Notes under the pieces: generated by a model
What the model was told of the DNA's origin: nothing
Databases searched by the model: none
The model's input: only the letters and a program-made list of their open reading frames with translations
Assembly: GCA_016194445.1 (NCBI GenBank)
Contig: JACQBP010000016.1
Span: 1 to 49,399, forward strand
Direction: 5' to 3'
Length of the DNA: 49,399 nucleotides
Origin: Candidatus Liptonbacteria bacterium
Lineage (GTDB): Bacteria > Patescibacteriota > Minisyncoccia > UBA6257 > 2-01-FULL-56-20
Shown here: one piece after another, positions 1-49,399 of the stretch
How positions within the stretch are numbered: the first letter of the stretch is position 1
Layout of the letters: every line of letters starts with the position of its first letter
Translations under genes and position numbers: made by a program

Positions 1-120
1 ATTATCCTCATATTTGGCGTTCTTCTTTTAGTAGGATTTATGACATTCGTGGATTCTCAAGCAGTCTACCTTTTATTAAAGGAAGCTTTTCCGTATCTGT
101 CTGCACTAAAATTACTCTAA
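1..120 (+). CDS. 3' end of a CDS running off the window start (hydrophobic C-terminus, partial)
   Basis: Frame 1 is open from nt 1 to TAA at 118-120 (IILIFGVLLLVGFMTF...). Too short to name. Confidence 0.3.
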   Translation: MILIFGVLLLVGFMTFVDSQAVYLLLKEAFPYLSALKLL

Positions 121-235
121 AGACCAACACCTTTTATTTTCTTCAAAAACCTGTTAGAATATAAAAAGTCGTAATATAAAAACCATTTGTAATCATTCGC
201 GATAATATTCGCGACTGTTTCGTGAAATATAAACC

Positions 236-793
236 ATGTATATCTTAATCGGAATCCTGGTTTTAATCGTCCTCTGGTTCATTTTCTCCTACAACGGCTT
301 CGTGCGGTTATCGAACCGCGTCAAAGAAGCCTGGTCGGACATCGAAGTTCAGTTAAAACGTCGCTACGACTTGATTCCTAACCTAGTCGCGACTGTCAAA
401 GGCTACGCCTCGCACGAAAGCGGCGTCTTTGAAAAAGTGACCGAAGCCCGCACTCGCGCCATGGGCGCCTCCTCCAAAGGGGACATGAAAGCCATCGGCC
501 AGGCCGAAAACCAACTCGCCGGCACCTTAAAAACCCTCTTCGCCGTCTCTGAAAACTACCCCCAACTCCGCGCCTCCGAAAACTTCCGTGAGCTCCAAAA
601 CGAATTAACCGACACCGAAGACAAAATCCAAGCTTCAAGAAGGTTTTATAACGGCAATGTCCGCGACTTCAACACCAAAGTCGAAACTTTTCCCTCGAAC
701 TTAATCGCCAATATGTTCCACTTCGCCCCCAAAGAATTCTTTGACATCGACGAAAAAGGCCCCGAAGGGCAGCCCGTGGCTGTAAAGTTTTAG
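236..793 (+). CDS. lemA: LemA family membrane protein
   Basis: 185 aa with an N-terminal TM helix followed by YNGFVRLSNRVKEAWSDIEVQLKRRYDLIPNLV, the typical LemA signature. It is followed by a DUF2207-type gene, as is usual. Confidence 0.9.
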   Translation: MYILIGILVLIVLWFIFSYNGFVRLSNRVKEAWSDIEVQLKRRYDLIPNLVATVKGYASHESGVFEKVTEARTRAMGASSKGDMKAIGQAENQLAGTLKTLFAVSENYPQLRASENFRELQNELTDTEDKIQASRRFYNGNVRDFNTKVETFPSNLIANMFHFAPKEFFDIDEKGPEGQPVAVKF

Positions 794-806
794 TCAATAA
801 GCCAAA

Positions 807-2777
807 ATGACCCGATCACATAGAAAGATCAAAAAGATTTTTCTATTGGCGGGTCTTTTTGTTTTTGTAATCTCACCTGTTCCGTTAGTTACTTTTGCCC
901 AATCACCCCAGGAAGTGAAATCGTATCAGTACGACTCCATCTCCGCCGTCATTAAAGTGAATGAAGACTCAACCACCAACGTTGAAGAAAAACAAACTTT
1001 TAACTACCTCGGCGAATTTCACGCCGGATGGCGCAATATCCCGCTCACCAAAGTGGATGCGATCACAGACATCTCCGTCATCGACGGCGCCACCGGGCAA
1101 CCGCTCAAATATAGTCCAAGCCGTCTCGATAAACTAGAACCCTCAAACTGGAGTAAGTTCACTTATTTTCGTGAAAGAGGCGATCAAAATATCGAATGGT
1201 ACTACAATCTCAAAGACACTACGCACCTCTGGATTTTAAAATACAAAATCCACGGGAGTATTGAATTTAATAAAGACAAAGACCGCCTCTACTGGAATAT
1301 TTTTTCCGCCTACAAGGTGCCAGTTTTATTCGCGCAAGTGAGCGTTAGCTTGCCAAAAAAACTGGAAGAAACCGACGTTACCTTCGACGCCTACCGCAAC
1401 GATAAGAGTGTTCCAATTACTAAAAATTTTGATGCCCAAACCGGAGAATTCAATTTTTCCTCCCAAAATTTTCCAGCCGGGGAAGCCTTTACTATCGACG
1501 CTAAATGGCCCAAAGGAATTGTGAGCCAATCCGCCTTTTGGCTGGATTTTTTTAGGATTTACTACGGGCTCATTCTCTCCGTCCTTGTAGCCCTGCTTGG
1601 CATTGGAATCGGTTTTGCTTGGTGGCTAAAAACTGAAAAGTTTCCCAAAGGGCGCCGAACCATCGTGGCCGAATACGAACCGCCGGAACATCTCAAGCCG
1701 GCCATGGCCGAGATCGTCACCAAAGAAAAACTGACCAACAAGAACCTCACCGCCACCATCATTGATTTGGCGGTGAGGGGTTACGTCAAAATCGAAGAAG
1801 ATCCGAGCAAAGATATCGGCGTTAAGGCTTGGCTCGGAACAATCGTACCAGTTTTATACCTATTGTTTTTTGCCTCTGTCTTTCTGACCGGAATAAGAAT
1901 CCACGGCATTCTTGGTTTTTTGGCTCCAGCTATTGTCGTGGCATTGCTCATCGGGCTCATTCATAGAATAAAAACGCAACTTAAAAACTACAACATTTTA
2001 AAAAATAAAGACTACTATAGCGATCCAGCGCTGGAAAACTATGAAAAAGAATATCTCCAAATAATTCTCGGCTCCACTGATTTTTTTTCAACCCGAGAAA
2101 TGAAAAAAGCTGGCCAGAGTAAACAGCGCGAGTTCTATCATTCAACCCAGAAACTTAAAGACAGTATTTATAAAGAGACCGAAGTGGATACCAAAGCCTT
2201 TGATGTCGGATTAACCGCCGAGAAAAAAAAGAACATCATCTGGATCATATTATTTGTACTCACTTTCTTTTTATTCGGCTACGGGAATAGCACCCTCACC
2301 ACCGAAAACCAAAAGTGGATTTTATTGGGTTCTATAATAATCACCTCAATTGCTCTTTGGGCCTTTATCAAATACGAAGCCCGTCTTTCCGAGCATGGCC
2401 GAATCCTCAAAGAAGAATGGTTGGGTTTCAAACTTTATCTCGAAACTGCCGAAAAGTATCGGATGCAAAATCTCACACCGGATTTATTTGAGAAGTATCT
2501 GCCCTATGCTATGATTTTCGGAGTTGAGAAAAAGTGGGCTAAGAATTTTGAAGTTATGCATTTAGCTCCACCAAATTGGTATGGTTCTGCCGCCGTTTAT
2601 GGATCGAGCGGGCTCGGAAGTGGCAATGGGGCGAGCTCCTTTTCTCCCACCGGTTTTAGCTCTAGCTTCACCTCGGCTTTTTCTTCGGCTTTCGCTAGCT
2701 CTGGCGCAAGCGGCGGTGGTGGCGGGGGAGGCGGAGCCGGCGGCGGGGGTGGAGGTGGCGGCGGTGGCGCCAGCTAA
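807..2777 (+). CDS. DUF2207-like multi-pass membrane protein with a Gly-rich C-terminal tail
   Basis: 656 aa with a signal peptide, an extracellular N-domain, several TM helices and a terminal SGASGGGGGGGGAGGGGGGGGGG tail. It pairs with lemA. Confidence 0.75.
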   Translation: MTRSHRKIKKIFLLAGLFVFVISPVPLVTFAQSPQEVKSYQYDSISAVIKVNEDSTTNVEEKQTFNYLGEFHAGWRNIPLTKVDAITDISVIDGATGQPLKYSPSRLDKLEPSNWSKFTYFRERGDQNIEWYYNLKDTTHLWILKYKIHGSIEFNKDKDRLYWNIFSAYKVPVLFAQVSVSLPKKLEETDVTFDAYRNDKSVPITKNFDAQTGEFNFSSQNFPAGEAFTIDAKWPKGIVSQSAFWLDFFRIYYGLILSVLVALLGIGIGFAWWLKTEKFPKGRRTIVAEYEPPEHLKPAMAEIVTKEKLTNKNLTATIIDLAVRGYVKIEEDPSKDIGVKAWLGTIVPVLYLLFFASVFLTGIRIHGILGFLAPAIVVALLIGLIHRIKTQLKNYNILKNKDYYSDPALENYEKEYLQIILGSTDFFSTREMKKAGQSKQREFYHSTQKLKDSIYKETEVDTKAFDVGLTAEKKKNIIWIILFVLTFFLFGYGNSTLTTENQKWILLGSIIITSIALWAFIKYEARLSEHGRILKEEWLGFKLYLETAEKYRMQNLTPDLFEKYLPYAMIFGVEKKWAKNFEVMHLAPPNWYGSAAVYGSSGLGSGNGASSFSPTGFSSSFTSAFSSAFASSGASGGGGGGGGAGGGGGGGGGGAS

Positions 2778-2804
2778 AAATTGCAAGATTTTATTTTTTA
2801 AAAT

Positions 2805-3068
2805 ATGTACGAACAATTAGTTTACTGGATATGGTTCGCCATCAATATCGCTCTCCTTGTTTTGCTTTTTGTAGATACCATCAAGTTAGCGATAAAGGGA
2901 ATTCGATTTCTTCCCATATTTGGACTTTTTATTACTATTGTCCTGGGGATTCTAGGTATTTTAAGCATTCCAGGTAATCCTGCTGGGCTTGCCATAGCAT
3001 CTTTGATTTTCTACTGGCCAATCAGGGCCTATGCGATACATTCGAAAAAGAAAAAATTGCAAAACTAG
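2805..3068 (+). CDS. small integral membrane protein, function unknown
   Basis: 87-aa ORF with three hydrophobic segments, in the same orientation as its neighbours. Confidence 0.5.
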   Translation: MYEQLVYWIWFAINIALLVLLFVDTIKLAIKGIRFLPIFGLFITIVLGILGILSIPGNPAGLAIASLIFYWPIRAYAIHSKKKKLQN

Positions 3069-3085
3069 CTAATCGCCAAATCTTA

Positions 3086-3988
3086 ATGGCTACCCTCTAC
3101 ACCCAAAAATCATCCAACATCCGCAAAACCTTCCTTCTTTTCACGGTTTTCTTTGCCGTCATTATCGGCCTCGGTTTTGTGTTCTCTGAAGCCTACGGCA
3201 ATCCCAGCATCCTTTATATCGCCGTCGTCTTTTCCTGTTTTATGAGTTTCTTAAGCTACTGGCAGTCCGACAAAATTGTTCTCGCTATGTCGAAAGGTGT
3301 GCCCGTAGATCGGAGCTCGAATCGCGAACTCTACAGTCTCGTTGAAAATCTTTCGATTAGCGCTGGCCTCCCCGCGCCCAAAATTTATCTGACCCCCGAA
3401 CTGACTCCGAACGCCTTTGCGACCGGCCGCGACCCCAACCACGCGGTCATCTGCGTCACAAGAGGCCTCCTCCAAAAACTCAACAAAACCGAACTCGAAG
3501 GCGTTTTAGCTCACGAACTCTCCCATATCGGCAACCGCGATATGCTAGTGAACACCGTTGCCGTTGTCTTGGTTGGTTTCATCTCTATTTTGGCCAACTT
3601 TTTTATGCGCTCGATGTTTTTTGGCGGCGGCCGCAGCCGTGATAATGAAAATAGCGGCGCCGGCATTTTCATGATCATCGGCATTGTTCTCTCCATTCTC
3701 GCTCCCATCGTGGCGAGCTTGATGCAACTGGCCATCTCCCGCCGCCGAGAATTTCTGGCTGACACCTCTGGCGCTCTTTTAACCCGCTATCCCGAAGGCC
3801 TCGCGAGCGCGCTTGAAAAAATCTCCCGTGACACCACCCCGATGCAGTTTGCCCAACCCGCCACCTCCCACCTCTGGCTCGCCGACCCGATGAAAAACCA
3901 AAAACAAGTCTCATTTTTTGCCAAGCTTTTTATGACCCACCCGCCCATCGAAGAACGCATCAAAATCTTGCGTGGAATGAGTATTTAA
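3086..3988 (+). CDS. htpX: M48-family zinc metalloprotease HtpX
   Basis: 300 aa with the HELSHIGNRD (HExxH) motif, flanking TM helices and a conserved C-terminal THPPIEERI. Confidence 0.9.
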   Translation: MATLYTQKSSNIRKTFLLFTVFFAVIIGLGFVFSEAYGNPSILYIAVVFSCFMSFLSYWQSDKIVLAMSKGVPVDRSSNRELYSLVENLSISAGLPAPKIYLTPELTPNAFATGRDPNHAVICVTRGLLQKLNKTELEGVLAHELSHIGNRDMLVNTVAVVLVGFISILANFFMRSMFFGGGRSRDNENSGAGIFMIIGIVLSILAPIVASLMQLAISRRREFLADTSGALLTRYPEGLASALEKISRDTTPMQFAQPATSHLWLADPMKNQKQVSFFAKLFMTHPPIEERIKILRGMSI

Positions 3989-4037
3989 AAAGGTCGAACT
4001 TTATTAATCGATTAAAAAAGTAAACAAGATAAAAAAC

Positions 4038-4403
4038 ATGCTAACTATAGAAATTCCAATAATGGCTGCTGTATTACTTTGGATTTATTTCGATGCTAGA
4101 AAGCTACGCAATAAAGGAACTGATATCGACTACGCTCGCGTCACAGCGTACTCCACTTGGGCGGTTTTCATCTTATGGCCAGTGGGTATGATATTTTACA
4201 TTCCATTTTCGGTCATACTTGTTGTTTTGGTGTATCTACTGAAGTATCGTAAGAAAAAAGTAGTCGACATTAGCCAAGGTCAGCAATCGCTACCTCCTAT
4301 ACCTAGGCGATCTAAAACTATTCTCGTGATAGCTGTTGCCTCTCTACCGGTACTCTTTTTTCTGTGGATATTCTTGGCGCTTGGATTATCTCACAATTTG
4401 TAA
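4038..4403 (+). CDS. membrane protein, function unknown
   Basis: 121-aa ORF with three predicted TM segments. Confidence 0.5.
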   Translation: MLTIEIPIMAAVLLWIYFDARKLRNKGTDIDYARVTAYSTWAVFILWPVGMIFYIPFSVILVVLVYLLKYRKKKVVDISQGQQSLPPIPRRSKTILVIAVASLPVLFFLWIFLALGLSHNL

Positions 4404-4441
4404 CAAAACCCCGTTAAATAAAATTCTAAAATATCTCCGCA

Positions 4442-5134
4442 ATGAATCATCGATTTGGTAAAACTATTGTAGTTAGCCTCGGCGGCTCCATCATCTACCC
4501 TAACCAAATTGATATTAAATTTCTAAAACAATTTAACTCTTCCGTCCGTAAATTTATTAAAAAAGATTACAAGTTTGTTATTGTGACTGGCGGCGGCAAA
4601 CCCGCCCGTATTTTCCAAGAAGCCGCCTACAAAGTTTCCCAAATTAAAAACGACGACAAGGACTGGCTCGGCATTCACGCCACTCGCCTCAACGCCCATC
4701 TTTTAAGGACCATCTTTCAAGATATTGCCGATCCAGTTATTTTTGACATCCGATACAAAATTAAAAAACTCGCCCATCCGGTCACGATTGGTTCCGGCTG
4801 GCGTCCCGGTTGGTCCACTGATTTCGTCTCCGCCCAAATCGCCGCCGATTTCAAGGTGAAAGAATTCATCAATGCCGGCAAGGCCGCCTACGTTTTCGAG
4901 CGTGATCCTAAAAAATTCCCCAAAGCCAAAAAATTTGAAAAACTTTCTTGGGCTGAATATAGAAAATTAATTCCAGCCAAGTGGATCCCAGGCTTCAGCT
5001 CTCCAGTAGATCCCGTCGCCGCTAGGCTTTGCCAAAAAGAAAAAATCACCGCGGTTGTTATCAACGGCAAAAACTTGAAGAATTTCGAAAACCTCTTGCA
5101 AGGGCAACCATTTCAAGGCACAATAGTTCAGTAA
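4442..5134 (+). CDS. amino-acid-kinase-fold protein, archaeal-type UMP kinase-like
   Basis: 230 aa. VVSLGGSII and VIVTGGGKPAR motifs are typical of the aspartate/glutamate/uridylate kinase family. Confidence 0.55.
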   Translation: MNHRFGKTIVVSLGGSIIYPNQIDIKFLKQFNSSVRKFIKKDYKFVIVTGGGKPARIFQEAAYKVSQIKNDDKDWLGIHATRLNAHLLRTIFQDIADPVIFDIRYKIKKLAHPVTIGSGWRPGWSTDFVSAQIAADFKVKEFINAGKAAYVFERDPKKFPKAKKFEKLSWAEYRKLIPAKWIPGFSSPVDPVAARLCQKEKITAVVINGKNLKNFENLLQGQPFQGTIVQ

Positions 5135-5142
5135 TTTAGAAT

Positions 5143-5838
5143 ATGAACTTTGAAGCTCCTGAAGGCACAACTAATCCTTCCGAAAATAAAAATGAGTTGA
5201 GTTTTGACAACTTAGACTTAGGATTATTAAAATCAGCCCACGACAGAGCAACCAGTAAAAGTCCGGATGGCGGAGCGGCAAGATTTGGGAAAGAATTTAT
5301 CATTTCTCTGGAAGAAAGATCACAGTTAGAATCACTTTTTAGTTTAAGCGCTCAAAATTTCACAGAACTTGCAAGTAAAGAACCCTTATGGGAAAGATTT
5401 ATTAGCCTCGCGGAAGAGAGAAGAAAAAAGTCATCTCACTTAATGACATTCAGAAAAGAAGAGGAGTTTATAATTGAGGATCCCAACGCAACCGACATTA
5501 CGAAAACTTTTGTTGAAATTAATGATCAAATAAAAATGCCAGCGCTAAAAGTTCCACCACAAATCAGAAACCTTTTTATTTGGCAAGGACGACTTGATTT
5601 TGCGAATGATGTTTTAAGACGGGATCTCTCTGGATCAACAAAAGGAGAAATGACCTCTGAATTTGGGTCGCTTATCTATGAGTTTTATAGATTTAATAAA
5701 GAAATAGAAAGTTCTAAAAATACCCAAGAAAAAACGCAACAAGGGCAACCAGCCAGCAAAGGAACGATAGACGAAATCAATAGGAGATTGAAAAATGCCG
5801 GCGGTGAGCATTTTATGCCAAATCCAGACGATCGGTAA
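5143..5838 (+). CDS. hypothetical protein
   Basis: 231-aa ORF with no recognisable motif. Its composition looks coding. Confidence 0.5.
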   Translation: MNFEAPEGTTNPSENKNELSFDNLDLGLLKSAHDRATSKSPDGGAARFGKEFIISLEERSQLESLFSLSAQNFTELASKEPLWERFISLAEERRKKSSHLMTFRKEEEFIIEDPNATDITKTFVEINDQIKMPALKVPPQIRNLFIWQGRLDFANDVLRRDLSGSTKGEMTSEFGSLIYEFYRFNKEIESSKNTQEKTQQGQPASKGTIDEINRRLKNAGGEHFMPNPDDR

Positions 5839-5924
5839 TTCACCTCGTAGTTTTTATGAATCGACCGAAACTTTTCAATTTTAATTTAAAATTATAACTT
5901 TTGCCTTATAAATTTTGAATTAAC

Positions 5925-6533
5925 ATGAAATCCCTCCTCATCGCTACTTTAAATCCCGGCAAACTCAAAGAAATCGAAACCGTTTACGCTAACTCTGGCA
6001 TTACTTTAAAAAACTTAAAAGATTTTTCCGAAGTTCCACTCGTCGAAGAAACCGGTGTTACTTTCGAAGAAAACGCCATTTTGAAAGCCAAATACTATTT
6101 TGAAAAAACCGGTTTGCCAACCTTGGGCGACGACGGGGGATTGATGGTTGATGCTTTGGGCGGCGAGCCCGGCGTCAAAAGCCACCGCTTTCTGGGCTAC
6201 AACGCTAATGAAGTTGAACTTGCCGAAGCTATCATTGAACGCCTCAAAGACACTCCAAAAGAAAAACGCACTGCTCACCTCGGCGGCGTGATTGCTTTTT
6301 GGGACGGAGAGCATCTTATCCAAACTGAAAATTTTGTCGCAGGTTACATCGTCGAAGAATTAAAAGAAAAACCCTCGCCCGGATTTCCTTACCGCGCCAT
6401 TTTGTTTATTCCAGAATTTAACAAAATTTACCAAGATTTCACCCAAGAAGAATACGCTAAAATCAACCATCGCTATCAAAACCTTATTTCTCTCAAACCA
6501 GAAATCATAAAGCACTTATCTGGAAAATCCTGA
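5925..6533 (+). CDS. rdgB: non-canonical purine NTP pyrophosphatase (RdgB/HAM1 family)
   Basis: 202 aa with a LIATLNPGKLKEI N-terminus and FEENAILKA..GDDGGL motifs. Ends in TGA. Confidence 0.85.
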   Translation: MKSLLIATLNPGKLKEIETVYANSGITLKNLKDFSEVPLVEETGVTFEENAILKAKYYFEKTGLPTLGDDGGLMVDALGGEPGVKSHRFLGYNANEVELAEAIIERLKDTPKEKRTAHLGGVIAFWDGEHLIQTENFVAGYIVEELKEKPSPGFPYRAILFIPEFNKIYQDFTQEEYAKINHRYQNLISLKPEIIKHLSGKS

Positions 6534-6693
6534 ATCCAATTCGCGTTATTCGATTAGAAAACGTTAGCGAAATATGAGCTTAGGTTTTCAATCGTTCCGA
6601 GCGACCGCTCGGGGTACATTAAACCTTATATTCGCGATTACTCCATTGAACATTTAAAAGAGGAGTGATAGAGTATTGAAGAATTTTATACTT

Positions 6694-6781
6694 GGAGGCG
6701 TCGGATAGTGGTTTATTCCACCATCTTGGAAAGATGGCATACCGCAAGGTATCGTGAGTTCGAATCTCACCGCCTCCGCCA
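6694..6781 (+). tRNA. tRNA-Ser (anticodon GGA), CCA encoded
   Basis: Hand-folded. Acceptor GGAGGCG/CGCCTCC, anticodon stem CCATC/GATGG with loop TTGGAAA, long variable arm, T-arm GTGAG-TTCGAAT-CTCAC. 88 nt. Confidence 0.9.
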
Positions 6782-6858
6782 AGACAATTTTTTATCGGCA
6801 TGACCCGAGTAGCCGCGAGTGAGTGGCGACCCGAGTACATCGATAATTAGTTGAAAAA

Positions 6859-6895
6859 ATAACAGAGCAGTTATCTCACTCTGTTATTTTTTATT
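6859..6895 (+). terminator. rho-independent terminator after tRNA-Ser
   Basis: AATAACAGAG / CTCTGTTATT 10-bp stem followed by a T-run. Confidence 0.6.
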
Positions 6896-6945
6896 TCTTG
6901 GTTACTCCCTTTGTCGGCGGTTTTGGTTATACACAGCACTAGTGT

Positions 6946-6974
6946 TTGACAGCAGTTCTTCACGGGACTATAAT
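6946..6974 (+). promoter_or_regulatory. sigma-70-type promoter of the arsR-led redox cluster
   Basis: Perfect TTGACA (6946-6951), a 17-nt spacer, then TATAAT (6969-6974). Confidence 0.6.
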
Positions 6975-7012
6975 TTAAGCACTTGCATAATTACTTAATA
7001 TCTTCATTATTC

Positions 7013-7336
7013 ATGTTAACCAAGAAGCAGATAATCGATATCAAGTCTGAAATAGGGACCACAACTACTACCTTCCCGCTGGTATTCCAGGCGCTTGGAG
7101 ATTCCGGGCGATTTAATATCTTCCGGCTGCTCATGGAGCACCACGATATCTGCGTGACCGACGTTGCCAACGTATTCGGCATCACCGTCTCTGCCGCTTC
7201 CCAACAGCTACGGGTACTCGAGCGGCTGGGACTCGTGATTAAAATGCGGATGGGGCAGATGGTTTGTTACGAAATAAATGAGGAAAATGTGATCACGAAG
7301 CAGTTAGTCAAATTACTAAAAGAGTCAAACAAATAA
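7013..7336 (+). CDS. ArsR/SmtB-family metalloregulator (winged HTH)
   Basis: ALGDSGRFNIFRLL..CVTDVANVFGITVSAASQQLRVLERLGLV is the typical ArsR HTH. ATG 7013 is preferred because the track's TTG 6983 lies only about 9 nt after the -10 box. Confidence 0.8.
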   Translation: MLTKKQIIDIKSEIGTTTTTFPLVFQALGDSGRFNIFRLLMEHHDICVTDVANVFGITVSAASQQLRVLERLGLVIKMRMGQMVCYEINEENVITKQLVKLLKESNK

Positions 7337-7360
7337 TTTTATTAACCAATTTATACAACT

Positions 7361-7597
7361 ATGGCCAAAGTAACCATTTATACAACTCCGACTTGCGTGT
7401 ATTGCAAAATGACAAAGGCATTTTTCAAAGAGAACAACATTCAGTATGAAGAAAAAGATGTATCAACTGATCGCGCTGCGGCGGATGAAATGATTCAAAA
7501 ATCCGGCCAGATGGGTGTGCCGGTCATTGATATTGATGGGCAGTTGATCGTCGGTTTCGATAAAGAAGGATTATCGCGGCTGTTGAATATAAAATAA
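7361..7597 (+). CDS. glutaredoxin-like protein (NrdH/YruB type)
   Basis: 78 aa with a CVYC active site after beta-1 and GVPVIDIDG. Confidence 0.85.
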   Translation: MAKVTIYTTPTCVYCKMTKAFFKENNIQYEEKDVSTDRAAADEMIQKSGQMGVPVIDIDGQLIVGFDKEGLSRLLNIK

Positions 7598-7606
7598 AGC
7601 AAAAAT

Positions 7607-8257
7607 ATGAACACAAAATTTCTTATCGGGGGCGTAGTTATAGTTGCAGTAGGTCTTTTGATATACGGTGGGCTTTCGAGAAGTAACGTGCCCACAAATA
7701 ATGCCGCCTCTATTCATAACAATGTGTCTTCTGGATCAGATCGCAACAATTTGGCTCCAGATTTTACACTCCAAAAACTAACTGGTGGTACCATTTCACT
7801 CTCTGAATTTAGGGGCAAAAAGCCAGTAGTGGTAGATTTTTGGGCGTCGTGGTGCCCGAATTGTCGCCGCGATATGCCAAAACTCAATATTTTTTACGAA
7901 AAATACAAGAACAAAGTCGAAGTCATCGGCGTGAATTTACAAGAGGGAAAATCAACCGTAAAAGATTTCATCGCATCGCGCGGCATAAGCTTTCAGATAG
8001 CACTTGATCCATCAGGTCAAGCATCAAATGCTTTTGGAATTCAATACACGAACACTCATTTTTTAATAGATAAAGCAGGCAATCTCGTCCGCACCATTCC
8101 CGGCGACATCAGCGAAGCTGATATTGAATCGCTTATTAAGGCAGATGATGTCTCAAATACCCAGTCATCTCTCCCCGACGAGAAACCGTGCAAAATTGCT
8201 TCTGCTAAAGGCGTTCAGGATGGTGAACAAACCGGAGTTTGTAAAAATTCCTCGTAA
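7607..8257 (+). CDS. membrane-anchored TlpA/ResA-like thiol-disulfide oxidoreductase
   Basis: N-terminal TM helix and a WASWCPNC thioredoxin motif. Confidence 0.85.
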   Translation: MNTKFLIGGVVIVAVGLLIYGGLSRSNVPTNNAASIHNNVSSGSDRNNLAPDFTLQKLTGGTISLSEFRGKKPVVVDFWASWCPNCRRDMPKLNIFYEKYKNKVEVIGVNLQEGKSTVKDFIASRGISFQIALDPSGQASNAFGIQYTNTHFLIDKAGNLVRTIPGDISEADIESLIKADDVSNTQSSLPDEKPCKIASAKGVQDGEQTGVCKNSS

Positions 8258-8259
8258 CT

Positions 8260-9297
8260 ATGAGTTCTCAAAAGATAATCATTATCGTAGTAACGATCAT
8301 AGGAGTTTCAGCGATCCTTGTTTTATCGCGCACAGTCTTTAGAAATGATTTTCATTTACCTCTTAGCGGAGAAACTAAAAAAGAAACTATCACAGCAGAT
8401 AATGGTGATCAATCCTTTTCGACAAAAGAAATTACGGTAACCGATGGTGTCAAACATAGCATTCCGCTTGATCAAATTTTAAGCGGTGGGCCACCCAGGG
8501 ACGGCATCCCGCCGATTGACCATCCCAAATACATATCTGTTCAGGATGCAGAGAAACAACTAACTGACAAGGAACCGGGTCTTGCTGTTGAGATAGAGAC
8601 CGTAAGTCGCTTCTACCCTTTCCAGATTTTGGTTTGGCATGAAATCATCAACGACACTATAAATGGAAAAAGAATCCTCATCACGTATTGCCCCCTTTGT
8701 CTTTCGGGAATCGTCTTTGATCCGGCAGTTAGCGGCGAGCGCGTAGAATTTGGTACCTCAGGCAAGCTCTGGAACTCCAACTTGGTTATGTATGATAGGA
8801 AAACTAACTCACTGTGGTCGCAAATTTTGGGGGAGGCAATTGTGGGAGAGATGGCCGGAGCAAAACTTAATGTTTTGCCATCCGACCAAATTCGATTCGG
8901 AGACTGGAAAAAATTGCATCAAAAAGGAGAAGTTCTTTCGCGAGATACGGGTACCACGAGATTTTATGGGCAAGATCCATACGGAGACTACTACACCACC
9001 CCAGGCACTTACTTTCCTGTCAGTAATAAAGACGACCGACTTCCAGAGAAGGAGTTTATTTTGGGGATAGTGGTCGACGGAAAGGCAAAAGCGTATTGGC
9101 CGACAGCAGTTAAAAAAGCTGGGGTGGTCGAAGATGTGTTTGAGGGAAAAACAATTGTTGTAAAATATGAAAGCAATATTGATGCTGTTCGGCTCTTTGA
9201 AAAGAAAAGCGACGGAACTCTGGAACGAATAAATCCGTTTGGAGCATTCTGGTTCTCGTGGGTGGCTACACATCCGGACACAAAATTGCTAAAATAG
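8260..9297 (+). CDS. DUF3179-family secreted protein
   Basis: 345 aa with DGIPPIDHPKY and ITYCPLC motifs characteristic of DUF3179. Confidence 0.75.
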   Translation: MSSQKIIIIVVTIIGVSAILVLSRTVFRNDFHLPLSGETKKETITADNGDQSFSTKEITVTDGVKHSIPLDQILSGGPPRDGIPPIDHPKYISVQDAEKQLTDKEPGLAVEIETVSRFYPFQILVWHEIINDTINGKRILITYCPLCLSGIVFDPAVSGERVEFGTSGKLWNSNLVMYDRKTNSLWSQILGEAIVGEMAGAKLNVLPSDQIRFGDWKKLHQKGEVLSRDTGTTRFYGQDPYGDYYTTPGTYFPVSNKDDRLPEKEFILGIVVDGKAKAYWPTAVKKAGVVEDVFEGKTIVVKYESNIDAVRLFEKKSDGTLERINPFGAFWFSWVATHPDTKLLK

Positions 9298-9338
9298 AAT
9301 CAATTGGTCGATAAAAATAAATTTAATTTTAAAAAATT

Positions 9339-9575
9339 ATGACATTCGAACTAAATCAGTATAGCGATATAACATTTCTTGTTTTGCGTTTGGTTATTGC
9401 AGCAATTTTTATCTATCACGCCTTACCAAAATTAAAAGGCGCAAAAATGATGTCACAGGCCATGAGTATGCCAGCAGGAATGATATTTATGCTCGGCAGC
9501 ATTGAGTTTTTATCGTCACTGGGAATGATTGCTGGTGTTTATATCCAAATTGCCCGAAAAGTCGTGCTCGGGTGA
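9339..9575 (+). pseudogene. DoxX-family membrane protein, apparently 3'-truncated
   Basis: 78 aa (LVLRLVIAAIFIYHALPKL...) covers only about the first two helices of a normally 120-140-aa DoxX protein. Ends at TGA. Confidence 0.5.
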
Positions 9576-9610
9576 AAGAATCTCCTAGGCAAGACCCTTA
9601 AACTAATACT

Positions 9611-9784
9611 ATGAACGAACCAGAAAAAAAGTGTACAAAATGTGGTGGAAAAACTTCGGGATACAAGTGTGATATGTGCGGCGCGGAAGCAAAAGAGCAT
9701 GATCCAAAACACGACTGCGGTGGTGAACATTGTGTAGCCAAATGCTCCGGTTGCGGAGAAGCAGAAACAAAGTGCAAGTGTTAA
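9611..9784 (+). CDS. 57-aa cysteine-rich (10 Cys) putative metal-binding protein
   Basis: Own translation: MNEPEKKCTKCGGKTSGYKCDMCGAEAKEHDPKHDCGGEHCVAKCSGCGEAETKCKC. Below the 60-aa cut-off of the ORF track. Confidence 0.55.
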   Translation: MNEPEKKCTKCGGKTSGYKCDMCGAEAKEHDPKHDCGGEHCVAKCSGCGEAETKCKC

Positions 9785-9844
9785 TCTTACAATGCGATGA
9801 GCACGCTCACAAACGAGGTGGGTGTGCTCTCGGTAAAATGAATT

Positions 9845-10387
9845 ATGAATAAAGTTTTAGGTATTATTATCGTTTTGATTCTCATTGGAGTGGGTTGGTT
9901 GATAGTTTCTAACCGTACCGCCTCCAATGAATCAAATCGCCAAGCACAATCTTCGCCTGCCAGTCAGACAACCGAAAAAACGCCTGATTTTGCTTTGCAA
10001 GATTTTGGTGGCAAAACAGTACGTCCAGCGGATTTTGCCGGAAAATCTCTGGTAATAAATTCCTGGGCAGTATGGTGTCCATTCTGCCGCAAAGAGTTGG
10101 TTGATTTTGTAGCCGCACAAAAAGAATTCGGCAACAAAGTGGTTATTATTGCCGTTGATCGAGCAGAGACACGAGATGTGGCAAAAAAGTACGCTGATGA
10201 CCTAGGAGTTACCGATGGCCTTATCTTTCTACTCGATCCGTCGGACAGCTTTTATCAATCAATCGGCGGTTTTTCGATGCCGGAGACTATTTTTGTCGAT
10301 CAAAAGGGTTTAGTGGTAGATCATAAGCGCGGGCCTATGGACATAAACGAAATGCGTACAAAAATTGAAAAACTTTTGCCCAAATAA
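9845..10387 (+). CDS. membrane-anchored TlpA-like thioredoxin
   Basis: 180 aa with an N-terminal TM helix and a WAVWCPFC motif. Confidence 0.85.
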   Translation: MNKVLGIIIVLILIGVGWLIVSNRTASNESNRQAQSSPASQTTEKTPDFALQDFGGKTVRPADFAGKSLVINSWAVWCPFCRKELVDFVAAQKEFGNKVVIIAVDRAETRDVAKKYADDLGVTDGLIFLLDPSDSFYQSIGGFSMPETIFVDQKGLVVDHKRGPMDINEMRTKIEKLLPK

Positions 10388-10391
10388 GGCT

Positions 10392-10571
10392 ATGGTTAAA
10401 ATCATAAAAAATAACAATAAGGAATTATATCAGTGTGAAGAATGAGGTTTGAAATATGAGAGTAAAGAAATTGCGGTGAGATGCCAAGCGTGGTGCAGCG
10501 AGCACAAAAGTTGCAACCTCGACCTGATTAAATATGCCGTGAAGGAGTCTCCAGATAGCACAAAAAAATAA
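10392..10571 (+). pseudogene. mini zinc-ribbon/redox ORF interrupted by a single in-frame TGA (10443-10445)
   Basis: MVKIIKNNNKELYQCEE*GLKYESKEIAVRCQAWCSEHKSCNLDLIKYAVKESPDSTKK. The TGA replaces the second Cys of a CxxC knuckle. Confidence 0.4.
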
Positions 10572-10582
10572 CTTACACCATT

Positions 10583-11035
10583 ATGGATATTGACCACTCG
10601 CAAAGTAAAGAACTTGAATACAACTACATCACTGATGGAATTTACATCGGCACGAATCAGTGTTGCCAAACACATTTTGATGAGAAATTAAAAAAAGAAG
10701 GCATCACCGCTGATATTTCTTTGGAAGAGGACCGGCTCGATGCGCCGTTTGGCGTTGATTTTTATATTTGGGTGCCTGTACAAAATCATACAACACCCAA
10801 ACATGACCAACTAGAATTTGGCGTTTCAGTGCTGGAGAAATTAGTCTCGATAGGCAAGAAGATTTATGTTCATTGCAAAAATGGCCACGGGCGAGCACCG
10901 ACGCTTGTTGCCGCTTATCTTATTAAAAAAGGCAGGAGTTCAGCAGAAGCAGAAAAATTTATAAAATCAAAGCGTCCTACAATGCACTTGGAGGATGTAC
11001 AGCGTCAAGCGCTTGATGATTTTAACAAAGTATAA
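10583..11035 (+). CDS. dual-specificity / Cys-based protein phosphatase-like protein
   Basis: 150 aa with the HCKNGHGRAPT (HCx5R) P-loop. Confidence 0.75.
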   Translation: MDIDHSQSKELEYNYITDGIYIGTNQCCQTHFDEKLKKEGITADISLEEDRLDAPFGVDFYIWVPVQNHTTPKHDQLEFGVSVLEKLVSIGKKIYVHCKNGHGRAPTLVAAYLIKKGRSSAEAEKFIKSKRPTMHLEDVQRQALDDFNKV

Positions 11036-11037
11036 TT

Positions 11038-11793
11038 ATGGATTTTTCACTTATCGTCCCAGCATTTATAGCCGGTGTTCTAACATTTCTAGCGCCATGT
11101 ACACTTCCTTTGGTGCCTGGTTATTTGGGTTTTATCAGCGGTGTTTCAACCCAAGATTTACAAGATCCATCGAAGGCAAAACTGGCTCGCAGAAAAATTT
11201 TTCTAAATGGAGTTTTCTACGTGCTCGGCTTCAGTTCGGTTTTTATAATCCTCGGTAGTCTTTTTGGACTTGGCGGTTCGGCACTTGTCAAATATCGGCT
11301 TTGGCTTTCACGGATCGGCGGAATTTTCGTGATATTTTTTGGGCTTTTTATGATGGGAGTTTTGAAGTTGCCGCTTTTGAATGTTGAAAAACGCGTTGGA
11401 AGCATAAAAGCATTAAAGCCCGGCAATCCGATAAGTTCGTTGATATTCGGGGCTGCATTTGCGTTCGGTTGGACGCCATGCGTCGGGCCCATTCTTGGCT
11501 CCATACTGGCGCTTGCAGCATCTTCGGCAACAGTCGGCCAAGGAGCATTTCTTCTTGCGGTATTTTCTCTTGGACTAGCTGTGCCGTTTCTCATCATTGC
11601 GGCAAGTATCGGTTCCGCATCTTCTTACCTCACCAAGTTAAACAAGTATCTCAATATCATATCGGTGATCGGAGGAATATTTCTTGTTTTCCTCGGCATT
11701 CTGCTTTTGACAAATAAACTCGGCGTATGGATTTCCTATTTTTATCGAGTCTTGAATTTTATTAATTACGATCGCCTTCTTGATCATTTGTAA
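11038..11793 (+). CDS. ccdA: cytochrome c biogenesis / thiol-disulfide transporter CcdA (DsbD core)
   Basis: 251 aa with 6 TM helices and LAPCTLPLVPGYL plus GWTPCVGPILG motifs. Confidence 0.9.
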   Translation: MDFSLIVPAFIAGVLTFLAPCTLPLVPGYLGFISGVSTQDLQDPSKAKLARRKIFLNGVFYVLGFSSVFIILGSLFGLGGSALVKYRLWLSRIGGIFVIFFGLFMMGVLKLPLLNVEKRVGSIKALKPGNPISSLIFGAAFAFGWTPCVGPILGSILALAASSATVGQGAFLLAVFSLGLAVPFLIIAASIGSASSYLTKLNKYLNIISVIGGIFLVFLGILLLTNKLGVWISYFYRVLNFINYDRLLDHL

Positions 11794-11994
11794 TGATAAG
11801 GCTGAAAATATTACCCCTCGATCATCGTTATCTTTTTGTCTAGGGAATTGGGGCGATGCAAAAAGTATGTTTTTCATCCCATTTCAAAAACAGACCCCCA
11901 ACCCGCATGCCTCAAATTTTGATCTATTCAGATGTTCAAAAAAGCCTTATAATGCTTGTATATTGGGGGACTTAACCCGAATGTCCAGCCAGAT

Positions 11995-12024
11995 TTGATT
12001 TCCAGAATATAGCTGTTCTATAAT
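11995..12024 (+). promoter_or_regulatory. candidate promoter of the Cys-rich secreted protein gene
   Basis: TTGATT (11995-12000), an 18-nt spacer, then TATAAT (12019-12024). Confidence 0.5.
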
Positions 12025-12080
12025 AACCACAATCACAGAGCGTGTTCCAAGCCGCAGTTGTGGCGACAAATAAATATCCT

Positions 12081-12767
12081 ATGAACCAACAAAAAATAGC
12101 GGCTAGTATTGTCGGGGCGGCGCTCCTTGTTGGACTTTTCATCATACTTCGCTCTCATCCGGCCAGTGTTTCCGACACCACATTTCATCAGCAACTGCTG
12201 GCGACCGAAAATAGTCTTCCGACCGAAGCCGGAAAAAAGAATTTCCTTAAACGAAGTTATAATCTCACCCAAAGAGTTGACGCCGAGCTAGTTGACCTTG
12301 ATAGCCAAATCATATCCTGCGATGCGAACGTTGACGGCCTTGCCTCCGGCGCCGGAACCATGAGCGGCAGTTGTATCGATTCGAGTTTAATACCGGCCCA
12401 AAGCGTGAAAGGAAAGTTCATGGGCGGCCAGTGCTGCAGCGCCATGACTGACACCGTGAAGTATCACGAGCACTTACAAAAACTCCAAGCCTACAAGAGT
12501 ATACCCGACATTCCGCTTGATCCGATGCACACACCCGTCGAGATGGCGAAAAAGTGGATTGATTACGACAAAAACACCACCCTCACTCCCACCGAACAGA
12601 AAATGTACGACGATGTGTACGCCATATCGATGGAAAAGCCTTGCTGTTGCAAATGTTGGCACTACTACACCAACGAAGGCATCGCCAAGAAGATGATTAA
12701 AGACGGCGTCTGGAACGCCCAACAGATTGCCGCGTATTGGGACTCCTCCGATATCTGCGGGGCGTAA
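12081..12767 (+). CDS. secreted/anchored cysteine-rich protein, function unknown
   Basis: ATG 12081 gives MNQQKIAASIVGAALLVGLFIIL (signal anchor). There are 11 Cys (my hand count of the 12081 translation), including GGQCCSAM and EKPCCCKCWHY. Confidence 0.6.
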   Translation: MNQQKIAASIVGAALLVGLFIILRSHPASVSDTTFHQQLLATENSLPTEAGKKNFLKRSYNLTQRVDAELVDLDSQIISCDANVDGLASGAGTMSGSCIDSSLIPAQSVKGKFMGGQCCSAMTDTVKYHEHLQKLQAYKSIPDIPLDPMHTPVEMAKKWIDYDKNTTLTPTEQKMYDDVYAISMEKPCCCKCWHYYTNEGIAKKMIKDGVWNAQQIAAYWDSSDICGA

Positions 12768-12849
12768 CTATTTTTCATCCACTTGCTCTTTTCCAGAATT
12801 GCTATACTATTAAATAAAGGCCAAATAAAATAAACCAAACCAAAAATAA

Positions 12850-13098
12850 ATGCCAAACTCTGCGTTTATGAAGCCAATGAAGATAAGTTCCGAATTGGCT
12901 ACTGTAGTCGGTAATGGGCCGATGCCAAGGTCGGAAGTTGTTAAGAAACTCTGGGTCTATATCAAAAAGCACGACCTTCAGGATCCCAAAAACAAGCGCA
13001 ATATCAACGCTGATGAAGCTTTGAAGAAAGTCTTCGGCGGCAAAGCGGTGGTCAATATGTTTGAAATGACCAAGCTCGTTTCCAAGCATCTTTCCTAA
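12850..13098 (+). CDS. SWIB/MDM2-domain protein
   Basis: 82 aa. PRSEVVKKLWVYIKKHDLQDPKNKRNINADEALKKVFG is a textbook SWIB motif. Confidence 0.8.
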   Translation: MPNSAFMKPMKISSELATVVGNGPMPRSEVVKKLWVYIKKHDLQDPKNKRNINADEALKKVFGGKAVVNMFEMTKLVSKHLS

Positions 13099-13287
13099 GC
13101 ATTGCCTCGAAAAACTAACCTAGGTAGTCAGTAAATTGAAAAAAGCGTATCGAGAGCGGTGCGCTTTTTTCGTATCGAGGCGGTCGGATTGAAATAAGTG
13201 GTCGGTTCGAGAGATAGAAAAGCATTTGCCACCAGTCCCTAAATTTTCTAGAATTTGAAGAGCCCTCAAAAATCAAAGGAGAAGCCC

Positions 13288-13947
13288 ATGCGCATCATCG
13301 CTTTCTTTTCTGGTGGCGCGAGCGCCCTCGTCTATCTCGCTAAGCACGATCCAAACTTCGGGAAAAAGTATAAAGTGGTTTGCGCCTTCACCGACAAAAA
13401 GCACGCCGAAGGCATTTTGTTTGTAAATGAATCTGGTCTTCCCCTCGAGTGCCTAGATGCGCCCGACTACTTCCCCGCCCACAATTTAAAACCCGGCACT
13501 CCCGAGGCCCGAACCCAATACTTCCGCGAAGCTTCCGCGATAATCAAGCCCTTCAACGCCGACCTCCTAATCCTCTGCGGCTTTATGCGGATCGTGACCG
13601 AACCTCTCCTCTCCGAATATCCAAATCGAATCTTAAACGTTCACCCAGCCGATCTCACCGTCCTCGATGAAAGCGGTCGCCGCAAATACGTTGGCGCCGA
13701 TCCGGTTACCCTCGCTCTTGCCGCCGGTGAGAAATCCACCCGCTCCACCGTCCACCTTGTCACCGCTGAAGTTGATGGCGGCCCGATCGTGACTGTCTCC
13801 AACCCGCTTGAGGTTGAACCAGGGATCGGCCCGAAAACCCATCAAGCCAAAATGAAATGGGCTTGCGATGGCCCCGCCTACGCGAAGGCCCTTGAGATGA
13901 TTGCGGATGGCGCGATCTCCCTCGATAATCTCGCGAAAAACCCCTAG
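13288..13947 (+). CDS. formyltransferase-family protein (PurN-like)
   Basis: MRIIAFFSGGAS... and ILNVHPADL motifs. ATG 13288 is preferred over the track's TTG 13255. Confidence 0.7.
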   Translation: MRIIAFFSGGASALVYLAKHDPNFGKKYKVVCAFTDKKHAEGILFVNESGLPLECLDAPDYFPAHNLKPGTPEARTQYFREASAIIKPFNADLLILCGFMRIVTEPLLSEYPNRILNVHPADLTVLDESGRRKYVGADPVTLALAAGEKSTRSTVHLVTAEVDGGPIVTVSNPLEVEPGIGPKTHQAKMKWACDGPAYAKALEMIADGAISLDNLAKNP

Positions 13948-13983
13948 GCTCGCACGTTCATCCGCAATTTGCGAGCCTTTTTA
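13947..13983 (+). terminator. rho-independent terminator
   Basis: GGCTCGCA / TGCGAGCC stem followed by TTTTTA. Confidence 0.65.
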
Positions 13984-14106
13984 TAGGTTAAAACCACCCA
14001 CTCCTACATCTTTATTTATCAACCCCAAAGCTAGCTCGAGCAAGAAATTTGCCAAATTAATCCCGGGCGATACAATAGCATCAAAGGCCAAACCAAAAAT
14101 AAAAAA

Positions 14107-14448
14107 ATGACCCCAGAACAACCCCCTCAAAGTAGAGATGAGTCTTTTAAAAAATATGCCGCGGAGGGCATGGTTGATAACGCCAGAAGGCAAGACGAAA
14201 AAATTGAGGCCGCTCTTCGGGTTTTGGGTATTGACCCAGCCGATTCTGAAAAAATGAGAGCGGTTGAAACGATCATTGCCGCCGCCTTTATTTTACTTTT
14301 TCAGAAAGTCGACCAGAATTCCCACTCCGCCAGTGACACTCTTCTTAATTTCGCCCCTTACGCAATTACCATTCTGCTCGTCTTTGACTTGCTCTGTTTC
14401 CGAATAGGCGAGTACCCCAGCTGGTGGCGGAGAAAAAATAAATCTTAG
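14107..14448 (+). CDS. hypothetical protein with C-terminal TM segments
   Basis: 113-aa ORF. No motif recognised. Confidence 0.45.
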   Translation: MTPEQPPQSRDESFKKYAAEGMVDNARRQDEKIEAALRVLGIDPADSEKMRAVETIIAAAFILLFQKVDQNSHSASDTLLNFAPYAITILLVFDLLCFRIGEYPSWWRRKNKS

Positions 14449-14511
14449 CTATCTAATAAATTTGAGCTATAATACAAGCGCTGTAACTGGCTAGCTGCTG
14501 TTTTTATTTAC

Positions 14512-15812
14512 ATGACAAAGGATAAACTCAACCACCCATTACCCAACCCCAAAAGCTCCAACTTTTTTAACTCTCTCCGCGTGGGGACTTTTTTGGCCGT
14601 CCGCGACCTCAAGCGCGCCAACAAGTGGACCACGATTTTAATTATCTTCATCATGACCCTCACTTTCCTGAATCTAGTGGTGGTGAGTGGCGTTTTAGTC
14701 GGTTTGATCGAGGGGGCCGAGGGCGCCGTCCGCACCCATTACCTCGGCGACGTTTTATCTCCAACCTCAAAGAAAAGCAATACATCGAACACAGCCAATC
14801 CCTCATTGAATTTGCCAAAAGCCTTCCTGGTGTTGAAGGCGTAACCGCTCGTTATCTCGAAAGCGGAAAAGTTGAGTCCGACTACAAAACTAACAAAAAA
14901 AGACCCAACGATCTCGACCGCAGCGTCGGCGCTTCGATTGTCGGCATCGACCCGAAAGCCGAAGACGCGGTAACCCACATTTCAAAAAATATCATTGAGG
15001 GTTCTTATTTGGACAACGGTGACTACGACCAAGTTGTCGTGGGCGCCCTGCTCCTCAAAAAATATCTCAAGTTCGACTCTACCAGCTTTCCCACTCTCGA
15101 CAACATCGAAATTGGCAGCAAAGTCCGAGTTACCGTGAGTGGCAACACGCGCGAAGTGACCGTAAAAGGCATCATCAAAAGCAAAGTGGATGAAATTGAC
15201 CGCCGGGTCTTTTTTGTCGATCAACAATTTCGAGGCCTCATCAACCGCTATGATTTCAATGTCGACGAGATCGTCGTTCGCTTGAAACCACAATTAAATC
15301 CTCTCACCATCAAAAACGCGCTCGCCTCCGGCGGTTTTAGTGATTACGCTAAAATTCAGACTGCAGAGGACGCCGAACCCAAATTTTTACACGACATCAA
15401 ACAAACTTTCGCCCTTTTAGGCAGCGTCATCAGCTCGATTGGCCTTATCGCCGCCGCTATCACCATTTTCATCATCATTTTTGTAAACGCCATCACTCGC
15501 CGCCGCTTTATTGGCATCATGAAAGGCATTGGCGTCACCTCAACCGCTGTTGAATTTTCCTACATCTTGCAATCGCTTTTTTATGCCCTCTTTGGCACCG
15601 CGATCGGTATGTTTCTAGTCTTTGTCGTTTTAGTTCCTTACTTTCACAACCATCCGATCAACTTTCCCTTCAGCGACGGTATCCTCGTGGCCACTTTAAG
15701 CGGCACGCTTATTCGCGCCTTCATTCTTTTCGCCTCAACTGTCATTGCTGGCTACATTCCCGCCCGCATCGTCGTCAAACAAAATACCTTAGACGCCATC
15801 CTCGGCCGTTAG
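14512..15812 (+). pseudogene. FtsX/MacB-type ABC transporter permease, split by a 1-nt frameshift near 14753
   Basis: The N-terminal TM1 part lies in the 14512 frame (..AVRTHYLGDV). The rest lies in the 14625 frame (FISNLKEKQYIEH ... four TM helices at the C-terminus). The junction is at the T-run 14753-14756. Confidence 0.7.
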
Positions 15813-15851
15813 TGCTAACATCCAACATCCTACGTCTCACATCTTCATTGT

Positions 15852-16538
15852 ATGATCATCCAAGCTCAAAACTTAACGCGAAAATATAAAAGCGGCCTCG
15901 GCGAAATTGTGGCTCTCAAAAACGTTGACCTTACCGTCAAAAAAGGCGAATTCCTCGCCATCACCGGCCGTTCTGGTTCCGGCAAAAGCACTCTGCTCTA
16001 TCAGCTTGGGTTATTAGATCGGCCCACCTCGGGCGATATTTATATTGAGGATGTGAATGTTTCCAATTTTAGCGACATCGAGCGCACCCATCTGCGCCTA
16101 AAAGAACTCGGTTACATTTTCCAAGATTACGCTATCCTGCCATCCTTAACTGCCCTCGAAAACGTGACTCTGCCACTCCTGATGATGGGCCTGGATTCGC
16201 GCGAGATTAAAAAGAAAGCCGAAACGGCTCTCGGGAAGGTCAGCTTAGGCCACCGCTTCAGCAATCTTCCAAGCCAACTCTCCGGCGGCGAGCAGCAGCG
16301 AGTTTCAATTGCTCGCGCCATCAGTCATGATCCCAAAATTATTTTCGCCGATGAGCCGACGGCTAATCTTGACAGTGAAACTTCTAAAGTCATCCTCCAA
16401 GTTTTCCTCGAACTTCATAAGGAAGGCCAAACCATCGTCATGGTCACTCACGAAAAAGAATATGCCACCGTGGCTGATCGCGTAATTACTTTATCCGATG
16501 GCGAAATTATTAAGGAGTCTCGAGGGTCTTTGCAGTGA
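15852..16538 (+). CDS. ABC transporter ATP-binding protein (MacB/LolD/FtsE-like)
   Basis: Walker A GRSGSGKST, signature LSGGEQQR and Walker B IIFADEPT. Confidence 0.9.
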   Translation: MIIQAQNLTRKYKSGLGEIVALKNVDLTVKKGEFLAITGRSGSGKSTLLYQLGLLDRPTSGDIYIEDVNVSNFSDIERTHLRLKELGYIFQDYAILPSLTALENVTLPLLMMGLDSREIKKKAETALGKVSLGHRFSNLPSQLSGGEQQRVSIARAISHDPKIIFADEPTANLDSETSKVILQVFLELHKEGQTIVMVTHEKEYATVADRVITLSDGEIIKESRGSLQ

Positions 16539-16582
16539 AGCAGTGAAGCATTGATTTTTATCCGTTTATTCTTTAGAGTTTT

Positions 16583-17305
16583 ATGAATATGAACTCCGAT
16601 CAATCCAAAAGTTTTGACAACAAACTCGTCGTCGCCCTCACGCTTTATATCGTCTCCCTTTTTGCGTCGAACACCCTAGGCGTCAAGTTAATGCCGTTTC
16701 TCTTCGGCACCCAGTTGTCCGTGGCCGTTTTCTTTTTCCCGGTTGTTTTCTTGATGACGGATGTCGTAGGTGAAGTCTACGGTAAAAAAATGGCCCGCCG
16801 CTTTGTCCTCGCCGGATTTTTAAGCATCGCTTTATTTCTTTTCTATTCTCTCATCTCCACCGTGACGCCGTGGGGCGAGCGCGCGCTTTGGGTGAAAGCC
16901 AGTTACAATCAAGTTTTCGGCATCTCGGCGCGCATCTCGATCGCTTCTTTAGTCGCTTTTGCCATCGCCGAATACCAAGACGTGATCGCCTTTTTCTTTT
17001 TCCGCCGCAAGTTCGGCGCTTCCAACTTTTGGCTCCGCTCGAACTTATCGAACGTCTGGTCGCAATTTTTAGACACCACCATTTTTATGGTAGTTGCTTT
17101 TCTCGGCATCAAGATTGGAAATTTGAATATCCCCGGCATCTACCCCTTCCATACAATTCTTTTGATTATCGTCCCGTGGTGGCTCTACAAAGTCGTTATG
17201 GGCGCGCTCTACACGCCGCTAAGTTATGTTGGCCTTCGCCTGTTGCGCGGTAAATCCGAAAATTCAATTCCTATCCCCGATGATCGTTCAACCCATCAAA
17301 ACTAG
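16583..17305 (+). CDS. yhhQ: queuosine-precursor transporter (YhhQ / DUF165 / VUT family)
   Basis: 240 aa, multi-TM, with MTDVVGEVYGKK and EYQDV motifs of the VUT family. Confidence 0.75.
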   Translation: MNMNSDQSKSFDNKLVVALTLYIVSLFASNTLGVKLMPFLFGTQLSVAVFFFPVVFLMTDVVGEVYGKKMARRFVLAGFLSIALFLFYSLISTVTPWGERALWVKASYNQVFGISARISIASLVAFAIAEYQDVIAFFFFRRKFGASNFWLRSNLSNVWSQFLDTTIFMVVAFLGIKIGNLNIPGIYPFHTILLIIVPWWLYKVVMGALYTPLSYVGLRLLRGKSENSIPIPDDRSTHQN

Positions 17306-17984
17306 AATCTTTAAAGAAGGCGAAAATCTCTTTGACTTCATTCGCCAGAATATAAAAAAGATTCCTGAAAAATCTGTTTTAGTGGTCACCTCAAAAATTG
17401 TCGCCCTCTCCGAAAATCGTACGCGCCAAATCAAAAACCATCGCGAAAAAGACTTGATCATCAAAGCCGAAAGCGAGTGGGCGATGAAAACCAAATACGT
17501 CTGGTTGACCATCAAAGACGGCGTGGTGATGGCCTCGGCGGGAGTGGACGAGTCGAATGCGAATGGTAAACTCATTCTCCTCCCAAAAAATAGTTATCAG
17601 TCTGCTAAAAAAATCTTAGCTTTTGCCCAAAAAAACTATGGAGTCAAAAAAATCGGCGTTCTGATTACCGACAGCCGCCTCTTTCCTCTCCGAGCGGGGA
17701 TTGTGGGTTTAGCTGTTGGCTACGCTGGTATGAAAGGCATCAAAGATTATCGGGGAAAACCCGATCTCTTCGGCCGCAAGCTCAAAATGTCTCAAGTCGA
17801 CATCGCCGACAGTCTCGCCACGGCCGCTGTCCTCACGATGGGCGAATCCAATGAACGCCAACCCCTCGCGCTCATCAAAAATGCCTCTATTGAATTTTCC
17901 ACCCAAAAAACCAACCCCCGCGAGCTCCTTATTAATCCAAAAAACGATATATATGCGCCCATCTTCAAAAATTTGAGAAAGTGA
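17280..17984 (+). CDS. CofE-like gamma-glutamyl ligase family protein
   Basis: MIVQPIKTRIF...VVTSKIVALSE...GVDESNA matches the F420-0:gamma-glutamyl ligase fold. ATG 17280 overlaps the yhhQ end by 26 nt. Confidence 0.7.
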   Translation: MIVQPIKTRIFKEGENLFDFIRQNIKKIPEKSVLVVTSKIVALSENRTRQIKNHREKDLIIKAESEWAMKTKYVWLTIKDGVVMASAGVDESNANGKLILLPKNSYQSAKKILAFAQKNYGVKKIGVLITDSRLFPLRAGIVGLAVGYAGMKGIKDYRGKPDLFGRKLKMSQVDIADSLATAAVLTMGESNERQPLALIKNASIEFSTQKTNPRELLINPKNDIYAPIFKNLRK

Positions 17985-18216
17985 AAAAGTTGAGCCCTTC
18001 TACAATTAAACATCTTTCAACCTTAGAAGGGAGAAATCCAGCACCAAAAGTTATGGTGCTGGGCCGACCTCTACCAGCCCCTTTTCACCCAAGTTAGCAA
18101 AATTAAAAGGCCATAAGTTTTACACATGCCATCTAGTTGGATTTGGGTTAAAATCCAATCAGACAACAGTAGTACCTTGATTTTTTAACCCAGCCTAACC
18201 GAAAGGAAGGCGCAAC

Positions 18217-18762
18217 GTGAGGAACAACTCGAAAAGGACCGACATCCTCCTCCCTCAAGGAGTCTCAATTCCAAGGTGGCTTGAAGAGAGAGGTGGCACC
18301 CAGATTTTCCTCATTCAATTCGGTGAAAACGGAAGGAGGGCTTGCTGTATCCGCGTTCGGAATGCTCAAGTTGCCTTCGGTCCCTGCGGCAGTGTTTATT
18401 TCAGAGATTCGGGCGGGCGCTATTCCTTCCAGGTTTTTGAGCCCGGCCGAGTTCTTGCAATTTGTCACCCCGCGGAAGGTCAAATTGCCGAGAACAAGCA
18501 CCTTTGCTGGAATTGCCTCCGTAACACCGGCCGCAAGAAATGCTTTTCACACCTAACCGCCGGAGGATCCGTCTTTATTTTCCAGTGTTCTCACTGCGGT
18601 TCGGAGTGGGAAGTGACTTTCGAGCATTCACCAAACGGCAACGGAAACGGAGGTCACCGTGATCACCACCATAACGGCTACTCGAAAAATCCGGAGAGAT
18701 CGCGTCGTTCGTCCTCGCCCGCGCCGGCACGGACGTCGGCGAAAAGGCACACCCACTTCTAA
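18217..18762 (+). CDS. hypothetical protein with CxxC...CxxC zinc-ribbon and a His/Arg-rich tail
   Basis: GTG start 6 nt after AAGGAAGG. Contains CWNC..(30)..CSHC. A clean terminator follows. Confidence 0.4.
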   Translation: MRNNSKRTDILLPQGVSIPRWLEERGGTQIFLIQFGENGRRACCIRVRNAQVAFGPCGSVYFRDSGGRYSFQVFEPGRVLAICHPAEGQIAENKHLCWNCLRNTGRKKCFSHLTAGGSVFIFQCSHCGSEWEVTFEHSPNGNGNGGHRDHHHNGYSKNPERSRRSSSPAPARTSAKRHTHF

Positions 18763-18790
18763 GTAGCAACTCGCGCTCGCGCGCCACCCG

Positions 18791-18824
18791 GAGGCTCGGA
18801 TTCGTCCGAGCCTCGTTTCATTTT
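18791..18824. terminator. bidirectional terminator between convergent genes
   Basis: GAGGCTCGGA-TTCG-TCCGAGCCTC perfect 10-bp stem followed by GTTTCATTTT. Confidence 0.7.
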
Positions 18825-19398
18825 ACCCAAAAATCAATTTCCTAAAATCCTCTTTTACTTTCGGGTCAGCTTTCATTTGCGATAGCATCTTCAAAGACTC
18901 CCGATCGTAAAAAAGCATCTCCTCCGCCAAATTTAAAAACTCGTCAAAACTCACCCAAATATTTTCTATCTTTTCGCCCGGGTCTAAACGTGGCTCTTTT
19001 TCTTTCCGGCACTCACGAGCTAAAAACGTGTAAATCGTCCAGATCACTTTATTCAAAGGCGACTCCTCTCTCCACAAACTCCAATCCGCCGAAACATATC
19101 CTGCCTCTTCGAGTAGTTCTCGTTTGGCCGCCAAAAGAGGGTCTTCGTTTGGTTCGTCATCACACCTCCCGCCCGGCAGTGAATAATATGGTCTTATCTT
19201 ATCCGGCTGTTCTTGTTTTTGAACTAAAATTTTATCACCCGCCGTTGCGATGACTTGCGCCGTCGAGGGCCGCTTTACTCTTTCAAAAATTCCCGTGCTT
19301 CCGTCGTACAGTTTTTGCTCCCACTGCCACACCTCAAAAATCTGGCCTTTGAAAACCAACTTCGCATTCTCCGGCAGGGGATTCCGTTTCTTCTCCAT
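18823..19398 (-). CDS. NUDIX hydrolase
   Basis: Nudix box: LPGGRCDDEPNEDPLLAAKRELLEEAGY. Confidence 0.85.
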   Translation of the reverse strand: MEKKRNPLPENAKLVFKGQIFEVWQWEQKLYDGSTGIFERVKRPSTAQVIATAGDKILVQKQEQPDKIRPYYSLPGGRCDDEPNEDPLLAAKRELLEEAGYVSADWSLWREESPLNKVIWTIYTFLARECRKEKEPRLDPGEKIENIWVSFDEFLNLAEEMLFYDRESLKMLSQMKADPKVKEDFRKLIFG

Positions 19399-19510
19399 AA
19401 GTCTATAAGTTAACTTTAATAAATTTATACATTCGCGGCAAATTCTTTCAAATAAGAAAATGGCGCCAACTGTTAAGCTGGCGCCATCCGAACTTGTTTC
19501 GAAAGTTACC

Positions 19511-20020
19511 TCACACGAGCCGGAAACTGACCTTCAAAACCGAGGTCGCTGGCAACGCCTTGCACGCCTCGTATTCCTCTTCCGTGAGCTCGAGGGTGAA
19601 CCGATAAAACGGGCAAGGCGTGGGAGTAGGATGAATGCCGTCGCCACCACCAAAAGAAGACAACTCGAGCGTTCGTGAAACATACGCATGTTTCGCCGGC
19701 GGGATCATATTGCGAATCAGCGACAAGGATTCGGTTTTCTCGAGCGACTTAATCATTAAGTCGTCACTCTCGAGCGAACTCGTGTCCAGCCGGTTGTCTT
19801 TAAGCGGAATCTCGCGACTCTCGAACGAGCAAGCCAGCTTATACCCCGCCGCGTTGATCGTCCAGTTAATCCCGGGTTTATCCCAGGTGCGCTTGTCTAG
19901 CGTCAGCGATGATTGCTCGTTATGCCTTAATGGATCACCCGCCAAAAGGATTTGGTAGGGGACGTTGCTGACATTCTTGCCCCTGACTTCCTGAATCGTG
20001 AGCTCCTTCGTGATTTGCAC
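19511..20020 (-). CDS. hypothetical protein
   Basis: 169 aa. GTG start preceded by GGAGGA at 6 nt. No recognisable domain. Confidence 0.55.
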   Translation of the reverse strand: MQITKELTIQEVRGKNVSNVPYQILLAGDPLRHNEQSSLTLDKRTWDKPGINWTINAAGYKLACSFESREIPLKDNRLDTSSLESDDLMIKSLEKTESLSLIRNMIPPAKHAYVSRTLELSSFGGGDGIHPTPTPCPFYRFTLELTEEEYEACKALPATSVLKVSFRLV

Positions 20021-20099
20021 AGCAGTCCTCCTTTTTATGTTTTAAATTAACTAGGGTTTTCAGTTACCAAAAAGAATCTACCACAAACCCACTCAATAA

Positions 20100-20384
20100 T
20101 CAAGCGCGAAAATAAAATTTTGATCTTGTTCGCCAATACCCATCCTCTCCTTTTTCCATCAGCCACGCCTTGGTGGCTACCGCCTCAATCGGCAGTTTTG
20201 GCGCTACATCCGCCACTATGTCTTTTTGTAATTTTTCAAAAATCTCCACCTCAAGATTGTTGGCTAGAGTTGAATGCGGGTTAATTTTTGGATACTTGCC
20301 TTCAAATGGAGGCGTGCCAAAAGTCGCCGCGATCTTTTCGGTGAGCCGGACAAACATTGTGGCTAGAGGCGGGGTCGCACGCAA
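20100..20384 (-). pseudogene. C-terminal half of a 2H-phosphoesterase (LigT-like), 5'-truncated
   Basis: Only one H-x-T/S motif (PHSTLA) and about 90 aa, where about 180 aa with two motifs are expected. The upstream sequence is replaced by hairpin-rich DNA. Confidence 0.45.
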
Positions 20385-20504
20385 CCGAAAATATAGGAAT
20401 TACGGATGGCCGTAATTTGGCCATAGAAATAAAAAAATGACAGCTCTCGAAAATTAACTCCTCTTGGAGTTAATTTTAAGTTAGCCAAGGAATTTGCCGC
20501 CAAA

Positions 20505-20524
20505 CCTGCCTGCCGGCAGGCAGG
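20505..20524. repeat. 20-bp perfect palindrome CCTGCCTGCCGGCAGGCAGG (copy A)
   Basis: Read directly. Near-identical copies occur at 36404-36426 and 39775-39794. Confidence 0.85.
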
Positions 20525-20530
20525 GAAAAA

Positions 20531-21994
20531 CTTGAAATTGTCGCTTCCTTTCAGGAAGCCCAAACTGCCAAAGAACCTGGGCGAATGAAATTCGCAGAAA
20601 TGTTGTCATTTTTGGAATCAGGAAAAGCAGATGGGATTTTAAGTTGGAATCCGGATCGTCTCGCCCGAAATTCCATAGACGGAGGACAAATTATTTATCT
20701 GCTGGACACAGGAAAGATTAAAGATTTAAAGTTCCCGACTCACTGGTTTGAAAATACACCACAAGGAAAATTTATACTGAACATTGCCTTTGGGCAAAGC
20801 AAATATTACGTGGATAATCTTTCAGAAAATATCAAACGTGGACATAGAGCAAAACTTCGTAAAGGAATATGGCCTAGCTTTGCCCCACTTGGTTATGTGA
20901 ATAATCACAAAACACGAGATGTTGATCTTGATACTGAAAAAGCTCCGCTAGTCCGCAAAGGTTTTGAGTTATACGCAACGGGTAAATATACGCTCAAACA
21001 AATTGCTAAAGCGTTGAAAGACCTCGGACTGCGGAGCTACAAAGGCAATGTTCTGGCAGTTTCCTGTGTCCAGAGAATACTGAAAAGCACTTTCTACTAT
21101 GGAATTTTTGAATTCAAAGGCGAGACGTATCAGGGTTCGCACGAGCCATTAATTTCAAAGAAACTTTTTGACATATGCCAAGAGGTGATGAAATCTCGCG
21201 GACATATCAAAACACGCAAGGCAGAGAAAACTTCTCCATTTCGCGGACTTTTTACCTGCGGAGAGTGTAAATGTGCGATAACTGCCGAATTACAAAAAGG
21301 ACATAACTATTATCGTTGTACCAAGAAACGCGGAATGTGCTCACAAAAATATGTCCGCGAAGAAGTGTTGACCGAACAAGTGAAAAGTTTTCTTCAAAAA
21401 GTTTCTTTGCCGAGCCAAGACACCGAAAAAGTTTTGCGCGAACTGGATAAGGACGAACAGAAAGCAAGAGAGGACAGCAAGATGTTCGTGAAAAATCTTA
21501 AGAATGAGTTAGCTGATGTTGAGATGAAGTTAGACAAACTGCTTTCTGCTTTTCTTGATGAAGTAATTACGTCCGAAGAATATGCCGCGCAAAAACAAAA
21601 AATGCTCGACCAAAGAGTAGAGCTAAAAGAGAAAATCAGAGAAATTGAAAACAAAGGCGTGTCTTGGCTCGAACCGGCTCGTGCGTGGGTTAAATCCTTG
21701 AATCAAGCGGAGAAATTGCTGGAGAGTGGGGATAAATCGGAAATGACAACATTTCTAAAACAAATCGGCTCGAACCATATTTTGATTGATAAATCCTTTT
21801 CCTTTTCGCCAAAAAAGCCCTTTCAAATCCTATGCGAGCGGCGCGGAACGCGCCGCGAGGTGGCTTCTGCAAACTTGCATTTTCCCAACTGGCGGAGGCG
21901 GAAGGATTCGAACCTTCGAGGGGATTTCTCCCCTAACATCTTAGCAGGATGCTGCCTTCAGCCGCTCGGCCACGCCTCCAAATTTACAAACTAA
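20531..21994 (+). pseudogene. large serine recombinase, N-terminally truncated (catalytic Ser region missing)
   Basis: Homologous to the 45305 copy from ...LEIVASFQEAQTAKEPGRMKFAEML onward, with the recombinase domain, a CxxC..C zinc ribbon and a coiled coil. The YARKST catalytic segment is absent. The ORF tail runs antisense through tRNA-Ser. Confidence 0.8.
21890..21979 (-). tRNA. tRNA-Ser (anticodon GCU), CCA encoded
   Basis: Hand-folded reverse complement. Acceptor GGAGGCG, anticodon loop CTGCTAA, 18-nt variable arm, T-arm GAAGG-TTCGAAT-CCTTC. 90 nt. Confidence 0.9.
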
Positions 21995-22126
21995 GAATAC
22001 AGAAAATCCTTGTTTTTATCAACCTTTTCTGCTAACTTATAGCTACATTAATGGCTCCCATATTATTCGCTGTTAATTTGTATATTTGTAAGTCATTTGT
22101 ATTCTGTAGCTTAAATAGCTTTATTT

Positions 22127-23719
22127 ATGAACCAATCAAACGAAACCAAAAATTCGACCTCCAGACCACCCGTTGTGGTGGTCATGGGCCACGTTGACCA
22201 CGGCAAAACCACCTTGCTGGATTATATTCGCAAATCGAACGTGGCGGGCAAAGAAGCCGGCGGCATCACCCAATCCATCGGTGCCTATGAAATCGAGCAT
22301 ACTCCCCATCGAGAACCTAAAACCCCGAACCTAAAACCTAGAAAAATCACTTTCATCGACACCCCCGGCCACGAAGCTTTTACCAAAATGCGCTCCCGCG
22401 GCGCCTCGGTCGCTGACCTCGCCATCCTCGTGGTCGCCGCCGAAGAAGGGCTGAAGCCTCAAACCAAAGAAGTCATCAAAATTTTGAGCGAAACCAAAAC
22501 TCCGTTTGTGGTTGCCATTAACAAAATCGACAAACCCGAAGCCAACCTCGACAAAGTCAAAAACGAATTGACCGCCGAAGGCGTTCTCCTCGAAGGCTAC
22601 GGCGGGCACGTGAGCTTCGAACCCATCTCGGCCAAAACCGGCCAAAATGTGAACGAACTTTTGGATTTAATTCTTCTCGCCACCGATTACGAAAATCTAA
22701 CCTATGACGCGTCATATCAAGCGAGCGGATTTATTCTCGAAGCCAAAGTGGATCCACGCCGCGGCCTTGAAGTCACCGCCATCGTCAAAAACGGCGTCTT
22801 GAAACAAGGCGATGATATTGTGACCGCGAGTGCCAAAGGCAAAGTCAAAATCTTAGAAAACTTTTTGGGCGAAAAAGCTAGTACACTCGAACCCTCCTCG
22901 CCCGCACTCATTATCGGCTTTGAAAATCTTCCCCAAGTCGGCGAAGCCTTCACCGCCGGCAAAAATGTTTCGACCGACTCGGTCAACAAAATTGCGGCGG
23001 TCGCCAATCGCGGCATCACTCAAGCTTCGGCTCAAGACGAAACCGCCATCAAATTTTTAGTCAAAGCCGCCGACTCCGGTTCGCTCGAAGCTCTCTTGGC
23101 CATTATGAAATCTCTGCCTTGCGAAAAACCGGTTTTGATTCTCGATGAATCGGTGGGCGACATCGGCGACAACGACATCAAAAACGCCGCCGCCTCGCGC
23201 GCCATCATCGTCGGCTTCAAAAGCAAAGTTTCCAAATCCAGCAAAAATTTAGCCGACATCCAAAAAGTGAGAATCTTAACCAACGACATTGTTTATCATT
23301 TAATCAAAGACGTGGAGATGATTCTTATGAAACCCGAAGCCGCCGCGGTCACCGGCCGACTCGAAGTCTTGGCCGTCTTCAATCAAACCAAACTTCAAAA
23401 GCAGTTAGTTGGCGGCAAAGTTTTGGACGGGGTTATAAAAAACCGCGCCAATATTGAAATCCATCGCGTCACTCCACCCGCGCCAGACTTGCCCGCCGAC
23501 CTGTCCGCCAAAGCCTTGGCGTCGGCGGAAGCTTCAGCGAAGGAGGGTGCGACATCCAAGGCGCCCGACACCGACCCGCACCTCGTCGGCCACGGCAAAA
23601 TCTTGAGTCTCCAAGCCGGCAAACTCGAAGTCAACCAAGTCGAAGCCGGCAAAGAGTGCGGCTTCATCGTGAATTCATCGATGGCCATCCAAAAAGGGGA
23701 TCAGGTTGTAATAAAATAG
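22127..23719 (+). CDS. infB: translation initiation factor IF-2 (short form)
   Basis: [18 protein letters not shown]1 motif, DTPGH and NKID. Confidence 0.9.
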
Positions 23720-23793
23720 CTTTTCTCTTAGACTAGGGTTTGGAAACAGCTCTATTGATAACTGAAAACGCAGTAAAACGCATAGGAGGAAAG

Positions 23794-25185
23794 ATGAGTA
23801 CTCGTACCGAAACCGACTCTATGGGTTCTATTGAGGTTGAGGCTGACCGTTATTGGGGCGCCCAAACCGAGCGCTCGCGACAGAATTTCAAAATCGGCGG
23901 TGAAAGATTCCCTCGCGAACTCATCCGCGCCCTCGGCATCCTTAAAAAAGCGGCGGCGCTTACGAACTTGGAACTAGGAATCTTGCCGGCAGAAAAGGCC
24001 AGCCTGATTGTCCGCGCCGCCGCCGATGTCATCGCCGGCACGCTCGATGATCATTTTCCTCTCGTCATCTGGCAGACCGGCTCCGGCACCCAGACCAACA
24101 TGAATGCCAACGAGGTCATATCCAACCGCGCCATCGAACTGGCCGGCGGCGTCCAGGGCTCGAAAAAACCGATTCACCCCAACGATGATGTAAACCTTGG
24201 TCAATCTTCCAACGACGCTTTCCCGAGCGCCATGCACATCGCCGCTGTCGAGACAATCCATCGACGACTTTTGCCGATGCTCCGTCGGCTCACCGCAACA
24301 CTCCAAAGAAAGTCAGACGCATTCCAAAGCATCGTCAAAGTTGGCCGCACTCATCTTATGGACGCGGTACCTTTGACCTTAGGGCAGGAATTCTCCGGCT
24401 ATGTTGCGCAGCTTGAAGGCGATAATCAGCGCATCGTTTTAAACCTGCCTAATCTTTACCAACTTGCTCTTGGAGGCACTGCGGTTGGTACTGGCCTAAA
24501 CACCCATCCCGATTTTGCCGCCAAATCCGCCAAGCAAATCTCGCAGCTAACCGGTCTGCAGTTTGTAACCGCGCCCAACAAGTTCGAAGCGCTGGCGTCA
24601 CATGGCGCACTTGTCTCCGTTCACGGCACGCTCAAGACTCTGGCTTGTTCTCTCATGAAGATCGCCAACGATGTTCGTTGGCTTACGTCCGGTCCGCGTT
24701 GCGGCTTGGGTGAAATCGCGATTCCAGAAAACGAACCTGGCAGTTCGATTATGCCGGGCAAGGTGAATCCCACCCAGTGCGAAGCGATGATGATGGTTTG
24801 TATGCAAGTTCTCGCCAACGACGTCGCTGTCAACATCGGCGGCGCCTCCGGCAACTTCGAACTGAATGTGAGCAGGCCGATGATCATCCATAACTTTCTC
24901 CAGTCGGTGCGTCTCTTGGCCGACGCCTGCGAGTCCTTCGACACCCACTGCGTAAGCGGCATCGAGCCTAACCACGCCAACATCGACCGCTATCTGCAAA
25001 ACTCTCTCATGCTCGTCACCGCCTTGAACCCTCACATCAGCTACGACAACGCCGCAAAAGTCGCCAAGAAAGCTCACACGGAAAACACGACCTTGCGTGA
25101 AGCGACTATTGCTCTGGGGTTTCTAACCGGTGAACAGTTCGACCAGATCGTCCGGCCCGAAGATATGATCCGGCCGAACCTCTGA
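23794..25185 (+). CDS. fumC: class II fumarate hydratase
   Basis: [10 protein letters not shown]-terminus and the [16 protein letters not shown] signature. ATG 23794 is preceded by GGAGGA. Confidence 0.9.
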
Positions 25186-25204
25186 AAACTCAAAACACAT
25201 CCCG

Positions 25205-25241
25205 CCCTCGCTCGAGATTCTCGAGCGAGGGCTTCCATTTT
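25205..25241 (+). terminator. terminator after fumC
   Basis: CCCTCGCTCGA / TCGAGCGAGGG 11-bp stem with a weak T-tract. Confidence 0.55.
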
Positions 25242-25368
25242 ATCAAGCCCATTATTCCTTTCTCATAATTCATTATTCTAATCCTATGAACTACCGCCAA
25301 GAACGCCTCACTAAACCCTTATATCCCTAATTCGCACGAATAAGAGAATAGTGTATAATACTTAAGTA

Positions 25369-25629
25369 ATGAAAGAGTTAGAAAAATCTCTGAAAGCTTT
25401 GGCTAACCGCCGCCGGTTGGCTATTCTTAAACACCTTAAAAGAAACAAAGAGGCTTCAGTAGGGGAGATTGCGGCCGAAATTCGCCTCTCGTTCAAATCA
25501 ACCTCAAGACACCTTGCTGTTCTAGCTTCGGCCGACATCGTCGAAAAAGATCAAAGAAGTCTTCAGGTATTTTACCGCCTCGCTTCTAGTGTTCCCGCAT
25601 CTGTTCGCAGCATCCTAACTATTCTCTAA
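25369..25629 (+). CDS. ArsR-family transcriptional regulator (small, 86 aa)
   Basis: LKALANRRRLAILKHL..SVGEIAAEIRLSFKSTSRHLAVLASADIV is a winged HTH. Confidence 0.8.
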   Translation: MKELEKSLKALANRRRLAILKHLKRNKEASVGEIAAEIRLSFKSTSRHLAVLASADIVEKDQRSLQVFYRLASSVPASVRSILTIL

Positions 25630-25685
25630 TTCGTGAGAATTAGAGAATAGTTGTGGCGAACCACCCAATCACCCCACCGCTTTTT

Positions 25686-26018
25686 ATGAAGTATAGAAAT
25701 CTTCGCCTCACTAAACTTTTTGAAACCGAACTCTCAAAAATCATCGAGAGAGAGCTAGAGTTTCCCGGTGCCATTGTAACTATCACAAGTGTAGAGTTTT
25801 CTGATAAGCTTGAACATGCCAATATCGGTTTTAGCGTTTTCCCATCTGAAAAAGCCACCGAGAGCTTAAAAACTTTAAACGAAAACAAATTTGAACTTCG
25901 CAAACTCCTCGGCAAAAAAGTGTTAATGAAAACAATGCCCCAGATTGACTTCAAAATCGACCACGGCCCCGAAAACGCGGCGATAGTTGAAAAACTCCTG
26001 CTAGAAGAAGATAAGTAA
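25686..26018 (+). CDS. rbfA: ribosome-binding factor A
   Basis: RLTKLFETELSKIIERELEFPGAIVTITSVEFSDKLEHANIGFSVFP. Start uncertain (ATG 25686 or GTG 25653). Confidence 0.8.
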   Translation: MKYRNLRLTKLFETELSKIIERELEFPGAIVTITSVEFSDKLEHANIGFSVFPSEKATESLKTLNENKFELRKLLGKKVLMKTMPQIDFKIDHGPENAAIVEKLLLEEDK

Positions 26019-26022
26019 ATTG

Positions 26023-26094
26023 AGGCCTGGGCGGGAATCGAACCCGCGTGTAAGGGTTTTGCAGACCCTTGCCTTACCACTTGGCTACCAGGCC
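26023..26094 (-). tRNA. tRNA-Cys (anticodon GCA)
   Basis: Reverse complement GGCCTGG...AGGGT-CTGCAAA-ACCCT...GCGGG-TTCGATT-CCCGC-CCAGGCC-T. CCA is not encoded. Confidence 0.9.
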
Positions 26095-26191
26095 AACGCG
26101 CTTCCACATCATTATTACCATCAATTCATATTTTTTCAACCCCAAATCAGAAACTTTACATTTTGAGGTTTTAACTTTAAATTTCTTATAC

Positions 26192-26274
26192 GCCCGGGTG
26201 GCGGAATGGTATACGCGCAACACTTAAAATGTTGTGATCGCAAGGTCATGTGGGTCCGACTCCCACCCCGGGCA
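26192..26274 (+). tRNA. tRNA-Leu (anticodon UAA)
   Basis: Acceptor GCCCGGG/CCCGGGC, anticodon loop CTTAAAA, long variable arm, T-arm GTGGG-TCCGACT-CCCAC. Confidence 0.9.
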
Positions 26275-26300
26275 CACCGCAATTTATTTTAAAAACCCTT

Positions 26301-26837
26301 ATGTCTCTATCTCGAAAAAAAATCCATAAAAAGCCACCTCGGAACGACTCTCTCCTCTCCTCGGCCTTGCTCACGCAAGCTGCCGCGGCCATTACCAAGC
26401 GATTCAAAATCAACCACTCTTTCGACATTCCCTATCTCGCCGGCTATAGCCGCAATGGCAAAACCATCTACCTCGACCGCGATCTGCCTAGATATTTTTC
26501 CATCGGCCGCCGCCGCGCCCTCATCGGCTCCTATCTCATTCTCCACGAAGCGGTGGAAAAAACTTTCTTAGACCAATTCAACCTTAAATACGAGCACGCT
26601 CACCAATTCGCCCTTCAGATCGAAAAAGCCGCCGTCACCTCCGCCGACATCCCTTGGGGCGCCTACGATCGCTTCATGCAAAAACAAATCCAAATGGCCG
26701 GCCAAAAAAAATCACTCAAGCTTCCCCGCGATCTAGACCTCACGCCCTATCTTAGCCCTTGGCATCAAGACCAAAAAGATCTCTCCATCCTCGCTCTAGT
26801 GCAAAAAACTTTAGCCAAACAGAGGCAAAAAGCTTAA
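26301..26837 (+). CDS. hypothetical protein
   Basis: ATG 26301 (MSLSRKKIHKK...) is preferred. The upstream part of the track ORF overlaps tRNA-Leu. Confidence 0.55.
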   Translation: MSLSRKKIHKKPPRNDSLLSSALLTQAAAAITKRFKINHSFDIPYLAGYSRNGKTIYLDRDLPRYFSIGRRRALIGSYLILHEAVEKTFLDQFNLKYEHAHQFALQIEKAAVTSADIPWGAYDRFMQKQIQMAGQKKSLKLPRDLDLTPYLSPWHQDQKDLSILALVQKTLAKQRQKA

Positions 26838-26982
26838 CCCCCATCAATTTGCGCTTTCTAGAATCTTTGATAGAATTCCCCAAAAGGTCGCATTTCCATT
26901 TCTAATCAAAAATAAGTCGAAAAATTCACCCTCCCAACTTTTGCCGAACAGAATTTAGGAGGTTAAACAAGAAACATTAAAA

Positions 26983-28116
26983 ATGTCAAAAACAGTTAAA
27001 ATCGTTATTTGGTTAGTTGTTATAGTCATCGTGATTGCGATCGGCGCCTCGCTCTCTAAAAAAGGAAGCAACCCTGACACCGGCACCGGCCCAATCAAAA
27101 TTGGTTTCATTGGTCCTCTAACCGGGGACACCGCTGGTATCGGTGAAAACGTCCGCGCCGCCGTTGAAGTGGCTCGTGACGAAATCAATGCCGCGGGTGG
27201 AGTTAATAAGAGGCAAGTTGAAGTGATCTTCGAAGATGGTCAGTGTGATCCTAAGGCGGCGGCGAACGCCGGCAACAAACTCGTGAGCGTTGATAAAGTC
27301 GTTGCGATCATCGGCGGTCTTTGTTCTTCCGAAACTTTAGCTGTCGCTCCGATTGCCGAGCAGGCGAAGGTTCCTTTAATTTCCGACGCCTCGACTAACC
27401 CCAAGATCACCGATGCTGGTGATTATATCTTCCGCTTCGTTCCCTCTGATCTATTCCAGGGCAAGTTCGACGCTGAATATATCATGAACACTATGAAGAA
27501 AAGCAAAGTTGGTATTCTTTACTGCCTTAGTGATTGGTGCACCGGTATCAAAGATGTTTTCAAGCAAAATTTTGCTAGCAGCGGGACAGTTGTTGACGAA
27601 GAGGGTTATCAACAAGACGCTCGCGACCTTCGTTCCCAGATCACCAAAATCAAAGCCGCCAAGCCCGACGTTATCTACTTCCTTGGCTACTCCGAAGCCA
27701 GCATCGTTGGCTTGAAACAACTCCAAGAACTCGGCGTTAAAACTCCAATTTTCGGTGGCGACGCTTGGGATGATGTGAAAATCGCCGAAGGCGCCGGCAA
27801 AGCCGCCAATGGCGCGATGTTCTCCGTCACTGCTTCTAGTAAGTATCCACAGAGCTTTATCGATGCTATGACAGTGAAAAAAGCCGACAAAGAACTCAAT
27901 AACTACAGTGGTCGCGGATATGACATCTTAAAAGTCCTCGCTGACATTATAGGTCGTGTCGGTGTCGATAGTACGAAAATCAAAGACGAACTCTATAAAG
28001 TGAAAGACTACCAAGGTATTGGCGATACCTATACCTTAGATGCGAAAGGTGATCTTGCTACCGCTAACTATTCTGTGAAGAAATTCCAAGACAGCAAAAT
28101 CGTCTTAGTTCAGTAG
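26983..28116 (+). CDS. livJ: branched-chain amino acid ABC transporter substrate-binding protein
   Basis: 377 aa with a signal anchor and the IKIGFIGPLTGDTAGIGE motif of the LivJ/K periplasmic-binding family. Confidence 0.85.
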   Translation: MSKTVKIVIWLVVIVIVIAIGASLSKKGSNPDTGTGPIKIGFIGPLTGDTAGIGENVRAAVEVARDEINAAGGVNKRQVEVIFEDGQCDPKAAANAGNKLVSVDKVVAIIGGLCSSETLAVAPIAEQAKVPLISDASTNPKITDAGDYIFRFVPSDLFQGKFDAEYIMNTMKKSKVGILYCLSDWCTGIKDVFKQNFASSGTVVDEEGYQQDARDLRSQITKIKAAKPDVIYFLGYSEASIVGLKQLQELGVKTPIFGGDAWDDVKIAEGAGKAANGAMFSVTASSKYPQSFIDAMTVKKADKELNNYSGRGYDILKVLADIIGRVGVDSTKIKDELYKVKDYQGIGDTYTLDAKGDLATANYSVKKFQDSKIVLVQ

Positions 28117-28134
28117 GTTTTATTAAGCTAAAAC

Positions 28135-28173
28135 AAAAATCGCCCCAGCTTCCGCTTTGGGCGATTTTTGTTT
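28135..28173 (+). terminator. terminator/attenuator hairpin after livJ
   Basis: AAAAATCGCCC / GGGCGATTTTT stem followed by a T-run. Confidence 0.5.
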
Positions 28174-28204
28174 ATTCTAATCTTATTAGTCCTAACCCTG
28201 GTGA

Positions 28205-29077
28205 ATGAACATTATTCCTCAAATCGTTGCCAATAGCTTAATCGCCGGCTCGATCTACGCCTTAATTGCGCTCGGGTTTAACTTAGTTTACGGCGCCACC
28301 CGTTTTGTGAATATGGTACCCGGCGCTTTAGCGGCCATCGGCGGCTACACCGTTTTCTTCCTTTTTAATCGTCTTGGTCTGAATATTTATTTTAGTGTTA
28401 TCGCCGGCGTTGTCGTCGCCGGTTTTTTTGGCTATCTTTCCGATCGATTAGTTTTTAGAAAACTAAGAAGTCATAAAGCTTCTAATCTCGTCTCTTTCGT
28501 TGCTTCATTAGGCATCTTCACCATGCTCCAAGCGCTCATCTCTATCCTCTTTACTTCACAGTTCCAGAGTGTCCTTTCTGTCACCGAGAATCCTAAGACT
28601 TATCAAATCTTGGGCGCCACCTTCACTTGGGTCCAAGGATTAATTTTTATCACCTCCATCGCCGCTTTTGTTAGCCTCGCTCTGATTCTTAAGAAAACCA
28701 GTTTTGGCAAAGCCGTTCGGGCGGTGAGCGACGACGAAGAAGTTTCAAAAATTATCGGCATCAACACCAACCGCCTTATCTCTTGGATATTTTTCATCGG
28801 CTCATGCCTAATTGGGCTTTCAGGAATTTTCATCGGTTTTGATATTGGCATCAATCCCACTATGGGCCTTTTTATTATCTTGGAAGGCGCCACTGCTTCG
28901 ATTATTGGTGGCATCGGTAATGTCTACGGCGGTTTCTTAGGCGCTTTTCTGCTTGGTTTCGTGGAAAATTTTGGCATTCTGAAAATTCCTGGCGAATGGA
29001 AACCGGCTATCGCCTTTGGCCTCCTAATTCTGTTTTTGATTTTCAAACCCGAAGGCATTATGAACAAGAAAAAATAA
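28205..29077 (+). CDS. livH: branched-chain amino acid ABC permease LivH
   Basis: 290 aa, multi-TM, with the typical LivH N-terminus QIVANSLIAGSIYALIALGFNLVYG. Confidence 0.9.
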   Translation: MNIIPQIVANSLIAGSIYALIALGFNLVYGATRFVNMVPGALAAIGGYTVFFLFNRLGLNIYFSVIAGVVVAGFFGYLSDRLVFRKLRSHKASNLVSFVASLGIFTMLQALISILFTSQFQSVLSVTENPKTYQILGATFTWVQGLIFITSIAAFVSLALILKKTSFGKAVRAVSDDEEVSKIIGINTNRLISWIFFIGSCLIGLSGIFIGFDIGINPTMGLFIILEGATASIIGGIGNVYGGFLGAFLLGFVENFGILKIPGEWKPAIAFGLLILFLIFKPEGIMNKKK

Positions 29078-29078
29078 A

Positions 29079-29945
29079 ATGGCCTACCTTATTCATCTTT
29101 TAATTCTCTTTGCCATCTACGGCATCCTCGGTCTAAGTCTCAACCTAGTCATGGGTTACACTGGCCTCCTCTCTGTCACTCACGGCGCTTTTTTTGGCAT
29201 CGGAGCTTACGCGACCGCCATCTTGATGACCCACGCCGGCCTTAATTTCTTCGTCGCTTTAATTGTTGGTCTTGTTCTATCAGGTGTGGTGAGTTTTATT
29301 ATTGGCGCTATTTTAAGTCGGCTCTCTGGCGACTATTTTGTTTTAGGCACTGTCGGTTTAAATTATTTAATTGTCACAGTTCTCATTAACTGGTCCGACC
29401 TAACTCGCGGTCCACTTGGCATTGCGGGCATTCATAAGCCCCACTTTTTCGGTTTAAGTTTTTCTGATACTCCCGCTTTTCTCGTCCTCTCCCTCATCTT
29501 TCTTGCTCTTACTTTTCTAGTCGCTAGGTTTGTTGTTAATTCTTCCTTTGGTCGCGCCCTGAAAGCCATTCGCGAAGATCAAAAAGCTCTTCAAGTCTTC
29601 GGCTACAATATTTTCTCCTACAAGTTAGCCATCTTCACTATCTCCGGCGCCTTGGCGGCGATCGCCGGCGCGCTTTTCGCTTCCTATATAACCTTTATCA
29701 ACCCTGCCTCTTTTGATGTCATGCAATCGGTTTTCATTTTAGCCGTCGTGGTTTTAGGTGGTCTCGGGAGTCTCCGCGGCTCGCTCCTTGGCGCTCTGCT
29801 CCTGGTTATTATTCCCGAACTCCTCCGCTTTGTCGGTTTCCCATCCGAAATCGCCGCCCAAACCAGGCAAGCGATTTATGGTTTACTCCTAGTTGTGCTG
29901 ATGCTCTATCGCCCCCAAGGTCTGATTGGTGAATACAAACTATAA
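29079..29945 (+). CDS. livM: branched-chain amino acid ABC permease LivM
   Basis: 288 aa, multi-TM, with GYTGLLSVTHGAFFGIGAY. Confidence 0.9.
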   Translation: MAYLIHLLILFAIYGILGLSLNLVMGYTGLLSVTHGAFFGIGAYATAILMTHAGLNFFVALIVGLVLSGVVSFIIGAILSRLSGDYFVLGTVGLNYLIVTVLINWSDLTRGPLGIAGIHKPHFFGLSFSDTPAFLVLSLIFLALTFLVARFVVNSSFGRALKAIREDQKALQVFGYNIFSYKLAIFTISGALAAIAGALFASYITFINPASFDVMQSVFILAVVVLGGLGSLRGSLLGALLLVIIPELLRFVGFPSEIAAQTRQAIYGLLLVVLMLYRPQGLIGEYKL

Positions 29946-29947
29946 AA

Positions 29948-30682
29948 ATGTTCTCCATTCAAACCAAAAATCTCAAAAAACACTTCGACGGAGTTTACGC
30001 CGTCGATGACCTGTCGATCAAAATCGAGACCGGCCAGATCACGAGTATCATCGGCCCGAACGGCTCTGGCAAAACCACTCTCATAAACACCCTGAGCGGC
30101 CTGCTCGAGATCGACGGAGGATTAGTCGTGATCGAAGAATCAGAAAAATTATCTAAGATAACTCCCCACGAGATTCCATCTTTCGGCATCACCCGCACCT
30201 TCCAAAACATCCACCTCTTCGAACAAATGACCATTTTAGACAATATCCTCGTGGTTTTAACTGACCGTCAAGTCTTCCGCGCCATTTTTGAAACCCATCA
30301 AACTTTCCACTTGAAAATTGCTGAAGAAGTTTTAACTCGTGTCGGTCTCTGGGAAAAGCGTGGTCAATTAGCCGTAAATCTCTCCTATGGCCAAAGAAAA
30401 CTTTTAGAGATTGCCCGCGCCCTCGCCATGGACGCCAAAATCTATTTACTCGACGAACCTTTCGCCGGCCTCTTTCCCGAGATGGTCAAAATTATCTCCG
30501 GCATCATCAAAGAGTTAAAACAAGAAAGCAAAACCGTCATTTTAATCGAACACGATATGGGCCTCATCCGCGAACTCTCTGACTACGTTTTTGTGTTGGA
30601 CTCGGGAAAACTTTTAGCGGAAGGCAAACCCAGCGAAGTGCTGGCCAAACGTGAAGTCATTGAAGCTTATTTAGGCGAATGA
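29948..30682 (+). CDS. livG: branched-chain amino acid ABC ATPase LivG
   Basis: Walker A GPNGSGKTT, LSYGQRK and LLDEPFAG. Its TGA overlaps the livF ATG. Confidence 0.9.
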   Translation: MFSIQTKNLKKHFDGVYAVDDLSIKIETGQITSIIGPNGSGKTTLINTLSGLLEIDGGLVVIEESEKLSKITPHEIPSFGITRTFQNIHLFEQMTILDNILVVLTDRQVFRAIFETHQTFHLKIAEEVLTRVGLWEKRGQLAVNLSYGQRKLLEIARALAMDAKIYLLDEPFAGLFPEMVKIISGIIKELKQESKTVILIEHDMGLIRELSDYVFVLDSGKLLAEGKPSEVLAKREVIEAYLGE

Positions 30683-31404
30683 ACAAAGAAACATTACTAA
30701 AAATTGAAAATCTTCACGTCCACTATGGTGGTGTTAAGGCCGTCGACGGCGTTTCAATCGAAATTGATGAAGGCGAGATCGTGGCTTTGATGGGTCCAAA
30801 TGGCGCTGGCAAATCTACCGTTTTGAAATCTATCTTTGGTTTAGCGCCTATTAACGCTGGAAAAATTTTGTGGCACGAGAAAACAATCAAGCCCGTCTCG
30901 CACGAAATCGTCAAAATGGGCCTTGCCTTTGTCCCGCAAGGCCGGCGAGTCTTCACTCATCTAACCATCGAAGAAAACTTAGAAGTCGGTGGTTTCGTGA
31001 TCAAAGATAAATCTTTAGTCAAAAACCGCATCGCCGAGGTGATGGACATTTTTCCAGTCTTGAAACATAAGCGAAAAAATAAATCAGGGAGCCTATCGGG
31101 CGGCGAACAACAAATGCTCGCCGTGGCTCGCGGCTTGATGGTCGACCCGAAAGTTCTACTCCTCGACGAACCCTCTCTCGGGCTCGCTCCCAAAATTGTG
31201 AAAGAGGTTTTCGAAAAAATCCACGAAATCAACCAAAAGCGCCAAACCGCCATTATGGTTGTTGAGCACAACATCAAATCCCTGCTCGGCATTGCTCACC
31301 GCGCCTACGTCCTCGACAAAGGCCAGGTCGTCATCACCGAAAATCACCCTAAATCTCTAATGACCGGAGACAGGCTCGAGAAAGTATTTCTTGGTAAGAT
31401 TTAA
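30679..31404 (+). CDS. livF: branched-chain amino acid ABC ATPase LivF
   Basis: GPNGAGKST, LSGGEQQML and LLLDEPSLGL. Confidence 0.9.
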   Translation: MNKETLLKIENLHVHYGGVKAVDGVSIEIDEGEIVALMGPNGAGKSTVLKSIFGLAPINAGKILWHEKTIKPVSHEIVKMGLAFVPQGRRVFTHLTIEENLEVGGFVIKDKSLVKNRIAEVMDIFPVLKHKRKNKSGSLSGGEQQMLAVARGLMVDPKVLLLDEPSLGLAPKIVKEVFEKIHEINQKRQTAIMVVEHNIKSLLGIAHRAYVLDKGQVVITENHPKSLMTGDRLEKVFLGKI

Positions 31405-31408
31405 TTCA

Positions 31409-31660
31409 ATGATTATTTTTACTAAACACGCCGAAAATAAATTTGAAATCTTGAAAAGGCATCAATTTCCCATTTCTAAAAAGCTGGTTACGGATGCCTT
31501 AGAAAACCCGGATTTAATTGATCATTCTCGGCAACCCCTTTTGATCGCCCAAAAGAAAATTGACAGAGATCACGTCCTAAGAGTAGTATTTAAGAAAGAG
31601 CTCGGGAATACAAAAGTTATTACTTTCTATCCCGGCCGTATTAAACAATATGAAAAATAA
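31409..31660 (+). CDS. DUF4258-family putative toxin
   Basis: MIIFTKHAENKFEILKRH... resembles DUF4258. It overlaps the next ORF by 11 nt, a TA-like arrangement. Confidence 0.65.
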   Translation: MIIFTKHAENKFEILKRHQFPISKKLVTDALENPDLIDHSRQPLLIAQKKIDRDHVLRVVFKKELGNTKVITFYPGRIKQYEK

Positions 31661-31892
31661 AAATAAAGCTAAAATTTCATACGAACCCGAGGCCGATGTT
31701 CTAACATGGGAGATCACTAACCAGCCCATTGACTCTGCTAAGGAAATCGGCAATATTGTTGTCCACTTCACCAAAAAGAACGTGCCGGTTTTAATTGAAA
31801 TTTTGGAGGCCAGCCAGTTTTTATCTAAAGCCAAAGATCTGATTTCGAAGGAAGCCAAACCTCGCCTTAAGAATTTCGCCTTAGCCAGGTAA
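31650..31892 (+). CDS. DUF2283-family protein (putative cognate antitoxin)
   Basis: ISYEPEADVLTWEI...IVVHFTKKNVPVLIEILEAS is a classic DUF2283 pattern. Confidence 0.7.
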   Translation: MKNKNKAKISYEPEADVLTWEITNQPIDSAKEIGNIVVHFTKKNVPVLIEILEASQFLSKAKDLISKEAKPRLKNFALAR

Positions 31893-31896
31893 GTAA

Positions 31897-32745
31897 ATGA
31901 AAAACCGAAAAGGCGCAGTCAGTCTGGTTCTCATTATCGCGGTTGTAGTCGTCGCCGGGTTGGGATGTCTCGTGATTACTAGCGTGGCAAAGGCTGTTTA
32001 TTTCGCTTCGGATAAAATTCTTCTTTACGAGAATGGCAAAAAAATTACTGACAGCTCAGTGATCGTTTCATACGACATCTACACTGAAATCTGTAAAAAT
32101 GGGACTTTCGAACTGGGCCAACAGTTTTCCCGAAATTTAACATTATACAAGACAAACGAGTCAAATTTGATGGACTATGGCGGGTGGTCTGAATATGACA
32201 AAAATAATGTTCTTACTGGTAGTATTTGTTCCCAAAACTCTATTAATGAAGTTGCAAAAGTCGTATACGAATTCAATGTAAGTAATAGAAATAGCGACGA
32301 GTATCGCCAAATATTAAAACGACAAGATAGCAAGGGGTCAACGGGGGAAAAAAGTTGCGTTATTTGGGCCGATTGGAACTCCCAAGAAAATGCTTTTCTT
32401 ATCAAACAAGGACTTAATCCAAAATGCCGACTCGGCGGCACGTGTGGGTATGAATCATATTTATCAAAATACACAAAAGATTCTCCATATCATACAAATA
32501 TTACTATCCCCGATCCAAAAGATAACGAAACACACGACGGCGGTACGTATGGAGGAGTAAATATTCTCGGTGGGAGGGTAGGAAACTCAAGGGTATTCAA
32601 AGTTGATATTGGCAATGGGACAGTAGCAGAAGAAACAGGACTAATTAAATCTCCGAAAACTCAACAATATTTGATTGCATTATTATCCTTAATCGCTATA
32701 TCCACGGTAATATTTTTAGTGATTAAAAAAACCAAGAAGGTTTAA
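31897..32745 (+). CDS. membrane-anchored extracellular protein, function unknown
   Basis: 282 aa with an N-terminal anchor MKNRKGAVSLVLIIAVVVV and a C-terminal TM helix. Confidence 0.55.
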   Translation: MKNRKGAVSLVLIIAVVVVAGLGCLVITSVAKAVYFASDKILLYENGKKITDSSVIVSYDIYTEICKNGTFELGQQFSRNLTLYKTNESNLMDYGGWSEYDKNNVLTGSICSQNSINEVAKVVYEFNVSNRNSDEYRQILKRQDSKGSTGEKSCVIWADWNSQENAFLIKQGLNPKCRLGGTCGYESYLSKYTKDSPYHTNITIPDPKDNETHDGGTYGGVNILGGRVGNSRVFKVDIGNGTVAEETGLIKSPKTQQYLIALLSLIAISTVIFLVIKKTKKV

Positions 32746-32866
32746 ACCTTCCGTAAAGCACGTACCTAGTTAGTCTTCCTCCCTTAGAAGGCGATGTTTT
32801 CAAGCCATATTTCTCGAAAAGTTTTCCACATTGACCTACTTTGGCTATAGAGTACTATTAATCCCA

Positions 32867-32956
32867 ATGGCGATTCGAGAGAAAAAGGTTCGCAAAGGAG
32901 ATGGCCCACAAAGGGCCCGCCAGAATTTAAATTTTGACTTTGAAATTCCCCGTTAG
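32867..32956 (+). CDS. 29-codon ORF (possible leader peptide or non-coding transcript)
   Basis: MAIREKKVRKGDGPQRARQNLNFDFEIPR. It starts about 9 nt after a TTGACC-N16-TACTAT promoter, and its stop lies in the loop of a terminator hairpin. Confidence 0.25.
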   Translation: MAIREKKVRKGDGPQRARQNLNFDFEIPR

Positions 32957-32971
32957 ACGGGGAATTTTTTT
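32943..32971 (+). terminator. rho-independent terminator inside the 5' leader of the AsnRS-like gene
   Basis: AAATTCCCCG-TTAGA-CGGGGAATTT followed by TTTT. Confidence 0.65.
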
Positions 32972-33002
32972 AGTCGCAAAATCCGGCCAGTCCCCGGTAA
33001 AA

Positions 33003-33071
33003 CCGGGCAGTGAAAATTGGACTGCTCGCTGAAGGCGAGGGAAGTCGATAAGTCCAATTTCTACTGCCCGG
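33003..33071 (+). other. 69-nt extended hairpin immediately upstream of the AsnRS-like start codon
   Basis: CCGGGCAGT/ACTGCCCGG plus AAATTGGACT/AGTCCAATTT plus CTCGC/GCGAG stems. It ends 16 nt before ATG 33088. Confidence 0.6.
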
Positions 33072-33087
33072 AAAATAAACCAAAAAC

Positions 33088-34092
33088 ATGAAAGATAAAC
33101 TTTCTACCGCGCTTTTAGAAGCGCAAGTTTTCAAATCTGGTCGCAACTATCTCGAAGGGGAAGGCTTCGTCGAAATCTTCCCGCCTCGAATCGTGCGCGC
33201 TTCGGGCGCCTGCGAAAATGTCAACACGCTTTTTGAAGTGAGCTCGGGCAAAGACTTTAATTGGTTCGGTCACCCGCAAAAGCACCAGGCCTACCTCGCT
33301 CAAACCGGCCAGCTCTACCTCGAAGCCTTCGTGCCGTATCTCGAAAAAGTCTACTGCGTCGGCCCAAGCTTCCGCGCCGAGCCGGGATCGGACGACCGCC
33401 ACCTCACCGAATTTCAAATGATGGAAATCGAATTTGCCGGCCACTTTGACGACCTCCTCCACCACATCGAAAGTTTTGTTTATTCAATCGCCCACGATAT
33501 CGTGAAACTCCCGATTCAAAAACAAAAAGCCCTGGGCCTAAACGAACTCGACGTCGCCCGTCTCGCTAAAGTGAAACCCGTCTTCCCGAAAATCACCTAC
33601 ACCGAAGCCATTCAAAAACTGGGCTTGAACTGGGGCGATGACATCAACTCCAAAAAAGAAGCCGAACTGGTCGCCATGCACGACAACCACCCGCTTTTCA
33701 TCACCCGCTATCCCGATCCGCTCTGGGATCATAAAAAAGAAATCGAAGTCGAAAAATTTTTCAATATGTTGCCCGACAAGCAAACCCCAGGATTAGTTCT
33801 CTCGGCCGATCTCATCTTACCTGGAGCAGGGGAGGCCGTTGGTTCCGCCGCCCGCGTGGACGACCCAGAAACCCTGGTCTATCGCCTCACCAACTCCAAA
33901 ATGTACAAACGGCTCCTCGGCATGGGTGGAAGCATCGCGGACTTCGCCTGGTACATCGACAAATCCAAACAAAAAATGGTGCCCCACGCCGGCTGCGGCT
34001 TCGGCATGTCCCGGATTTTAAAATGGATCAGCGGCCACGACGACATCAAAAAAGCCGTCACCTTCGCTTCGAACCAGCATCAGATTATATAG
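33088..34092 (+). CDS. class II aaRS catalytic-core paralogue (AsnRS/AspRS-like, no anticodon-binding domain); possibly archaeal-type asparagine synthetase
   Basis: Motif 2 GPSFRAEPGSDDRHLTEFQMMEIEF and motif 3 GCGFGMSRIL. Only 334 aa and lacks the N-terminal OB fold. Confidence 0.75.
   Translation: MKDKLSTALLEAQVFKSGRNYLEGEGFVEIFPPRIVRASGACENVNTLFEVSSGKDFNWFGHPQKHQAYLAQTGQLYLEAFVPYLEKVYCVGPSFRAEPGSDDRHLTEFQMMEIEFAGHFDDLLHHIESFVYSIAHDIVKLPIQKQKALGLNELDVARLAKVKPVFPKITYTEAIQKLGLNWGDDINSKKEAELVAMHDNHPLFITRYPDPLWDHKKEIEVEKFFNMLPDKQTPGLVLSADLILPGAGEAVGSAARVDDPETLVYRLTNSKMYKRLLGMGGSIADFAWYIDKSKQKMVPHAGCGFGMSRILKWISGHDDIKKAVTFASNQHQII
34036..34092 (+). repeat. 57-bp direct repeat, copy 1 (3' end of the AsnRS-like gene)
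   Basis: Identical to 34467-34523 by direct reading, at an offset of 431 bp. Confidence 0.95.
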
Positions 34093-34142
34093 CTAATAGC
34101 GTAATATTTGACATAGGATTCGCCAGGGGTAAAATTGGGAAT

Positions 34143-34463
34143 ATGAAAAAGGCCAAAAAGGTAAGCCCCAAAACCGACATTTCCAAAGAGTTTCGCCATC
34201 TCGGCGTGATGATTGAATCAGTGGGTGATGATGTCAAATTAGTGGCCGAACAGTACGTTGACCTAAGGAATGACGTCAAAAGTATAAAACAAACTGTTGA
34301 GTCACACACCGAAATGATTGGTAATTTATCCGTAGATCTCTTGATAGTTAAAGAAGACATAGAATTCATCAAAGGTTCCCTCAAAAAGAAAGTTGATGTT
34401 GATGAATTTTCCGCTCTCGAACGCCGCGTGTCTTTACTTGAAAAACATTCGGTCAAAAGATAA
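34143..34463 (+). CDS. 106-aa coiled-coil protein, function unknown
   Basis: Own promoter TTGACA (34108)-N16-TAAAAT (34130). ATG 34143. Heptad-rich sequence. Confidence 0.6.
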   Translation: MKKAKKVSPKTDISKEFRHLGVMIESVGDDVKLVAEQYVDLRNDVKSIKQTVESHTEMIGNLSVDLLIVKEDIEFIKGSLKKKVDVDEFSALERRVSLLEKHSVKR

Positions 34464-34466
34464 GAA

Positions 34467-34523
34467 CACGACGACATCAAAAAAGCCGTCACCTTCGCTT
34501 CGAACCAGCATCAGATTATATAG
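34467..34523 (+). repeat. 57-bp direct repeat, copy 2
   Basis: Identical to 34036-34092. Confidence 0.95.
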
Positions 34524-34589
34524 TTTTTTCGGGCAAATTTTGACAGAGTATTTGACGCCTGCTTGCTTGGCAGAGTATTATTAACTGAA

Positions 34590-34847
34590 ATGACCACCAT
34601 CACTATTCCCAAAGAAATCGATAAAAACAAAGAACTCGTGGCCATACCTCGCAAAGCTTACGAGGAGTTTTTGGTTTGGCAAGAGAAAATCGGATCAATA
34701 AAAACCTATACTCCAACAAAAGCAGAGATTAAAGCCATCGAAAAGAGTCGAGAAGAATTTCGAAAAGGCAACTATATAACTTGGGAAGCTTTAAAAAATG
34801 AACTGGCAAACTCTCGTCGCTCCAAAAGCAAGAAAAGAAATCGCTAA
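34590..34847 (+). CDS. type II antitoxin (partner of the RelE/ParE toxin)
   Basis: 85 aa located directly upstream of, and overlapping, the toxin gene. CAGAGTATT direct repeats lie in its promoter at 34544 and 34571. Confidence 0.6.
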   Translation: MTTITIPKEIDKNKELVAIPRKAYEEFLVWQEKIGSIKTYTPTKAEIKAIEKSREEFRKGNYITWEALKNELANSRRSKSKKRNR

Positions 34848-35055
34848 GCTCCCAAGCAAGGATTTAGAAAGTGTCAAAAGAGCTATTGATACTTTAGCCA
34901 TCGATCCCTTTTTGGGAGATATTCAAAAACTTGGCGGAGACGGAAAGCTGTGGCGGAAAAGAATTGGCAGCTACAGGATTTTCTATGAGACCGTATTTGA
35001 AAAAAGAATCGTCATCGTCCACAAAGTAAAACGTCGCACATCAAAAACTTATTAA
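34798..35055 (+). CDS. RelE/ParE-family toxin
   Basis: MNWQTLVAPKARKEIAKLPSKDL...WRKRIGSYRIFYE...IVIVHKVKRR matches the RelE/ParE pattern. Confidence 0.8.
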   Translation: MNWQTLVAPKARKEIAKLPSKDLESVKRAIDTLAIDPFLGDIQKLGGDGKLWRKRIGSYRIFYETVFEKRIVIVHKVKRRTSKTY

Positions 35056-35063
35056 TAAATAAA

Positions 35064-36233
35064 ATGAAAAACAATAAAGGTGCGGTTAACATTTGGCTTG
35101 TGGTCGTAGTCGTAGTCGTAGTTATAGTCGTTGTCGGTGGTTACTTTGCATTCAAAAAATCTAGCGCTCCGACTCCAAAAACCGAGCAACCCCAAAATCA
35201 GCAACCGGTTGCCAATACAAACACTCCGCCACCGTCAACTCCCAAGAACTTATTCGGCAAACTCCCCAAACTTAATGTTTCAAATATATCCCTCGGTGCA
35301 GGAGGGTCGGGTATTTCGATAAAACCAAATTCATTTGTCATGAATGCCTCTACCAGCTCCGTAATGGGATTAATAGAAGCTCCCGTATACATGTATAAAA
35401 CCTTATTTTCTTCTAAGTATGTCTCTGAAGTTGCTAAATCTTTTGGGATGCCACTTCTTGAAACCCCGCCTCCATGCAAATCGGAAGTTTGCGATGATAG
35501 CATAATCCAGGACGGGGTTAAAAAAGTTAACTTATCTGGAGCCGGTGACTCTTGGGAAATATCTTATGGCATACACAGCAACTCAAATTTTGTAGGGCTT
35601 ACAATGCTCCCAAATGGGGAAATGAAATTTCAACTTCTACTCGATCCATCTTCACCCCTTTATGAATTACCGAAAGTCAGCGATCCCCGAGTTGTCATCA
35701 AAAAAATTAAGGACTATCTTTCCCAATACAAAGATATTTTTGGTGATTTAGAATCATATGTCGGTGAATTCCAAGGACCAGTCAACTTAAAATATCCAGC
35801 TGTCACTGTTTATCTCAAACTCAACGAACCCAAAACGATTTACAACTCGCCTTTTATTAATGTCGATATTTCTGTTTCCGTAGATCATCCGCAAAAAGTA
35901 TCTTTGATTGTTAACTGGTTATCTTCAAAAAATAAAGAAGTTTCAATCTACGGACTTCGTTTTTATACCGGTGCTTGGAACGACATAAAAGATGGAAAGG
36001 GCGTCGTTGTTAATAGTTGGCCCTATAGCAATGCAAATCCATCAATAACTGGCAACGGTTTAATAACCGGAACTTTCACGGCAAATTCAATATCCATAGC
36101 TTATGGCCGTGTGGACGTTCCGGCTTTCCAAAGTTTCTTCTTAGAACCCGTTTATGTTTTCTCTGGAATCTTAGACACCGGCAAACAAAAATTGCCCTTA
36201 GATATTTGGGCTTCCGCGGCTGTTGTAGATTAA
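35064..36233 (+). CDS. membrane-anchored extracellular protein, function unknown
   Basis: 389 aa with an N-terminal anchor MKNNKGAVNIWLVVVVVVVVIVVVGG, similar to the 31897 gene's N-terminus. Confidence 0.6.
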   Translation: MKNNKGAVNIWLVVVVVVVVIVVVGGYFAFKKSSAPTPKTEQPQNQQPVANTNTPPPSTPKNLFGKLPKLNVSNISLGAGGSGISIKPNSFVMNASTSSVMGLIEAPVYMYKTLFSSKYVSEVAKSFGMPLLETPPPCKSEVCDDSIIQDGVKKVNLSGAGDSWEISYGIHSNSNFVGLTMLPNGEMKFQLLLDPSSPLYELPKVSDPRVVIKKIKDYLSQYKDIFGDLESYVGEFQGPVNLKYPAVTVYLKLNEPKTIYNSPFINVDISVSVDHPQKVSLIVNWLSSKNKEVSIYGLRFYTGAWNDIKDGKGVVVNSWPYSNANPSITGNGLITGTFTANSISIAYGRVDVPAFQSFFLEPVYVFSGILDTGKQKLPLDIWASAAVVD

Positions 36234-36276
36234 CTTCAATTAGAGCGAACCTTTCTCCCTCCACCCACCCCCACAA

Positions 36277-36524
36277 GAAAAACCCGCTTTTGCATAACCA
36301 TAAGCGAAGCCGAGTTAGCCCGCCGGAGACGGGTCCGCCTTAGGCGGAAAATTAATGAGCGAGGCGAGAATTTTTCGTCAGCAAATCGAATGGTCGGAAA
36401 ATCCCTGCCTGCCTGCGGCAGGCAGGCCGAAGGGAGGAACGGGCACCGTTCGATTTACCCGAAAAATTAAGCCAAGCGAATATAATTTCTCTAGGCGGAG
36501 TGGGTTAGAAAAGGCGGGTTTTTC
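36277..36524. repeat. about 248-bp long imperfect palindrome (MITE-like) containing palindrome copy B at 36404-36426
   Basis: The ends GAAAAACCCGC...GCGGGTTTTTC pair. Internal arms also pair (AATTTTTCGTCAGCAAATCGAATGGTCGG versus the reverse complement AATTTTTCGGGTAAATCGAACGGTGCC). Confidence 0.75.
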
Positions 36525-36594
36525 GACCGCCCTATCCACATTTGCATCGCCAGATTATTTCCCATAAAATTATTTAACGTAATCACTCATCGAA

Positions 36595-36679
36595 CTCGAA
36601 TTAAAACTCGAATAACACAAATCAATCTCGAATAAAAAGATTCGTGAAAATTCGTGAGTCTATTCGTGTTTGATTCGTG
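36595..36679 (+). promoter_or_regulatory. array of 3x CTCGAAT followed by 4x ATTCGTG heptamers upstream of pdaD
   Basis: CTCGAAT at 36595, 36607 and 36627. ATTCGTG at 36640, 36650, 36662 and 36673, with 10-12-bp phasing. Confidence 0.5.
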
Positions 36680-36689
36680 CGACATTCCT

Positions 36690-37313
36690 ATGGCAGACGA
36701 ACCCAATCTCTCACCTCAAACCAGTCCCAGCCAACCCAACGGCATCACCCTCCCCGGGCAGAGTGTCGTCATTTTGCCCAAGAAAATTTTCTTCACCAAA
36801 GGCGTCGGCGTCCACAAAGAACGCCTCGGCTCTTTTGAGATGGCCCTTCGGATGGCCGGCATTGAGTTTTTGAACCTCATTCTAGTTTCGAGTATCTTTC
36901 CGCCCGGTTGCAAAAAAATTAGCAAAGAAGAAGGGGTGAAACTCGTCCAGCCCGGCGAAGTCATCTTCTGTGTTTATGATCGACTCGAAACCAACGAACC
37001 CAACCGCCTCATCGCCGCCTCCGTCGGCGCCGCTATCCCCGCCGACGAAACCCAGTATGGCTACCTCTCTGAACACCATGGCTTTGGTGAAACCGAAGAA
37101 AAAGCGGGGGAGTACGCCGAAGACCTGGCCGCCTCCATGCTTGCCACCACCCTCGGCATCGAATTTGACCCCAACACCGCCTGGAGTGAACGCGAACAGC
37201 TCTATAAAATGAGCGGCAAGATCGTCAAAACCATGAACATGACCCAGTCTGCCATCGGCCACAAAGACGGCCTCTGGACCACCGTTTTTGCCGCCGGGGT
37301 GTTTATTACCTGA
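36690..37313 (+). CDS. pdaD: pyruvoyl-dependent arginine decarboxylase
   Basis: FFTKGVGVH...[13 protein letters not shown] contains the self-cleavage VSS site, and the C-terminal pattern is PdaD-like. Confidence 0.85.
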
Positions 37314-37388
37314 TTTTGACTTTACCCTGAATTTGCTATACTAAAACCACTAGAAAAAGGTCGATCGACGCACCTAAGTAATAAAAGT

Positions 37389-37664
37389 ATGACTAAAGCA
37401 GGTTTAATAGAGGCGGTTATGAAGGCCGCTGGTATTGAAACAAAAGCTCAATCGGAAAGAATCGTTGAGGCTGTCCTCGACACCATCACTAAAACCATGA
37501 GCCGAGGCGAAGACGTCGCCATCACTGGTTTCGGCACCTTCCGGGTCGCCAAAAGGGCTGCTCGAGAAGGCCGCAACCCCAAAACTGGAGAAAAAATCCA
37601 CATTGCGGCTTCAGTGAAGCCCAAATTCCGAGCCGGCAAAGCCCTCAAAGAAGCGGTGATGTAG
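37389..37664 (+). CDS. hup: DNA-binding protein HU
   Basis: 91 aa with GFGTFRVAKRAAREGRNPKTGEKI. Confidence 0.9.
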   Translation: MTKAGLIEAVMKAAGIETKAQSERIVEAVLDTITKTMSRGEDVAITGFGTFRVAKRAAREGRNPKTGEKIHIAASVKPKFRAGKALKEAVM

Positions 37665-37697
37665 AGTGATCTAAATTTCACTTTGCGTTCAAATCAG

Positions 37698-37724
37698 AAA
37701 AAAGCCCCATCTCGGGGTTTTTTT
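37698..37724. terminator. bidirectional terminator between hup and the convergent gene
   Basis: AAAAAAGCCCC-ATCTC-GGGGTTTTTTT. Confidence 0.7.
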
Positions 37725-37732
37725 CTATCTGA

Positions 37733-38515
37733 TTATTGCAAAACATTTTTACCCATCACTTCACTTAGTTCAAAAAAGTTTTCGTAGACAGCCGCTAAAG
37801 CTTGGAGAGAATTTTTAATCGTGTCGAGGTTACTCTCTGAAGAGCTCAAATCTTGGATATCAGTTTTCGCTTTCTGGTTTGCTTCTTTAGCTTGACTCAA
37901 ACTCGCTTCGGCTTTTTTAATAATTTCTAAACTATTTCCTTTGCTATCGTCCGCCTTAGCCTCCTCTACAACTTTTTTGATTTCGCCAAGTCTGCCCTCC
38001 GCTAAACTTATAAATTGTTGGCTATTCGCCCAAGTCATTAGATCAACTGCTTTCGTCACTAAGTAGGCGTAATTTCCTGCTCGCCACTCTGCCAACTTTT
38101 TTGCTAAATTTTTAGTTCCCCAGAGACCCAAGTCGCCCAAGCTCACCGCCTGCGACTGATAATAAACTACTGCCTGGTCAATTTGCGAAACCAACTTTCC
38201 TCTTACGTTGATCATGTCTAGGTCACTCACCATTGTCGCCGTCAGCTTCGATTTAAGTGTATTCGCTTCTTGAACCGCGCAGTTTAGGATTTTACCGAGT
38301 ATTCCTTGTCGCAATTTGAGCTCTATCTTAATCTTATCCAAATACTCCAACTTTGGATCGTTTCTGATCGCTTCAATAGCGCTCAAATCTCCCGCTTGAA
38401 ATTTACATCCTCCCTGATTATCCACCCTCCCCGCTCCCAAAGCGAACCCAGCACTCATTAAAAAAAGGCCCACCCCGAGCCCCAAAACCGCTATTCCTTT
38501 ATTAAATTTTGTCAT
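37733..38515 (-). CDS. secreted coiled-coil protein, function unknown
   Basis: 260 aa with a signal peptide. It is the last gene of the sigma/anti-sigma-like operon. Confidence 0.6.
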   Translation of the reverse strand: MTKFNKGIAVLGLGVGLFLMSAGFALGAGRVDNQGGCKFQAGDLSAIEAIRNDPKLEYLDKIKIELKLRQGILGKILNCAVQEANTLKSKLTATMVSDLDMINVRGKLVSQIDQAVVYYQSQAVSLGDLGLWGTKNLAKKLAEWRAGNYAYLVTKAVDLMTWANSQQFISLAEGRLGEIKKVVEEAKADDSKGNSLEIIKKAEASLSQAKEANQKAKTDIQDLSSSESNLDTIKNSLQALAAVYENFFELSEVMGKNVLQ

Positions 38516-38518
38516 CAG

Positions 38519-39031
38519 TTACTCAGAAATTTTTTCTAAAACTTGGTCGATCGTCATTGCTTCGCTGCCTTCTTTGGCGCCGGTAGAACTATCAGTCTTA
38601 ACCGTTTCTTGCCCAACCTTTTTCGGACTAACCTCCGGTAGTTTCTTGTTTGTTTTCAGTTCGTTGATTTTAGCGTAAGTTGCGGTCGTGGTTTGGTTAA
38701 TCAGGTCTAGTTGGGTTTTATAATCTAAACTCGTCAGTTTTATCTGAATGTCGATCGCTTGAGCTTCCACTCCGAGGGTTAAAGGGTCGAGCACTCTAAG
38801 TGGCAGAGATGGTGAAAATCTTATCACCGAAAACCCCACAAAAATTATTAGAATCACCGTGAGCGTAATCATGCTCGCGGTGCTAAATCTCACGGTCGGC
38901 CAGAGCCATTGCCAAGCTGAAAGCCGCGGAGCTTTTTCTGGTCCGCTCAAAATTTCCATCTTTGATCTCCGGCTGTATAGAGGGTCCGGTTCGATCTTTT
39001 TAAATTCTTTTAATAGGTCTAAAAGATCCAT
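38519..39031 (-). CDS. single-pass membrane protein, possible anti-sigma factor
   Basis: 170 aa with a central TM helix. Lies directly downstream of the ECF sigma gene. The call rests on position only. Confidence 0.45.
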   Translation of the reverse strand: MDLLDLLKEFKKIEPDPLYSRRSKMEILSGPEKAPRLSAWQWLWPTVRFSTASMITLTVILIIFVGFSVIRFSPSLPLRVLDPLTLGVEAQAIDIQIKLTSLDYKTQLDLINQTTTATYAKINELKTNKKLPEVSPKKVGQETVKTDSSTGAKEGSEAMTIDQVLEKISE

Positions 39032-39044
39032 TGTTCTTAAAAAT

Positions 39045-39581
39045 TTATTTTATCAAACCTTCTTTTAATTTTTTTATGGCTCGGTGTTGGATGAGTTTCA
39101 CTGCTCCTTCGCTCTTACCTATAGCTGCCGCCGTTTCTTTAATCGACAAGTCTTCCACAAATCGCATTACTACGACATCTTGATAATCTTGGTCTAGAGT
39201 TTGAATCGCCAAACGCACTTGCTCTAAACGCAGACTATCGTCGAGGCCGAACTGCGCGCTCGCCGGCACTGCAAAATAGTTAGGGTCCACCTCTTCGATT
39301 GCCATCGTCGCTTTTGAAGTTCGGTAATAATCTACCACCTGATTCTTAGCAATGCGGTATAACCAACTCGAAAAAGGGAATCCTAAATCTTTGTAATGGC
39401 TGACATTTTGCCAAGCGCTTAAAAAGACTTGGTGAGTGAGGTCCTCGGCTTCCTCACGCCGGCCTACTTTAATCAATACAAACCTATAAATCTTAGGTTG
39501 GTAAAAGTCATAAAGGAGGCCGAAAGCCGAGGCCTCACCCTGGATGGCTTTCTTTATTATAGAGTTCTCACCATCTAGCAT
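39045..39581 (-). CDS. ECF-type sigma-70 family RNA polymerase sigma factor
   Basis: Region 2 EDLTHQVFLSAWQ and region 4 LSIKETAAAIGKSEGAVKLIQHRAIKKL. Confidence 0.85.
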   Translation of the reverse strand: MLDGENSIIKKAIQGEASAFGLLYDFYQPKIYRFVLIKVGRREEAEDLTHQVFLSAWQNVSHYKDLGFPFSSWLYRIAKNQVVDYYRTSKATMAIEEVDPNYFAVPASAQFGLDDSLRLEQVRLAIQTLDQDYQDVVVMRFVEDLSIKETAAAIGKSEGAVKLIQHRAIKKLKEGLIK

Positions 39582-39715
39582 AGGTAACGAATATATGTAG
39601 GTTTAGTTACGATAAAACCGCCTCGAAGGACCTTCAATCAAAATATCCCCCATTATAGGATTTTAGAGCCTTTTCGTCAAAACTGAACTAGTCTAAAGAT
39701 TGAGATTTCTCACTA

Positions 39716-40029
39716 GAGTATATTTATGACTTCGCTCGAACCTACTTTATTAAAAATCTCTGACCAAAGGAAGCCCTGCCTGCCGGTAGGCAGGCGCCCC
39801 GCCGCCGCTCGCTAACGCTCGCCCCACCAAAGAAAAGTTTTGTTTGCGGTTTTTGATTTGCGCGCGACCATTTTTTCTTCTAAAAGGAAAACAAAACTTT
39901 TCTTTGGTGTTCTGCTCTAAACGAGCAGGCGGCGGGACTGGCCTCTATTTTTGCTCGGGCGCGGCGGAATTCCCCCCACACCCCCCCTTCCGCCGCGCCC
40001 TCGCGCGATTAGACAAAAGTTGGTAGGTG
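39716..40029. repeat. left arm of the inverted repeat bracketing the AT-rich operon (about 101 bp of homology plus two palindromic insertions)
   Basis: The reverse complement aligns to 44905-45007 at about 90% by hand alignment, once 39775-39940 and 39958-40003 are removed. Confidence 0.85.
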
Positions 40030-40039
40030 TTATAGAGAA

Positions 40040-41449
40040 TTATAATCCCCTTCGTATTACCTTCGGTCCCGCAGAAGTGTCTCTAACCTCATACCCCTTT
40101 TTAATGATCTCTTGACGAACACGATCAGATTCCTCCCACTTATTGTCTTCTCTTAAATCTTCTCGTTTTTGAACAAGCACCCTAATTTCTTCTGGAATTT
40201 TCTCGGAGAGGAGATATCCAAGATTCAATCGTAAAACTTTATCAAACTCAAGAATTGCCGCTTTCTTCTGGGGGGTGAGAGGAGAATCAGCAATTTTCCA
40301 TAACAACGCAATCGCTTGAGGAGTGTTAAAATCATTGTTTATACAACGCTTGAATTCCTGAAGTTCTTGCTTGTCTGGAGAAACTTTTTTATTTCCAAGG
40401 ATAGAAACTTTTTCCCGAAGCGAAAGCAGTGCTTTCTGGGCTCCCCGCAAGCTAGGCCATGTAAAATTAAGGCCTGCGCGATAGTGAGAGGTTAGAACTA
40501 GATAGCGGAAAGCGAGTGGGTCATACCCACGATCCACGATGTCTTGTAAAGTAACAAAGTTATGCTCACTTTTTGCCATCTTTTTTCCATTGACCGTTAA
40601 AAAGGCTACATGCATCCAGTAACGCACGAATTGTTTTCCCGTAGCCGCTTCTGATTGCGCTATTTCGTTGGTATGATGAACAGGAATGTGATCAATGCCG
40701 CCAGTGTGAATATCAATTGTCTCTCCCAAATATTTCATGGCCATGGCACTGCACTCAATGTGCCAGCCAGGGAATCCAATTCCCCAAGGACTTTGCCACT
40801 CCATCTGTCTCTTTCTGTCTTTAGGAGAGAATTTCCAGAGCGCAAAATCAGTTATTTTATTTTTTTCTCCGATATCTACTCGAGCACCCGGCTTAATGCC
40901 TGCAACACCTAATCGCGCGAGATGCCCATAGTTGGATAACCGAGAAGTGTCAAAGTAAACACCATCAGAAGTCAGATAAGTATATCCAGCTTTCTCGAGC
41001 CGTTGAATCAAAGTAATTTGTTCACTGATATGGTCTGTAGCTTTGCTCCAAACAGAAGGGGGTTTAATGTTGAGAGCAAGGAGATTTTGCTTGAAAATCC
41101 CGGTGTATAATTCGGCAATTTCAAATGCAGAACGTTTCTGTTTCCGGGCACTCAACTCCATTTTGTCTTCACCGGAATCAGCATCAGATGTTAAATGGCC
41201 AACATCTGTTATATTGATCACCTGTTTGACTTTATACCCATTAAACTCAAGTGTGTTGCGAAGGACATCCGCAACAATGTAGGCGCGAAGATTCCCGATG
41301 TGCGGATAGTCATACACCGTAGGCCCGCAGGTGTACATTTTAACCCTGCCAGGCTTAAGCGGAACAAATAGCCGCTCCTTTCTCTCATATGTATCAAAGA
41401 GATAAATTGAGCCCGATACGCTCTTTCTTTTTTTCTGATTTATGTTCAT
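40040..41449 (-). CDS. cysS: cysteinyl-tRNA synthetase
   Basis: 469 aa with HIGN, KMAKS, the zinc ligands CGPTVYD / WHIECS / HHTNEIAQSEA, and the DALR-2 region. Confidence 0.9.
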   Translation of the reverse strand: MNINQKKRKSVSGSIYLFDTYERKERLFVPLKPGRVKMYTCGPTVYDYPHIGNLRAYIVADVLRNTLEFNGYKVKQVINITDVGHLTSDADSGEDKMELSARKQKRSAFEIAELYTGIFKQNLLALNIKPPSVWSKATDHISEQITLIQRLEKAGYTYLTSDGVYFDTSRLSNYGHLARLGVAGIKPGARVDIGEKNKITDFALWKFSPKDRKRQMEWQSPWGIGFPGWHIECSAMAMKYLGETIDIHTGGIDHIPVHHTNEIAQSEAATGKQFVRYWMHVAFLTVNGKKMAKSEHNFVTLQDIVDRGYDPLAFRYLVLTSHYRAGLNFTWPSLRGAQKALLSLREKVSILGNKKVSPDKQELQEFKRCINNDFNTPQAIALLWKIADSPLTPQKKAAILEFDKVLRLNLGYLLSEKIPEEIRVLVQKREDLREDNKWEESDRVRQEIIKKGYEVRDTSAGPKVIRRGL

Positions 41450-41454
41450 AAATA

Positions 41455-42252
41455 TTATTCAATTATTTCTCTTCTTTTGAATTTACAAAAAAACATAATC
41501 ATAAACCTATTTTTGGGCAATAAAATATCAATAATTCTCCCTATTGTTTTAATCATCCAGCGAGGAGATTCTAGCGGCAGAGGACTGCCAAAATACTCTA
41601 TTTTGAGCCATTCAATATTCTTCCCACTTCCTTCGGCGGCATTTATCACTAAATCGGCTAAGATTCTATTTTTGTAAAAATGTTCCGTTCCCAATCTATA
41701 ACCCGATATAGGGCCAGGGAAAAATTTTAACACCCACGCTTTAATAGTGGGTCCAGAATAGAAATTCGGTACCCCAAAAGTGATGATTCCATCGGATTTT
41801 GTAACTCGCATCATTTCTTCTAGAATCATTTTGATAGCTGAAGGCTTATAGTGCTCAATGACACCTGTATTCCATACAAAATCAAAAGTTTCTTTTTGAA
41901 ACGGTATTTCGAATATATTACCAATCACAAATTTTACATCCTTAACTTTGAATTTTTGGGCTATATGTTTTGCATATTCTAGGGCTGCCGGAGATATATC
42001 AAGTAATGTTCTATCAATATTACCGCGAAGAAGAATTGAAGATCTTCCTGAACCGCTTCCTGCCTCCAGTAAACTGGAATACTTGTACTTGTTAAATAAA
42101 GATTCCACAAAACTGGTAATTTTTTTATAGTAATCTTCATCCCAAAAGGACGAAAAATTACTTCGGCTTTTATTCCTTTTGTTAAGCTTATTCTCAAATA
42201 TATTATTCCAAGAATCTCTTTCGTGCTCTATTGTCTTCTGCAAATCTTCCAT
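41455..42252 (-). CDS. class I SAM-dependent methyltransferase
   Basis: Motif I LLEAGSGSGRSS and post-I/II motifs (DFVWNTGVIEH). Confidence 0.8.
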   Translation of the reverse strand: MEDLQKTIEHERDSWNNIFENKLNKRNKSRSNFSSFWDEDYYKKITSFVESLFNKYKYSSLLEAGSGSGRSSILLRGNIDRTLLDISPAALEYAKHIAQKFKVKDVKFVIGNIFEIPFQKETFDFVWNTGVIEHYKPSAIKMILEEMMRVTKSDGIITFGVPNFYSGPTIKAWVLKFFPGPISGYRLGTEHFYKNRILADLVINAAEGSGKNIEWLKIEYFGSPLPLESPRWMIKTIGRIIDILLPKNRFMIMFFCKFKRREIIE

Positions 42253-42261
42253 ACTATTGGG

Positions 42262-43143
42262 TCAGGTTAAACGATTATTGATTATTTTTAATCTCTCTTG
42301 AAAACTCTTAAATTTTTCTGGTTTGTCAGACAAAAGACGCTCAAATAAATAAATTATTTTTCTTACACTTGCATCATCTTTCAATTCCTTATTCAGATTA
42401 GCAGGAATAACAAATTTTTTCAGTTCCGGGAAAACCGCTTCCAAGAGTCCGACTTTTTGAAGTTTTTTAATAAATAAATAGCGGTTGCTAGATTTAATGA
42501 TCGCTTGAAGTATATTAAAGTAGGCATGCTCCCGAGCGTAAACACCGTGAAAGTAATCCTTGTGCCTCCAAGATTTTATCTTTTTTGACAAGGCTTTTAA
42601 AAATGAAAAAAGATTTTTATCTTTACAAAAATCGACATTGAAACGAGTGCAAAGATTAACCAATCTCGATGCTAAAATAAAAGGATTCTCTCCGTTAATC
42701 GAAACGATCGGCGCTAATTTTCTCTTTCTTAAGGATTCAATAGAATCATATGGATCGTATATCCTGCCAGATGGAAAATGCCAAAATATACTTTCCCAAT
42801 TAAAATGACCTAAATAATTAATATCTTTAACAATCCCTATGTCATAACGAATCGATTTTTTAGAAACTATGATTTGGAATACTTTGTTAAACTTTAAGTA
42901 ATAGGAACGACTTTTAATGATGGAGAATCTCCGGGACTTTAAAATTTTCAGAACAGACCTAAATTTTTTTATATCGCCGATGATAGCCAAATCGTAATCA
43001 TTAACCTCAAAATTAACACCTAAATCTTCAGCAATTTCTTTGTAGGTAATACTGCCGCCAAGCCAAAAATCATTTAAGCCGCTTTCTTTTGCTATGCGTT
43101 GGAGAATAAAGAACTGCTTTCTATTGACATGGGTAATACTCAT
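42262..43143 (-). CDS. hypothetical protein (weak GGS...DYD nucleotidyltransferase-like motif)
   Basis: 293 aa. WLGGSITYKEI...NDYDLAIIGD resembles a Pol-beta/CCA-enzyme head motif, but the spacing is longer than the canonical one. Confidence 0.6.
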   Translation of the reverse strand: MSITHVNRKQFFILQRIAKESGLNDFWLGGSITYKEIAEDLGVNFEVNDYDLAIIGDIKKFRSVLKILKSRRFSIIKSRSYYLKFNKVFQIIVSKKSIRYDIGIVKDINYLGHFNWESIFWHFPSGRIYDPYDSIESLRKRKLAPIVSINGENPFILASRLVNLCTRFNVDFCKDKNLFSFLKALSKKIKSWRHKDYFHGVYAREHAYFNILQAIIKSSNRYLFIKKLQKVGLLEAVFPELKKFVIPANLNKELKDDASVRKIIYLFERLLSDKPEKFKSFQERLKIINNRLT

Positions 43144-44808
43144 TTATTTTTAAGAGTGCGGAAACTAATCAGCTGGCTTTTAAGTTTATCCACTTCATTT
43201 TTGACATGCTCGGAATTCGCGTGAGGTGAAACAAGACAATATTTTAATGCAGATACAGCTTTGCCAGATTTTGTTTTGTAAAAACCTTTCGAGAACGAAC
43301 AGCCCAATCGACTGATATCTCCGCTATTACTTTTGAGACAAAATTCATAAAACGACTTTACTTCTTCATTAAGATGGTCCAGTAATTTATCATCTCCACT
43401 AACAGATGACAGAAACTCTTTCCAATTAATTCTTTTATTACCGGGAGATAGTAAAACCATAGTGTTAAATCCCAATGCGTGAGGATTCCCTACTAAAAAA
43501 TAATCCCCCTCAGAAATTAAATCTCTAAATACTTTTGTACAGAAAATTTGATTTGCAAGTAATCGCCTAAAGCCATTCTTTCCCATTACTAATAGTGAGC
43601 CTACGGCCGAAAGAGCTTTACCTGCGGAGCGAGATGTTTCCAAAGTGATATCTGAGGGATCTTCCAAAGACCAATCGTTGCCGAGATGGTGTGTATCAAT
43701 GCCTCTTTCCTTTTTAGAGAGCAGGAGCAGATCATTACTATTGTTTGAAACAAAAAGACCACACGGTGTTGGACAACCGCCCAATCCCTTGTGAAAATCT
43801 ACTCCCCACGAATCGGCCTTTCTTACTTGATATTTTCTTTTGAACTGTTCCTTGATGATGGGTAATATTTCCGCTGGAATTTTTAGAGGATTTAATTCAA
43901 AGTCGTATCCATTAAACACCAGCCAAATCCATCCGATGACAGAATCAACGTGAATGTGTGGAGAAAAAGAAAGGTTGTACTCTTTTATAAGCCTATCTCT
44001 TAAATCTATAAACGCGCCAATATCATCAATTGCAAAATCATAGAATGGGCCCCCGTTTATTTGAAATCCAGCAATGACTCCGCCCTTTTCAATTATAGAT
44101 CTTGTTTTTATCTCTGCGTCTTCAATGATGGACCTGCTTTCTTCGTCTGCTTTGATTTGCACTAAACGGTCGATGCCTATGCCAAGCCAATCTCCAACCG
44201 TTTTATGAGAGAAGTGGGCGTTGGCAGTAATCATGACGTGCAGGTTAGAAGGAGCGCCAATCTTTCCTGCGTTAGGGACAGCATTATTGATAGCAAGTTT
44301 CATGGCATACATGTTCGAAGCTGTTCCCCCAAAAGAGAATAGCGCCCTAACTTTGTCTTTGGGCAAATCTATGAGATCAGCCATCATTTCGGAGATAACT
44401 TTCTCCGCAAGCAAGCAAGCAATTACCCGCAAAGTCGGTACTTATGTTATGGATATTGATTTCTTGGCCCAAACTTAAAAGAGCCTGTGCAACTGCATTA
44501 ACTGGAGCACAGATGTTATATTGCAATTCTGGACTACGCCAATTTGGTGCTCCAGGAAGGAATTTTTTAATCGTTTCGGATATTACGTCGTTAGGATGCA
44601 TTCCATCGTCTGGAATTTTATTCGGAATTTTAGTATCGTTATCTGGTGATTTAGGAATCCACGGCTCACTTGAATTCTTGAAAACTTTCCGCAATGTTTG
44701 AAGACCGAAATTAAAAAGCTTCGAGGATGTTTTAGATCCAATCAAAGGCGGGAACAAGAAATCTATTTGTCTTTTATGGGCAGAGTTCCATAAGTATTTC
44801 TTTTTCAT
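43140..44808 (-). pseudogene. group II PLP-dependent amino-acid decarboxylase, reading frame broken inside a (GCAA)4 tract
   Basis: N-terminal 143 aa lie in the 44808 frame and the remaining 430 aa in the 44432 frame. Motifs are FGGTASNMYAM, HIHVDSVIGW and VDFHKGLG (the PLP lysine). Removing one 4-nt unit gives ...FAGNCLLAEKVISEMMADL. Confidence 0.8.
44407..44422. repeat. tetranucleotide repeat (GCAA)4, which is (TTGC)4 on the coding strand
   Basis: Read directly: cGCAAGCAAGCAAGCAAtt. Confidence 0.9.
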
Positions 44809-44904
44809 ATTCTGGTTCGAAAAATTTTTCGTCTGAAGCGTCTATGATTTTAGGATACATCAAAAACGATGAAAACTCAATATTAAAATTAAGGACGGTT
44901 CATA

Positions 44905-45007
44905 CACCTACCAACTTTTGTCTAATCGCACGAACAAAAATAGAGGCGGCTTCCTTTCGTCAAGAATTTTTGATAAAGTAAGTTCGAGCGCGGTCGTAAA
45001 TATACTC
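44905..45007. repeat. right arm of the inverted repeat bracketing the AT-rich operon (empty-site version)
   Basis: CACCTACCAACTTTTGTCTAATCGC... is the reverse complement of 40005-40029, and the homology continues to 45007. Confidence 0.85.
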
Positions 45008-45011
45008 CAAA

Positions 45012-45142
45012 ATTAGACTTTCCGATTTTTGACCGACGAATTCGTGGGCGGCACAAAGTGCCGCCCGTTGGTTTTCTGGCGTAGAATCAGAGCCGCTTGG
45101 CGCGCGGAAGCGCGCCTCGCGGTTGGCCAAGACGAGGTTCGA
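45012..45142. repeat. left 131-bp inverted repeat with two GC hairpins (45046-45066, 45099-45116)
   Basis: GGGCGGCAC-AAA-GTGCCGCCC and GGCGCGC-GGAA-GCGCGCC. Confidence 0.85.
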
Positions 45143-45166
45143 AATCCCTTGCGGTTTCGTATTTGT

Positions 45167-45196
45167 TTGCCCAACAGAAAGAATTTTTGCTATAAT
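45167..45196 (+). promoter_or_regulatory. candidate promoter of the recombinase gene
   Basis: TTGCCC, an 18-nt spacer, then TGcTATAAT. Confidence 0.45.
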
Positions 45197-45304
45197 GACA
45201 ATGTAACCAATCCCGCAAAGTTGTCTTTTTTGATGGCCGTCTCAGTCAGTTCAAGGCAACTTGGATTGGTTACAACCGGGGCGGCCTTTAAAGTTTTCAA
45301 ATTT

Positions 45305-46367
45305 ATGGATAATCTATCGCAAAAATTCTTTTTGTATGCCCGCAAGTCCACTGATGTGGAAGATAAGCAGGTGCGTTCTATTGAAGACCAAATTACAGAA
45401 TTGCGCGCCTTTGCCAAACAAGAAAATCTCAACATTATTGATGAGTTGATGGAGAAACAATCAGCCAAAATTCCGGGCCGTCCCATTTTCAACGATATGC
45501 TCAATCGGATAGAGAGTGGCGAAGCAAACGGAATTTTGGCCTGGCATCCTGATAGATTAGCGCGCAATTCTGTGGACGGTGGACAAATAATTTATCTTTT
45601 GGATTGCGGGCATTTGGCGATGTTGAAATTTCCCACATTTTGGATGGAAAATACCTCACAAGGAAAATTTATGCTCAACATCGCCTTTGGGCAAAGCAAA
45701 TACTACGTGGATTCTCTTTCTGAAAATACCAAAAGAGGGTTGCGCCAAAAAGTAAAACGAGGCGAATATCCAAGCCTTGCGCCTGTTGGATATATCAACG
45801 ACTCGCGCAATAAATCTGTTGTCGTGGATAAAAAGCAAGCTCCGGTGGTTCGCAAGGCTTTTGAGCTATACGCGCAAGGCGATCAAAGACTGGAAGATAT
45901 TGGAGAATTTTTGGCGCAACACAAATTAGTTTCAAAAAGCGGAAAGAGAATCCACATCTCAAGAGCGACTTTTATCCTCTCCAATCCTTTTTACACCGGA
46001 CTATTTCGCTACACTGGCGAAATCTACGAAGGCAAGCACGAGCCAATCTGCTTTTGTTCAAACAAACCAAGAAAGAATCAAAGTCATTGCCACTAAACTC
46101 CAGCGACTTCTTGATGGCTACTTGGAACAGGATATTGACCGAGAAATCTACCGCACCGAAAAAGCAAAACTCCTTTCCGAAAAGAAGTCGCTGGAGGAGC
46201 AAATGACCAATCTTGAACAAAAGCAGAATGGTTGGCTCGAACCTGCGTCTAGCCAACCGCGAGGCGCGCCTCTGCGCGCCGAGCGGAGAGGATTTCCCCC
46301 CCACAAAACCAATGGGCGGCACGAAGTGCCGCCCACCGATTCGTCGGTCAAAAATCGGAAAGTCTAA
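45305..46367 (+). pseudogene. large serine recombinase with an intact catalytic N-terminus but an internal deletion plus frameshift
   Basis: MDNLSQKFFLYARKSTDVEDKQVRSIEDQ... is the catalytic Ser region. After ..GKHEP (about 46045) the zinc-ribbon region seen in the 20531 copy is missing. The coiled-coil part (..KLQRLLDGYLEQDIDREIY..WLEP) continues in another frame. Confidence 0.75.
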
Positions 46368-46368
46368 T
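46238..46368. repeat. right 131-bp inverted repeat with two GC hairpins (46263-46280, 46314-46334)
   Basis: GGCGCGC-CTCT-GCGCGCC and GGGCGGCAC-GAA-GTGCCGCCC. The stems are identical to the left copy and the loops differ. Confidence 0.85.
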
Positions 46369-46637
46369 CCTGGAGCGGGTTTGTGAAGGACGTTAGAACT
46401 TTTTTCACTTCCCCAGATTCTGCATCCGAGAAGATGGCGACATCACTTCGTCAGGTTTTGGGTAAGCCGGTCATCGCTGATTCACTCTAAGGGTAGCTGA
46501 TTCTTGGCTTGTAACAAGAGGCTGATTCTTGTCGGTTGCGACAGGTTACGCGCCCACAAGAATCAAGACTGGGCCCGGAGGTCGTTCCTTCGGCATGCGG
46601 CATTGCCGGGCTTTCCCCGAGCTTGTTGATCACCGAT

Positions 46638-46787
46638 CTAGTTGAACAGTCTGGTGACAAGGAGAAGAGCAGCGAGTGCAAGCGCAATCACCAATGCCGC
46701 CCACCCGTCTATCTCTACGGTGATCCGGCTTTTCCCGAGGGACTCGGACTTAAGAACTCTGATCGTCGAACTTTTCTTGGGCTTCAT
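46638..46787 (-). CDS. 49-aa ORF with a C-terminal TM helix (not in the ORF track)
   Basis: MKPKKSSTIRVLKSESLGKSRITVEIDGWAALVIALALAALLLVTRLFN. ATG preceded by GAGAGGAAAT. Confidence 0.35.
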   Translation of the reverse strand: MKPKKSSTIRVLKSESLGKSRITVEIDGWAALVIALALAALLLVTRLFN

Positions 46788-47338
46788 ATTTCCTCTCAGT
46801 CATAGCTCTCGCGGAATCTTAGAGCCAAGTGTCAATTTCGAGTGTCCTCACGCAGGCGCCGAAATTCCCGGCTCATTTGAGAACACGTGTTCAAGTCCGA
46901 CGGGAAGATCCGCTCGGCACCATAAACCGAAAAGGGTCAATATGTCAGGTGTCGTGGCGGTGAGAGTTCGCCACCTATGCAGGCCCACGCAACGAAGCTG
47001 AAGATCTCTCAACTTCGAGCAGCTAGCTATACGCTAACCCATCGGCGAATTGTTGTCAAGCCAGGGGTTCTTCTGGGAAGCGAATTCCAAACGAATACGT
47101 AACTCAATCCGAGAGTCGGTATTTCCACAGAGATTTTTAACAGCTAATCTGACAGAGCGAGGTCGGATCTTGTTGGTCCCCTCGGTCGGGGTGTGGTTGT
47201 CCGTTCCGCAAGATTAGAGTGCGGACACTCTGCCTAAGATTCGGCCATCTGAAATGTGGCACGACTTGCGTTGAGGAGCGTGATCTGCGAGGAGACTTAT
47301 GGCCGAGTTGACGAAGAGTTCTCGGCGGAGCGGGCTCG

Positions 47339-47950
47339 TTATCTCTTGAGCTGGCGCGTCCAGCGCAAGCAATACTGCTCTCCGATCATTGGTGCCGTGA
47401 TATTCCACGATATGCGGTTTCTTGCCAGCGCACGAGGTCCTTGGGCGGGATGCTTCGTGGAATTGCCAAAGGACACGTCTCCGTGGAAGTCACTTAACTC
47501 CATATTCGAAGTACCTTGGATCTCTATCAGAGCTGAACGGGTAGTCTTTGTGACGGTAAAGACAATATCCTCTTTGTCCTGGAGATACGAGTCGAGGAGG
47601 TCGCAGTTCCAGTCTCGCGTGAAAAACGCCTCGCATGGTAGAGGGTCTTCAAAGACCGTGGGTATTGCGTACGCCCCGCCACGCTTTTCCTTCCGGCCAA
47701 TATCAACGCGCCCTGGGTGGGATTCCATGCTATCCCAGTCGATCTTCCCGTTGTCGTCGGCGCGAAGATGACGGTCCCATATCTCCCTGATTCCCTCTCG
47801 GTGTGCGACAAGGACGTGGTGCTTCTTGAAAGTAACGCGGTGTCCAGCGTCATCCTGATAGATCACTTCAATCTTGACGTTATGTACAGTGTACTCGCGC
47901 TCATTAAGTTCACTGTCCCACCTGGGACTGGCCAGAACTCCGCCCGACAT
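47339..47950 (-). CDS. hypothetical protein (203 aa)
   Basis: ATG 47950 (MSGGVLASPRW...). The upstream extension of the track ORF reads into the IS terminal repeat and is discarded. Confidence 0.5.
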   Translation of the reverse strand: MSGGVLASPRWDSELNEREYTVHNVKIEVIYQDDAGHRVTFKKHHVLVAHREGIREIWDRHLRADDNGKIDWDSMESHPGRVDIGRKEKRGGAYAIPTVFEDPLPCEAFFTRDWNCDLLDSYLQDKEDIVFTVTKTTRSALIEIQGTSNMELSDFHGDVSFGNSTKHPAQGPRALARNRISWNITAPMIGEQYCLRWTRQLKR

Positions 47951-47974
47951 GATCCGATTGACATTTGACGCTAG

Positions 47975-49289
47975 CAGGTTGCTGAAAAAACCCTTGTGAC
48001 TGCTGTCCCATCCTTCTTTTCGCCGATTTGCATCGGATGGTGGTCTGACCCGGCGGTTTTGCGTCCGTTGATGTGCTGGTTTTCGTTCCGCTGACGCGCC
48101 GTCCACTTCTGATCATCAGGTCGGAATTGGTTGCGGACACAGCTTCGCCATGCGCAGCAGCATGTGGGCGACCACTGTCAGCTTGGTGTGCAAGGTCACG
48201 CGCTCGGCGCCCCGATAACGGGTCCGGCGCAATCCGCCCACCGTCTTCAGCCACCCGAAGCCTTCCTCGATGCGCTTGCGCACCCGCTGGCTGAGCGCAT
48301 AGCCGATACTCCGCGTCGTGCGCCCGTCCAGTCCCGGTGTCCGCCGGCCCTCCACCATCGCGATGTGCGGCGTGATACACTGCAACCACAACGCCTCGAC
48401 AAACGCCTTCGTATGGTATCCCTTGTCCGCCCCGACCGAGCGCGGACAGCCGCGCCGTCGGCGTTGGCACTGGAGCAACGCCAGCGCTGCCTCCCGCTCT
48501 CCCGTTCCCGTGGGGTCATGCACCTTCACATCGACGATCAGGCCGTGACGGTTCTCCATCAAGAGCGATACCCCGTACGACAGCTTCGCTTCCTTGCCCG
48601 CCCCTTTGCGCGCCAGTCGGGCGTCCGGATCCGTCGTGCTGCGGTGTGTCTGGTTGGTGCGCGTCTGCCCATGGAAGTCCACGGTCACGTTCCCCGGATC
48701 GTCGGCGTCAACACCCTGATCGGGCGCGTCGGTGGGACGGAAACTCTTCAACGACGCCCACGCCTCCACCAGTGTCCCGTCCACTGTGAAGTGCTCATCG
48801 GATAACAGCCCCGCCGCCTGCGCCCGCGTCACCACCGCCTGCAAAAACCGCCCCGCCACGTCATGCTGCAACAGACGGTCCCGGTTCTTCGTAAACGTCG
48901 TCGCATCAAACGACCGCTCCTCCAGGCTCATCCCCAAAAACCACCGAAACAGAATGTTGTAGTCCAGCATCTCGCAGAACAGCCGCTCCGAACGGATCGT
49001 GTATAGGGCGATCAGCAGCTGCGCCTTCAACAGCCGCTCCGGCGGAATCGACGGACGCCCCTCCTTCGCGTACATCCGGTCAAACGTCCGGGACAACGAC
49101 CCCAGCGCCTCATCCGCCATCGTCTTGATTCGGCGTAAGGGATGGTCCTGAGGCACCCGCTCCTCCGGCGACAAGTAGCTGAACATGTATCCCTGATTCT
49201 CCTCGCGACCCCGCATCGCACCCTCCTCGGCTGATGGCCATCACGATCACCATACCGCCACCAACCAGCAAGGGTTTTTCAGCAACCTG
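47975..49289 (-). mobile_element. IS5-family insertion sequence (1315 bp)
   Basis: Terminal inverted repeats CAGGTTGCTGAAAAAACCCTTG (47975-47996) and CAAGGGTTTTTCAGCAACCTG (49269-49289). Flanks are CTAG and GTAG. A single DDE transposase ORF. Confidence 0.8.
48116..49216 (-). CDS. IS5-family DDE transposase
   Basis: 366 aa. The N-terminus ...YMFSYLSPEERVPQDHPLRRIK..LFCEMLDYNILFRWFLG is typical of IS4/IS5-superfamily (DUF772) transposases. ATG preceded by GAGGAGGG. Confidence 0.9.
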   Translation of the reverse strand: MRGREENQGYMFSYLSPEERVPQDHPLRRIKTMADEALGSLSRTFDRMYAKEGRPSIPPERLLKAQLLIALYTIRSERLFCEMLDYNILFRWFLGMSLEERSFDATTFTKNRDRLLQHDVAGRFLQAVVTRAQAAGLLSDEHFTVDGTLVEAWASLKSFRPTDAPDQGVDADDPGNVTVDFHGQTRTNQTHRSTTDPDARLARKGAGKEAKLSYGVSLLMENRHGLIVDVKVHDPTGTGEREAALALLQCQRRRRGCPRSVGADKGYHTKAFVEALWLQCITPHIAMVEGRRTPGLDGRTTRSIGYALSQRVRKRIEEGFGWLKTVGGLRRTRYRGAERVTLHTKLTVVAHMLLRMAKLCPQPIPT

Positions 49290-49399
49290 GTAGGCGTTGA
49301 ACACGGAGGGATTCAATCAGCTGAGGCGCTGATGCTGGCACGACATTTCATGTATTCACAAGTGTACCTCCATCCGGTTCGAAAGAGCTACGATTTTCA

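Follow-up and report, generated by a model that had tools for sequence, protein, structure and literature searches.

A probable decayed large-serine-recombinase element with nested inverted repeats and a four-gene cargo in Candidatus Liptonbacteria

Genes and inverted repeats of the locus

The window analyzed is the whole 49,399-nucleotide stretch from a Candidatus Liptonbacteria bacterium (GCA_016194445.1, JACQBP010000016.1:1-49399). Its features between 39672 and 46410 are a four-gene operon and a serine-recombinase module, each bracketed by inverted repeats (Table 1). F designates the left extension adjoining the recombinase module, F' is the inverted copy of F, and IR-L and IR-R are the inner inverted-repeat arms. 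The cysS product scores 420 bits against TIGR00435 (cutoff 340), the 293-aa protein has no Pfam, NCBIfam or PHROGs match, and gene 1 is broken by a frameshift near 44380-44432. Operon G+C is 0.38 compared to 0.45 for the window, with 1-kb windows of 0.32 to 0.43. An earlier note on this DNA had the direction right, but the contrast is milder than its hand counts of 23-38% implied.

Table 1. Features of the element in the window
Feature	Coordinates	Strand	Basis or remark
Flank outside junction J1 (B' side), degenerate IR-start-like remnant	39672..39715	-	TTTAGACTAGTTCAGTTTTGAC vs ATTAGACTTTCCGATTTTTGAC, by-eye alignment
F', full-length inverted copy of F	39716..40030	-	Full length as in relatives L012, L062, L015
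Cargo gene 4, cysteine--tRNA ligase (cysS)	40040..41449	-	Pfam tRNA-synt_1e, E 2e-95
Cargo gene 3, class I SAM-dependent methyltransferase	41455..42252	-	Pfam Methyltransf_31/11/25
Cargo gene 2, 293-aa protein of unknown function	42262..43143	-	
Cargo gene 1, PLP-dependent decarboxylase-like	43140..44808	-	Frame translations; weak Pyridoxal_deC and decarboxylase NCBIfam matches
F, left extension adjoining recombinase module	44904..45007	+	Two internal deletions shorten the window copy
IR-L, starts with CTCCA core (J2, internal attP-type junction)	45005..45142	+	Pairs with 46237-46375
Extended -10-like promoter element TGCTATAAT	45188..45196	+	Upstream of recombinase; kept in L012, L015, L036
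Recombinase pseudogene part 1, resolvase catalytic and recombinase domains	45305..46096	+	95% identical to P0001
Recombinase pseudogene part 2, coiled-coil region	46047..46243	+	Different frame
IR-R, recombinase C-terminal region; ends in core TGGAG (J3)	46237..46375	+	GSNLRLANREAR...QNQWAA..GQKSESLILE
Decayed F-like or tRNA-3'-like remnant	46376..46410	-	AAAAAAGTTCTAACGTCCTTCACAAACCCG

Both of the nested repeat pairs described in the earlier note exist. The inner arms are 83.6% identical over 140 nt, and the outer pair consists of three blocks: 39716-39775/44948-45007 (85%), 39941-39961/44927-44947 (90%) and 40001-40030/44904-44933 (97%). Arm lengths are 104-315 nt, part of the sequence is protein-coding, and no further copies of either repeat occur within the window. 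Several details of the earlier description had to be revised. The outer right arm and the recombinase repeat, placed 4 nt apart, are contiguous and overlap at the CTCCA core (45005-45009). The left arm is full length and has not gained two insertions; instead, the right arm has suffered two deletions. The ATTAGAC/GTCTAAT heptamers assigned to all four junctions number 4 in the window, where chance alone would give 4.8, and the four occurrences are two homologous positions, each doubled by a repeat.

F' contains two hairpins (39825-39852/39882-39909 and 39944-39969/39988-40013, the latter with loop GGGGGGGTGTGGGGGG), and its end at 39716 carries, in antisense, the native C-terminal tail of the recombinase, which serves at the same time as a T-loop of pseudo-tRNA type, forming the P arm of attP. 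In the window copy of F, the final ~30 nt are this P arm, AAAGTAAGTTCGAGCGCGGTCGTAAATATA, and the antisense of the F end codes the native tail YIYDRARTYFIKNS followed by a stop. IR-L is an inverted, non-translated copy of the 3'-terminal coding region of the recombinase, and IR-R has an additional frameshift in a C-run near 46300. The remnant beyond IR-R has GTTC 25 nt from N73 by hand count, which is F-like spacing, and neither ARAGORN nor Rfam detects an intact tRNA gene after it. At the other end, the earlier note saw a piece of the recombinase repeat at 39672-39696. It aligns by eye, but the J1 flank is below BLAST detection. Clear IR or recombinase remnants occupy the equivalent position in L011, L017 and L047, and the flank is probably what serial insertion has spared of the IR of an older element.

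The recombinase is an inactivated large serine recombinase

Part 1 of the gene retains the YARKSTD motif with the catalytic serine (PF00239, E 2e-21) and the recombinase domain (PF07508, E 1.1e-8). The frame is broken at ~46048, the site of a 360-bp deletion relative to L015 that took out the zinc ribbon. Relatives are ~440-460 aa with recombinase and zinc-ribbon domains. Because the zinc ribbon (PF13408) is lost here and kept in P0003, P0006, P0010 and other full-length relatives, the gene is a pseudogene of a large serine recombinase (LSR) and not intact, which corrects the earlier note's "serine-recombinase gene". Part 2 stops where a further deletion, of ~97 bp, has occurred between direct repeats of GGCTCGAACC (WLEP/GSNL). 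The TGCTATAAT element at 45188..45196 is a candidate recombinase promoter element. The family matches PHROG 95 integrase with E 4e-86 compared to 1e-19 for the DNA-invertase PHROG, and its nearest curated families are CcrB and XisF (CcrB best, E 1.8e-38). No close relatives were found in 2.9 million viral contigs, indicating the family is not phage-borne.

With both deletions, the frameshifts, arms only ~84% identical, two deletions in F and the tRNA gone, the window copy is dead. Inversion or movement is now unlikely with the recombinase inactivated and the arms decayed, and the module is now a fixed relic.

Related loci share the nested-repeat architecture

Eighty GTDB loci encoding an LSR of the window's family were surveyed. 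The earlier note had suggested searching relatives for the same repeats around the recombinase, and 67 of the 80 loci carry IRs at least 50 nt long (median 129 nt) on either side of it. Comparison of these CPR loci establishes a standard order in most of them: F', variable cargo, F, a 3-5 nt core, IR-L, the LSR gene, IR-R, core and tRNA 3' end. Across the family, inner arms are 114-185 nt and outer arms 86-304 nt. An inverted F' lies 1-5 kb from F in 15 of the 25 loci with enough flank (window counted), with F/F' identities of 89-100% in the related loci and 85-97% in the window. Contig L020 (4192 nt) is exactly F' through IR-R plus about 50 nt on either side.

The two arms of a locus evolve together. 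They are 100% identical in 37 loci and at least 95% identical in 53, the partner arm is nearer than any other locus's IR in 54/58 loci, and the median IR identity is 100% within a locus compared to 84.5% with the closest other locus. Homologous recombination or gene conversion is probably responsible for this homogenization.

The DNA between F' and F varies by locus, and its G+C is mostly below that of the locus. Examples are a DGR-like reverse transcriptase with a LamG protein, ArsR with ArsP, guaA, and a trp operon. The sole recurrent cargo gene is a small Xre HTH gene in 5/15 cargos, which adjoins F in 5/5 loci, showing that cargo orientation is constant among related elements. No replication genes were seen in the cargo. 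LSRs normally require a directionality factor for excision; the cargo holds no conserved candidate for one, the Xre HTH gene being present in only 5 of the 15. This organization is the signature of a site-specific, integrative LSR element with the operon as its cargo.

Elements abut tRNA 3' ends

In 45/61 evaluable loci, a convergent tRNA gene has its 3' end within a few nucleotides of the end of IR-R, and sixteen tRNA species are abutted. The recombinase is convergent on the tRNA in about 95% of loci and has the opposite orientation in a few (L009, L031). In clean J1 junctions, F' plus CAC, CACC or CTC runs directly into the trailer of a tRNA or a terminator hairpin (L001, L020, L049, L054, L072), and in L042 it runs into the next tRNA of the cluster. 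J1, J2 and J3 have only C-N73-C(CA) in common, the tRNA trailer is displaced to J1, and direct repeats are absent. These junctions have the form that conservative attP x attB recombination at a short common core, with no target-site duplication, would leave.

Several states of one tRNA-Arg(cct) gene, all differing from the core onward, were found in a single metagenome series. The gene is followed by an element of the window's family in L091, by a different element of the family in L094 and L095, by a similar element with only a recombinase remnant left in L096, and by non-element DNA in L097. The element family is very widespread in ultra-small (CPR/Patescibacteria) bacteria and inserts at tRNA gene ends.

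The repeats encode the recombinase C-terminus and resemble a tRNA end

Comparison of the loci reveals that IR-R is coding. It specifies the last 38-60 residues of the recombinase, and the ORF is open throughout with protein-like conservation. Where the ORF continues into antisense F, it encodes a conserved 13-14 aa tail, ...(A/I)RT(Y/F)F..N(S), with a stop at a fixed place and synonymous third-position changes. The tail read into tRNA is variable. The same coding design of IR and F tail is found for the L094 LSR, which is only 40% identical. Because IR-R and antisense F code the C-terminus, attP lies within the 3' end of the recombinase gene, and F-core-IR-L is a spare inverted copy of attP.

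F has GTTC 24 nt from N73 in 44/49 loci compared to 20 nt in real tRNAs, and the attP arms have partial dyad symmetry (GTAAAT...ATTTGAC). The T-loop mimic is thus 4 nt further outward, as expected for attP compared to attB. The zinc-ribbon-domain motif of the LI integrase is 5 bp nearer the center in attB than in attP (PMC3783163), and the difference between 4 nt and 5 bp counts against the fit.

Proposed mechanism and history of the window copy

Comparison alone suggests how the family would move. The free form would be a small circle of a recombinase segment and a cargo segment parted by two inverted 270-480 bp repeats (F + core + IR), each holding one attP site. The P arm would be the end of F, a mimic of the tRNA T-loop and acceptor end, the core would be C72-N73-C74 of the target tRNA, and the P' arm would be the start of IR. 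One attP copy would overlap the LSR gene 3' end, and the LSR would recombine this copy with the 3' end of a tRNA gene (attB), leaving the tRNA gene intact. After integration, IR-R would abut the tRNA, the tRNA trailer would be displaced to the far end and joined to F' there, the element would keep a second, intact attP (F-core-IR-L) in its interior, and the native recombinase tail would be swapped for tRNA-antisense codons. A search for circular contigs found none, and excision and the circle are therefore only inferred. An intact internal attP should be hazardous to the host, which counts against this explanation.

Window positions 39672-46410 are very probably an inactivated integrated copy of this mobile element family, which is common in CPR/Patescibacteria genomes. 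The nested repeats are what decay has left of a small mobile element with the four-gene operon as cargo. The window copy has since lost the zinc ribbon and reading frame of its recombinase, its repeats have diverged and the target tRNA has disappeared. J3 lacks a tRNA and the J1 flank is IR-like instead of a trailer, so the integration history needs an extra assumption: either elements inserted serially and then decayed, or the right flank is chimeric.

Alternative explanations

A composite transposon or two independent insertions, in which recombinase-bearing IS-like copies flank a resident operon and the left copy later became a stub, is an improbable origin. The left arm and the remnant at 39672-39715 do resemble the end of a second inverted copy, cysS is a housekeeping-type gene above its equivalog cutoff, and a recombinase 3' remnant lies beyond F' in L011. 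However, F' ends at the core in 15/15 loci with an F/F' pair, and a second-module origin would not reproducibly give the direct joins to a tRNA trailer or next tRNA seen in the clean cases. The IR-like DNA beyond F' in L011, L017 and L047 is a different IR type and fits serial insertion at the same tRNA better, the enclosed DNA is different at every locus with G+C usually below the surroundings, and the ends of contig L020 fall at J1 and J3 rather than enclosing a smaller unit. In a composite transposon the cargo lies between two full IS copies that each bring a transposase and terminal repeats, and a target-site duplication is generated. The composite layout mentioned in the earlier note was rejected because the distal repeat belongs to a second complete recombinase module in 0/15 loci and target duplication was not seen.

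An active Hin/Gin- or shufflon-like inversion switch, with the recombinase flipping its own gene and/or the operon to control expression, is less probable still, and very unlikely. It would account for a serine recombinase gene and an operon each bracketed by inverted repeats, and the long perfect repeats of relatives would allow flipping. The cargo segment is oppositely oriented in L094 and L095 (two samples), and the recombinase is reversed relative to the tRNA in L009 and L031. Against a switch, the window enzyme is frameshifted without its zinc ribbon between arms only ~84% identical, and the family is integrase-type by its PHROG and curated matches. Hin/Gin-type invertases are small (~190 aa) serine enzymes with a C-terminal HTH and short (~26 bp, hix-type) inverted crossover sites around a segment whose orientation governs the expression of a fixed target gene. 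The ~445-aa LSR and its partly coding arms of 100-315 nt do not match them or the layout that the earlier note invoked. Cargo is unrelated among loci, leaving no common regulated target, and resolved orientations are uniform with respect to both Xre and the tRNA. The L094/L095 difference could be an assembly choice over a perfect repeat of at least 147 nt; like the alternative arrangement across perfect repeats in L086, it could be an assembly ambiguity. A shufflon combines the tyrosine recombinase Rci with multiple ~19-bp sfx sites in alternative pilV 3' ends, and was rejected for a serine-type recombinase with no pilV-like target and just two repeat pairs. The earlier note's "invertible or mobile module" therefore stands as mobile, with repeats of this kind accompanying the recombinase family across dozens of unrelated assemblies, and not as invertible.

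That the repeats are chance or metagenome assembly artefacts is extremely unlikely: contigs frequently break at element repeats and the right end of the window (46.4-49.4 kb) is foreign in composition and may be a chimeric join, but the same architecture occurs in >60 independent assemblies from varied studies and assemblers, including inside contigs >100 kb, the window arms have diverged (84-97%) and are not collapsed duplicates, and window 36471-39899 is matched at 100% identity by an independent Logan contig.

Comparison with known systems

The mobile element family looks new. It is apparently undescribed, and literature searches gave no system with the same combination, in agreement with the earlier note. 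Serine integrases (phiC31, Bxb1, A118/LI) are similar in the set of resolvase catalytic, recombinase, zinc-ribbon and coiled-coil regions that intact relatives have, and in having a short common core with no target duplication, partly dyad-symmetric attP arms, and an outer recognition motif further out in attP than in attB. The present family differs in that it is not phage-borne, targets many different tRNA 3' ends instead of one locus, places attP in the integrase gene's own 3' end, and doubles attP as a long inverted repeat.

SCCmec/Ccr cassettes are also small cargo units that an LSR inserts at the 3' end of a conserved housekeeping gene, which is not inactivated, and they accrete serially (in tandem) at one site. 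Their target is rlmH, not tRNA genes, and SCC elements have neither nested long inverted repeats nor attP within a gene. The CcrB score of 132 bits against a cutoff of 900 indicates the present recombinase is not a Ccr, and together with the tRNA insertion sites rules out an SCC identity.

Tycheposons of Prochlorococcus are likewise small cargo elements that target tRNAs, accrete at these sites and equip streamlined genomes with flexible genes. Tyrosine integrases, each specific to one tRNA, are found in 910/937 of them (bioRxiv 10.1101/2020.12.28.424599). Tycheposons have hallmark replication genes and lack the quadripartite inverted-repeat layout. A tycheposon identity is ruled out by the serine-type integrase and the lack of a recurrent cargo gene other than Xre HTH.

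SSV-type ('suicidal') tyrosine integrases of archaea have the site inside the integrase's own gene, so that integration changes the gene, and also target tRNA genes; a review considers such self-disrupting recombinases exclusive to archaea (PMC8371274). SSV-type integration splits a tyrosine recombinase gene in two, whereas only the last 13-14 codons are exchanged here and the element retains the gene's 3' end once more as an inverted spare.

Hin/Gin/Cin invertases and Rci shufflons resemble the family in that inverted sites flank a segment adjoining or holding the recombinase gene. They differ in enzyme class and size, in site length and in having a common regulated target, and the evidence here is for tRNA-gene integration rather than switching. 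The yeast 2-micron plasmid and plastid quadripartite genomes resemble the inferred circle in form, having two unique segments and two long inverted repeats that evolve in concert and contain recombination sites. The 2-micron FLP is a tyrosine recombinase that acts on FRT x FRT in copy-number amplification, and neither replication genes nor circular molecules were seen in the present family.

Nested inverted repeats around the operon and the recombinase gene

A repeat search of 38.5-47.5 kb and a BLAST comparison of the arms with the entire window recovered both inverted-repeat pairs of the earlier note, one around an AT-rich operon and one around a serine recombinase gene, and revealed no additional copies of either repeat. 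The outer right arm is F, the extension on the left of the recombinase module, minus two internal stretches. The outer left arm is F', the inverted full-length copy of F beyond the cargo. The inner arms, IR-L and IR-R, enclose a gene with resolvase and recombinase domains. ATTAGAC, proposed in the same note as a common junction motif, is not enriched (4 matches in the window versus 4.8 expected), and the four matches are two homologous positions, each doubled by a repeat. Four minus-strand genes in the same orientation lie between the outer arms, and the G+C of this operon is 0.38 versus 0.45 for the window. Structured RNAs or tRNA fragments were rejected as the nature of the repeats, with no ARAGORN or Rfam match in 39.5-47 kb at gathering and E ≤ 10 thresholds; the T-loop-like strings in the repeats proved to be either coding sequence or att-arm mimicry.

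Two hairpins in F were seen directly in the alignment. The GC-rich hairpin with loop GGGGGGTGTGGGGGG also occurs in the F copies of related loci L001, L012, L045, L062, L086 and L094/L095. All 10 matches to this motif in the 687 kb searched (the window and related loci) fall within F or F' copies, even in elements with recombinases that are only 40% identical. The second hairpin has a 28-bp stem with paired, pairing-preserving differences among the window, L012, L015 and L062, and the independent Logan contig L083 stops exactly inside it. A GC-rich palindrome of ~20 nt, CTGCCTGCCGGCAGGCAGG, is an extra insert within F' that is missing from the F of L012, and it recurs at the truncation point of a second recombinase in the window. 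It may be a small palindromic insertion element.

Features of the window and of related loci (F, left extension of the recombinase module; F', its inverted copy; IR, arms around the recombinase gene)
Locus	Feature	Position	Strand	Remark
Window	Second recombinase	20530-21994	+	45% identical to P0010, a full-length relative
Window	tRNA-Ser(gct)	21890-21979	-	
Window	Palindrome CTGCCTGCCGGCAGGCAGG	20505-20525; 39775-39794		
Window	Outer left arm (F')	39716-40030		inverted, full length
Window	Outer right arm (F)	44904-45007		two deletions
Window	Outer pair, block 1	39716-39775 / 44948-45007		85%
Window	Outer pair, block 2	39941-39961 / 44927-44947		90%
Window	Outer pair, block 3	40001-40030 / 44904-44933		97%
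Window	28-bp-stem hairpin in F'	39825-39909		
Window	GC-rich hairpin, loop GGGGGGTGTGGGGGG	39944-40013		
Window	cysS		-	passes TIGR00435 cutoff
Window	SAM-dependent methyltransferase		-	
Window	293-aa protein		-	function unknown
Window	PLP-decarboxylase-like gene	44377-44808 + 43140-44432	-	overlapping ORFs, frameshift at 44380-44432
Window	Inner pair (IR-L / IR-R)	45005-45142 / 46237-46375		83.6% over 140 nt
Window	Hairpin-forming stretch	45236-45300		
Window	Right flank	46380-49399		G+C 52-64%
Window	IS5-family DDE transposase	48116-49216	-	~65% DNA identity to Rhizobiales plasmid copies
L005	Reverse transcriptase + LamG-domain target-like protein	2673-5271		DGR-like
L045	GMP synthase	3871-5397		
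L093	trpD/C/F/B block	1939-5680		after long leader
L026	Module with real tRNA genes on both sides	5754-7581		Val/Leu; arms 81-82%
L068	Module with real tRNA genes on both sides	5587-7560		Met + tRNA fragment; arms 81-82%

The window recombinase is inactivated

Damage was mapped by protein alignment to full-length relatives of ~440-460 aa and by DNA comparison with L015. A 360-bp deletion takes out the zinc-ribbon region and the frame is lost at ~46048, a ~97-bp deletion lies between two GGCTCGAACC direct repeats (WLEP...FGSNL), and another frameshift falls within the right repeat. The gene is a dead large serine recombinase (LSR). The right repeat is its 3'-terminal coding region (GSNLRLANREAR...KSESLILE), not spacer DNA.

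A conserved hairpin-forming stretch (ATGGCCGTC...GGCGGCC) sits between promoter-like TGCTATAAT and the recombinase start codon. It is found at the equivalent position in L012, L015, L031 and L036, has no Rfam match, and may be a regulatory 5' leader.

The nested layout is standard in the recombinase family

Relatives of the recombinase number 3,378 proteins at E ≤ 1e-10; among the matches listed, identity to the query is 66-95% and source names span several CPR phyla. At least 551 loci in species-representative genomes encode a relative (551 of the 598 candidate stretches listed), and 80 fetched loci were used for detailed comparison. The relatives with the same repeats that the earlier note proposed to look for were found: inverted repeats of at least 50 nt surround the recombinase gene in 67 of the 80 loci, with a median length of 129 nt. 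The arms are 100% identical in 37 of the fetched loci and at least 95% identical in 53. Median arm identity within a locus is 100% versus 84.5% to the closest other locus, and in 54 of 58 loci an arm is closest to its own partner. The arms evolve in concert, for which homogenisation by homologous recombination or gene conversion would be the simplest idea. Arm divergence and recombinase inactivation form a mixed pattern, for example 89% arm identity with an intact recombinase in L003 and 81-82% in loci with tRNAs on both sides, and no correlation is claimed.

A convergent tRNA gene shares ~4 nt of its 3' end with the outer end of the right arm in 45 of the 61 loci that could be evaluated; 16 tRNA species are represented among these genes. 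In most of the remaining loci the tRNA is slightly farther off because the detectable repeat is shortened by a contig end. Close relatives occupy different tRNAs, such as tRNA-Glu in L001 and tRNA-Leu in L049. To the left of IR-L, F is a conserved extension of 100-300 nt whose final ~30 nt (AAAATAGGTTCGAGC...GTAAATATA) resemble a tRNA T-loop and acceptor strand and are followed by C-N73-CCA, identical to the end of the real tRNA at the opposite side. F' (86-304 nt) lies 1-5 kb leftward in 15 of the 25 loci with enough flank, the window included. F and F' are 89-100% identical in related loci and 85-97% in the window, and F' terminates at the 3-5-nt core in all 15 loci. Since F' recurs with a core-terminated end, the nested arrangement described in the earlier note is the family standard, F' - cargo - F - core - IR-L - recombinase - IR-R - core - tRNA.

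Cargo differs in every locus and its G+C is usually below that of the surroundings. Besides the genes in the table, cargos include ArsR with an ArsP permease, an rRNA-adenine-dimethylase-like methyltransferase, DUF2207 with LemA, an SDH-type protease, and an APH-kinase with an HTH protein. The sole recurrent gene is a small Xre-type HTH adjoining F (5 of 15 loci); neither a replication gene nor a conserved excisionase was found in the cargos of the 15 loci. The biosynthetic and hypervariation functions in L093, L005 and L045 are not typical of mobile cargo in CPR genomes. A phage origin was rejected: a viral-contig scan gave only two matches at 25% identity, and such contigs contain practically no members of the family.

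Junctions point to integration at tRNA 3' ends

At the far junction, the outer end of F', F' is followed by CAC, CACC or CTC and then a tRNA trailer with a terminator-like hairpin in L001, L020, L049, L054 and L072, and by the next tRNA of the cluster in L042. In L011, L017, L047 and, weakly, the window, an IR or recombinase 3' remnant of a different, older element follows instead, as serial insertion at one tRNA predicts. One tRNA-Arg(cct) gene in a single metagenome series has different 3' sequences, each diverging exactly at the core: this family in L091, a 40%-identical member with the same layout in L094 and L095, similar sequence with only a recombinase remnant in L096, and non-element DNA without a recombinase in L097. 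These junctions support site-specific integration at the tRNA 3' end, as read by comparison of loci. BLAST of the far-junction flanks found no unoccupied tRNA among the fetched loci, and a look-up of the adjacent sigma-factor protein for the empty site of the window gave nothing but a contig that matches the window at 100% identity and stops within a hairpin at 39899; an identical contig is present in sample SRR12113410. Contig L020 consists of exactly one element with ~50 nt of flank at either end. Contigs typically stop k-4 nt left of IR-L (~50 nt in SPAdes-named and ~137 nt in k141 contigs) because F and F' form a perfect repeat. Terminal overlaps of a circular form occur in 0 of 25 complete short contigs.

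The F-core-IR site is the putative attP and the tRNA gene 3' end the putative attB. In real tRNAs, GTTC(GA) precedes the discriminator base by 20 nt; in F the spacing is 24 nt in 44 of 49 loci. In LI integrase, the zinc-ribbon-domain motif is 5 bp nearer the centre in attB than in attP (PMC3783163); the direction of the shift agrees and its size is close. A partial dyad, GTAAAT...ATTTGAC, surrounds the core in F-core-IR. Core and discriminator assignments were read directly from flank sequences, automatic trinucleotide extraction by regex being unreliable. CTC-core elements are at Gly, Thr and Cys tRNAs, CAC-core elements at Val, Leu, Ile, Lys, some Glu and two Gly tRNAs, and TAC-core elements at Glu tRNAs. 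The core matches positions 72-74 of the target tRNA, which is expected if the crossover dinucleotide lies there.

The recombinase gene ends across the putative attP

In essentially all loci, no stop interrupts the ORF within IR-R, and conservation there is protein-like (SNLxLxxRxxR...WAALRAAH..GKxPESLILV). When the IR is read on into antisense F, the attP configuration, the ORF stops after 13-14 codons in nearly every locus. This native tail has a conserved motif (e.g. YLYDFARTYFIKNS, RLFDEIRTFFERN and SLLYQVRTYFQNR, each followed by the stop) and synonymous third-position differences such as CGA ACC TAT versus CGA ACT TAC (flanks read by eye). The 40%-identical L094 enzyme has the same design, ending in ...FARTYFERKS and a stop. 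The conserved tail across the IR into antisense F therefore argues that the native gene end is encoded across attP. In integrated copies the reading frame instead runs into tRNA-antisense sequence, giving tails that differ in length and composition. Integration would swap the last 13-14 residues of the recombinase, and F-core-IR-L would constitute an inverted spare of the gene 3' end with an intact attP.

Alternative arrangements

The recombinase module has a tRNA in the left flank with the right flank not seen in L009 and L031, tRNAs on both sides in L026 and L068, and F on both sides in L062, L073 and L093. Assembly ambiguity does not explain the F/F loci, since their arms differ in type or share only 88-91% identity. 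All three would be expected from an internal live attP or from integration via either attP copy. The L026 and L068 modules look like products of recombination between the internal attP and a second tRNA gene. The window resembles the F/F class: the 35 nt to the right of IR-R have F-like motif spacing (25 nt, counted by eye), and no tRNA is detectable there by ARAGORN or Rfam. L086 encodes a recombinase protein identical to that of L087 and L091 and differs from them in arrangement across perfect repeats, and a ~1.9-kb cargo segment lies in opposite orientations in L094 and L095 between perfect repeats of at least 147 nt. These cases could reflect circles or segment flipping, or else assembler choice across perfect repeats.

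The window copy is a relic

The dead recombinase, ~84% arms, the two deletions in F, the lack of a target tRNA, the extra 20-nt palindrome in F' and an IR-like vestige beyond F' together mark the window copy as a relic. The cysS operon is element cargo: cysS and its neighbours came in with the element and are now effectively fixed in the chromosome by its decay. To the right (46.4-49.4 kb), ORFs between the element end and the IS5 transposase have no family matches, and this segment is either DNA of foreign origin or the product of a chimeric assembly join at the end of the element.

The second recombinase of the broad family is N-terminally truncated, with the first ~60 aa and the catalytic serine missing. 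At the C-terminus (...IGSNHIL...) its reading frame continues into the antisense strand of tRNA-Ser(gct), and it lacks flanking long inverted repeats. It is apparently a relic of another related element.

Discussion

CPR/Patescibacteria comprise a large share of bacterial diversity and have tiny genomes, and gene exchange among them is poorly understood. The family is abundant, and the adaptive benefit of its operons is obvious (cysS, GMP synthase, tryptophan biosynthesis, arsenic resistance and diversity-generating retroelements); it could be one of the main routes by which genes move among these bacteria. It also explains recurrent contig breaks beside tRNA genes in CPR assemblies. Open-access papers on CPR/Patescibacteria serine recombinases or tRNA-targeting LSR elements yielded no description of the family.

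The mechanism proposed here is drawn throughout from comparison among loci. Replacement of the tail by tRNA-antisense codons might attenuate or redirect the integrase. Flipping of the recombinase segment between its repeats would restore the full-length enzyme from the spare F-core-IR-L, a switch that would stand in for a directionality factor. Through the internal live attP, cassettes could be exchanged and chromosomes rearranged between tRNA genes, a possibility that L026 and L068 fit. T-loop mimicry would open many tRNA genes with a common discriminator base to one lineage. That attP-in-gene tail replacement and the spare inverted 3' end as a switch, with the effects of the internal live attP and of T-loop mimicry as consequences, make the family a new bacterial mobile-element design is a tentative proposal that may well prove wrong. 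A serine integrase recognising the universal T-arm and acceptor end of tRNAs would be a possible start for broad integrases with predictable targets.

Integrases with a site inside their own gene are exclusive to archaea according to a review of archaeal tyrosine recombinases (PMC8371274). The present family would carry the principle of an integrase that alters its own gene from archaeal tyrosine to bacterial serine integrases. Compared with the archaeal enzymes, the effect here is milder, a swap of the tail, and the enzyme class is different.

Follow-up and report, generated by a model that had tools for sequence, protein, structure and literature searches.

Organization of the locus

The window, i.e., the whole stretch of 49,399 nt that was analyzed, carries four consecutive genes on its minus strand, which encode a PLP-dependent decarboxylase in a broken reading frame, a 293-aa protein, a methyltransferase and a cysteinyl-tRNA synthetase (Table 1). 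The genes are spaced by -4, +9, and +5 nt and the upstream neighbor lies on the other strand, in agreement with the initial annotation of the decarboxylase gene as the first gene of an operon. The host is an uncultured bacterium of a groundwater type, and among named genomes, CPR MAGs come closest to it. Upstream of the operon lies a recombinase element flanked by inverted repeats, the recombinase of which appears truncated. An invertible promoter operated by this element was considered and rejected: the promoter-like site is located between the element and the gene, outside the repeats. A search against Rfam over positions 43000-49399 returned no hits, and hence no known frameshift stimulator or riboswitch is present at the locus.

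Table 1. Features of the operon and its upstream region (positions in the window).
Feature	Position	Strand	Description
Promoter-like site	44847..44875	-	TTTTCA-17-TAAAAT, 39 nt upstream of the decarboxylase ATG; consensus match only
Decarboxylase, 5' fragment	44377..44808	-	143 aa: 133 native residues and a 10-residue out-of-frame tail
(TTGC)4 tract	44407..44422	-	(GCAA)4 on the plus strand; one unit above the in-frame 12-nt state of relatives
Decarboxylase, 3' part	43140..44432	-	+1 frame, 430-aa ORF
Second gene	42262..43143	-	293 aa; start overlaps the decarboxylase stop (ATGA); no Pfam match
Third gene	41455..42252	-	Class I SAM-dependent methyltransferase, 265 aa
Fourth gene	40040..41449	-	Cysteinyl-tRNA synthetase (cysS), 469 aa

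The decarboxylase frame is broken at a tract of four TTGC units, which reads GCAAGCAAGCAAGCAA on the plus strand and AAT TGC TTG CTT GCT TGC GGA on the coding (minus) strand, flanking bases included. According to the ORF listing and a three-frame translation, this tract splits the gene into the two ORFs of 143 and 430 aa: frame 0 reaches a stop 11 codons past the tract (TGA, 44377-44379), the 143-aa ORF ending in ...DFAGNCLLACGESYLRNDG before this stop, and the remainder of the decarboxylase is read in the +1 frame as far as 43140. The first in-frame ATG of the 3' part (44385-44387) gives the 415-aa product that is called in NCBI. The change of frame is confined to positions 44377-44444, the limits being the TGA in frame 0 and a TAA in the +1 frame (44442-44444), and the tract lies inside this interval. 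Removing one unit yields a decarboxylase ORF of 554 aa with the junction ...DFAGNCLLAEKVISEMMADL..., and adding two units yields one of 558 aa. The disruption of the frame by the tract, the stop 11 codons further on, the continuation in the +1 frame and the repair to about 555 aa by three (or six) units had all been proposed in the initial annotation, and all are borne out; the correct annotation for 43140-44808 is a single frameshifted decarboxylase gene in place of two ORFs.

The tract occupies codons 130-135 of the decarboxylase, where this non-triplet repeat encodes residues of the conserved core (N-C-L-L-A-E, at codon 130) and not of a tolerant N-terminal leader. It is the sole tetranucleotide tract of at least four units within the window, for which 0.000-0.003 such tracts are expected from order-1 and order-3 Markov simulations. 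Homopolymers longer than 8 nt are likewise absent from the window.

The decarboxylase and its operon partners

The repaired protein is predicted from its sequence to be a group II PLP-dependent decarboxylase. It shares with this family a match to the Pfam profile Pyridoxal_deC (PF00282; 37.7 bits, gathering threshold 27), which is continuous over residues 59-271 and extends across the repaired junction, the lysine of the DFHK motif, and the HVDSV aspartate motif. The residues D336-F337-H338-K339 are invariant across 28 sequences, with K339 (codon 43788-43790) as the predicted PLP-binding lysine. Among 5.8 billion protein clusters searched, 235 relatives of the repaired protein were found. In an alignment with 27 homologues, the repaired junction is ungapped and sits between the invariant residues G128 and E134, and the window's copy retains 66/66 invariant family columns, including the PLP lysine. 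The repaired length of 554 aa is also that of P0001, P0122, and P0126. The nearest solved structures (2qma, 2okk, 3vp6, 6enz, and 6zek) represent DABA decarboxylase, GAD65/67, GADL1, and CSAD, each only distantly related, and the scores against NCBIfam equivalogs are far under the cut-offs; an equivalog could not be assigned to any of the three non-cysS genes of the operon. Because solved structures are distant and an NCBIfam equivalog is lacking, the protein belongs to a very divergent, uncharacterized subfamily of the group II enzymes, from which it also differs by its consistent pairing with the gene for the 293-aa protein.

The AlphaFold model of this 293-aa protein (pLDDT 92.9) has its top Foldseek matches in the PDB among class II tRNA nucleotidyltransferase/poly(A) polymerase structures (3wfo-3wfs and 3aqm; probability 1.0, TM 0.5-0.6). 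The motifs G29-G30-S31 and D49-Y50-D51 are fully or almost fully conserved. Only the head-neck fold is present; body and tail domains are lacking. From the head, the motifs, and the neck, the model predicts a protein similar to the class II nucleotidyltransferase (CCA-adding/poly(A) polymerase) superfamily. A scan of species-representative genomes recovered the pair of decarboxylase and 293-aa protein in Patescibacteria/CPR bacteria, in DPANN archaea, and in one proteobacterial MAG, with a looser pairing in actinobacteria; cysS adjoins the pair in five loci (L012 and L014-L017), bacteria and archaea among them. Decarboxylase, nucleotidyltransferase-like protein, and cysS constitute a conserved, uncharacterized module of CPR bacteria and DPANN archaea. 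The surface- or modification-related function that the initial annotation had suggested for the operon finds no counterpart among partners that comprise a nucleotidyltransferase-like protein, a generic SAM methyltransferase, and the housekeeping gene cysS.

Tract length in relatives and in sequence records

A comparison of tract length among related genomes, as proposed in the initial annotation, gives 12 in-frame bases (three units, perfect or interrupted) in the relatives, not four units throughout with further disabling mutations. The site reads TTGT-TTGC-TTGC in L004/L005 (96.6% nucleotide identity to the window), perfect (TTGC)3 in frame in L006-L009 (91-92%), and TTGC-TTAC-TTGC in L001/L002 (91.5%). 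It reads TGT TTG CTT GCG in L010 (84% aa) and TGT TTA TAT GCG in L011 (77% aa), the latter including a Leu-to-Tyr change (TAT). The tract is interrupted by synonymous TGT or TTA codons in L001/2, L004/5, and L010, and by TGT and TTA in L011. In 22 more distant relatives, 0-1 TTGC units are found at the site, i.e., there is no repeat, and the maximum among relatives is three. In a multiple alignment with five relatives, the 4-nt unit is the sole indel of the window's decarboxylase gene. Since relatives carry 12 in-frame bases and distant ones 0-1 units, 12 nt in frame is the ancestral state. Moreover, as synonymous changes interrupt the repeat and distant relatives lack it, the repeat is not maintained by selection. 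It arises by chance from the codons used for N-C-L-L-A and is free to drift at synonymous positions.

The 4-unit allele is not restricted to the window. A Logan assembly of run SRR12113410 (L003) matches the window with 99.98% identity over 4929 nt and also contains (TTGC)4, in an unbroken contig of 5078 nt; its independence from the window holds for the assembly, which was made with a different assembler, and is not shown for the sample. An exact look-up among ~15 billion proteins retrieved the 4-unit products P0121 (143 aa, recorded in NCBI and Logan) and P0004/P0124 (430 and 415 aa), the 430-aa product being carried by two Logan contigs. The same look-up found neither the in-frame proteins that three or six units would give in this strain, nor the fragments expected from two or five units. 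In JGI metagenomes, a gapped DNA pattern with 1-8 units between conserved flanks matched only the already known Cedars contig. The Cedars, a site of serpentinizing groundwater, is the source of L005, and GCA_002581705.1 is given in the literature as The Cedars GPS1 2011. The difference between three and four units has been observed only between lineages that are 3-8% apart.

These records bear on the suspicion that the fourth unit is a sequencing or assembly artefact, or the consensus of a mixed population, and that the real genome has three units. The contig does come from a metagenome assembly, and the strongly different G+C content of its 3' end (46.4-49.4 kb) casts some doubt on assembly quality; in addition, other frameshifts in relatives sit in homopolymers or in low-coverage contigs. 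However, the clean insertion of a 4-nt unit is atypical of short-read error, and the Logan assembly gives the same four units. We consider an artefact very unlikely. The mixed-population consensus, offered as an alternative in the initial annotation, is not favored either, as four units recur in the independent assembly L003.

Age of the allele and selection

Substitutions were polarized with two outgroups, and the window's branch was defined as the window since its split from the L004/L005 lineage. This branch has accumulated 19 synonymous and 7 non-synonymous changes (intact sister lineage: 12 and 10). With a neutral expectation of ~78% non-synonymous changes, the probability of at most 7 of 26 is 3e-8, and the neutral share of the branch is at most ~7%. 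Pairwise dN/dS is 0.12-0.14 throughout the clade. The alignment with five relatives and the invariant columns reveal no second lesion in the window's decarboxylase gene. An old pseudogene is ruled out by the synonymous and non-synonymous counts together with the retention of all invariant residues. As purifying selection persists on the branch, the frameshift should be recent, reversible, or bypassed. The three units of the relatives and the lack of further lesions argue for a young allele; that the remainder is intact and purifying selection strong is equally compatible with a reversible OFF state and with a very recent loss.

A bypass would mean that the gene is still expressed, either by programmed +1 frameshifting within CUU-GCU-UGC or as a two-piece enzyme assembled from the 143-aa and 415-aa fragments. 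For the two-piece enzyme, translation could stop at the UGA (44377-44379) and restart at an AUG-AUG 4-9 nt upstream (first AUG 44385-44387). Indeed, the downstream part in the +1 frame is fully intact, the first fragment ends in a stop that overlaps ATGATGGCTGA, an arrangement permitting termination-reinitiation, and purifying selection is visible on the window's branch. However, all of the aligned orthologues (27/27) are read in one frame without a frameshift, and programmed frameshift sites are normally conserved. At the putative shift site there is neither a stop nor a rare codon, a suitably spaced Shine-Dalgarno-like stimulator is lacking (a GGAG follows the tract and precedes the ATG by 15 nt), an Rfam element is absent, and the break falls inside the conserved segment from the invariant G128 to E134. 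Neither orthologue conservation nor a slow codon or stimulator, the marks of a programmed +1 frameshift, can be recognized in the sequence, and continued expression by either route appears very unlikely.

Recurrent lesions of the decarboxylase gene

Independent lesions of the decarboxylase gene are also found in four other lineages. In L005, a G5 run has become G6 at codon ~250, while L004 is intact and differs by one other base. A7 has become A6 at codon ~72 in L093/L094, and 2 nt are deleted at codon ~107 in L095, a contig of 3.5x coverage in which the 293-aa gene is missing as well. In the Nanoarchaeia MAG locus L017, a 5' truncation has left only the 3' half of the decarboxylase gene, adjacent to 293-aa and cysS genes that are intact. 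Across these loci, no frame-disrupting lesion is seen in the 293-aa, methyltransferase, or cysS gene where the gene is covered. The chance that all four frameshifts land in the decarboxylase gene is ~0.045 when weighted by length and lineage number, which is marginal. The pattern cannot be put down to a mutational hot spot, since in close relatives the decarboxylase gene has fewer homopolymers of at least 6 nt (1.2-2.4 per kb) than its neighbors (2.5-6.8 per kb). Some of the lesions could be sequencing errors, because two lie in homopolymers and one in the 3.5x-coverage contig. We read the decarboxylase as a conditionally dispensable enzyme that is lost recurrently and recently, on evidence that is modest. 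Its repeated loss beside lesion-free partners hints at the dispensable part of the module and could help to direct functional work.

A probable null allele by gain of one repeat unit

Taken together, the (TTGC)4 tract probably arose recently, when slipped-strand mispairing added a TTGC unit and produced a null allele that dominates this strain; in kind, this would be an ordinary slippage mutation. The ancestral (TTGC)3 would stem from the codons used for Asn-Cys-Leu-Leu-Ala (AAT TGC TTG CTT GCG). Slipped-strand mispairing at replication would then have added one unit, a mechanism we infer from the inserted 4 nt being exactly one repeat unit; short repeats tend to gain units (PMC4235727). The added unit would shift the frame by +1 at codon ~130 of the 554-aa decarboxylase, in the first gene of the four-gene operon, and with translation ending at 44377-44379 the full-length enzyme would not be made and its activity would be lost. 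The 4-unit allele would be young, dominant, and probably fixed in the strain: a null allele of a gene that is repeatedly lost in the clade, rather than a switch evolved for hypermutability. Losing one unit could restore the frame, but only at the low rate expected for a tract of four units, and a minority subpopulation with three units may exist in this strain. A fixed frameshift, which the initial annotation had listed among its own alternatives, is favored by the exact gain of one unit, the in-frame state of the relatives, and the same number of units in the independent assembly. Among coding proto-microsatellites, the locus offers a clean natural case of the gain of one unit.

A related, though unlikely, scenario is that the decarboxylase is under a "soft" form of ON/OFF switching at multiple sites in CPR/DPANN populations, with the 4-unit allele as a reversible OFF state. 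Strong long-term purifying selection (dN/dS about 0.12-0.14) may in this case stand beside frequent young frameshifts at several short repeats, (TTGC)3/4, G5/6, and A7/6, driven by selection that fluctuates between favoring loss and favoring retention of the decarboxylase product. If true, the decarboxylase/tRNA-nucleotidyltransferase-like/cysS block, which is common to bacterial and archaeal ultra-small lineages, would represent an uncharacterized pathway that is costly under some conditions and may be connected with tRNA or cysteine.

Comparison with known systems

The initial annotation compared the tract to the (CAAT)n repeat of Haemophilus lic1 (lic1/licA in Haemophilus influenzae). The TTGC tract would in this case be an evolved contingency locus, i.e., a hypermutable switch that turns the decarboxylase and, by coupling, the operon ON and OFF at high frequency. 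One part of the comparison stands: both loci have a tetranucleotide repeat within the reading frame of an operon's first gene, toward its 5' end (here in the 5' quarter), and one unit switches the frame. The 4-unit (OFF) and 3-unit (ON) states lie within a clade of 92-100% nucleotide identity, the gene is free of a second lesion under persisting purifying selection, and relatives are OFF via other short repeats, the difference between L004 (ON) and L005 (OFF) amounting to the G-run and one base. However, the likeness does not extend to length. Contingency tracts of H. influenzae have five or more units, mostly 15 or more (PMC4235727), and PhasomeIt requires at least five for a potentially phase-variable tetranucleotide tract (PMC5953494), whereas the window has four and its relatives at most three. 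Tetranucleotide tracts of 2-4 units are classed as "proto-mutable," with 1e-9 to 1e-7 mutations per division, and hypermutability, with rates of 1e-5 or higher, is found above ~9-10 units (PMC4235727). The caveat in the initial annotation that four units are short for high-rate slippage is therefore well founded.

Conservation, function, and the number of loci separate the tract from lic1-type loci as well. The TTGC repeat is unconserved in orthologues, and because synonymous changes interrupt it in most relatives, its mutability is not being preserved; moreover, it encodes conserved residues of the catalytic domain. Near-identical assemblies do not differ in tract length, and an ON allele of this strain is not on record. 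The operon, with its housekeeping cysS, is related neither to surface decoration nor to restriction-modification, and the 49-kb window contains no other long simple repeat. The hosts differ, too, lic1 belonging to a host-adapted pathogen and the present operon to a free-living or episymbiotic CPR-type bacterium. As length, conservation, function, and the number of loci (in the 49-kb window) all speak against it, most of what defines a contingency locus is missing here. We regard an evolved contingency locus as quite improbable, and the (TTGC)4 tract should not be catalogued as a phase-variation locus.

Programmed +1 frameshifting of the prfB type (CUU-UGA) resembles the present case in that a +1 change is needed and that a CUU leucine codon occurs in the candidate zone. 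In contrast to prfB, the arrangement is unconserved in orthologues and has neither an in-frame stop or hungry codon nor an upstream Shine-Dalgarno stimulator. The closest parallel to the preferred reading, a null allele by one-unit slippage, is provided by slipped-strand indels at short proto-mutable repeats, with which it shares the exact duplication of one unit, the absence of any other lesion, and the class of 2-4 units, and from which it departs in no essential respect. The one unusual aspect is that the gene has been hit independently in several related lineages.

Decarboxylase Lesions in Related Loci

Frameshifts in the decarboxylase gene, and one truncation of it, are also seen outside the window. 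In L005 (BBPF01005447.1, The Cedars GPS1 2011), a close relative of the window, positions 899-960 hold a separate decarboxylase frameshift relative to the equally close locus L004 (run SRR8194967), in which the gene is intact: AAC GGG GGC CCA has become AAC GGG GGG CCC A, a change from G5 to G6 at codon ~250, and just one other base differs between the two loci. Either this G5/G6 difference is a genuine ON/OFF polymorphism, or it stems from a sequencing error in the homopolymer. Further lesions in more distant relatives are independent: in L093 and L094, an A7 run is shortened to A6 at codon ~72; L095, a contig with a coverage of 3.5x that also lacks the gene for the 293-aa nucleotidyltransferase-like protein, has a 2-nt deletion at codon ~107; and in L017, from a Nanoarchaeia MAG, the decarboxylase (2781-3722) is truncated at its 5' end, such that residues ~254 to the end remain, beside intact 293-aa and cysS genes.

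In the window itself, 3-unit tetranucleotide tracts are commoner than expected from Markov models (5 overlapping calls compared to ~1), whereby the 5 calls correspond to 4 distinct tracts, including the 4-unit (TTGC)4 tract of the decarboxylase; two in-frame tracts lie within the 293-aa gene (see table).

Positions of features in the window
Feature	Position	Strand	Remarks
Conserved gene block	40040-44808		
293-aa gene	42262-43143		
(AAAT)3 tract	42343-42354		3 units, in frame, within 293-aa gene
(AATA)3 tract	42469-42480		3 units, in frame, within 293-aa gene
Serine recombinase element	45005-46375		
Inverted-repeat arms	45005-45142 and 46237-46375		imperfect, ~140 nt, 82-87% matching
Residual coiled-coil ORF	46122-46367		3' of recombinase gene
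High-G+C segment	46400-49399		G+C 52-64%
IS-type transposase	48116-49216	minus	DUF772 + DDE_Tnp_1; inside high-G+C segment
Second large serine recombinase	20585-21994		Recombinase + Zn-ribbon domains
tRNA-Ser(GCT) gene	21890-21979	opposite to second recombinase	overlapped by recombinase 3' end

Recombinases and the Contig End

Upstream of the decarboxylase, an element that begins 197 nt from the gene's start comprises a serine recombinase gene enclosed by two inverted-repeat arms, with a GC-rich hairpin, GGGCGGCAC(A/G)AAGTGCCGCCC, in each arm. Both a Resolvase and a Recombinase domain are present in the recombinase, which ends at 46096, directly after '...YEGKHEPI', without a zinc-ribbon domain. 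Possibly, this is a mobile or invertible element that has decayed; the Logan assembly contig L003 terminates within its left arm. The Resolvase match of the second recombinase begins only from profile position 51, and this gene may belong to an element integrated at the tRNA gene.

Either the terminal segment of the contig, which is higher in G+C than the operon region (32-45%), is foreign DNA of recent origin in this genome, or the contig is chimeric at this end. Separately, G+C is 32-39% in the decarboxylase, nucleotidyltransferase-like and methyltransferase genes (41000-44000), a lower value than the 43% of cysS or the 42-52% that holds for most of the contig.

The Conserved Block and the 293-aa Protein

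A block of decarboxylase, 293-aa nucleotidyltransferase-like and cysS genes is common to CPR bacteria and DPANN archaea: it is found in the window, in L012 and in L014-L017, with a protein identity of 37-75% per gene, and only some of the lineages that carry it have the methyltransferase. Sharing of the block suggests that its genes are functionally connected with tRNA or cysteine, or else that the block as a whole has passed between domains.

The 293-aa protein family has no Pfam or NCBIfam model, and all relatives found for it (47 of 47) are 'hypothetical' or unnamed. Its structure is confidently predicted to adopt a head-neck fold like that of class II CCA-adding enzymes and poly(A) polymerases. 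The EDxxR motif, by which these enzymes usually recognize the nucleobase, is replaced by E-N-P...R in the 293-aa protein.

Follow-up and report, generated by a model that had tools for sequence, protein, structure and literature searches.

The window, a stretch of 49,399 nucleotides from Candidatus Liptonbacteria bacterium (Patescibacteriota), carries inverted repeats at 45005-45146 and 46237-46375 that enclose a large-serine-recombinase (LSR) pseudogene, and the locus raises the question of what such repeats are and whether they reach beyond this one copy. An earlier note, made from the letters of the window, proposed that hairpin stems within the repeats are selected for structure, as either a DNA cruciform or an RNA, asked for covariation analysis and would have read the repeats as a local inverted duplication without function if intact homologues lacked them. 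It also considered terminal repeats of this length atypical for serine-recombinase elements. The features of the locus are listed in Table 1.

Table 1. Features of the recombinase locus and its surroundings (window positions)
Feature	Position	Strand	Basis or details
X', long form (GC-rich hairpins and core)	39716..40000	-	nhmmer X profile, E 1.8e-12
Putative cargo between X' and X	40001..44942	.	ORFs; weak Pfam match; GC drop
Cargo ORFs			cysS-like, 40040-41449; methyltransferase-like ORF; unknown ORF; PLP-decarboxylase-like gene, apparently split
X, short form	44943..45004	+	X profile match, E 3.2e-18; ends against left arm
X motifs in the window		+	extended -10-like TGATAAAGT, 44971-44979; GTTCGAGC; GTAAATA just ahead of CTCCA
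Left arm	45005..45146	+	repeat search; family arm comparison; sequence read
Left arm, outer parts			CTCCA (tRNA positions 72-76), 45005-45009; hairpin 1, 45046-45066, then GTTGGTTTTCTGG
Left arm, inner parts		+	hairpin 2, 45099-45116; conserved GGTTCGA, 45136-45142
Promoter-like site of recombinase gene	45167..45196	+	TTGCCC, 18-nt spacer, TATAAT, upstream TG; 10/12 matches
Leader, two interleaved helices	45202..45288	+	A: 45202-45223 with 45257-45274; B: 45233-45241 with 45280-45288
LSR pseudogene	45305..46096	+	Pfam; 92-95% identity to P0001/P0002; deletion mapping
Coiled-coil coding remnant	46049..46236	+	frame of ORF 46122-46367; ends at GGCTCGAACC junction (46234-46243)
Right arm	46237..46375	-	repeat search; family arm comparison; sequence read
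Right arm, inner parts		-	GGTTCGA (reverse complement), 46237-46243; hairpin 2, 46263-46280
Right arm, outer parts		-	hairpin 1, 46314-46334; CTCCA (reverse complement), 46371-46375
Decayed tRNA-Gly, 3' part	46371..46410	-	alignment with tRNA-Gly genes beside L002, L003, L006, L010 and L020

The repeat search resolves the repeats, hereafter arms, into outer blocks at 45005-45086 and 46294-46375 (82 nt, 85% complementary) and inner blocks at 45093-45142 and 46237-46286 (50 nt, 82% complementary). Global arm-to-arm alignment gives 83% identity, in keeping with the ~80% first estimated. The outer 30 nt, described as identical, match at 29 positions (T at 45042 faces C), and this match had no equivalent in 100 shuffles. 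Hairpin 1, GGGCGGCAC-NNN-GTGCCGCCC, occurs just twice in the window and in none of 100 shuffles; hairpin 2 is GGCGCGC-NNNN-GCGCGCC. As the earlier note had it, the same stem sequences are read in both arms and the loops differ (AAA versus GAA on the + strand, and GGAA versus CTCT). The spacer between the hairpins is L001-like in the left arm and L004-like in the right, so the two arms derive from different sub-lineages. The spacer difference is therefore not drift, and the argument from it to structural selection falls; comparison of the two window arms alone did not show such selection on the stems, which emerges instead from family covariation. Both arms have a folding z-score of −3.6, and a consensus scan flags the left arm as terminator-like on the + strand. 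In an Rfam scan of the window, tRNAs alone reached the gathering threshold, and nothing credible matched the arms, leader or X at E values of up to 10.

The enclosed recombinase gene is decayed. From an ATG at 45305 it matches Pfam Resolvase (E 2e-21; residues 9-154, YARKST included) and Recombinase (E 1e-8), lacks the zinc ribbon and keeps its catalytic and recombinase domains intact as far as EGKHEPI. With L002, L003 and L004 as references, 362 bp are gone after 46046 (junction 46046/46047), which takes out the zinc ribbon and shifts the frame into an out-of-frame tail to the stop; Pfam and deletion mapping agree here with what had been read from the sequence. A further 104 bp are missing between two 10-bp direct repeats, GGCTCGAACC, which stand 104 bp apart in L002, L004, L018 and L023. 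It is because of this loss that the right arm begins inside the codons for WLEP, a correct observation that reflects a secondary deletion peculiar to the dead window copy and no design feature. Beyond the right arm lies a decayed tRNA-Gly, of which the T arm and the 3' strand of the acceptor remain, with 5 nt inserted, and whose last 5 nt are the arm's end; ARAGORN calls no tRNA at 46371..46410. The right flank had also been considered as another copy of repeat X (described below), an assignment dropped on alignment with flanking tRNA-Gly genes. The segment 45005-46375 is a dead element copy that is unable to act alone, and no activity is expected of it.

Intact relatives are numerous. A protein search recovers more than 3,254 relatives of the recombinase, and the genomes of GTDB species hold at least 595 loci, nearly all from CPR; among 2.9 million viral contigs only one relative was found. 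Both arms, each ~135 bp, surround the LSR gene in at least 48 related loci, nearly all in Patescibacteria/CPR, and the resulting unit spans ~1.8 kb (median, 1,801 bp in the 48 two-armed loci). The ORF is mostly intact, with 500 to 565 aa (≥470 aa in 43 of the 48 loci). The proteins combine Resolvase, Recombinase and Zn_ribbon domains with an inserted coiled coil (in L037 and L028, respectively, Recombinase E 6e-15 and 1.5e-16 and Zn_ribbon_recom E 8e-8 and 4e-7), and columns R13-K14-S15-T16 and D83-R84-L85-A86-R87 are invariant in the family protein alignment. In intact relatives the right arm encodes the last ~45 residues, and the ORF lacks its own stop codon, running out through the arm into the antisense of the tRNA. 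Arm indels preserve reading phase in 54 of 56 arms. Median arm identity is 97.7% within one element versus 59.6% between elements, and the arms may be kept identical by concerted evolution under the joint constraint of protein tail, opposite-strand RNA hairpins and, presumably, recombinase binding.

A function-free inverted duplication confined to the window would suit a pseudogene whose arms are just 83% identical, but the same arms, with covarying hairpins, surround mostly intact LSR genes in 48 loci from many CPR lineages. That explanation is already refuted, with practically no probability left to it: intact homologues carry the same long inverted arms and hairpins, and the repeats are a family trait rather than a local accident.

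Covariation across the family alignment places the stems of both hairpins under selection for structure. Helix 1 is 96% paired, with both sides changed in 6 of 9 pairs, and helix 2 is 80% paired, with both sides changed in 5 of 7. The covariation score of 0.371, compared with 0.125 in shuffles, was reached in none of 500, and slid controls gave 0.03 to 0.12. As to the choice between cruciform and RNA, an inward-read, terminator-like RNA is favored over a cruciform because of G·U pairs and U-tract polarity: the stem extension holds 92 G·T against 11 A·C, and of 56 arms, 26 have a T-run (TTTT within 12 nt) after the stem and 5 have an A-run before it. Hairpin 1 lies ~39 nt in from the tRNA-end nucleotides of each arm and is followed, reading inward, by a U-rich tract, the second hairpin and then GGTTCGA, the best-conserved part of the arm and a motif shared with the T loop of tRNAs and, just outside the arm, with X. 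Judged by these sequence features, the arm hairpins probably act as transcription terminators.

The hairpins could instead work at the DNA level, as cruciforms or as sites at which the recombinase or an accessory protein builds a synaptic complex in the manner of res subsites. The length of the arms, close to that of a res site, would accord with this, as would the shared GGTTCGA motifs, which suggest repeated protein-binding motifs ~155 bp apart, and the finding that around half of the arms have a weak U-tract after hairpin 1 or none. However, stem sequence varies freely provided that pairing is kept, which is unexpected for a sequence-specific protein site, and tolerance of G·T but not A·C together with the polar T-run points to a transcript of one strand. 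We consider a purely DNA-level role improbable in place of termination; the two readings are not mutually exclusive.

The outer ends of the arms place the units at tRNA genes. Every arm opens with five nucleotides that form the end of a tRNA (N72, N73 and CCA). Of 46 loci, 37 have a tRNA 3' end at the right arm, with 22 isoacceptors represented, and the flanking genes called by ARAGORN share the 5 nt with the arm. At the left arm, 33 of 49 loci have X, a promoter-like repeat that points into the arm, and 5 have a real tRNA; L019 has real tRNAs at both sides and no X. Left-right identity takes in the two bases before CCA, which follow tRNA type (CT at Gly, Cys and Thr; AG at Asn; TA at Glu), and variants of CCA (CCG, CAA and CCT) are found on both sides of the same element. 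The GTTCGA of X lies 4 nt farther from CCA than that of tRNAs, a shift that recalls the offset between attP and attB half-sites. No convincing LSR-type dyad symmetry was found around the junction. The dinucleotide AT just inside the arm could serve as a fixed palindromic crossover in many lineages, but the L035, L037, L040, L045 and L099 types do not conform to it. Swapped polymorphisms hinted at inversion between L028 and L158, but gene orientation is identical in both.

In a metagenome scan, ~90 of 115 X sites had no arm, which rules out X as a mere part of the 1.8-kb unit; such solo copies share the orientation of tRNA genes that begin ~5 nt downstream. In L091 and L114 two X copies converge 8 nt apart with nothing between them. 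A known RNA (tmRNA or RNase P) was likewise ruled out, as X has no ARAGORN or Rfam match. Its promoter activity, like the terminator activity of the arms, is a prediction from sequence.

Without exception (33 of 33 and 16 of 16 loci, 49 of 49 together), the order is X, recombinase, tRNA, and this bears on a comparison with Hin, Gin and Cin, small invertases that act at 26-bp sites with an enhancer. With a serine-recombinase gene between mirror-symmetric inverted sites, the arm/flank junctions have Hin/Gin-type geometry and could be inversion sites like hix or gix, at which the recombinase flips the segment holding its own gene. Both states would then be expected across genomes, but a single orientation relative to X and the tRNA is found; the enzyme, an LSR that has a zinc ribbon and a coiled coil, differs from the small invertases, whose C terminus is an HTH, and the orientation of its gene would alter nothing outside the segment. 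The family does not belong with known invertible segments, and a switch of this kind is highly improbable.

In the window, a second, inverted copy of X lies upstream of the element. The sequence of this X', read directly, agrees with the long X form of L003, L018, L028 and L031 and has 85% identity over 60 nt to the X beside the left arm, and its end faces a sigma-factor gene at 39581-39045. We propose that X' is the left end of an island, an attL-type junction. The intervening segment, with a weak Pfam Pyridoxal_deC match and a GC content of 0.32 to 0.40 at 41 to 45 kb, compared with ~0.45 elsewhere in the window, may belong to the element; similar variable segments lie between X' and X in at least 13 other loci. 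Among 24 loci whose upstream sequence reaches ≥3.5 kb, 11 have an inverted X', as do all four whose upstream sequence is >5 kb; the upstream copies are inverted in 13 cases and direct in none. X and X' are 1.4 to 6 kb apart with variable genes between them, are 95 to 100% identical in most loci (less so in the window), and lose identity 0 to 3 nt past CCA. X' terminates in that NNCCA as well, a direct repeat of the tRNA end that measures just 5 nt, and is followed by terminators, convergent tRNAs, same-orientation tRNA genes or ORFs. Three junction types are seen, X-NNCCA-arm, tRNA-NNCCA-arm and X'-NNCCA-host, and as types they are compatible with a phage-type attP x attB system. Related elements cease to resemble one another at the inner edge of X, so that no conserved cargo backs the island borders, and the prevalence of solo X is unpredicted by a simple 1:1 island model.

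In our proposal, a small island inserts itself at tRNA-gene 3' ends, and the unit serves as its integrase module. Its attachment site would have the form X promoter-NNCCA-terminator arm and would be present as two inverted copies flanking the recombinase gene. One copy would recombine with a tRNA gene through a crossover at positions 72 to 76 or directly beside them, to yield two junctions, tRNA-NNCCA-arm and, at the far island end, X'-NNCCA-host DNA. The arm hairpins would terminate the tRNA transcript, severed from its own terminator, and would also shield the recombinase gene from read-through, and the outward-facing X' would restart transcription of downstream host genes. Insertion would do little harm as a consequence of this replacement terminator and restart promoter. 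We hold this mechanism, with the window copy dead, to be somewhat probable; for an island with a duplicated attachment site taken by itself, the case is evenly balanced.

The main competing explanation is a free-standing insertion sequence, in which the 1.8-kb arm-recombinase-arm unit moves alone as a serine-recombinase transposon. A circle with joined arms would be the palindromic donor and the center of two converging tRNA-like 3' ends the target (tRNA/tRNA, X/tRNA or X/X), with X an independent repeat that mimics a tRNA end. Several observations are consistent with this: X and the 1.8-kb segment are what loci share, and there is no common cargo; X is abundant alone; tRNAs lie on both sides in L019; the converging X pair of L091 and L114 resembles an empty palindromic target; truncated arm remnants occur beside X in L093, L125, L129, L130, L137 and L188; and numerous copies stand at contig ends. 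However, if the central dinucleotide is not palindromic, one conservative exchange could not leave perfect mirror symmetry through NNCCA, and no palindromic dinucleotide occurs at a fixed position across all lineages. The invariant orientation, the consistently inverted upstream X' and the match of positions 72 and 73 to tRNA type at both sides would also go unexplained. The repeats are probably not the ends of such a transposon. Five terminal tRNA nucleotides open both arms, which adjoin a tRNA on one side and X on the other, and the mirror symmetry fits two inverted attachment-site copies better than terminal inverted repeats. Autonomous movement of the unit is, in our judgment, unlikely.

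Between the left arm and the coding region, a leader follows the promoter-like site. The TGCTATAAT box is kept in L001 to L004, L021 and others. Helix A has a mean energy of −30.4 kcal/mol in cognate pairs, compared with −13.8 ± 4.4 kcal/mol in non-cognate pairs (12 loci), and helix B is retained with compensatory changes. The helices were judged by per-sequence duplex energies, since MAFFT misaligns the hypervariable helix, which rules out column-based covariation. Neither the leader nor the ~340-nt insert that some leaders carry matches an Rfam family.

Comparison with known systems places the recombinase among LSRs of phages and integrative elements (A118/LI, Bxb1, phiC31 and TP901-1, CcrA/B of SCCmec, and XisF), with which it shares domain order. 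The closest solved structure is that of A118 integrase (4KIS, E 4e-9), and there are weak NCBIfam matches to CcrB and XisF, all NCBIfam matches being far below family cut-offs. As is usual for integrase genes, the recombinase gene adjoins the host-target junction. Known LSR att half-sites span 40 to 50 bp and have weak symmetry, in contrast to near-identical arms of ~135 bp; the family also differs in an ORF without its own stop codon that finishes within the flanking tRNA and in a proposed attachment site that is doubled and inverted. Tn4451/Tn4453 (TnpX) and Tn5397 (TndX) are mobile elements driven by LSRs that can use several targets, and in both respects the family resembles them, but their short imperfect end repeats, directly repeated GA crossover and lack of a tRNA link are not seen here. 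Ty3 and the Dictyostelium TRE5 target tRNA genes generically through Pol III factors, and GGTTCGA is the T-loop (B-box) sequence; the enzymology is unrelated, and generic tRNA targeting is an analogy only.

Islands and prophages at tRNA and tmRNA genes restore the 3' end of the gene from attP and mostly use tyrosine integrases (Williams 2002; Islander/TIGER, cited in PMC12884075). The family likewise has an integrase gene that adjoins an intact tRNA gene whose 3' end the element supplies. It differs in its serine recombinase, in a restored segment of just 5 nt, in its association with at least 22 isoacceptors rather than one specific tRNA and in the promoter-like repeat, instead of a displaced tRNA fragment, at the far island end. 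TnpA of IS607 has an N-terminal DNA-binding and a C-terminal catalytic domain, and IS607 has no terminal inverted repeats (PMC6188088). The family shares with IS607 small size and a serine recombinase as sole mobility gene, but its catalytic domain is N-terminal and its arms are 135 bp; the NCBIfam IS607 match covers ~80 residues of the catalytic core (E 8e-8 to 4e-4, below cut-off), and the family falls outside IS607.

Many unit copies are located at contig ends, and the five pairs of copies from the same MAG are just 67 to 74% identical, a divergence that gives no hint of recent movement. Neither an excised circle nor an empty site nor an insertion polymorphism was found, and no two of the 204 sequences (203 loci and the window) have both flanks in common and differ in whether the element is present. 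Arms this long are unusual among serine-recombinase elements, the literature searched held no published description of such an element, and the family is apparently an undescribed mobile element that is widespread in CPR.

There is little doubt about the descriptive core, namely, arms throughout the family, covarying hairpins, a position at tRNA ends and a dead copy in the window. Beyond this core, we tentatively predict the following. (i) The recombinase recognizes the generic tRNA 3' end (T-loop GGTTCGA and positions 72 to 76), not one specific gene, and the crossover dinucleotide may be tRNA positions 72 and 73, in which case CA, CT, TA and AG lineages would each be suited to tRNAs with the corresponding acceptor end. 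(ii) The element would carry a low-harm module that supplies the last 5 nt of the tRNA, a replacement terminator and an outward promoter, and two inverted attachment sites. (iii) A leader with two interleaved, covarying long helices may control the recombinase. The combination of all three is possible but speculative.

Patescibacteria/CPR are a large and poorly understood group with few described mobile elements or genetic tools, and this family is among the most widespread of their recombinases. For annotation, the units explain many contig breaks, calls of 'truncated recombinase' and odd tRNA-antisense ORFs in CPR MAGs. One 135-bp repeat, identical at both ends, packs a protein tail, an opposite-strand RNA hairpin and a presumed recombination site. 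If the predictions hold, an LSR that uses a near-universal tRNA end would find integration sites in almost any genome with no pre-installed landing pad and would be of direct interest to integrase-based genome engineering, and the architecture would illustrate a way for an element to enter a tRNA operon at little cost to it.

The inverted repeat around the window recombinase gene is real. A repeat search returned it as two pairs of segments, pairwise alignment as one continuous repeat of ~140 nt, and global alignment gave 83% identity between the left and right arms. The outer 30 nt, described in the earlier note as identical, are not strictly so, matching at 29 of 30 positions. The two GC hairpins occur in the 49-kb window only at the two arm sites and not at all in shuffles; both arms fold better than shuffles (z = -3.6), and a consensus scan scored the left hairpin as terminator-like. 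A functionless local duplication, which the earlier note would have accepted had intact homologues lacked repeats, is refuted because intact homologues elsewhere carry the arms: with a profile from the window arm, a plus-strand arm upstream and a minus-strand arm downstream of the gene were found in 48 loci, 43 of them with an intact ORF (at least 470 aa, mostly 500 to 565 aa) and full large-serine-recombinase (LSR) architecture. The outer-to-outer span of these units has a median of 1,801 bp.

A search with the N-terminal 248 residues of the window recombinase gave more than 3,254 relatives (E ≤ 1e-3); those with names belong to Patescibacteria (CPR) lineages, e.g., Harrisonbacteria, Falkowbacteria, Daviesbacteria, Moranbacteria, and Peregrinibacteria. 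When one genome per GTDB species was scanned, at least 595 loci emerged, many at contig ends, and the family is essentially absent from viral contigs (one match). The two closest relatives, L001 (95%) and L002 (92%), have the left arm and both hairpins 5' of the gene, and L001 already shows a compensatory stem change (GGGCGGCGC/GCGCCGCCC). The recombinase is a member of the LSR family but is far from all curated subfamilies (A118 integrase, E 4e-9; CcrB and XisF matches far below cut-offs), and its domain order, reversed relative to IS607-type transposases, rules out that assignment.

The window copy is decayed. Domain search confirmed the loss of the zinc ribbon and, relative to L002, L003, and L004, 362 bp are absent after position 46046, a deletion that removed the ribbon and caused the frameshift previously noted. 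In a second deletion, 104 bp were lost between two GGCTCGAACC repeats, whose spacing in L002, L004, L018, and L023 is 104 bp; the WLEP codons now run straight into the inner edge of the right arm, which is why the right repeat was seen to begin within them. Restoring both deletions (466 bp) to the 1,371-bp unit brings it to the size of its relatives. Its right flank consists of the decayed 3' part of a tRNA-Gly gene with a 5-nt insertion, and its closest relatives are located at tRNA-Gly genes. GC content falls to 0.32 to 0.40 at 41 to 45 kb, where a decarboxylase-like gene is probably a frameshifted pseudogene. Immediately right of the decayed tRNA-Gly, GC climbs to 0.52 to 0.64 in a segment that includes ~900 nt without a convincing ORF and is either foreign DNA inserted beside the element or a chimeric assembly.

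Features of the window unit, its surroundings, and related loci (arms are the inverted repeats; X and X' are the promoter-like repeat and its inverted second copy)
Feature	Locus	Position	Strand	Remarks
Proposed island	window	39716-46375
X'	window	39716-40000	-	135 nt upstream of same-strand sigma-factor gene
PLP-dependent decarboxylase-like gene	window	43140-44808	-	seems split; overlapping ORFs 43140-44432 and 44377-44808
X	window	44943-45004	+
Unit	window	45005-46375
Arms, outer segments	window	45005-45086/46294-46375		82 nt, 85%
Arms, inner segments	window	45093-45142/46237-46286		50 nt, 82%
Leader helices A and B	window	45202-45288		two interleaved long helices
Recombinase gene	window	starts 45305		Resolvase and Recombinase domains
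High-GC segment	window	46440-49399
255-aa ORF	window	47339-48106	-	no Pfam match
IS5-type DDE transposase	window	48116-49216	-	DUF772 and DDE_Tnp_1
Structured leader insert	L020	1122-1455		~340 nt, between left arm and recombinase start
Convergent X copies	L091	~10,340-10,400
Convergent X copies	L114	~1,890-1,960
Deletion derivative	L129	1,247-1,275
Deletion derivative	L137	50-150		reverse complement

From its outer end inward, the consensus arm comprises NNCCA, a conserved stretch of ~35 nt with GACTTTC, hairpin 1 (9-bp stem, 3-nt loop) followed immediately by (A)TTGnTTTT, hairpin 2, and an inner end, (G/C)AGGTTCGA, that holds the most conserved columns. Across 56 distinct arms, 96% of hairpin 1 cells are paired and six of nine pairs are altered on both sides, with variants including GGGCGGCAC, GGGCGGCGC, GGGACGCGC, GGGCGTGCC, GGGCGTTGC, and GGGTTTTGC; for hairpin 2 the corresponding values are 80% and five of seven. 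The covariation score was 0.371, versus 0.125 in shuffles (0/500) and 0.03 to 0.12 with slid partners. The four to six positions extending stem 1 contain 92 cases of G·T or T·G versus 11 of A·C, and a four-T run lies ≤12 nt after the stem in 26 arms, versus a four-A run before it in 5. This G·T excess and T-run polarity point toward RNA read in the outside-to-inside direction, with hairpin 1 as a putative terminator facing out at each end. The hairpins may also act at the DNA level, a role that can coexist with termination.

The right arm truly encodes the C-terminal ~45 residues (…FGSNL…W.ALRA.H…ILV/ILE), since arm length differences are multiples of three and 54 of 56 arms share the same phase. 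The recombinase ORF has no stop codon within the unit, passing through the right arm to terminate in flanking DNA. The noncoding left arm follows the coding right arm in sequence: identity has a median of 97.7% within an element (at least 98% in 19 of 40) versus 59.6% between elements. Six elements (L002, L053, L115, L173, L174, and L032) have arms of mixed subfamilies (53 to 74% identical, versus the usual ≥95%), and arms are evidently exchangeable between elements. The window is a mild case, with an L001-like spacer in its left arm and an L004-like spacer in its right.

The interleaved leader helices of the window also occur in L001 to L004, L006, L021, L023 to L025, L027, L043, L066, and L072. 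The sequence of helix A (~21 bp) is hypervariable, but its two strands always remain complementary (cognate pairs average -30.4 kcal/mol, versus -13.8 ± 4.4 for noncognate pairs); helix B (12 to 14 bp) is conserved and shows G·U pairs along with compensatory changes from CG to UA. Because only 2 nt separate A' and B', the helices probably alternate rather than form a compact pseudoknot. A second leader subfamily (L017, L030, L035 to L037, L041, and others) has the same topology in unrelated sequence. In one subfamily (L020, L022, L024, and L032), the leader contains an insert that has several GC hairpins and a promoter-like box of its own. Comparison with Rfam gave no family match for the helices and none at threshold for the insert.

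At the right end, ARAGORN found an opposite-strand tRNA gene in 37 of 46 loci, with 22 isoacceptors represented, and the first 5 nt of the arm are the last 5 nt of that tRNA (positions 72 to 76). Left-right identity within an element reaches, and ends at, the two bases preceding CCA, and these track tRNA type (CT for Gly, Cys, and Thr; AG for Asn; TA for Glu; CA for most others). Because CCA variants recur on both sides of the same element (CCG in L006, CAA in L024, and CCT in L030), positions 72 to 76 of the tRNA must be supplied by the element. The left arm adjoins a real tRNA in 5 loci and X in 33. The order X, recombinase, tRNA holds in 33/33 genome and 16/16 metagenome loci; an invertible switch is unlikely, as the orientation of the recombinase never varies.

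X is a high-copy repeat of 70 to 330 nt in CPR metagenomes (copies in L083 to L202) with a fixed 3' end and variable 5' extent. Its consensus, …TGATAAAAT-NN-GTTCGAGC-N6-GTAAAGAnA, runs directly into NNCCA, and this 3' part looks like a promoter (TAAAGA/TATAAA box) with a start expected near CCA. Upstream it reaches 120 to 330 nt, with GC-rich hairpins and a long (~20-bp) stem with compensatory changes; Rfam gave no match to X. Among the metagenome matches listed, 115 distinct core sites were found: 23 run on into a full or partial arm, 7 have a same-orientation tRNA gene ≤60 nt on (often ~5 nt past GTAAAGAcacac), 13 precede a terminator-like hairpin (one ahead of a convergent tRNA), 4 more face a convergent tRNA alone, and the remaining 68 lead into different sequence, ORFs included. 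X could be a mobile promoter cassette, an island end, or both. A second copy, X', lies 1.4 to 6 kb upstream and is always inverted (13 inverted versus 0 direct); it is present in 11 of 24 loci with ≥3.5 kb of upstream sequence and in all 4 with >5 kb. In most loci X and X' share 95 to 100% identity (85% for the window pair), which stops 0 to 3 nt after CCA. Unrelated, variable genes lie between them, and terminators, convergent tRNAs, or host genes lie beyond X'.

Mirror-image junctions through NNCCA could not arise by a single conservative exchange of a circular 1.8-kb element except with a palindromic crossover dinucleotide, and none was found at a fixed position in all lineages. We infer, at every step from sequence comparison, that the recombination site is X-NNCCA-arm and that two inverted copies flank the recombinase gene. 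The 5'-side copy (X and left arm) would be intact; the 3'-side copy would have recombined with a tRNA gene, leaving tRNA and right arm beside the gene; the opposite end of the resulting island, beyond its variable cargo, would be a junction of X' and host DNA. Such duplicated-site geometry would explain why the orientation is fixed and X' inverted, why NNCCA is directly repeated, why positions 72 and 73 match the tRNA, and why host-like sequence follows X'. The distance from GTTCGA to CCA is 25 nt in X and 21 nt in tRNAs (T loop). In LSR sites, the zinc-ribbon motif is shifted between attP and attB half-sites, and the 4-nt offset recalls this shift, though only as a lead. LSR-type dyad symmetry was not found around the junction, and no product of excision or integration was observed.

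Several observations sit poorly with an island. First, solo X copies far exceed X-arm junctions among the matches listed. Second, L019 has tRNAs at both ends of the unit. Third, L091 and L114, from two samples and with differing outer flanks, share a junction at which two convergent X copies, each of its own subtype, are separated by just 8 nt from one CCA end to the other (CTCCA AAATTTCT TGGAG); it may represent an attachment site that is empty or joined. Fourth, related elements share no cargo, and same-genome copies are old (67 to 74% identity). A free-standing insertion sequence targeting converging tRNA-like ends is the rival reading, which we consider rather improbable beside the island.

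Genomic islands are well known to integrate at tRNA genes and restore their 3' ends (PMC12884075 and references therein). Four features seem new in combination: (i) a serine recombinase using many different tRNAs, (ii) near-identical 135-bp arms uniting coding sequence, terminator hairpins, and a 5-nt tRNA end, (iii) a recombinase ORF terminating in a tRNA, and (iv) a site present in two inverted copies and partnered by a promoter-like sequence. Full-text literature searches found no published description of the element.

Since insertion would part the tRNA from its own terminator, the right arm may provide a replacement ~39 nt after CCA, and its hairpin would also block antisense read-through into the recombinase gene. 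The left-arm hairpin would halt transcription arriving from X, and the outward-facing X' could renew the transcription of host genes downstream. Loci L129, L137, L093, L125, L130, and L188 hold deletion derivatives of the unit, in which X is followed by just the first 13 to 25 nt of the arm; in L137 the recombinase gene is gone and the right arm survives from hairpin 1 through the tRNA. The arm terminator appears to be kept after recombinase loss.
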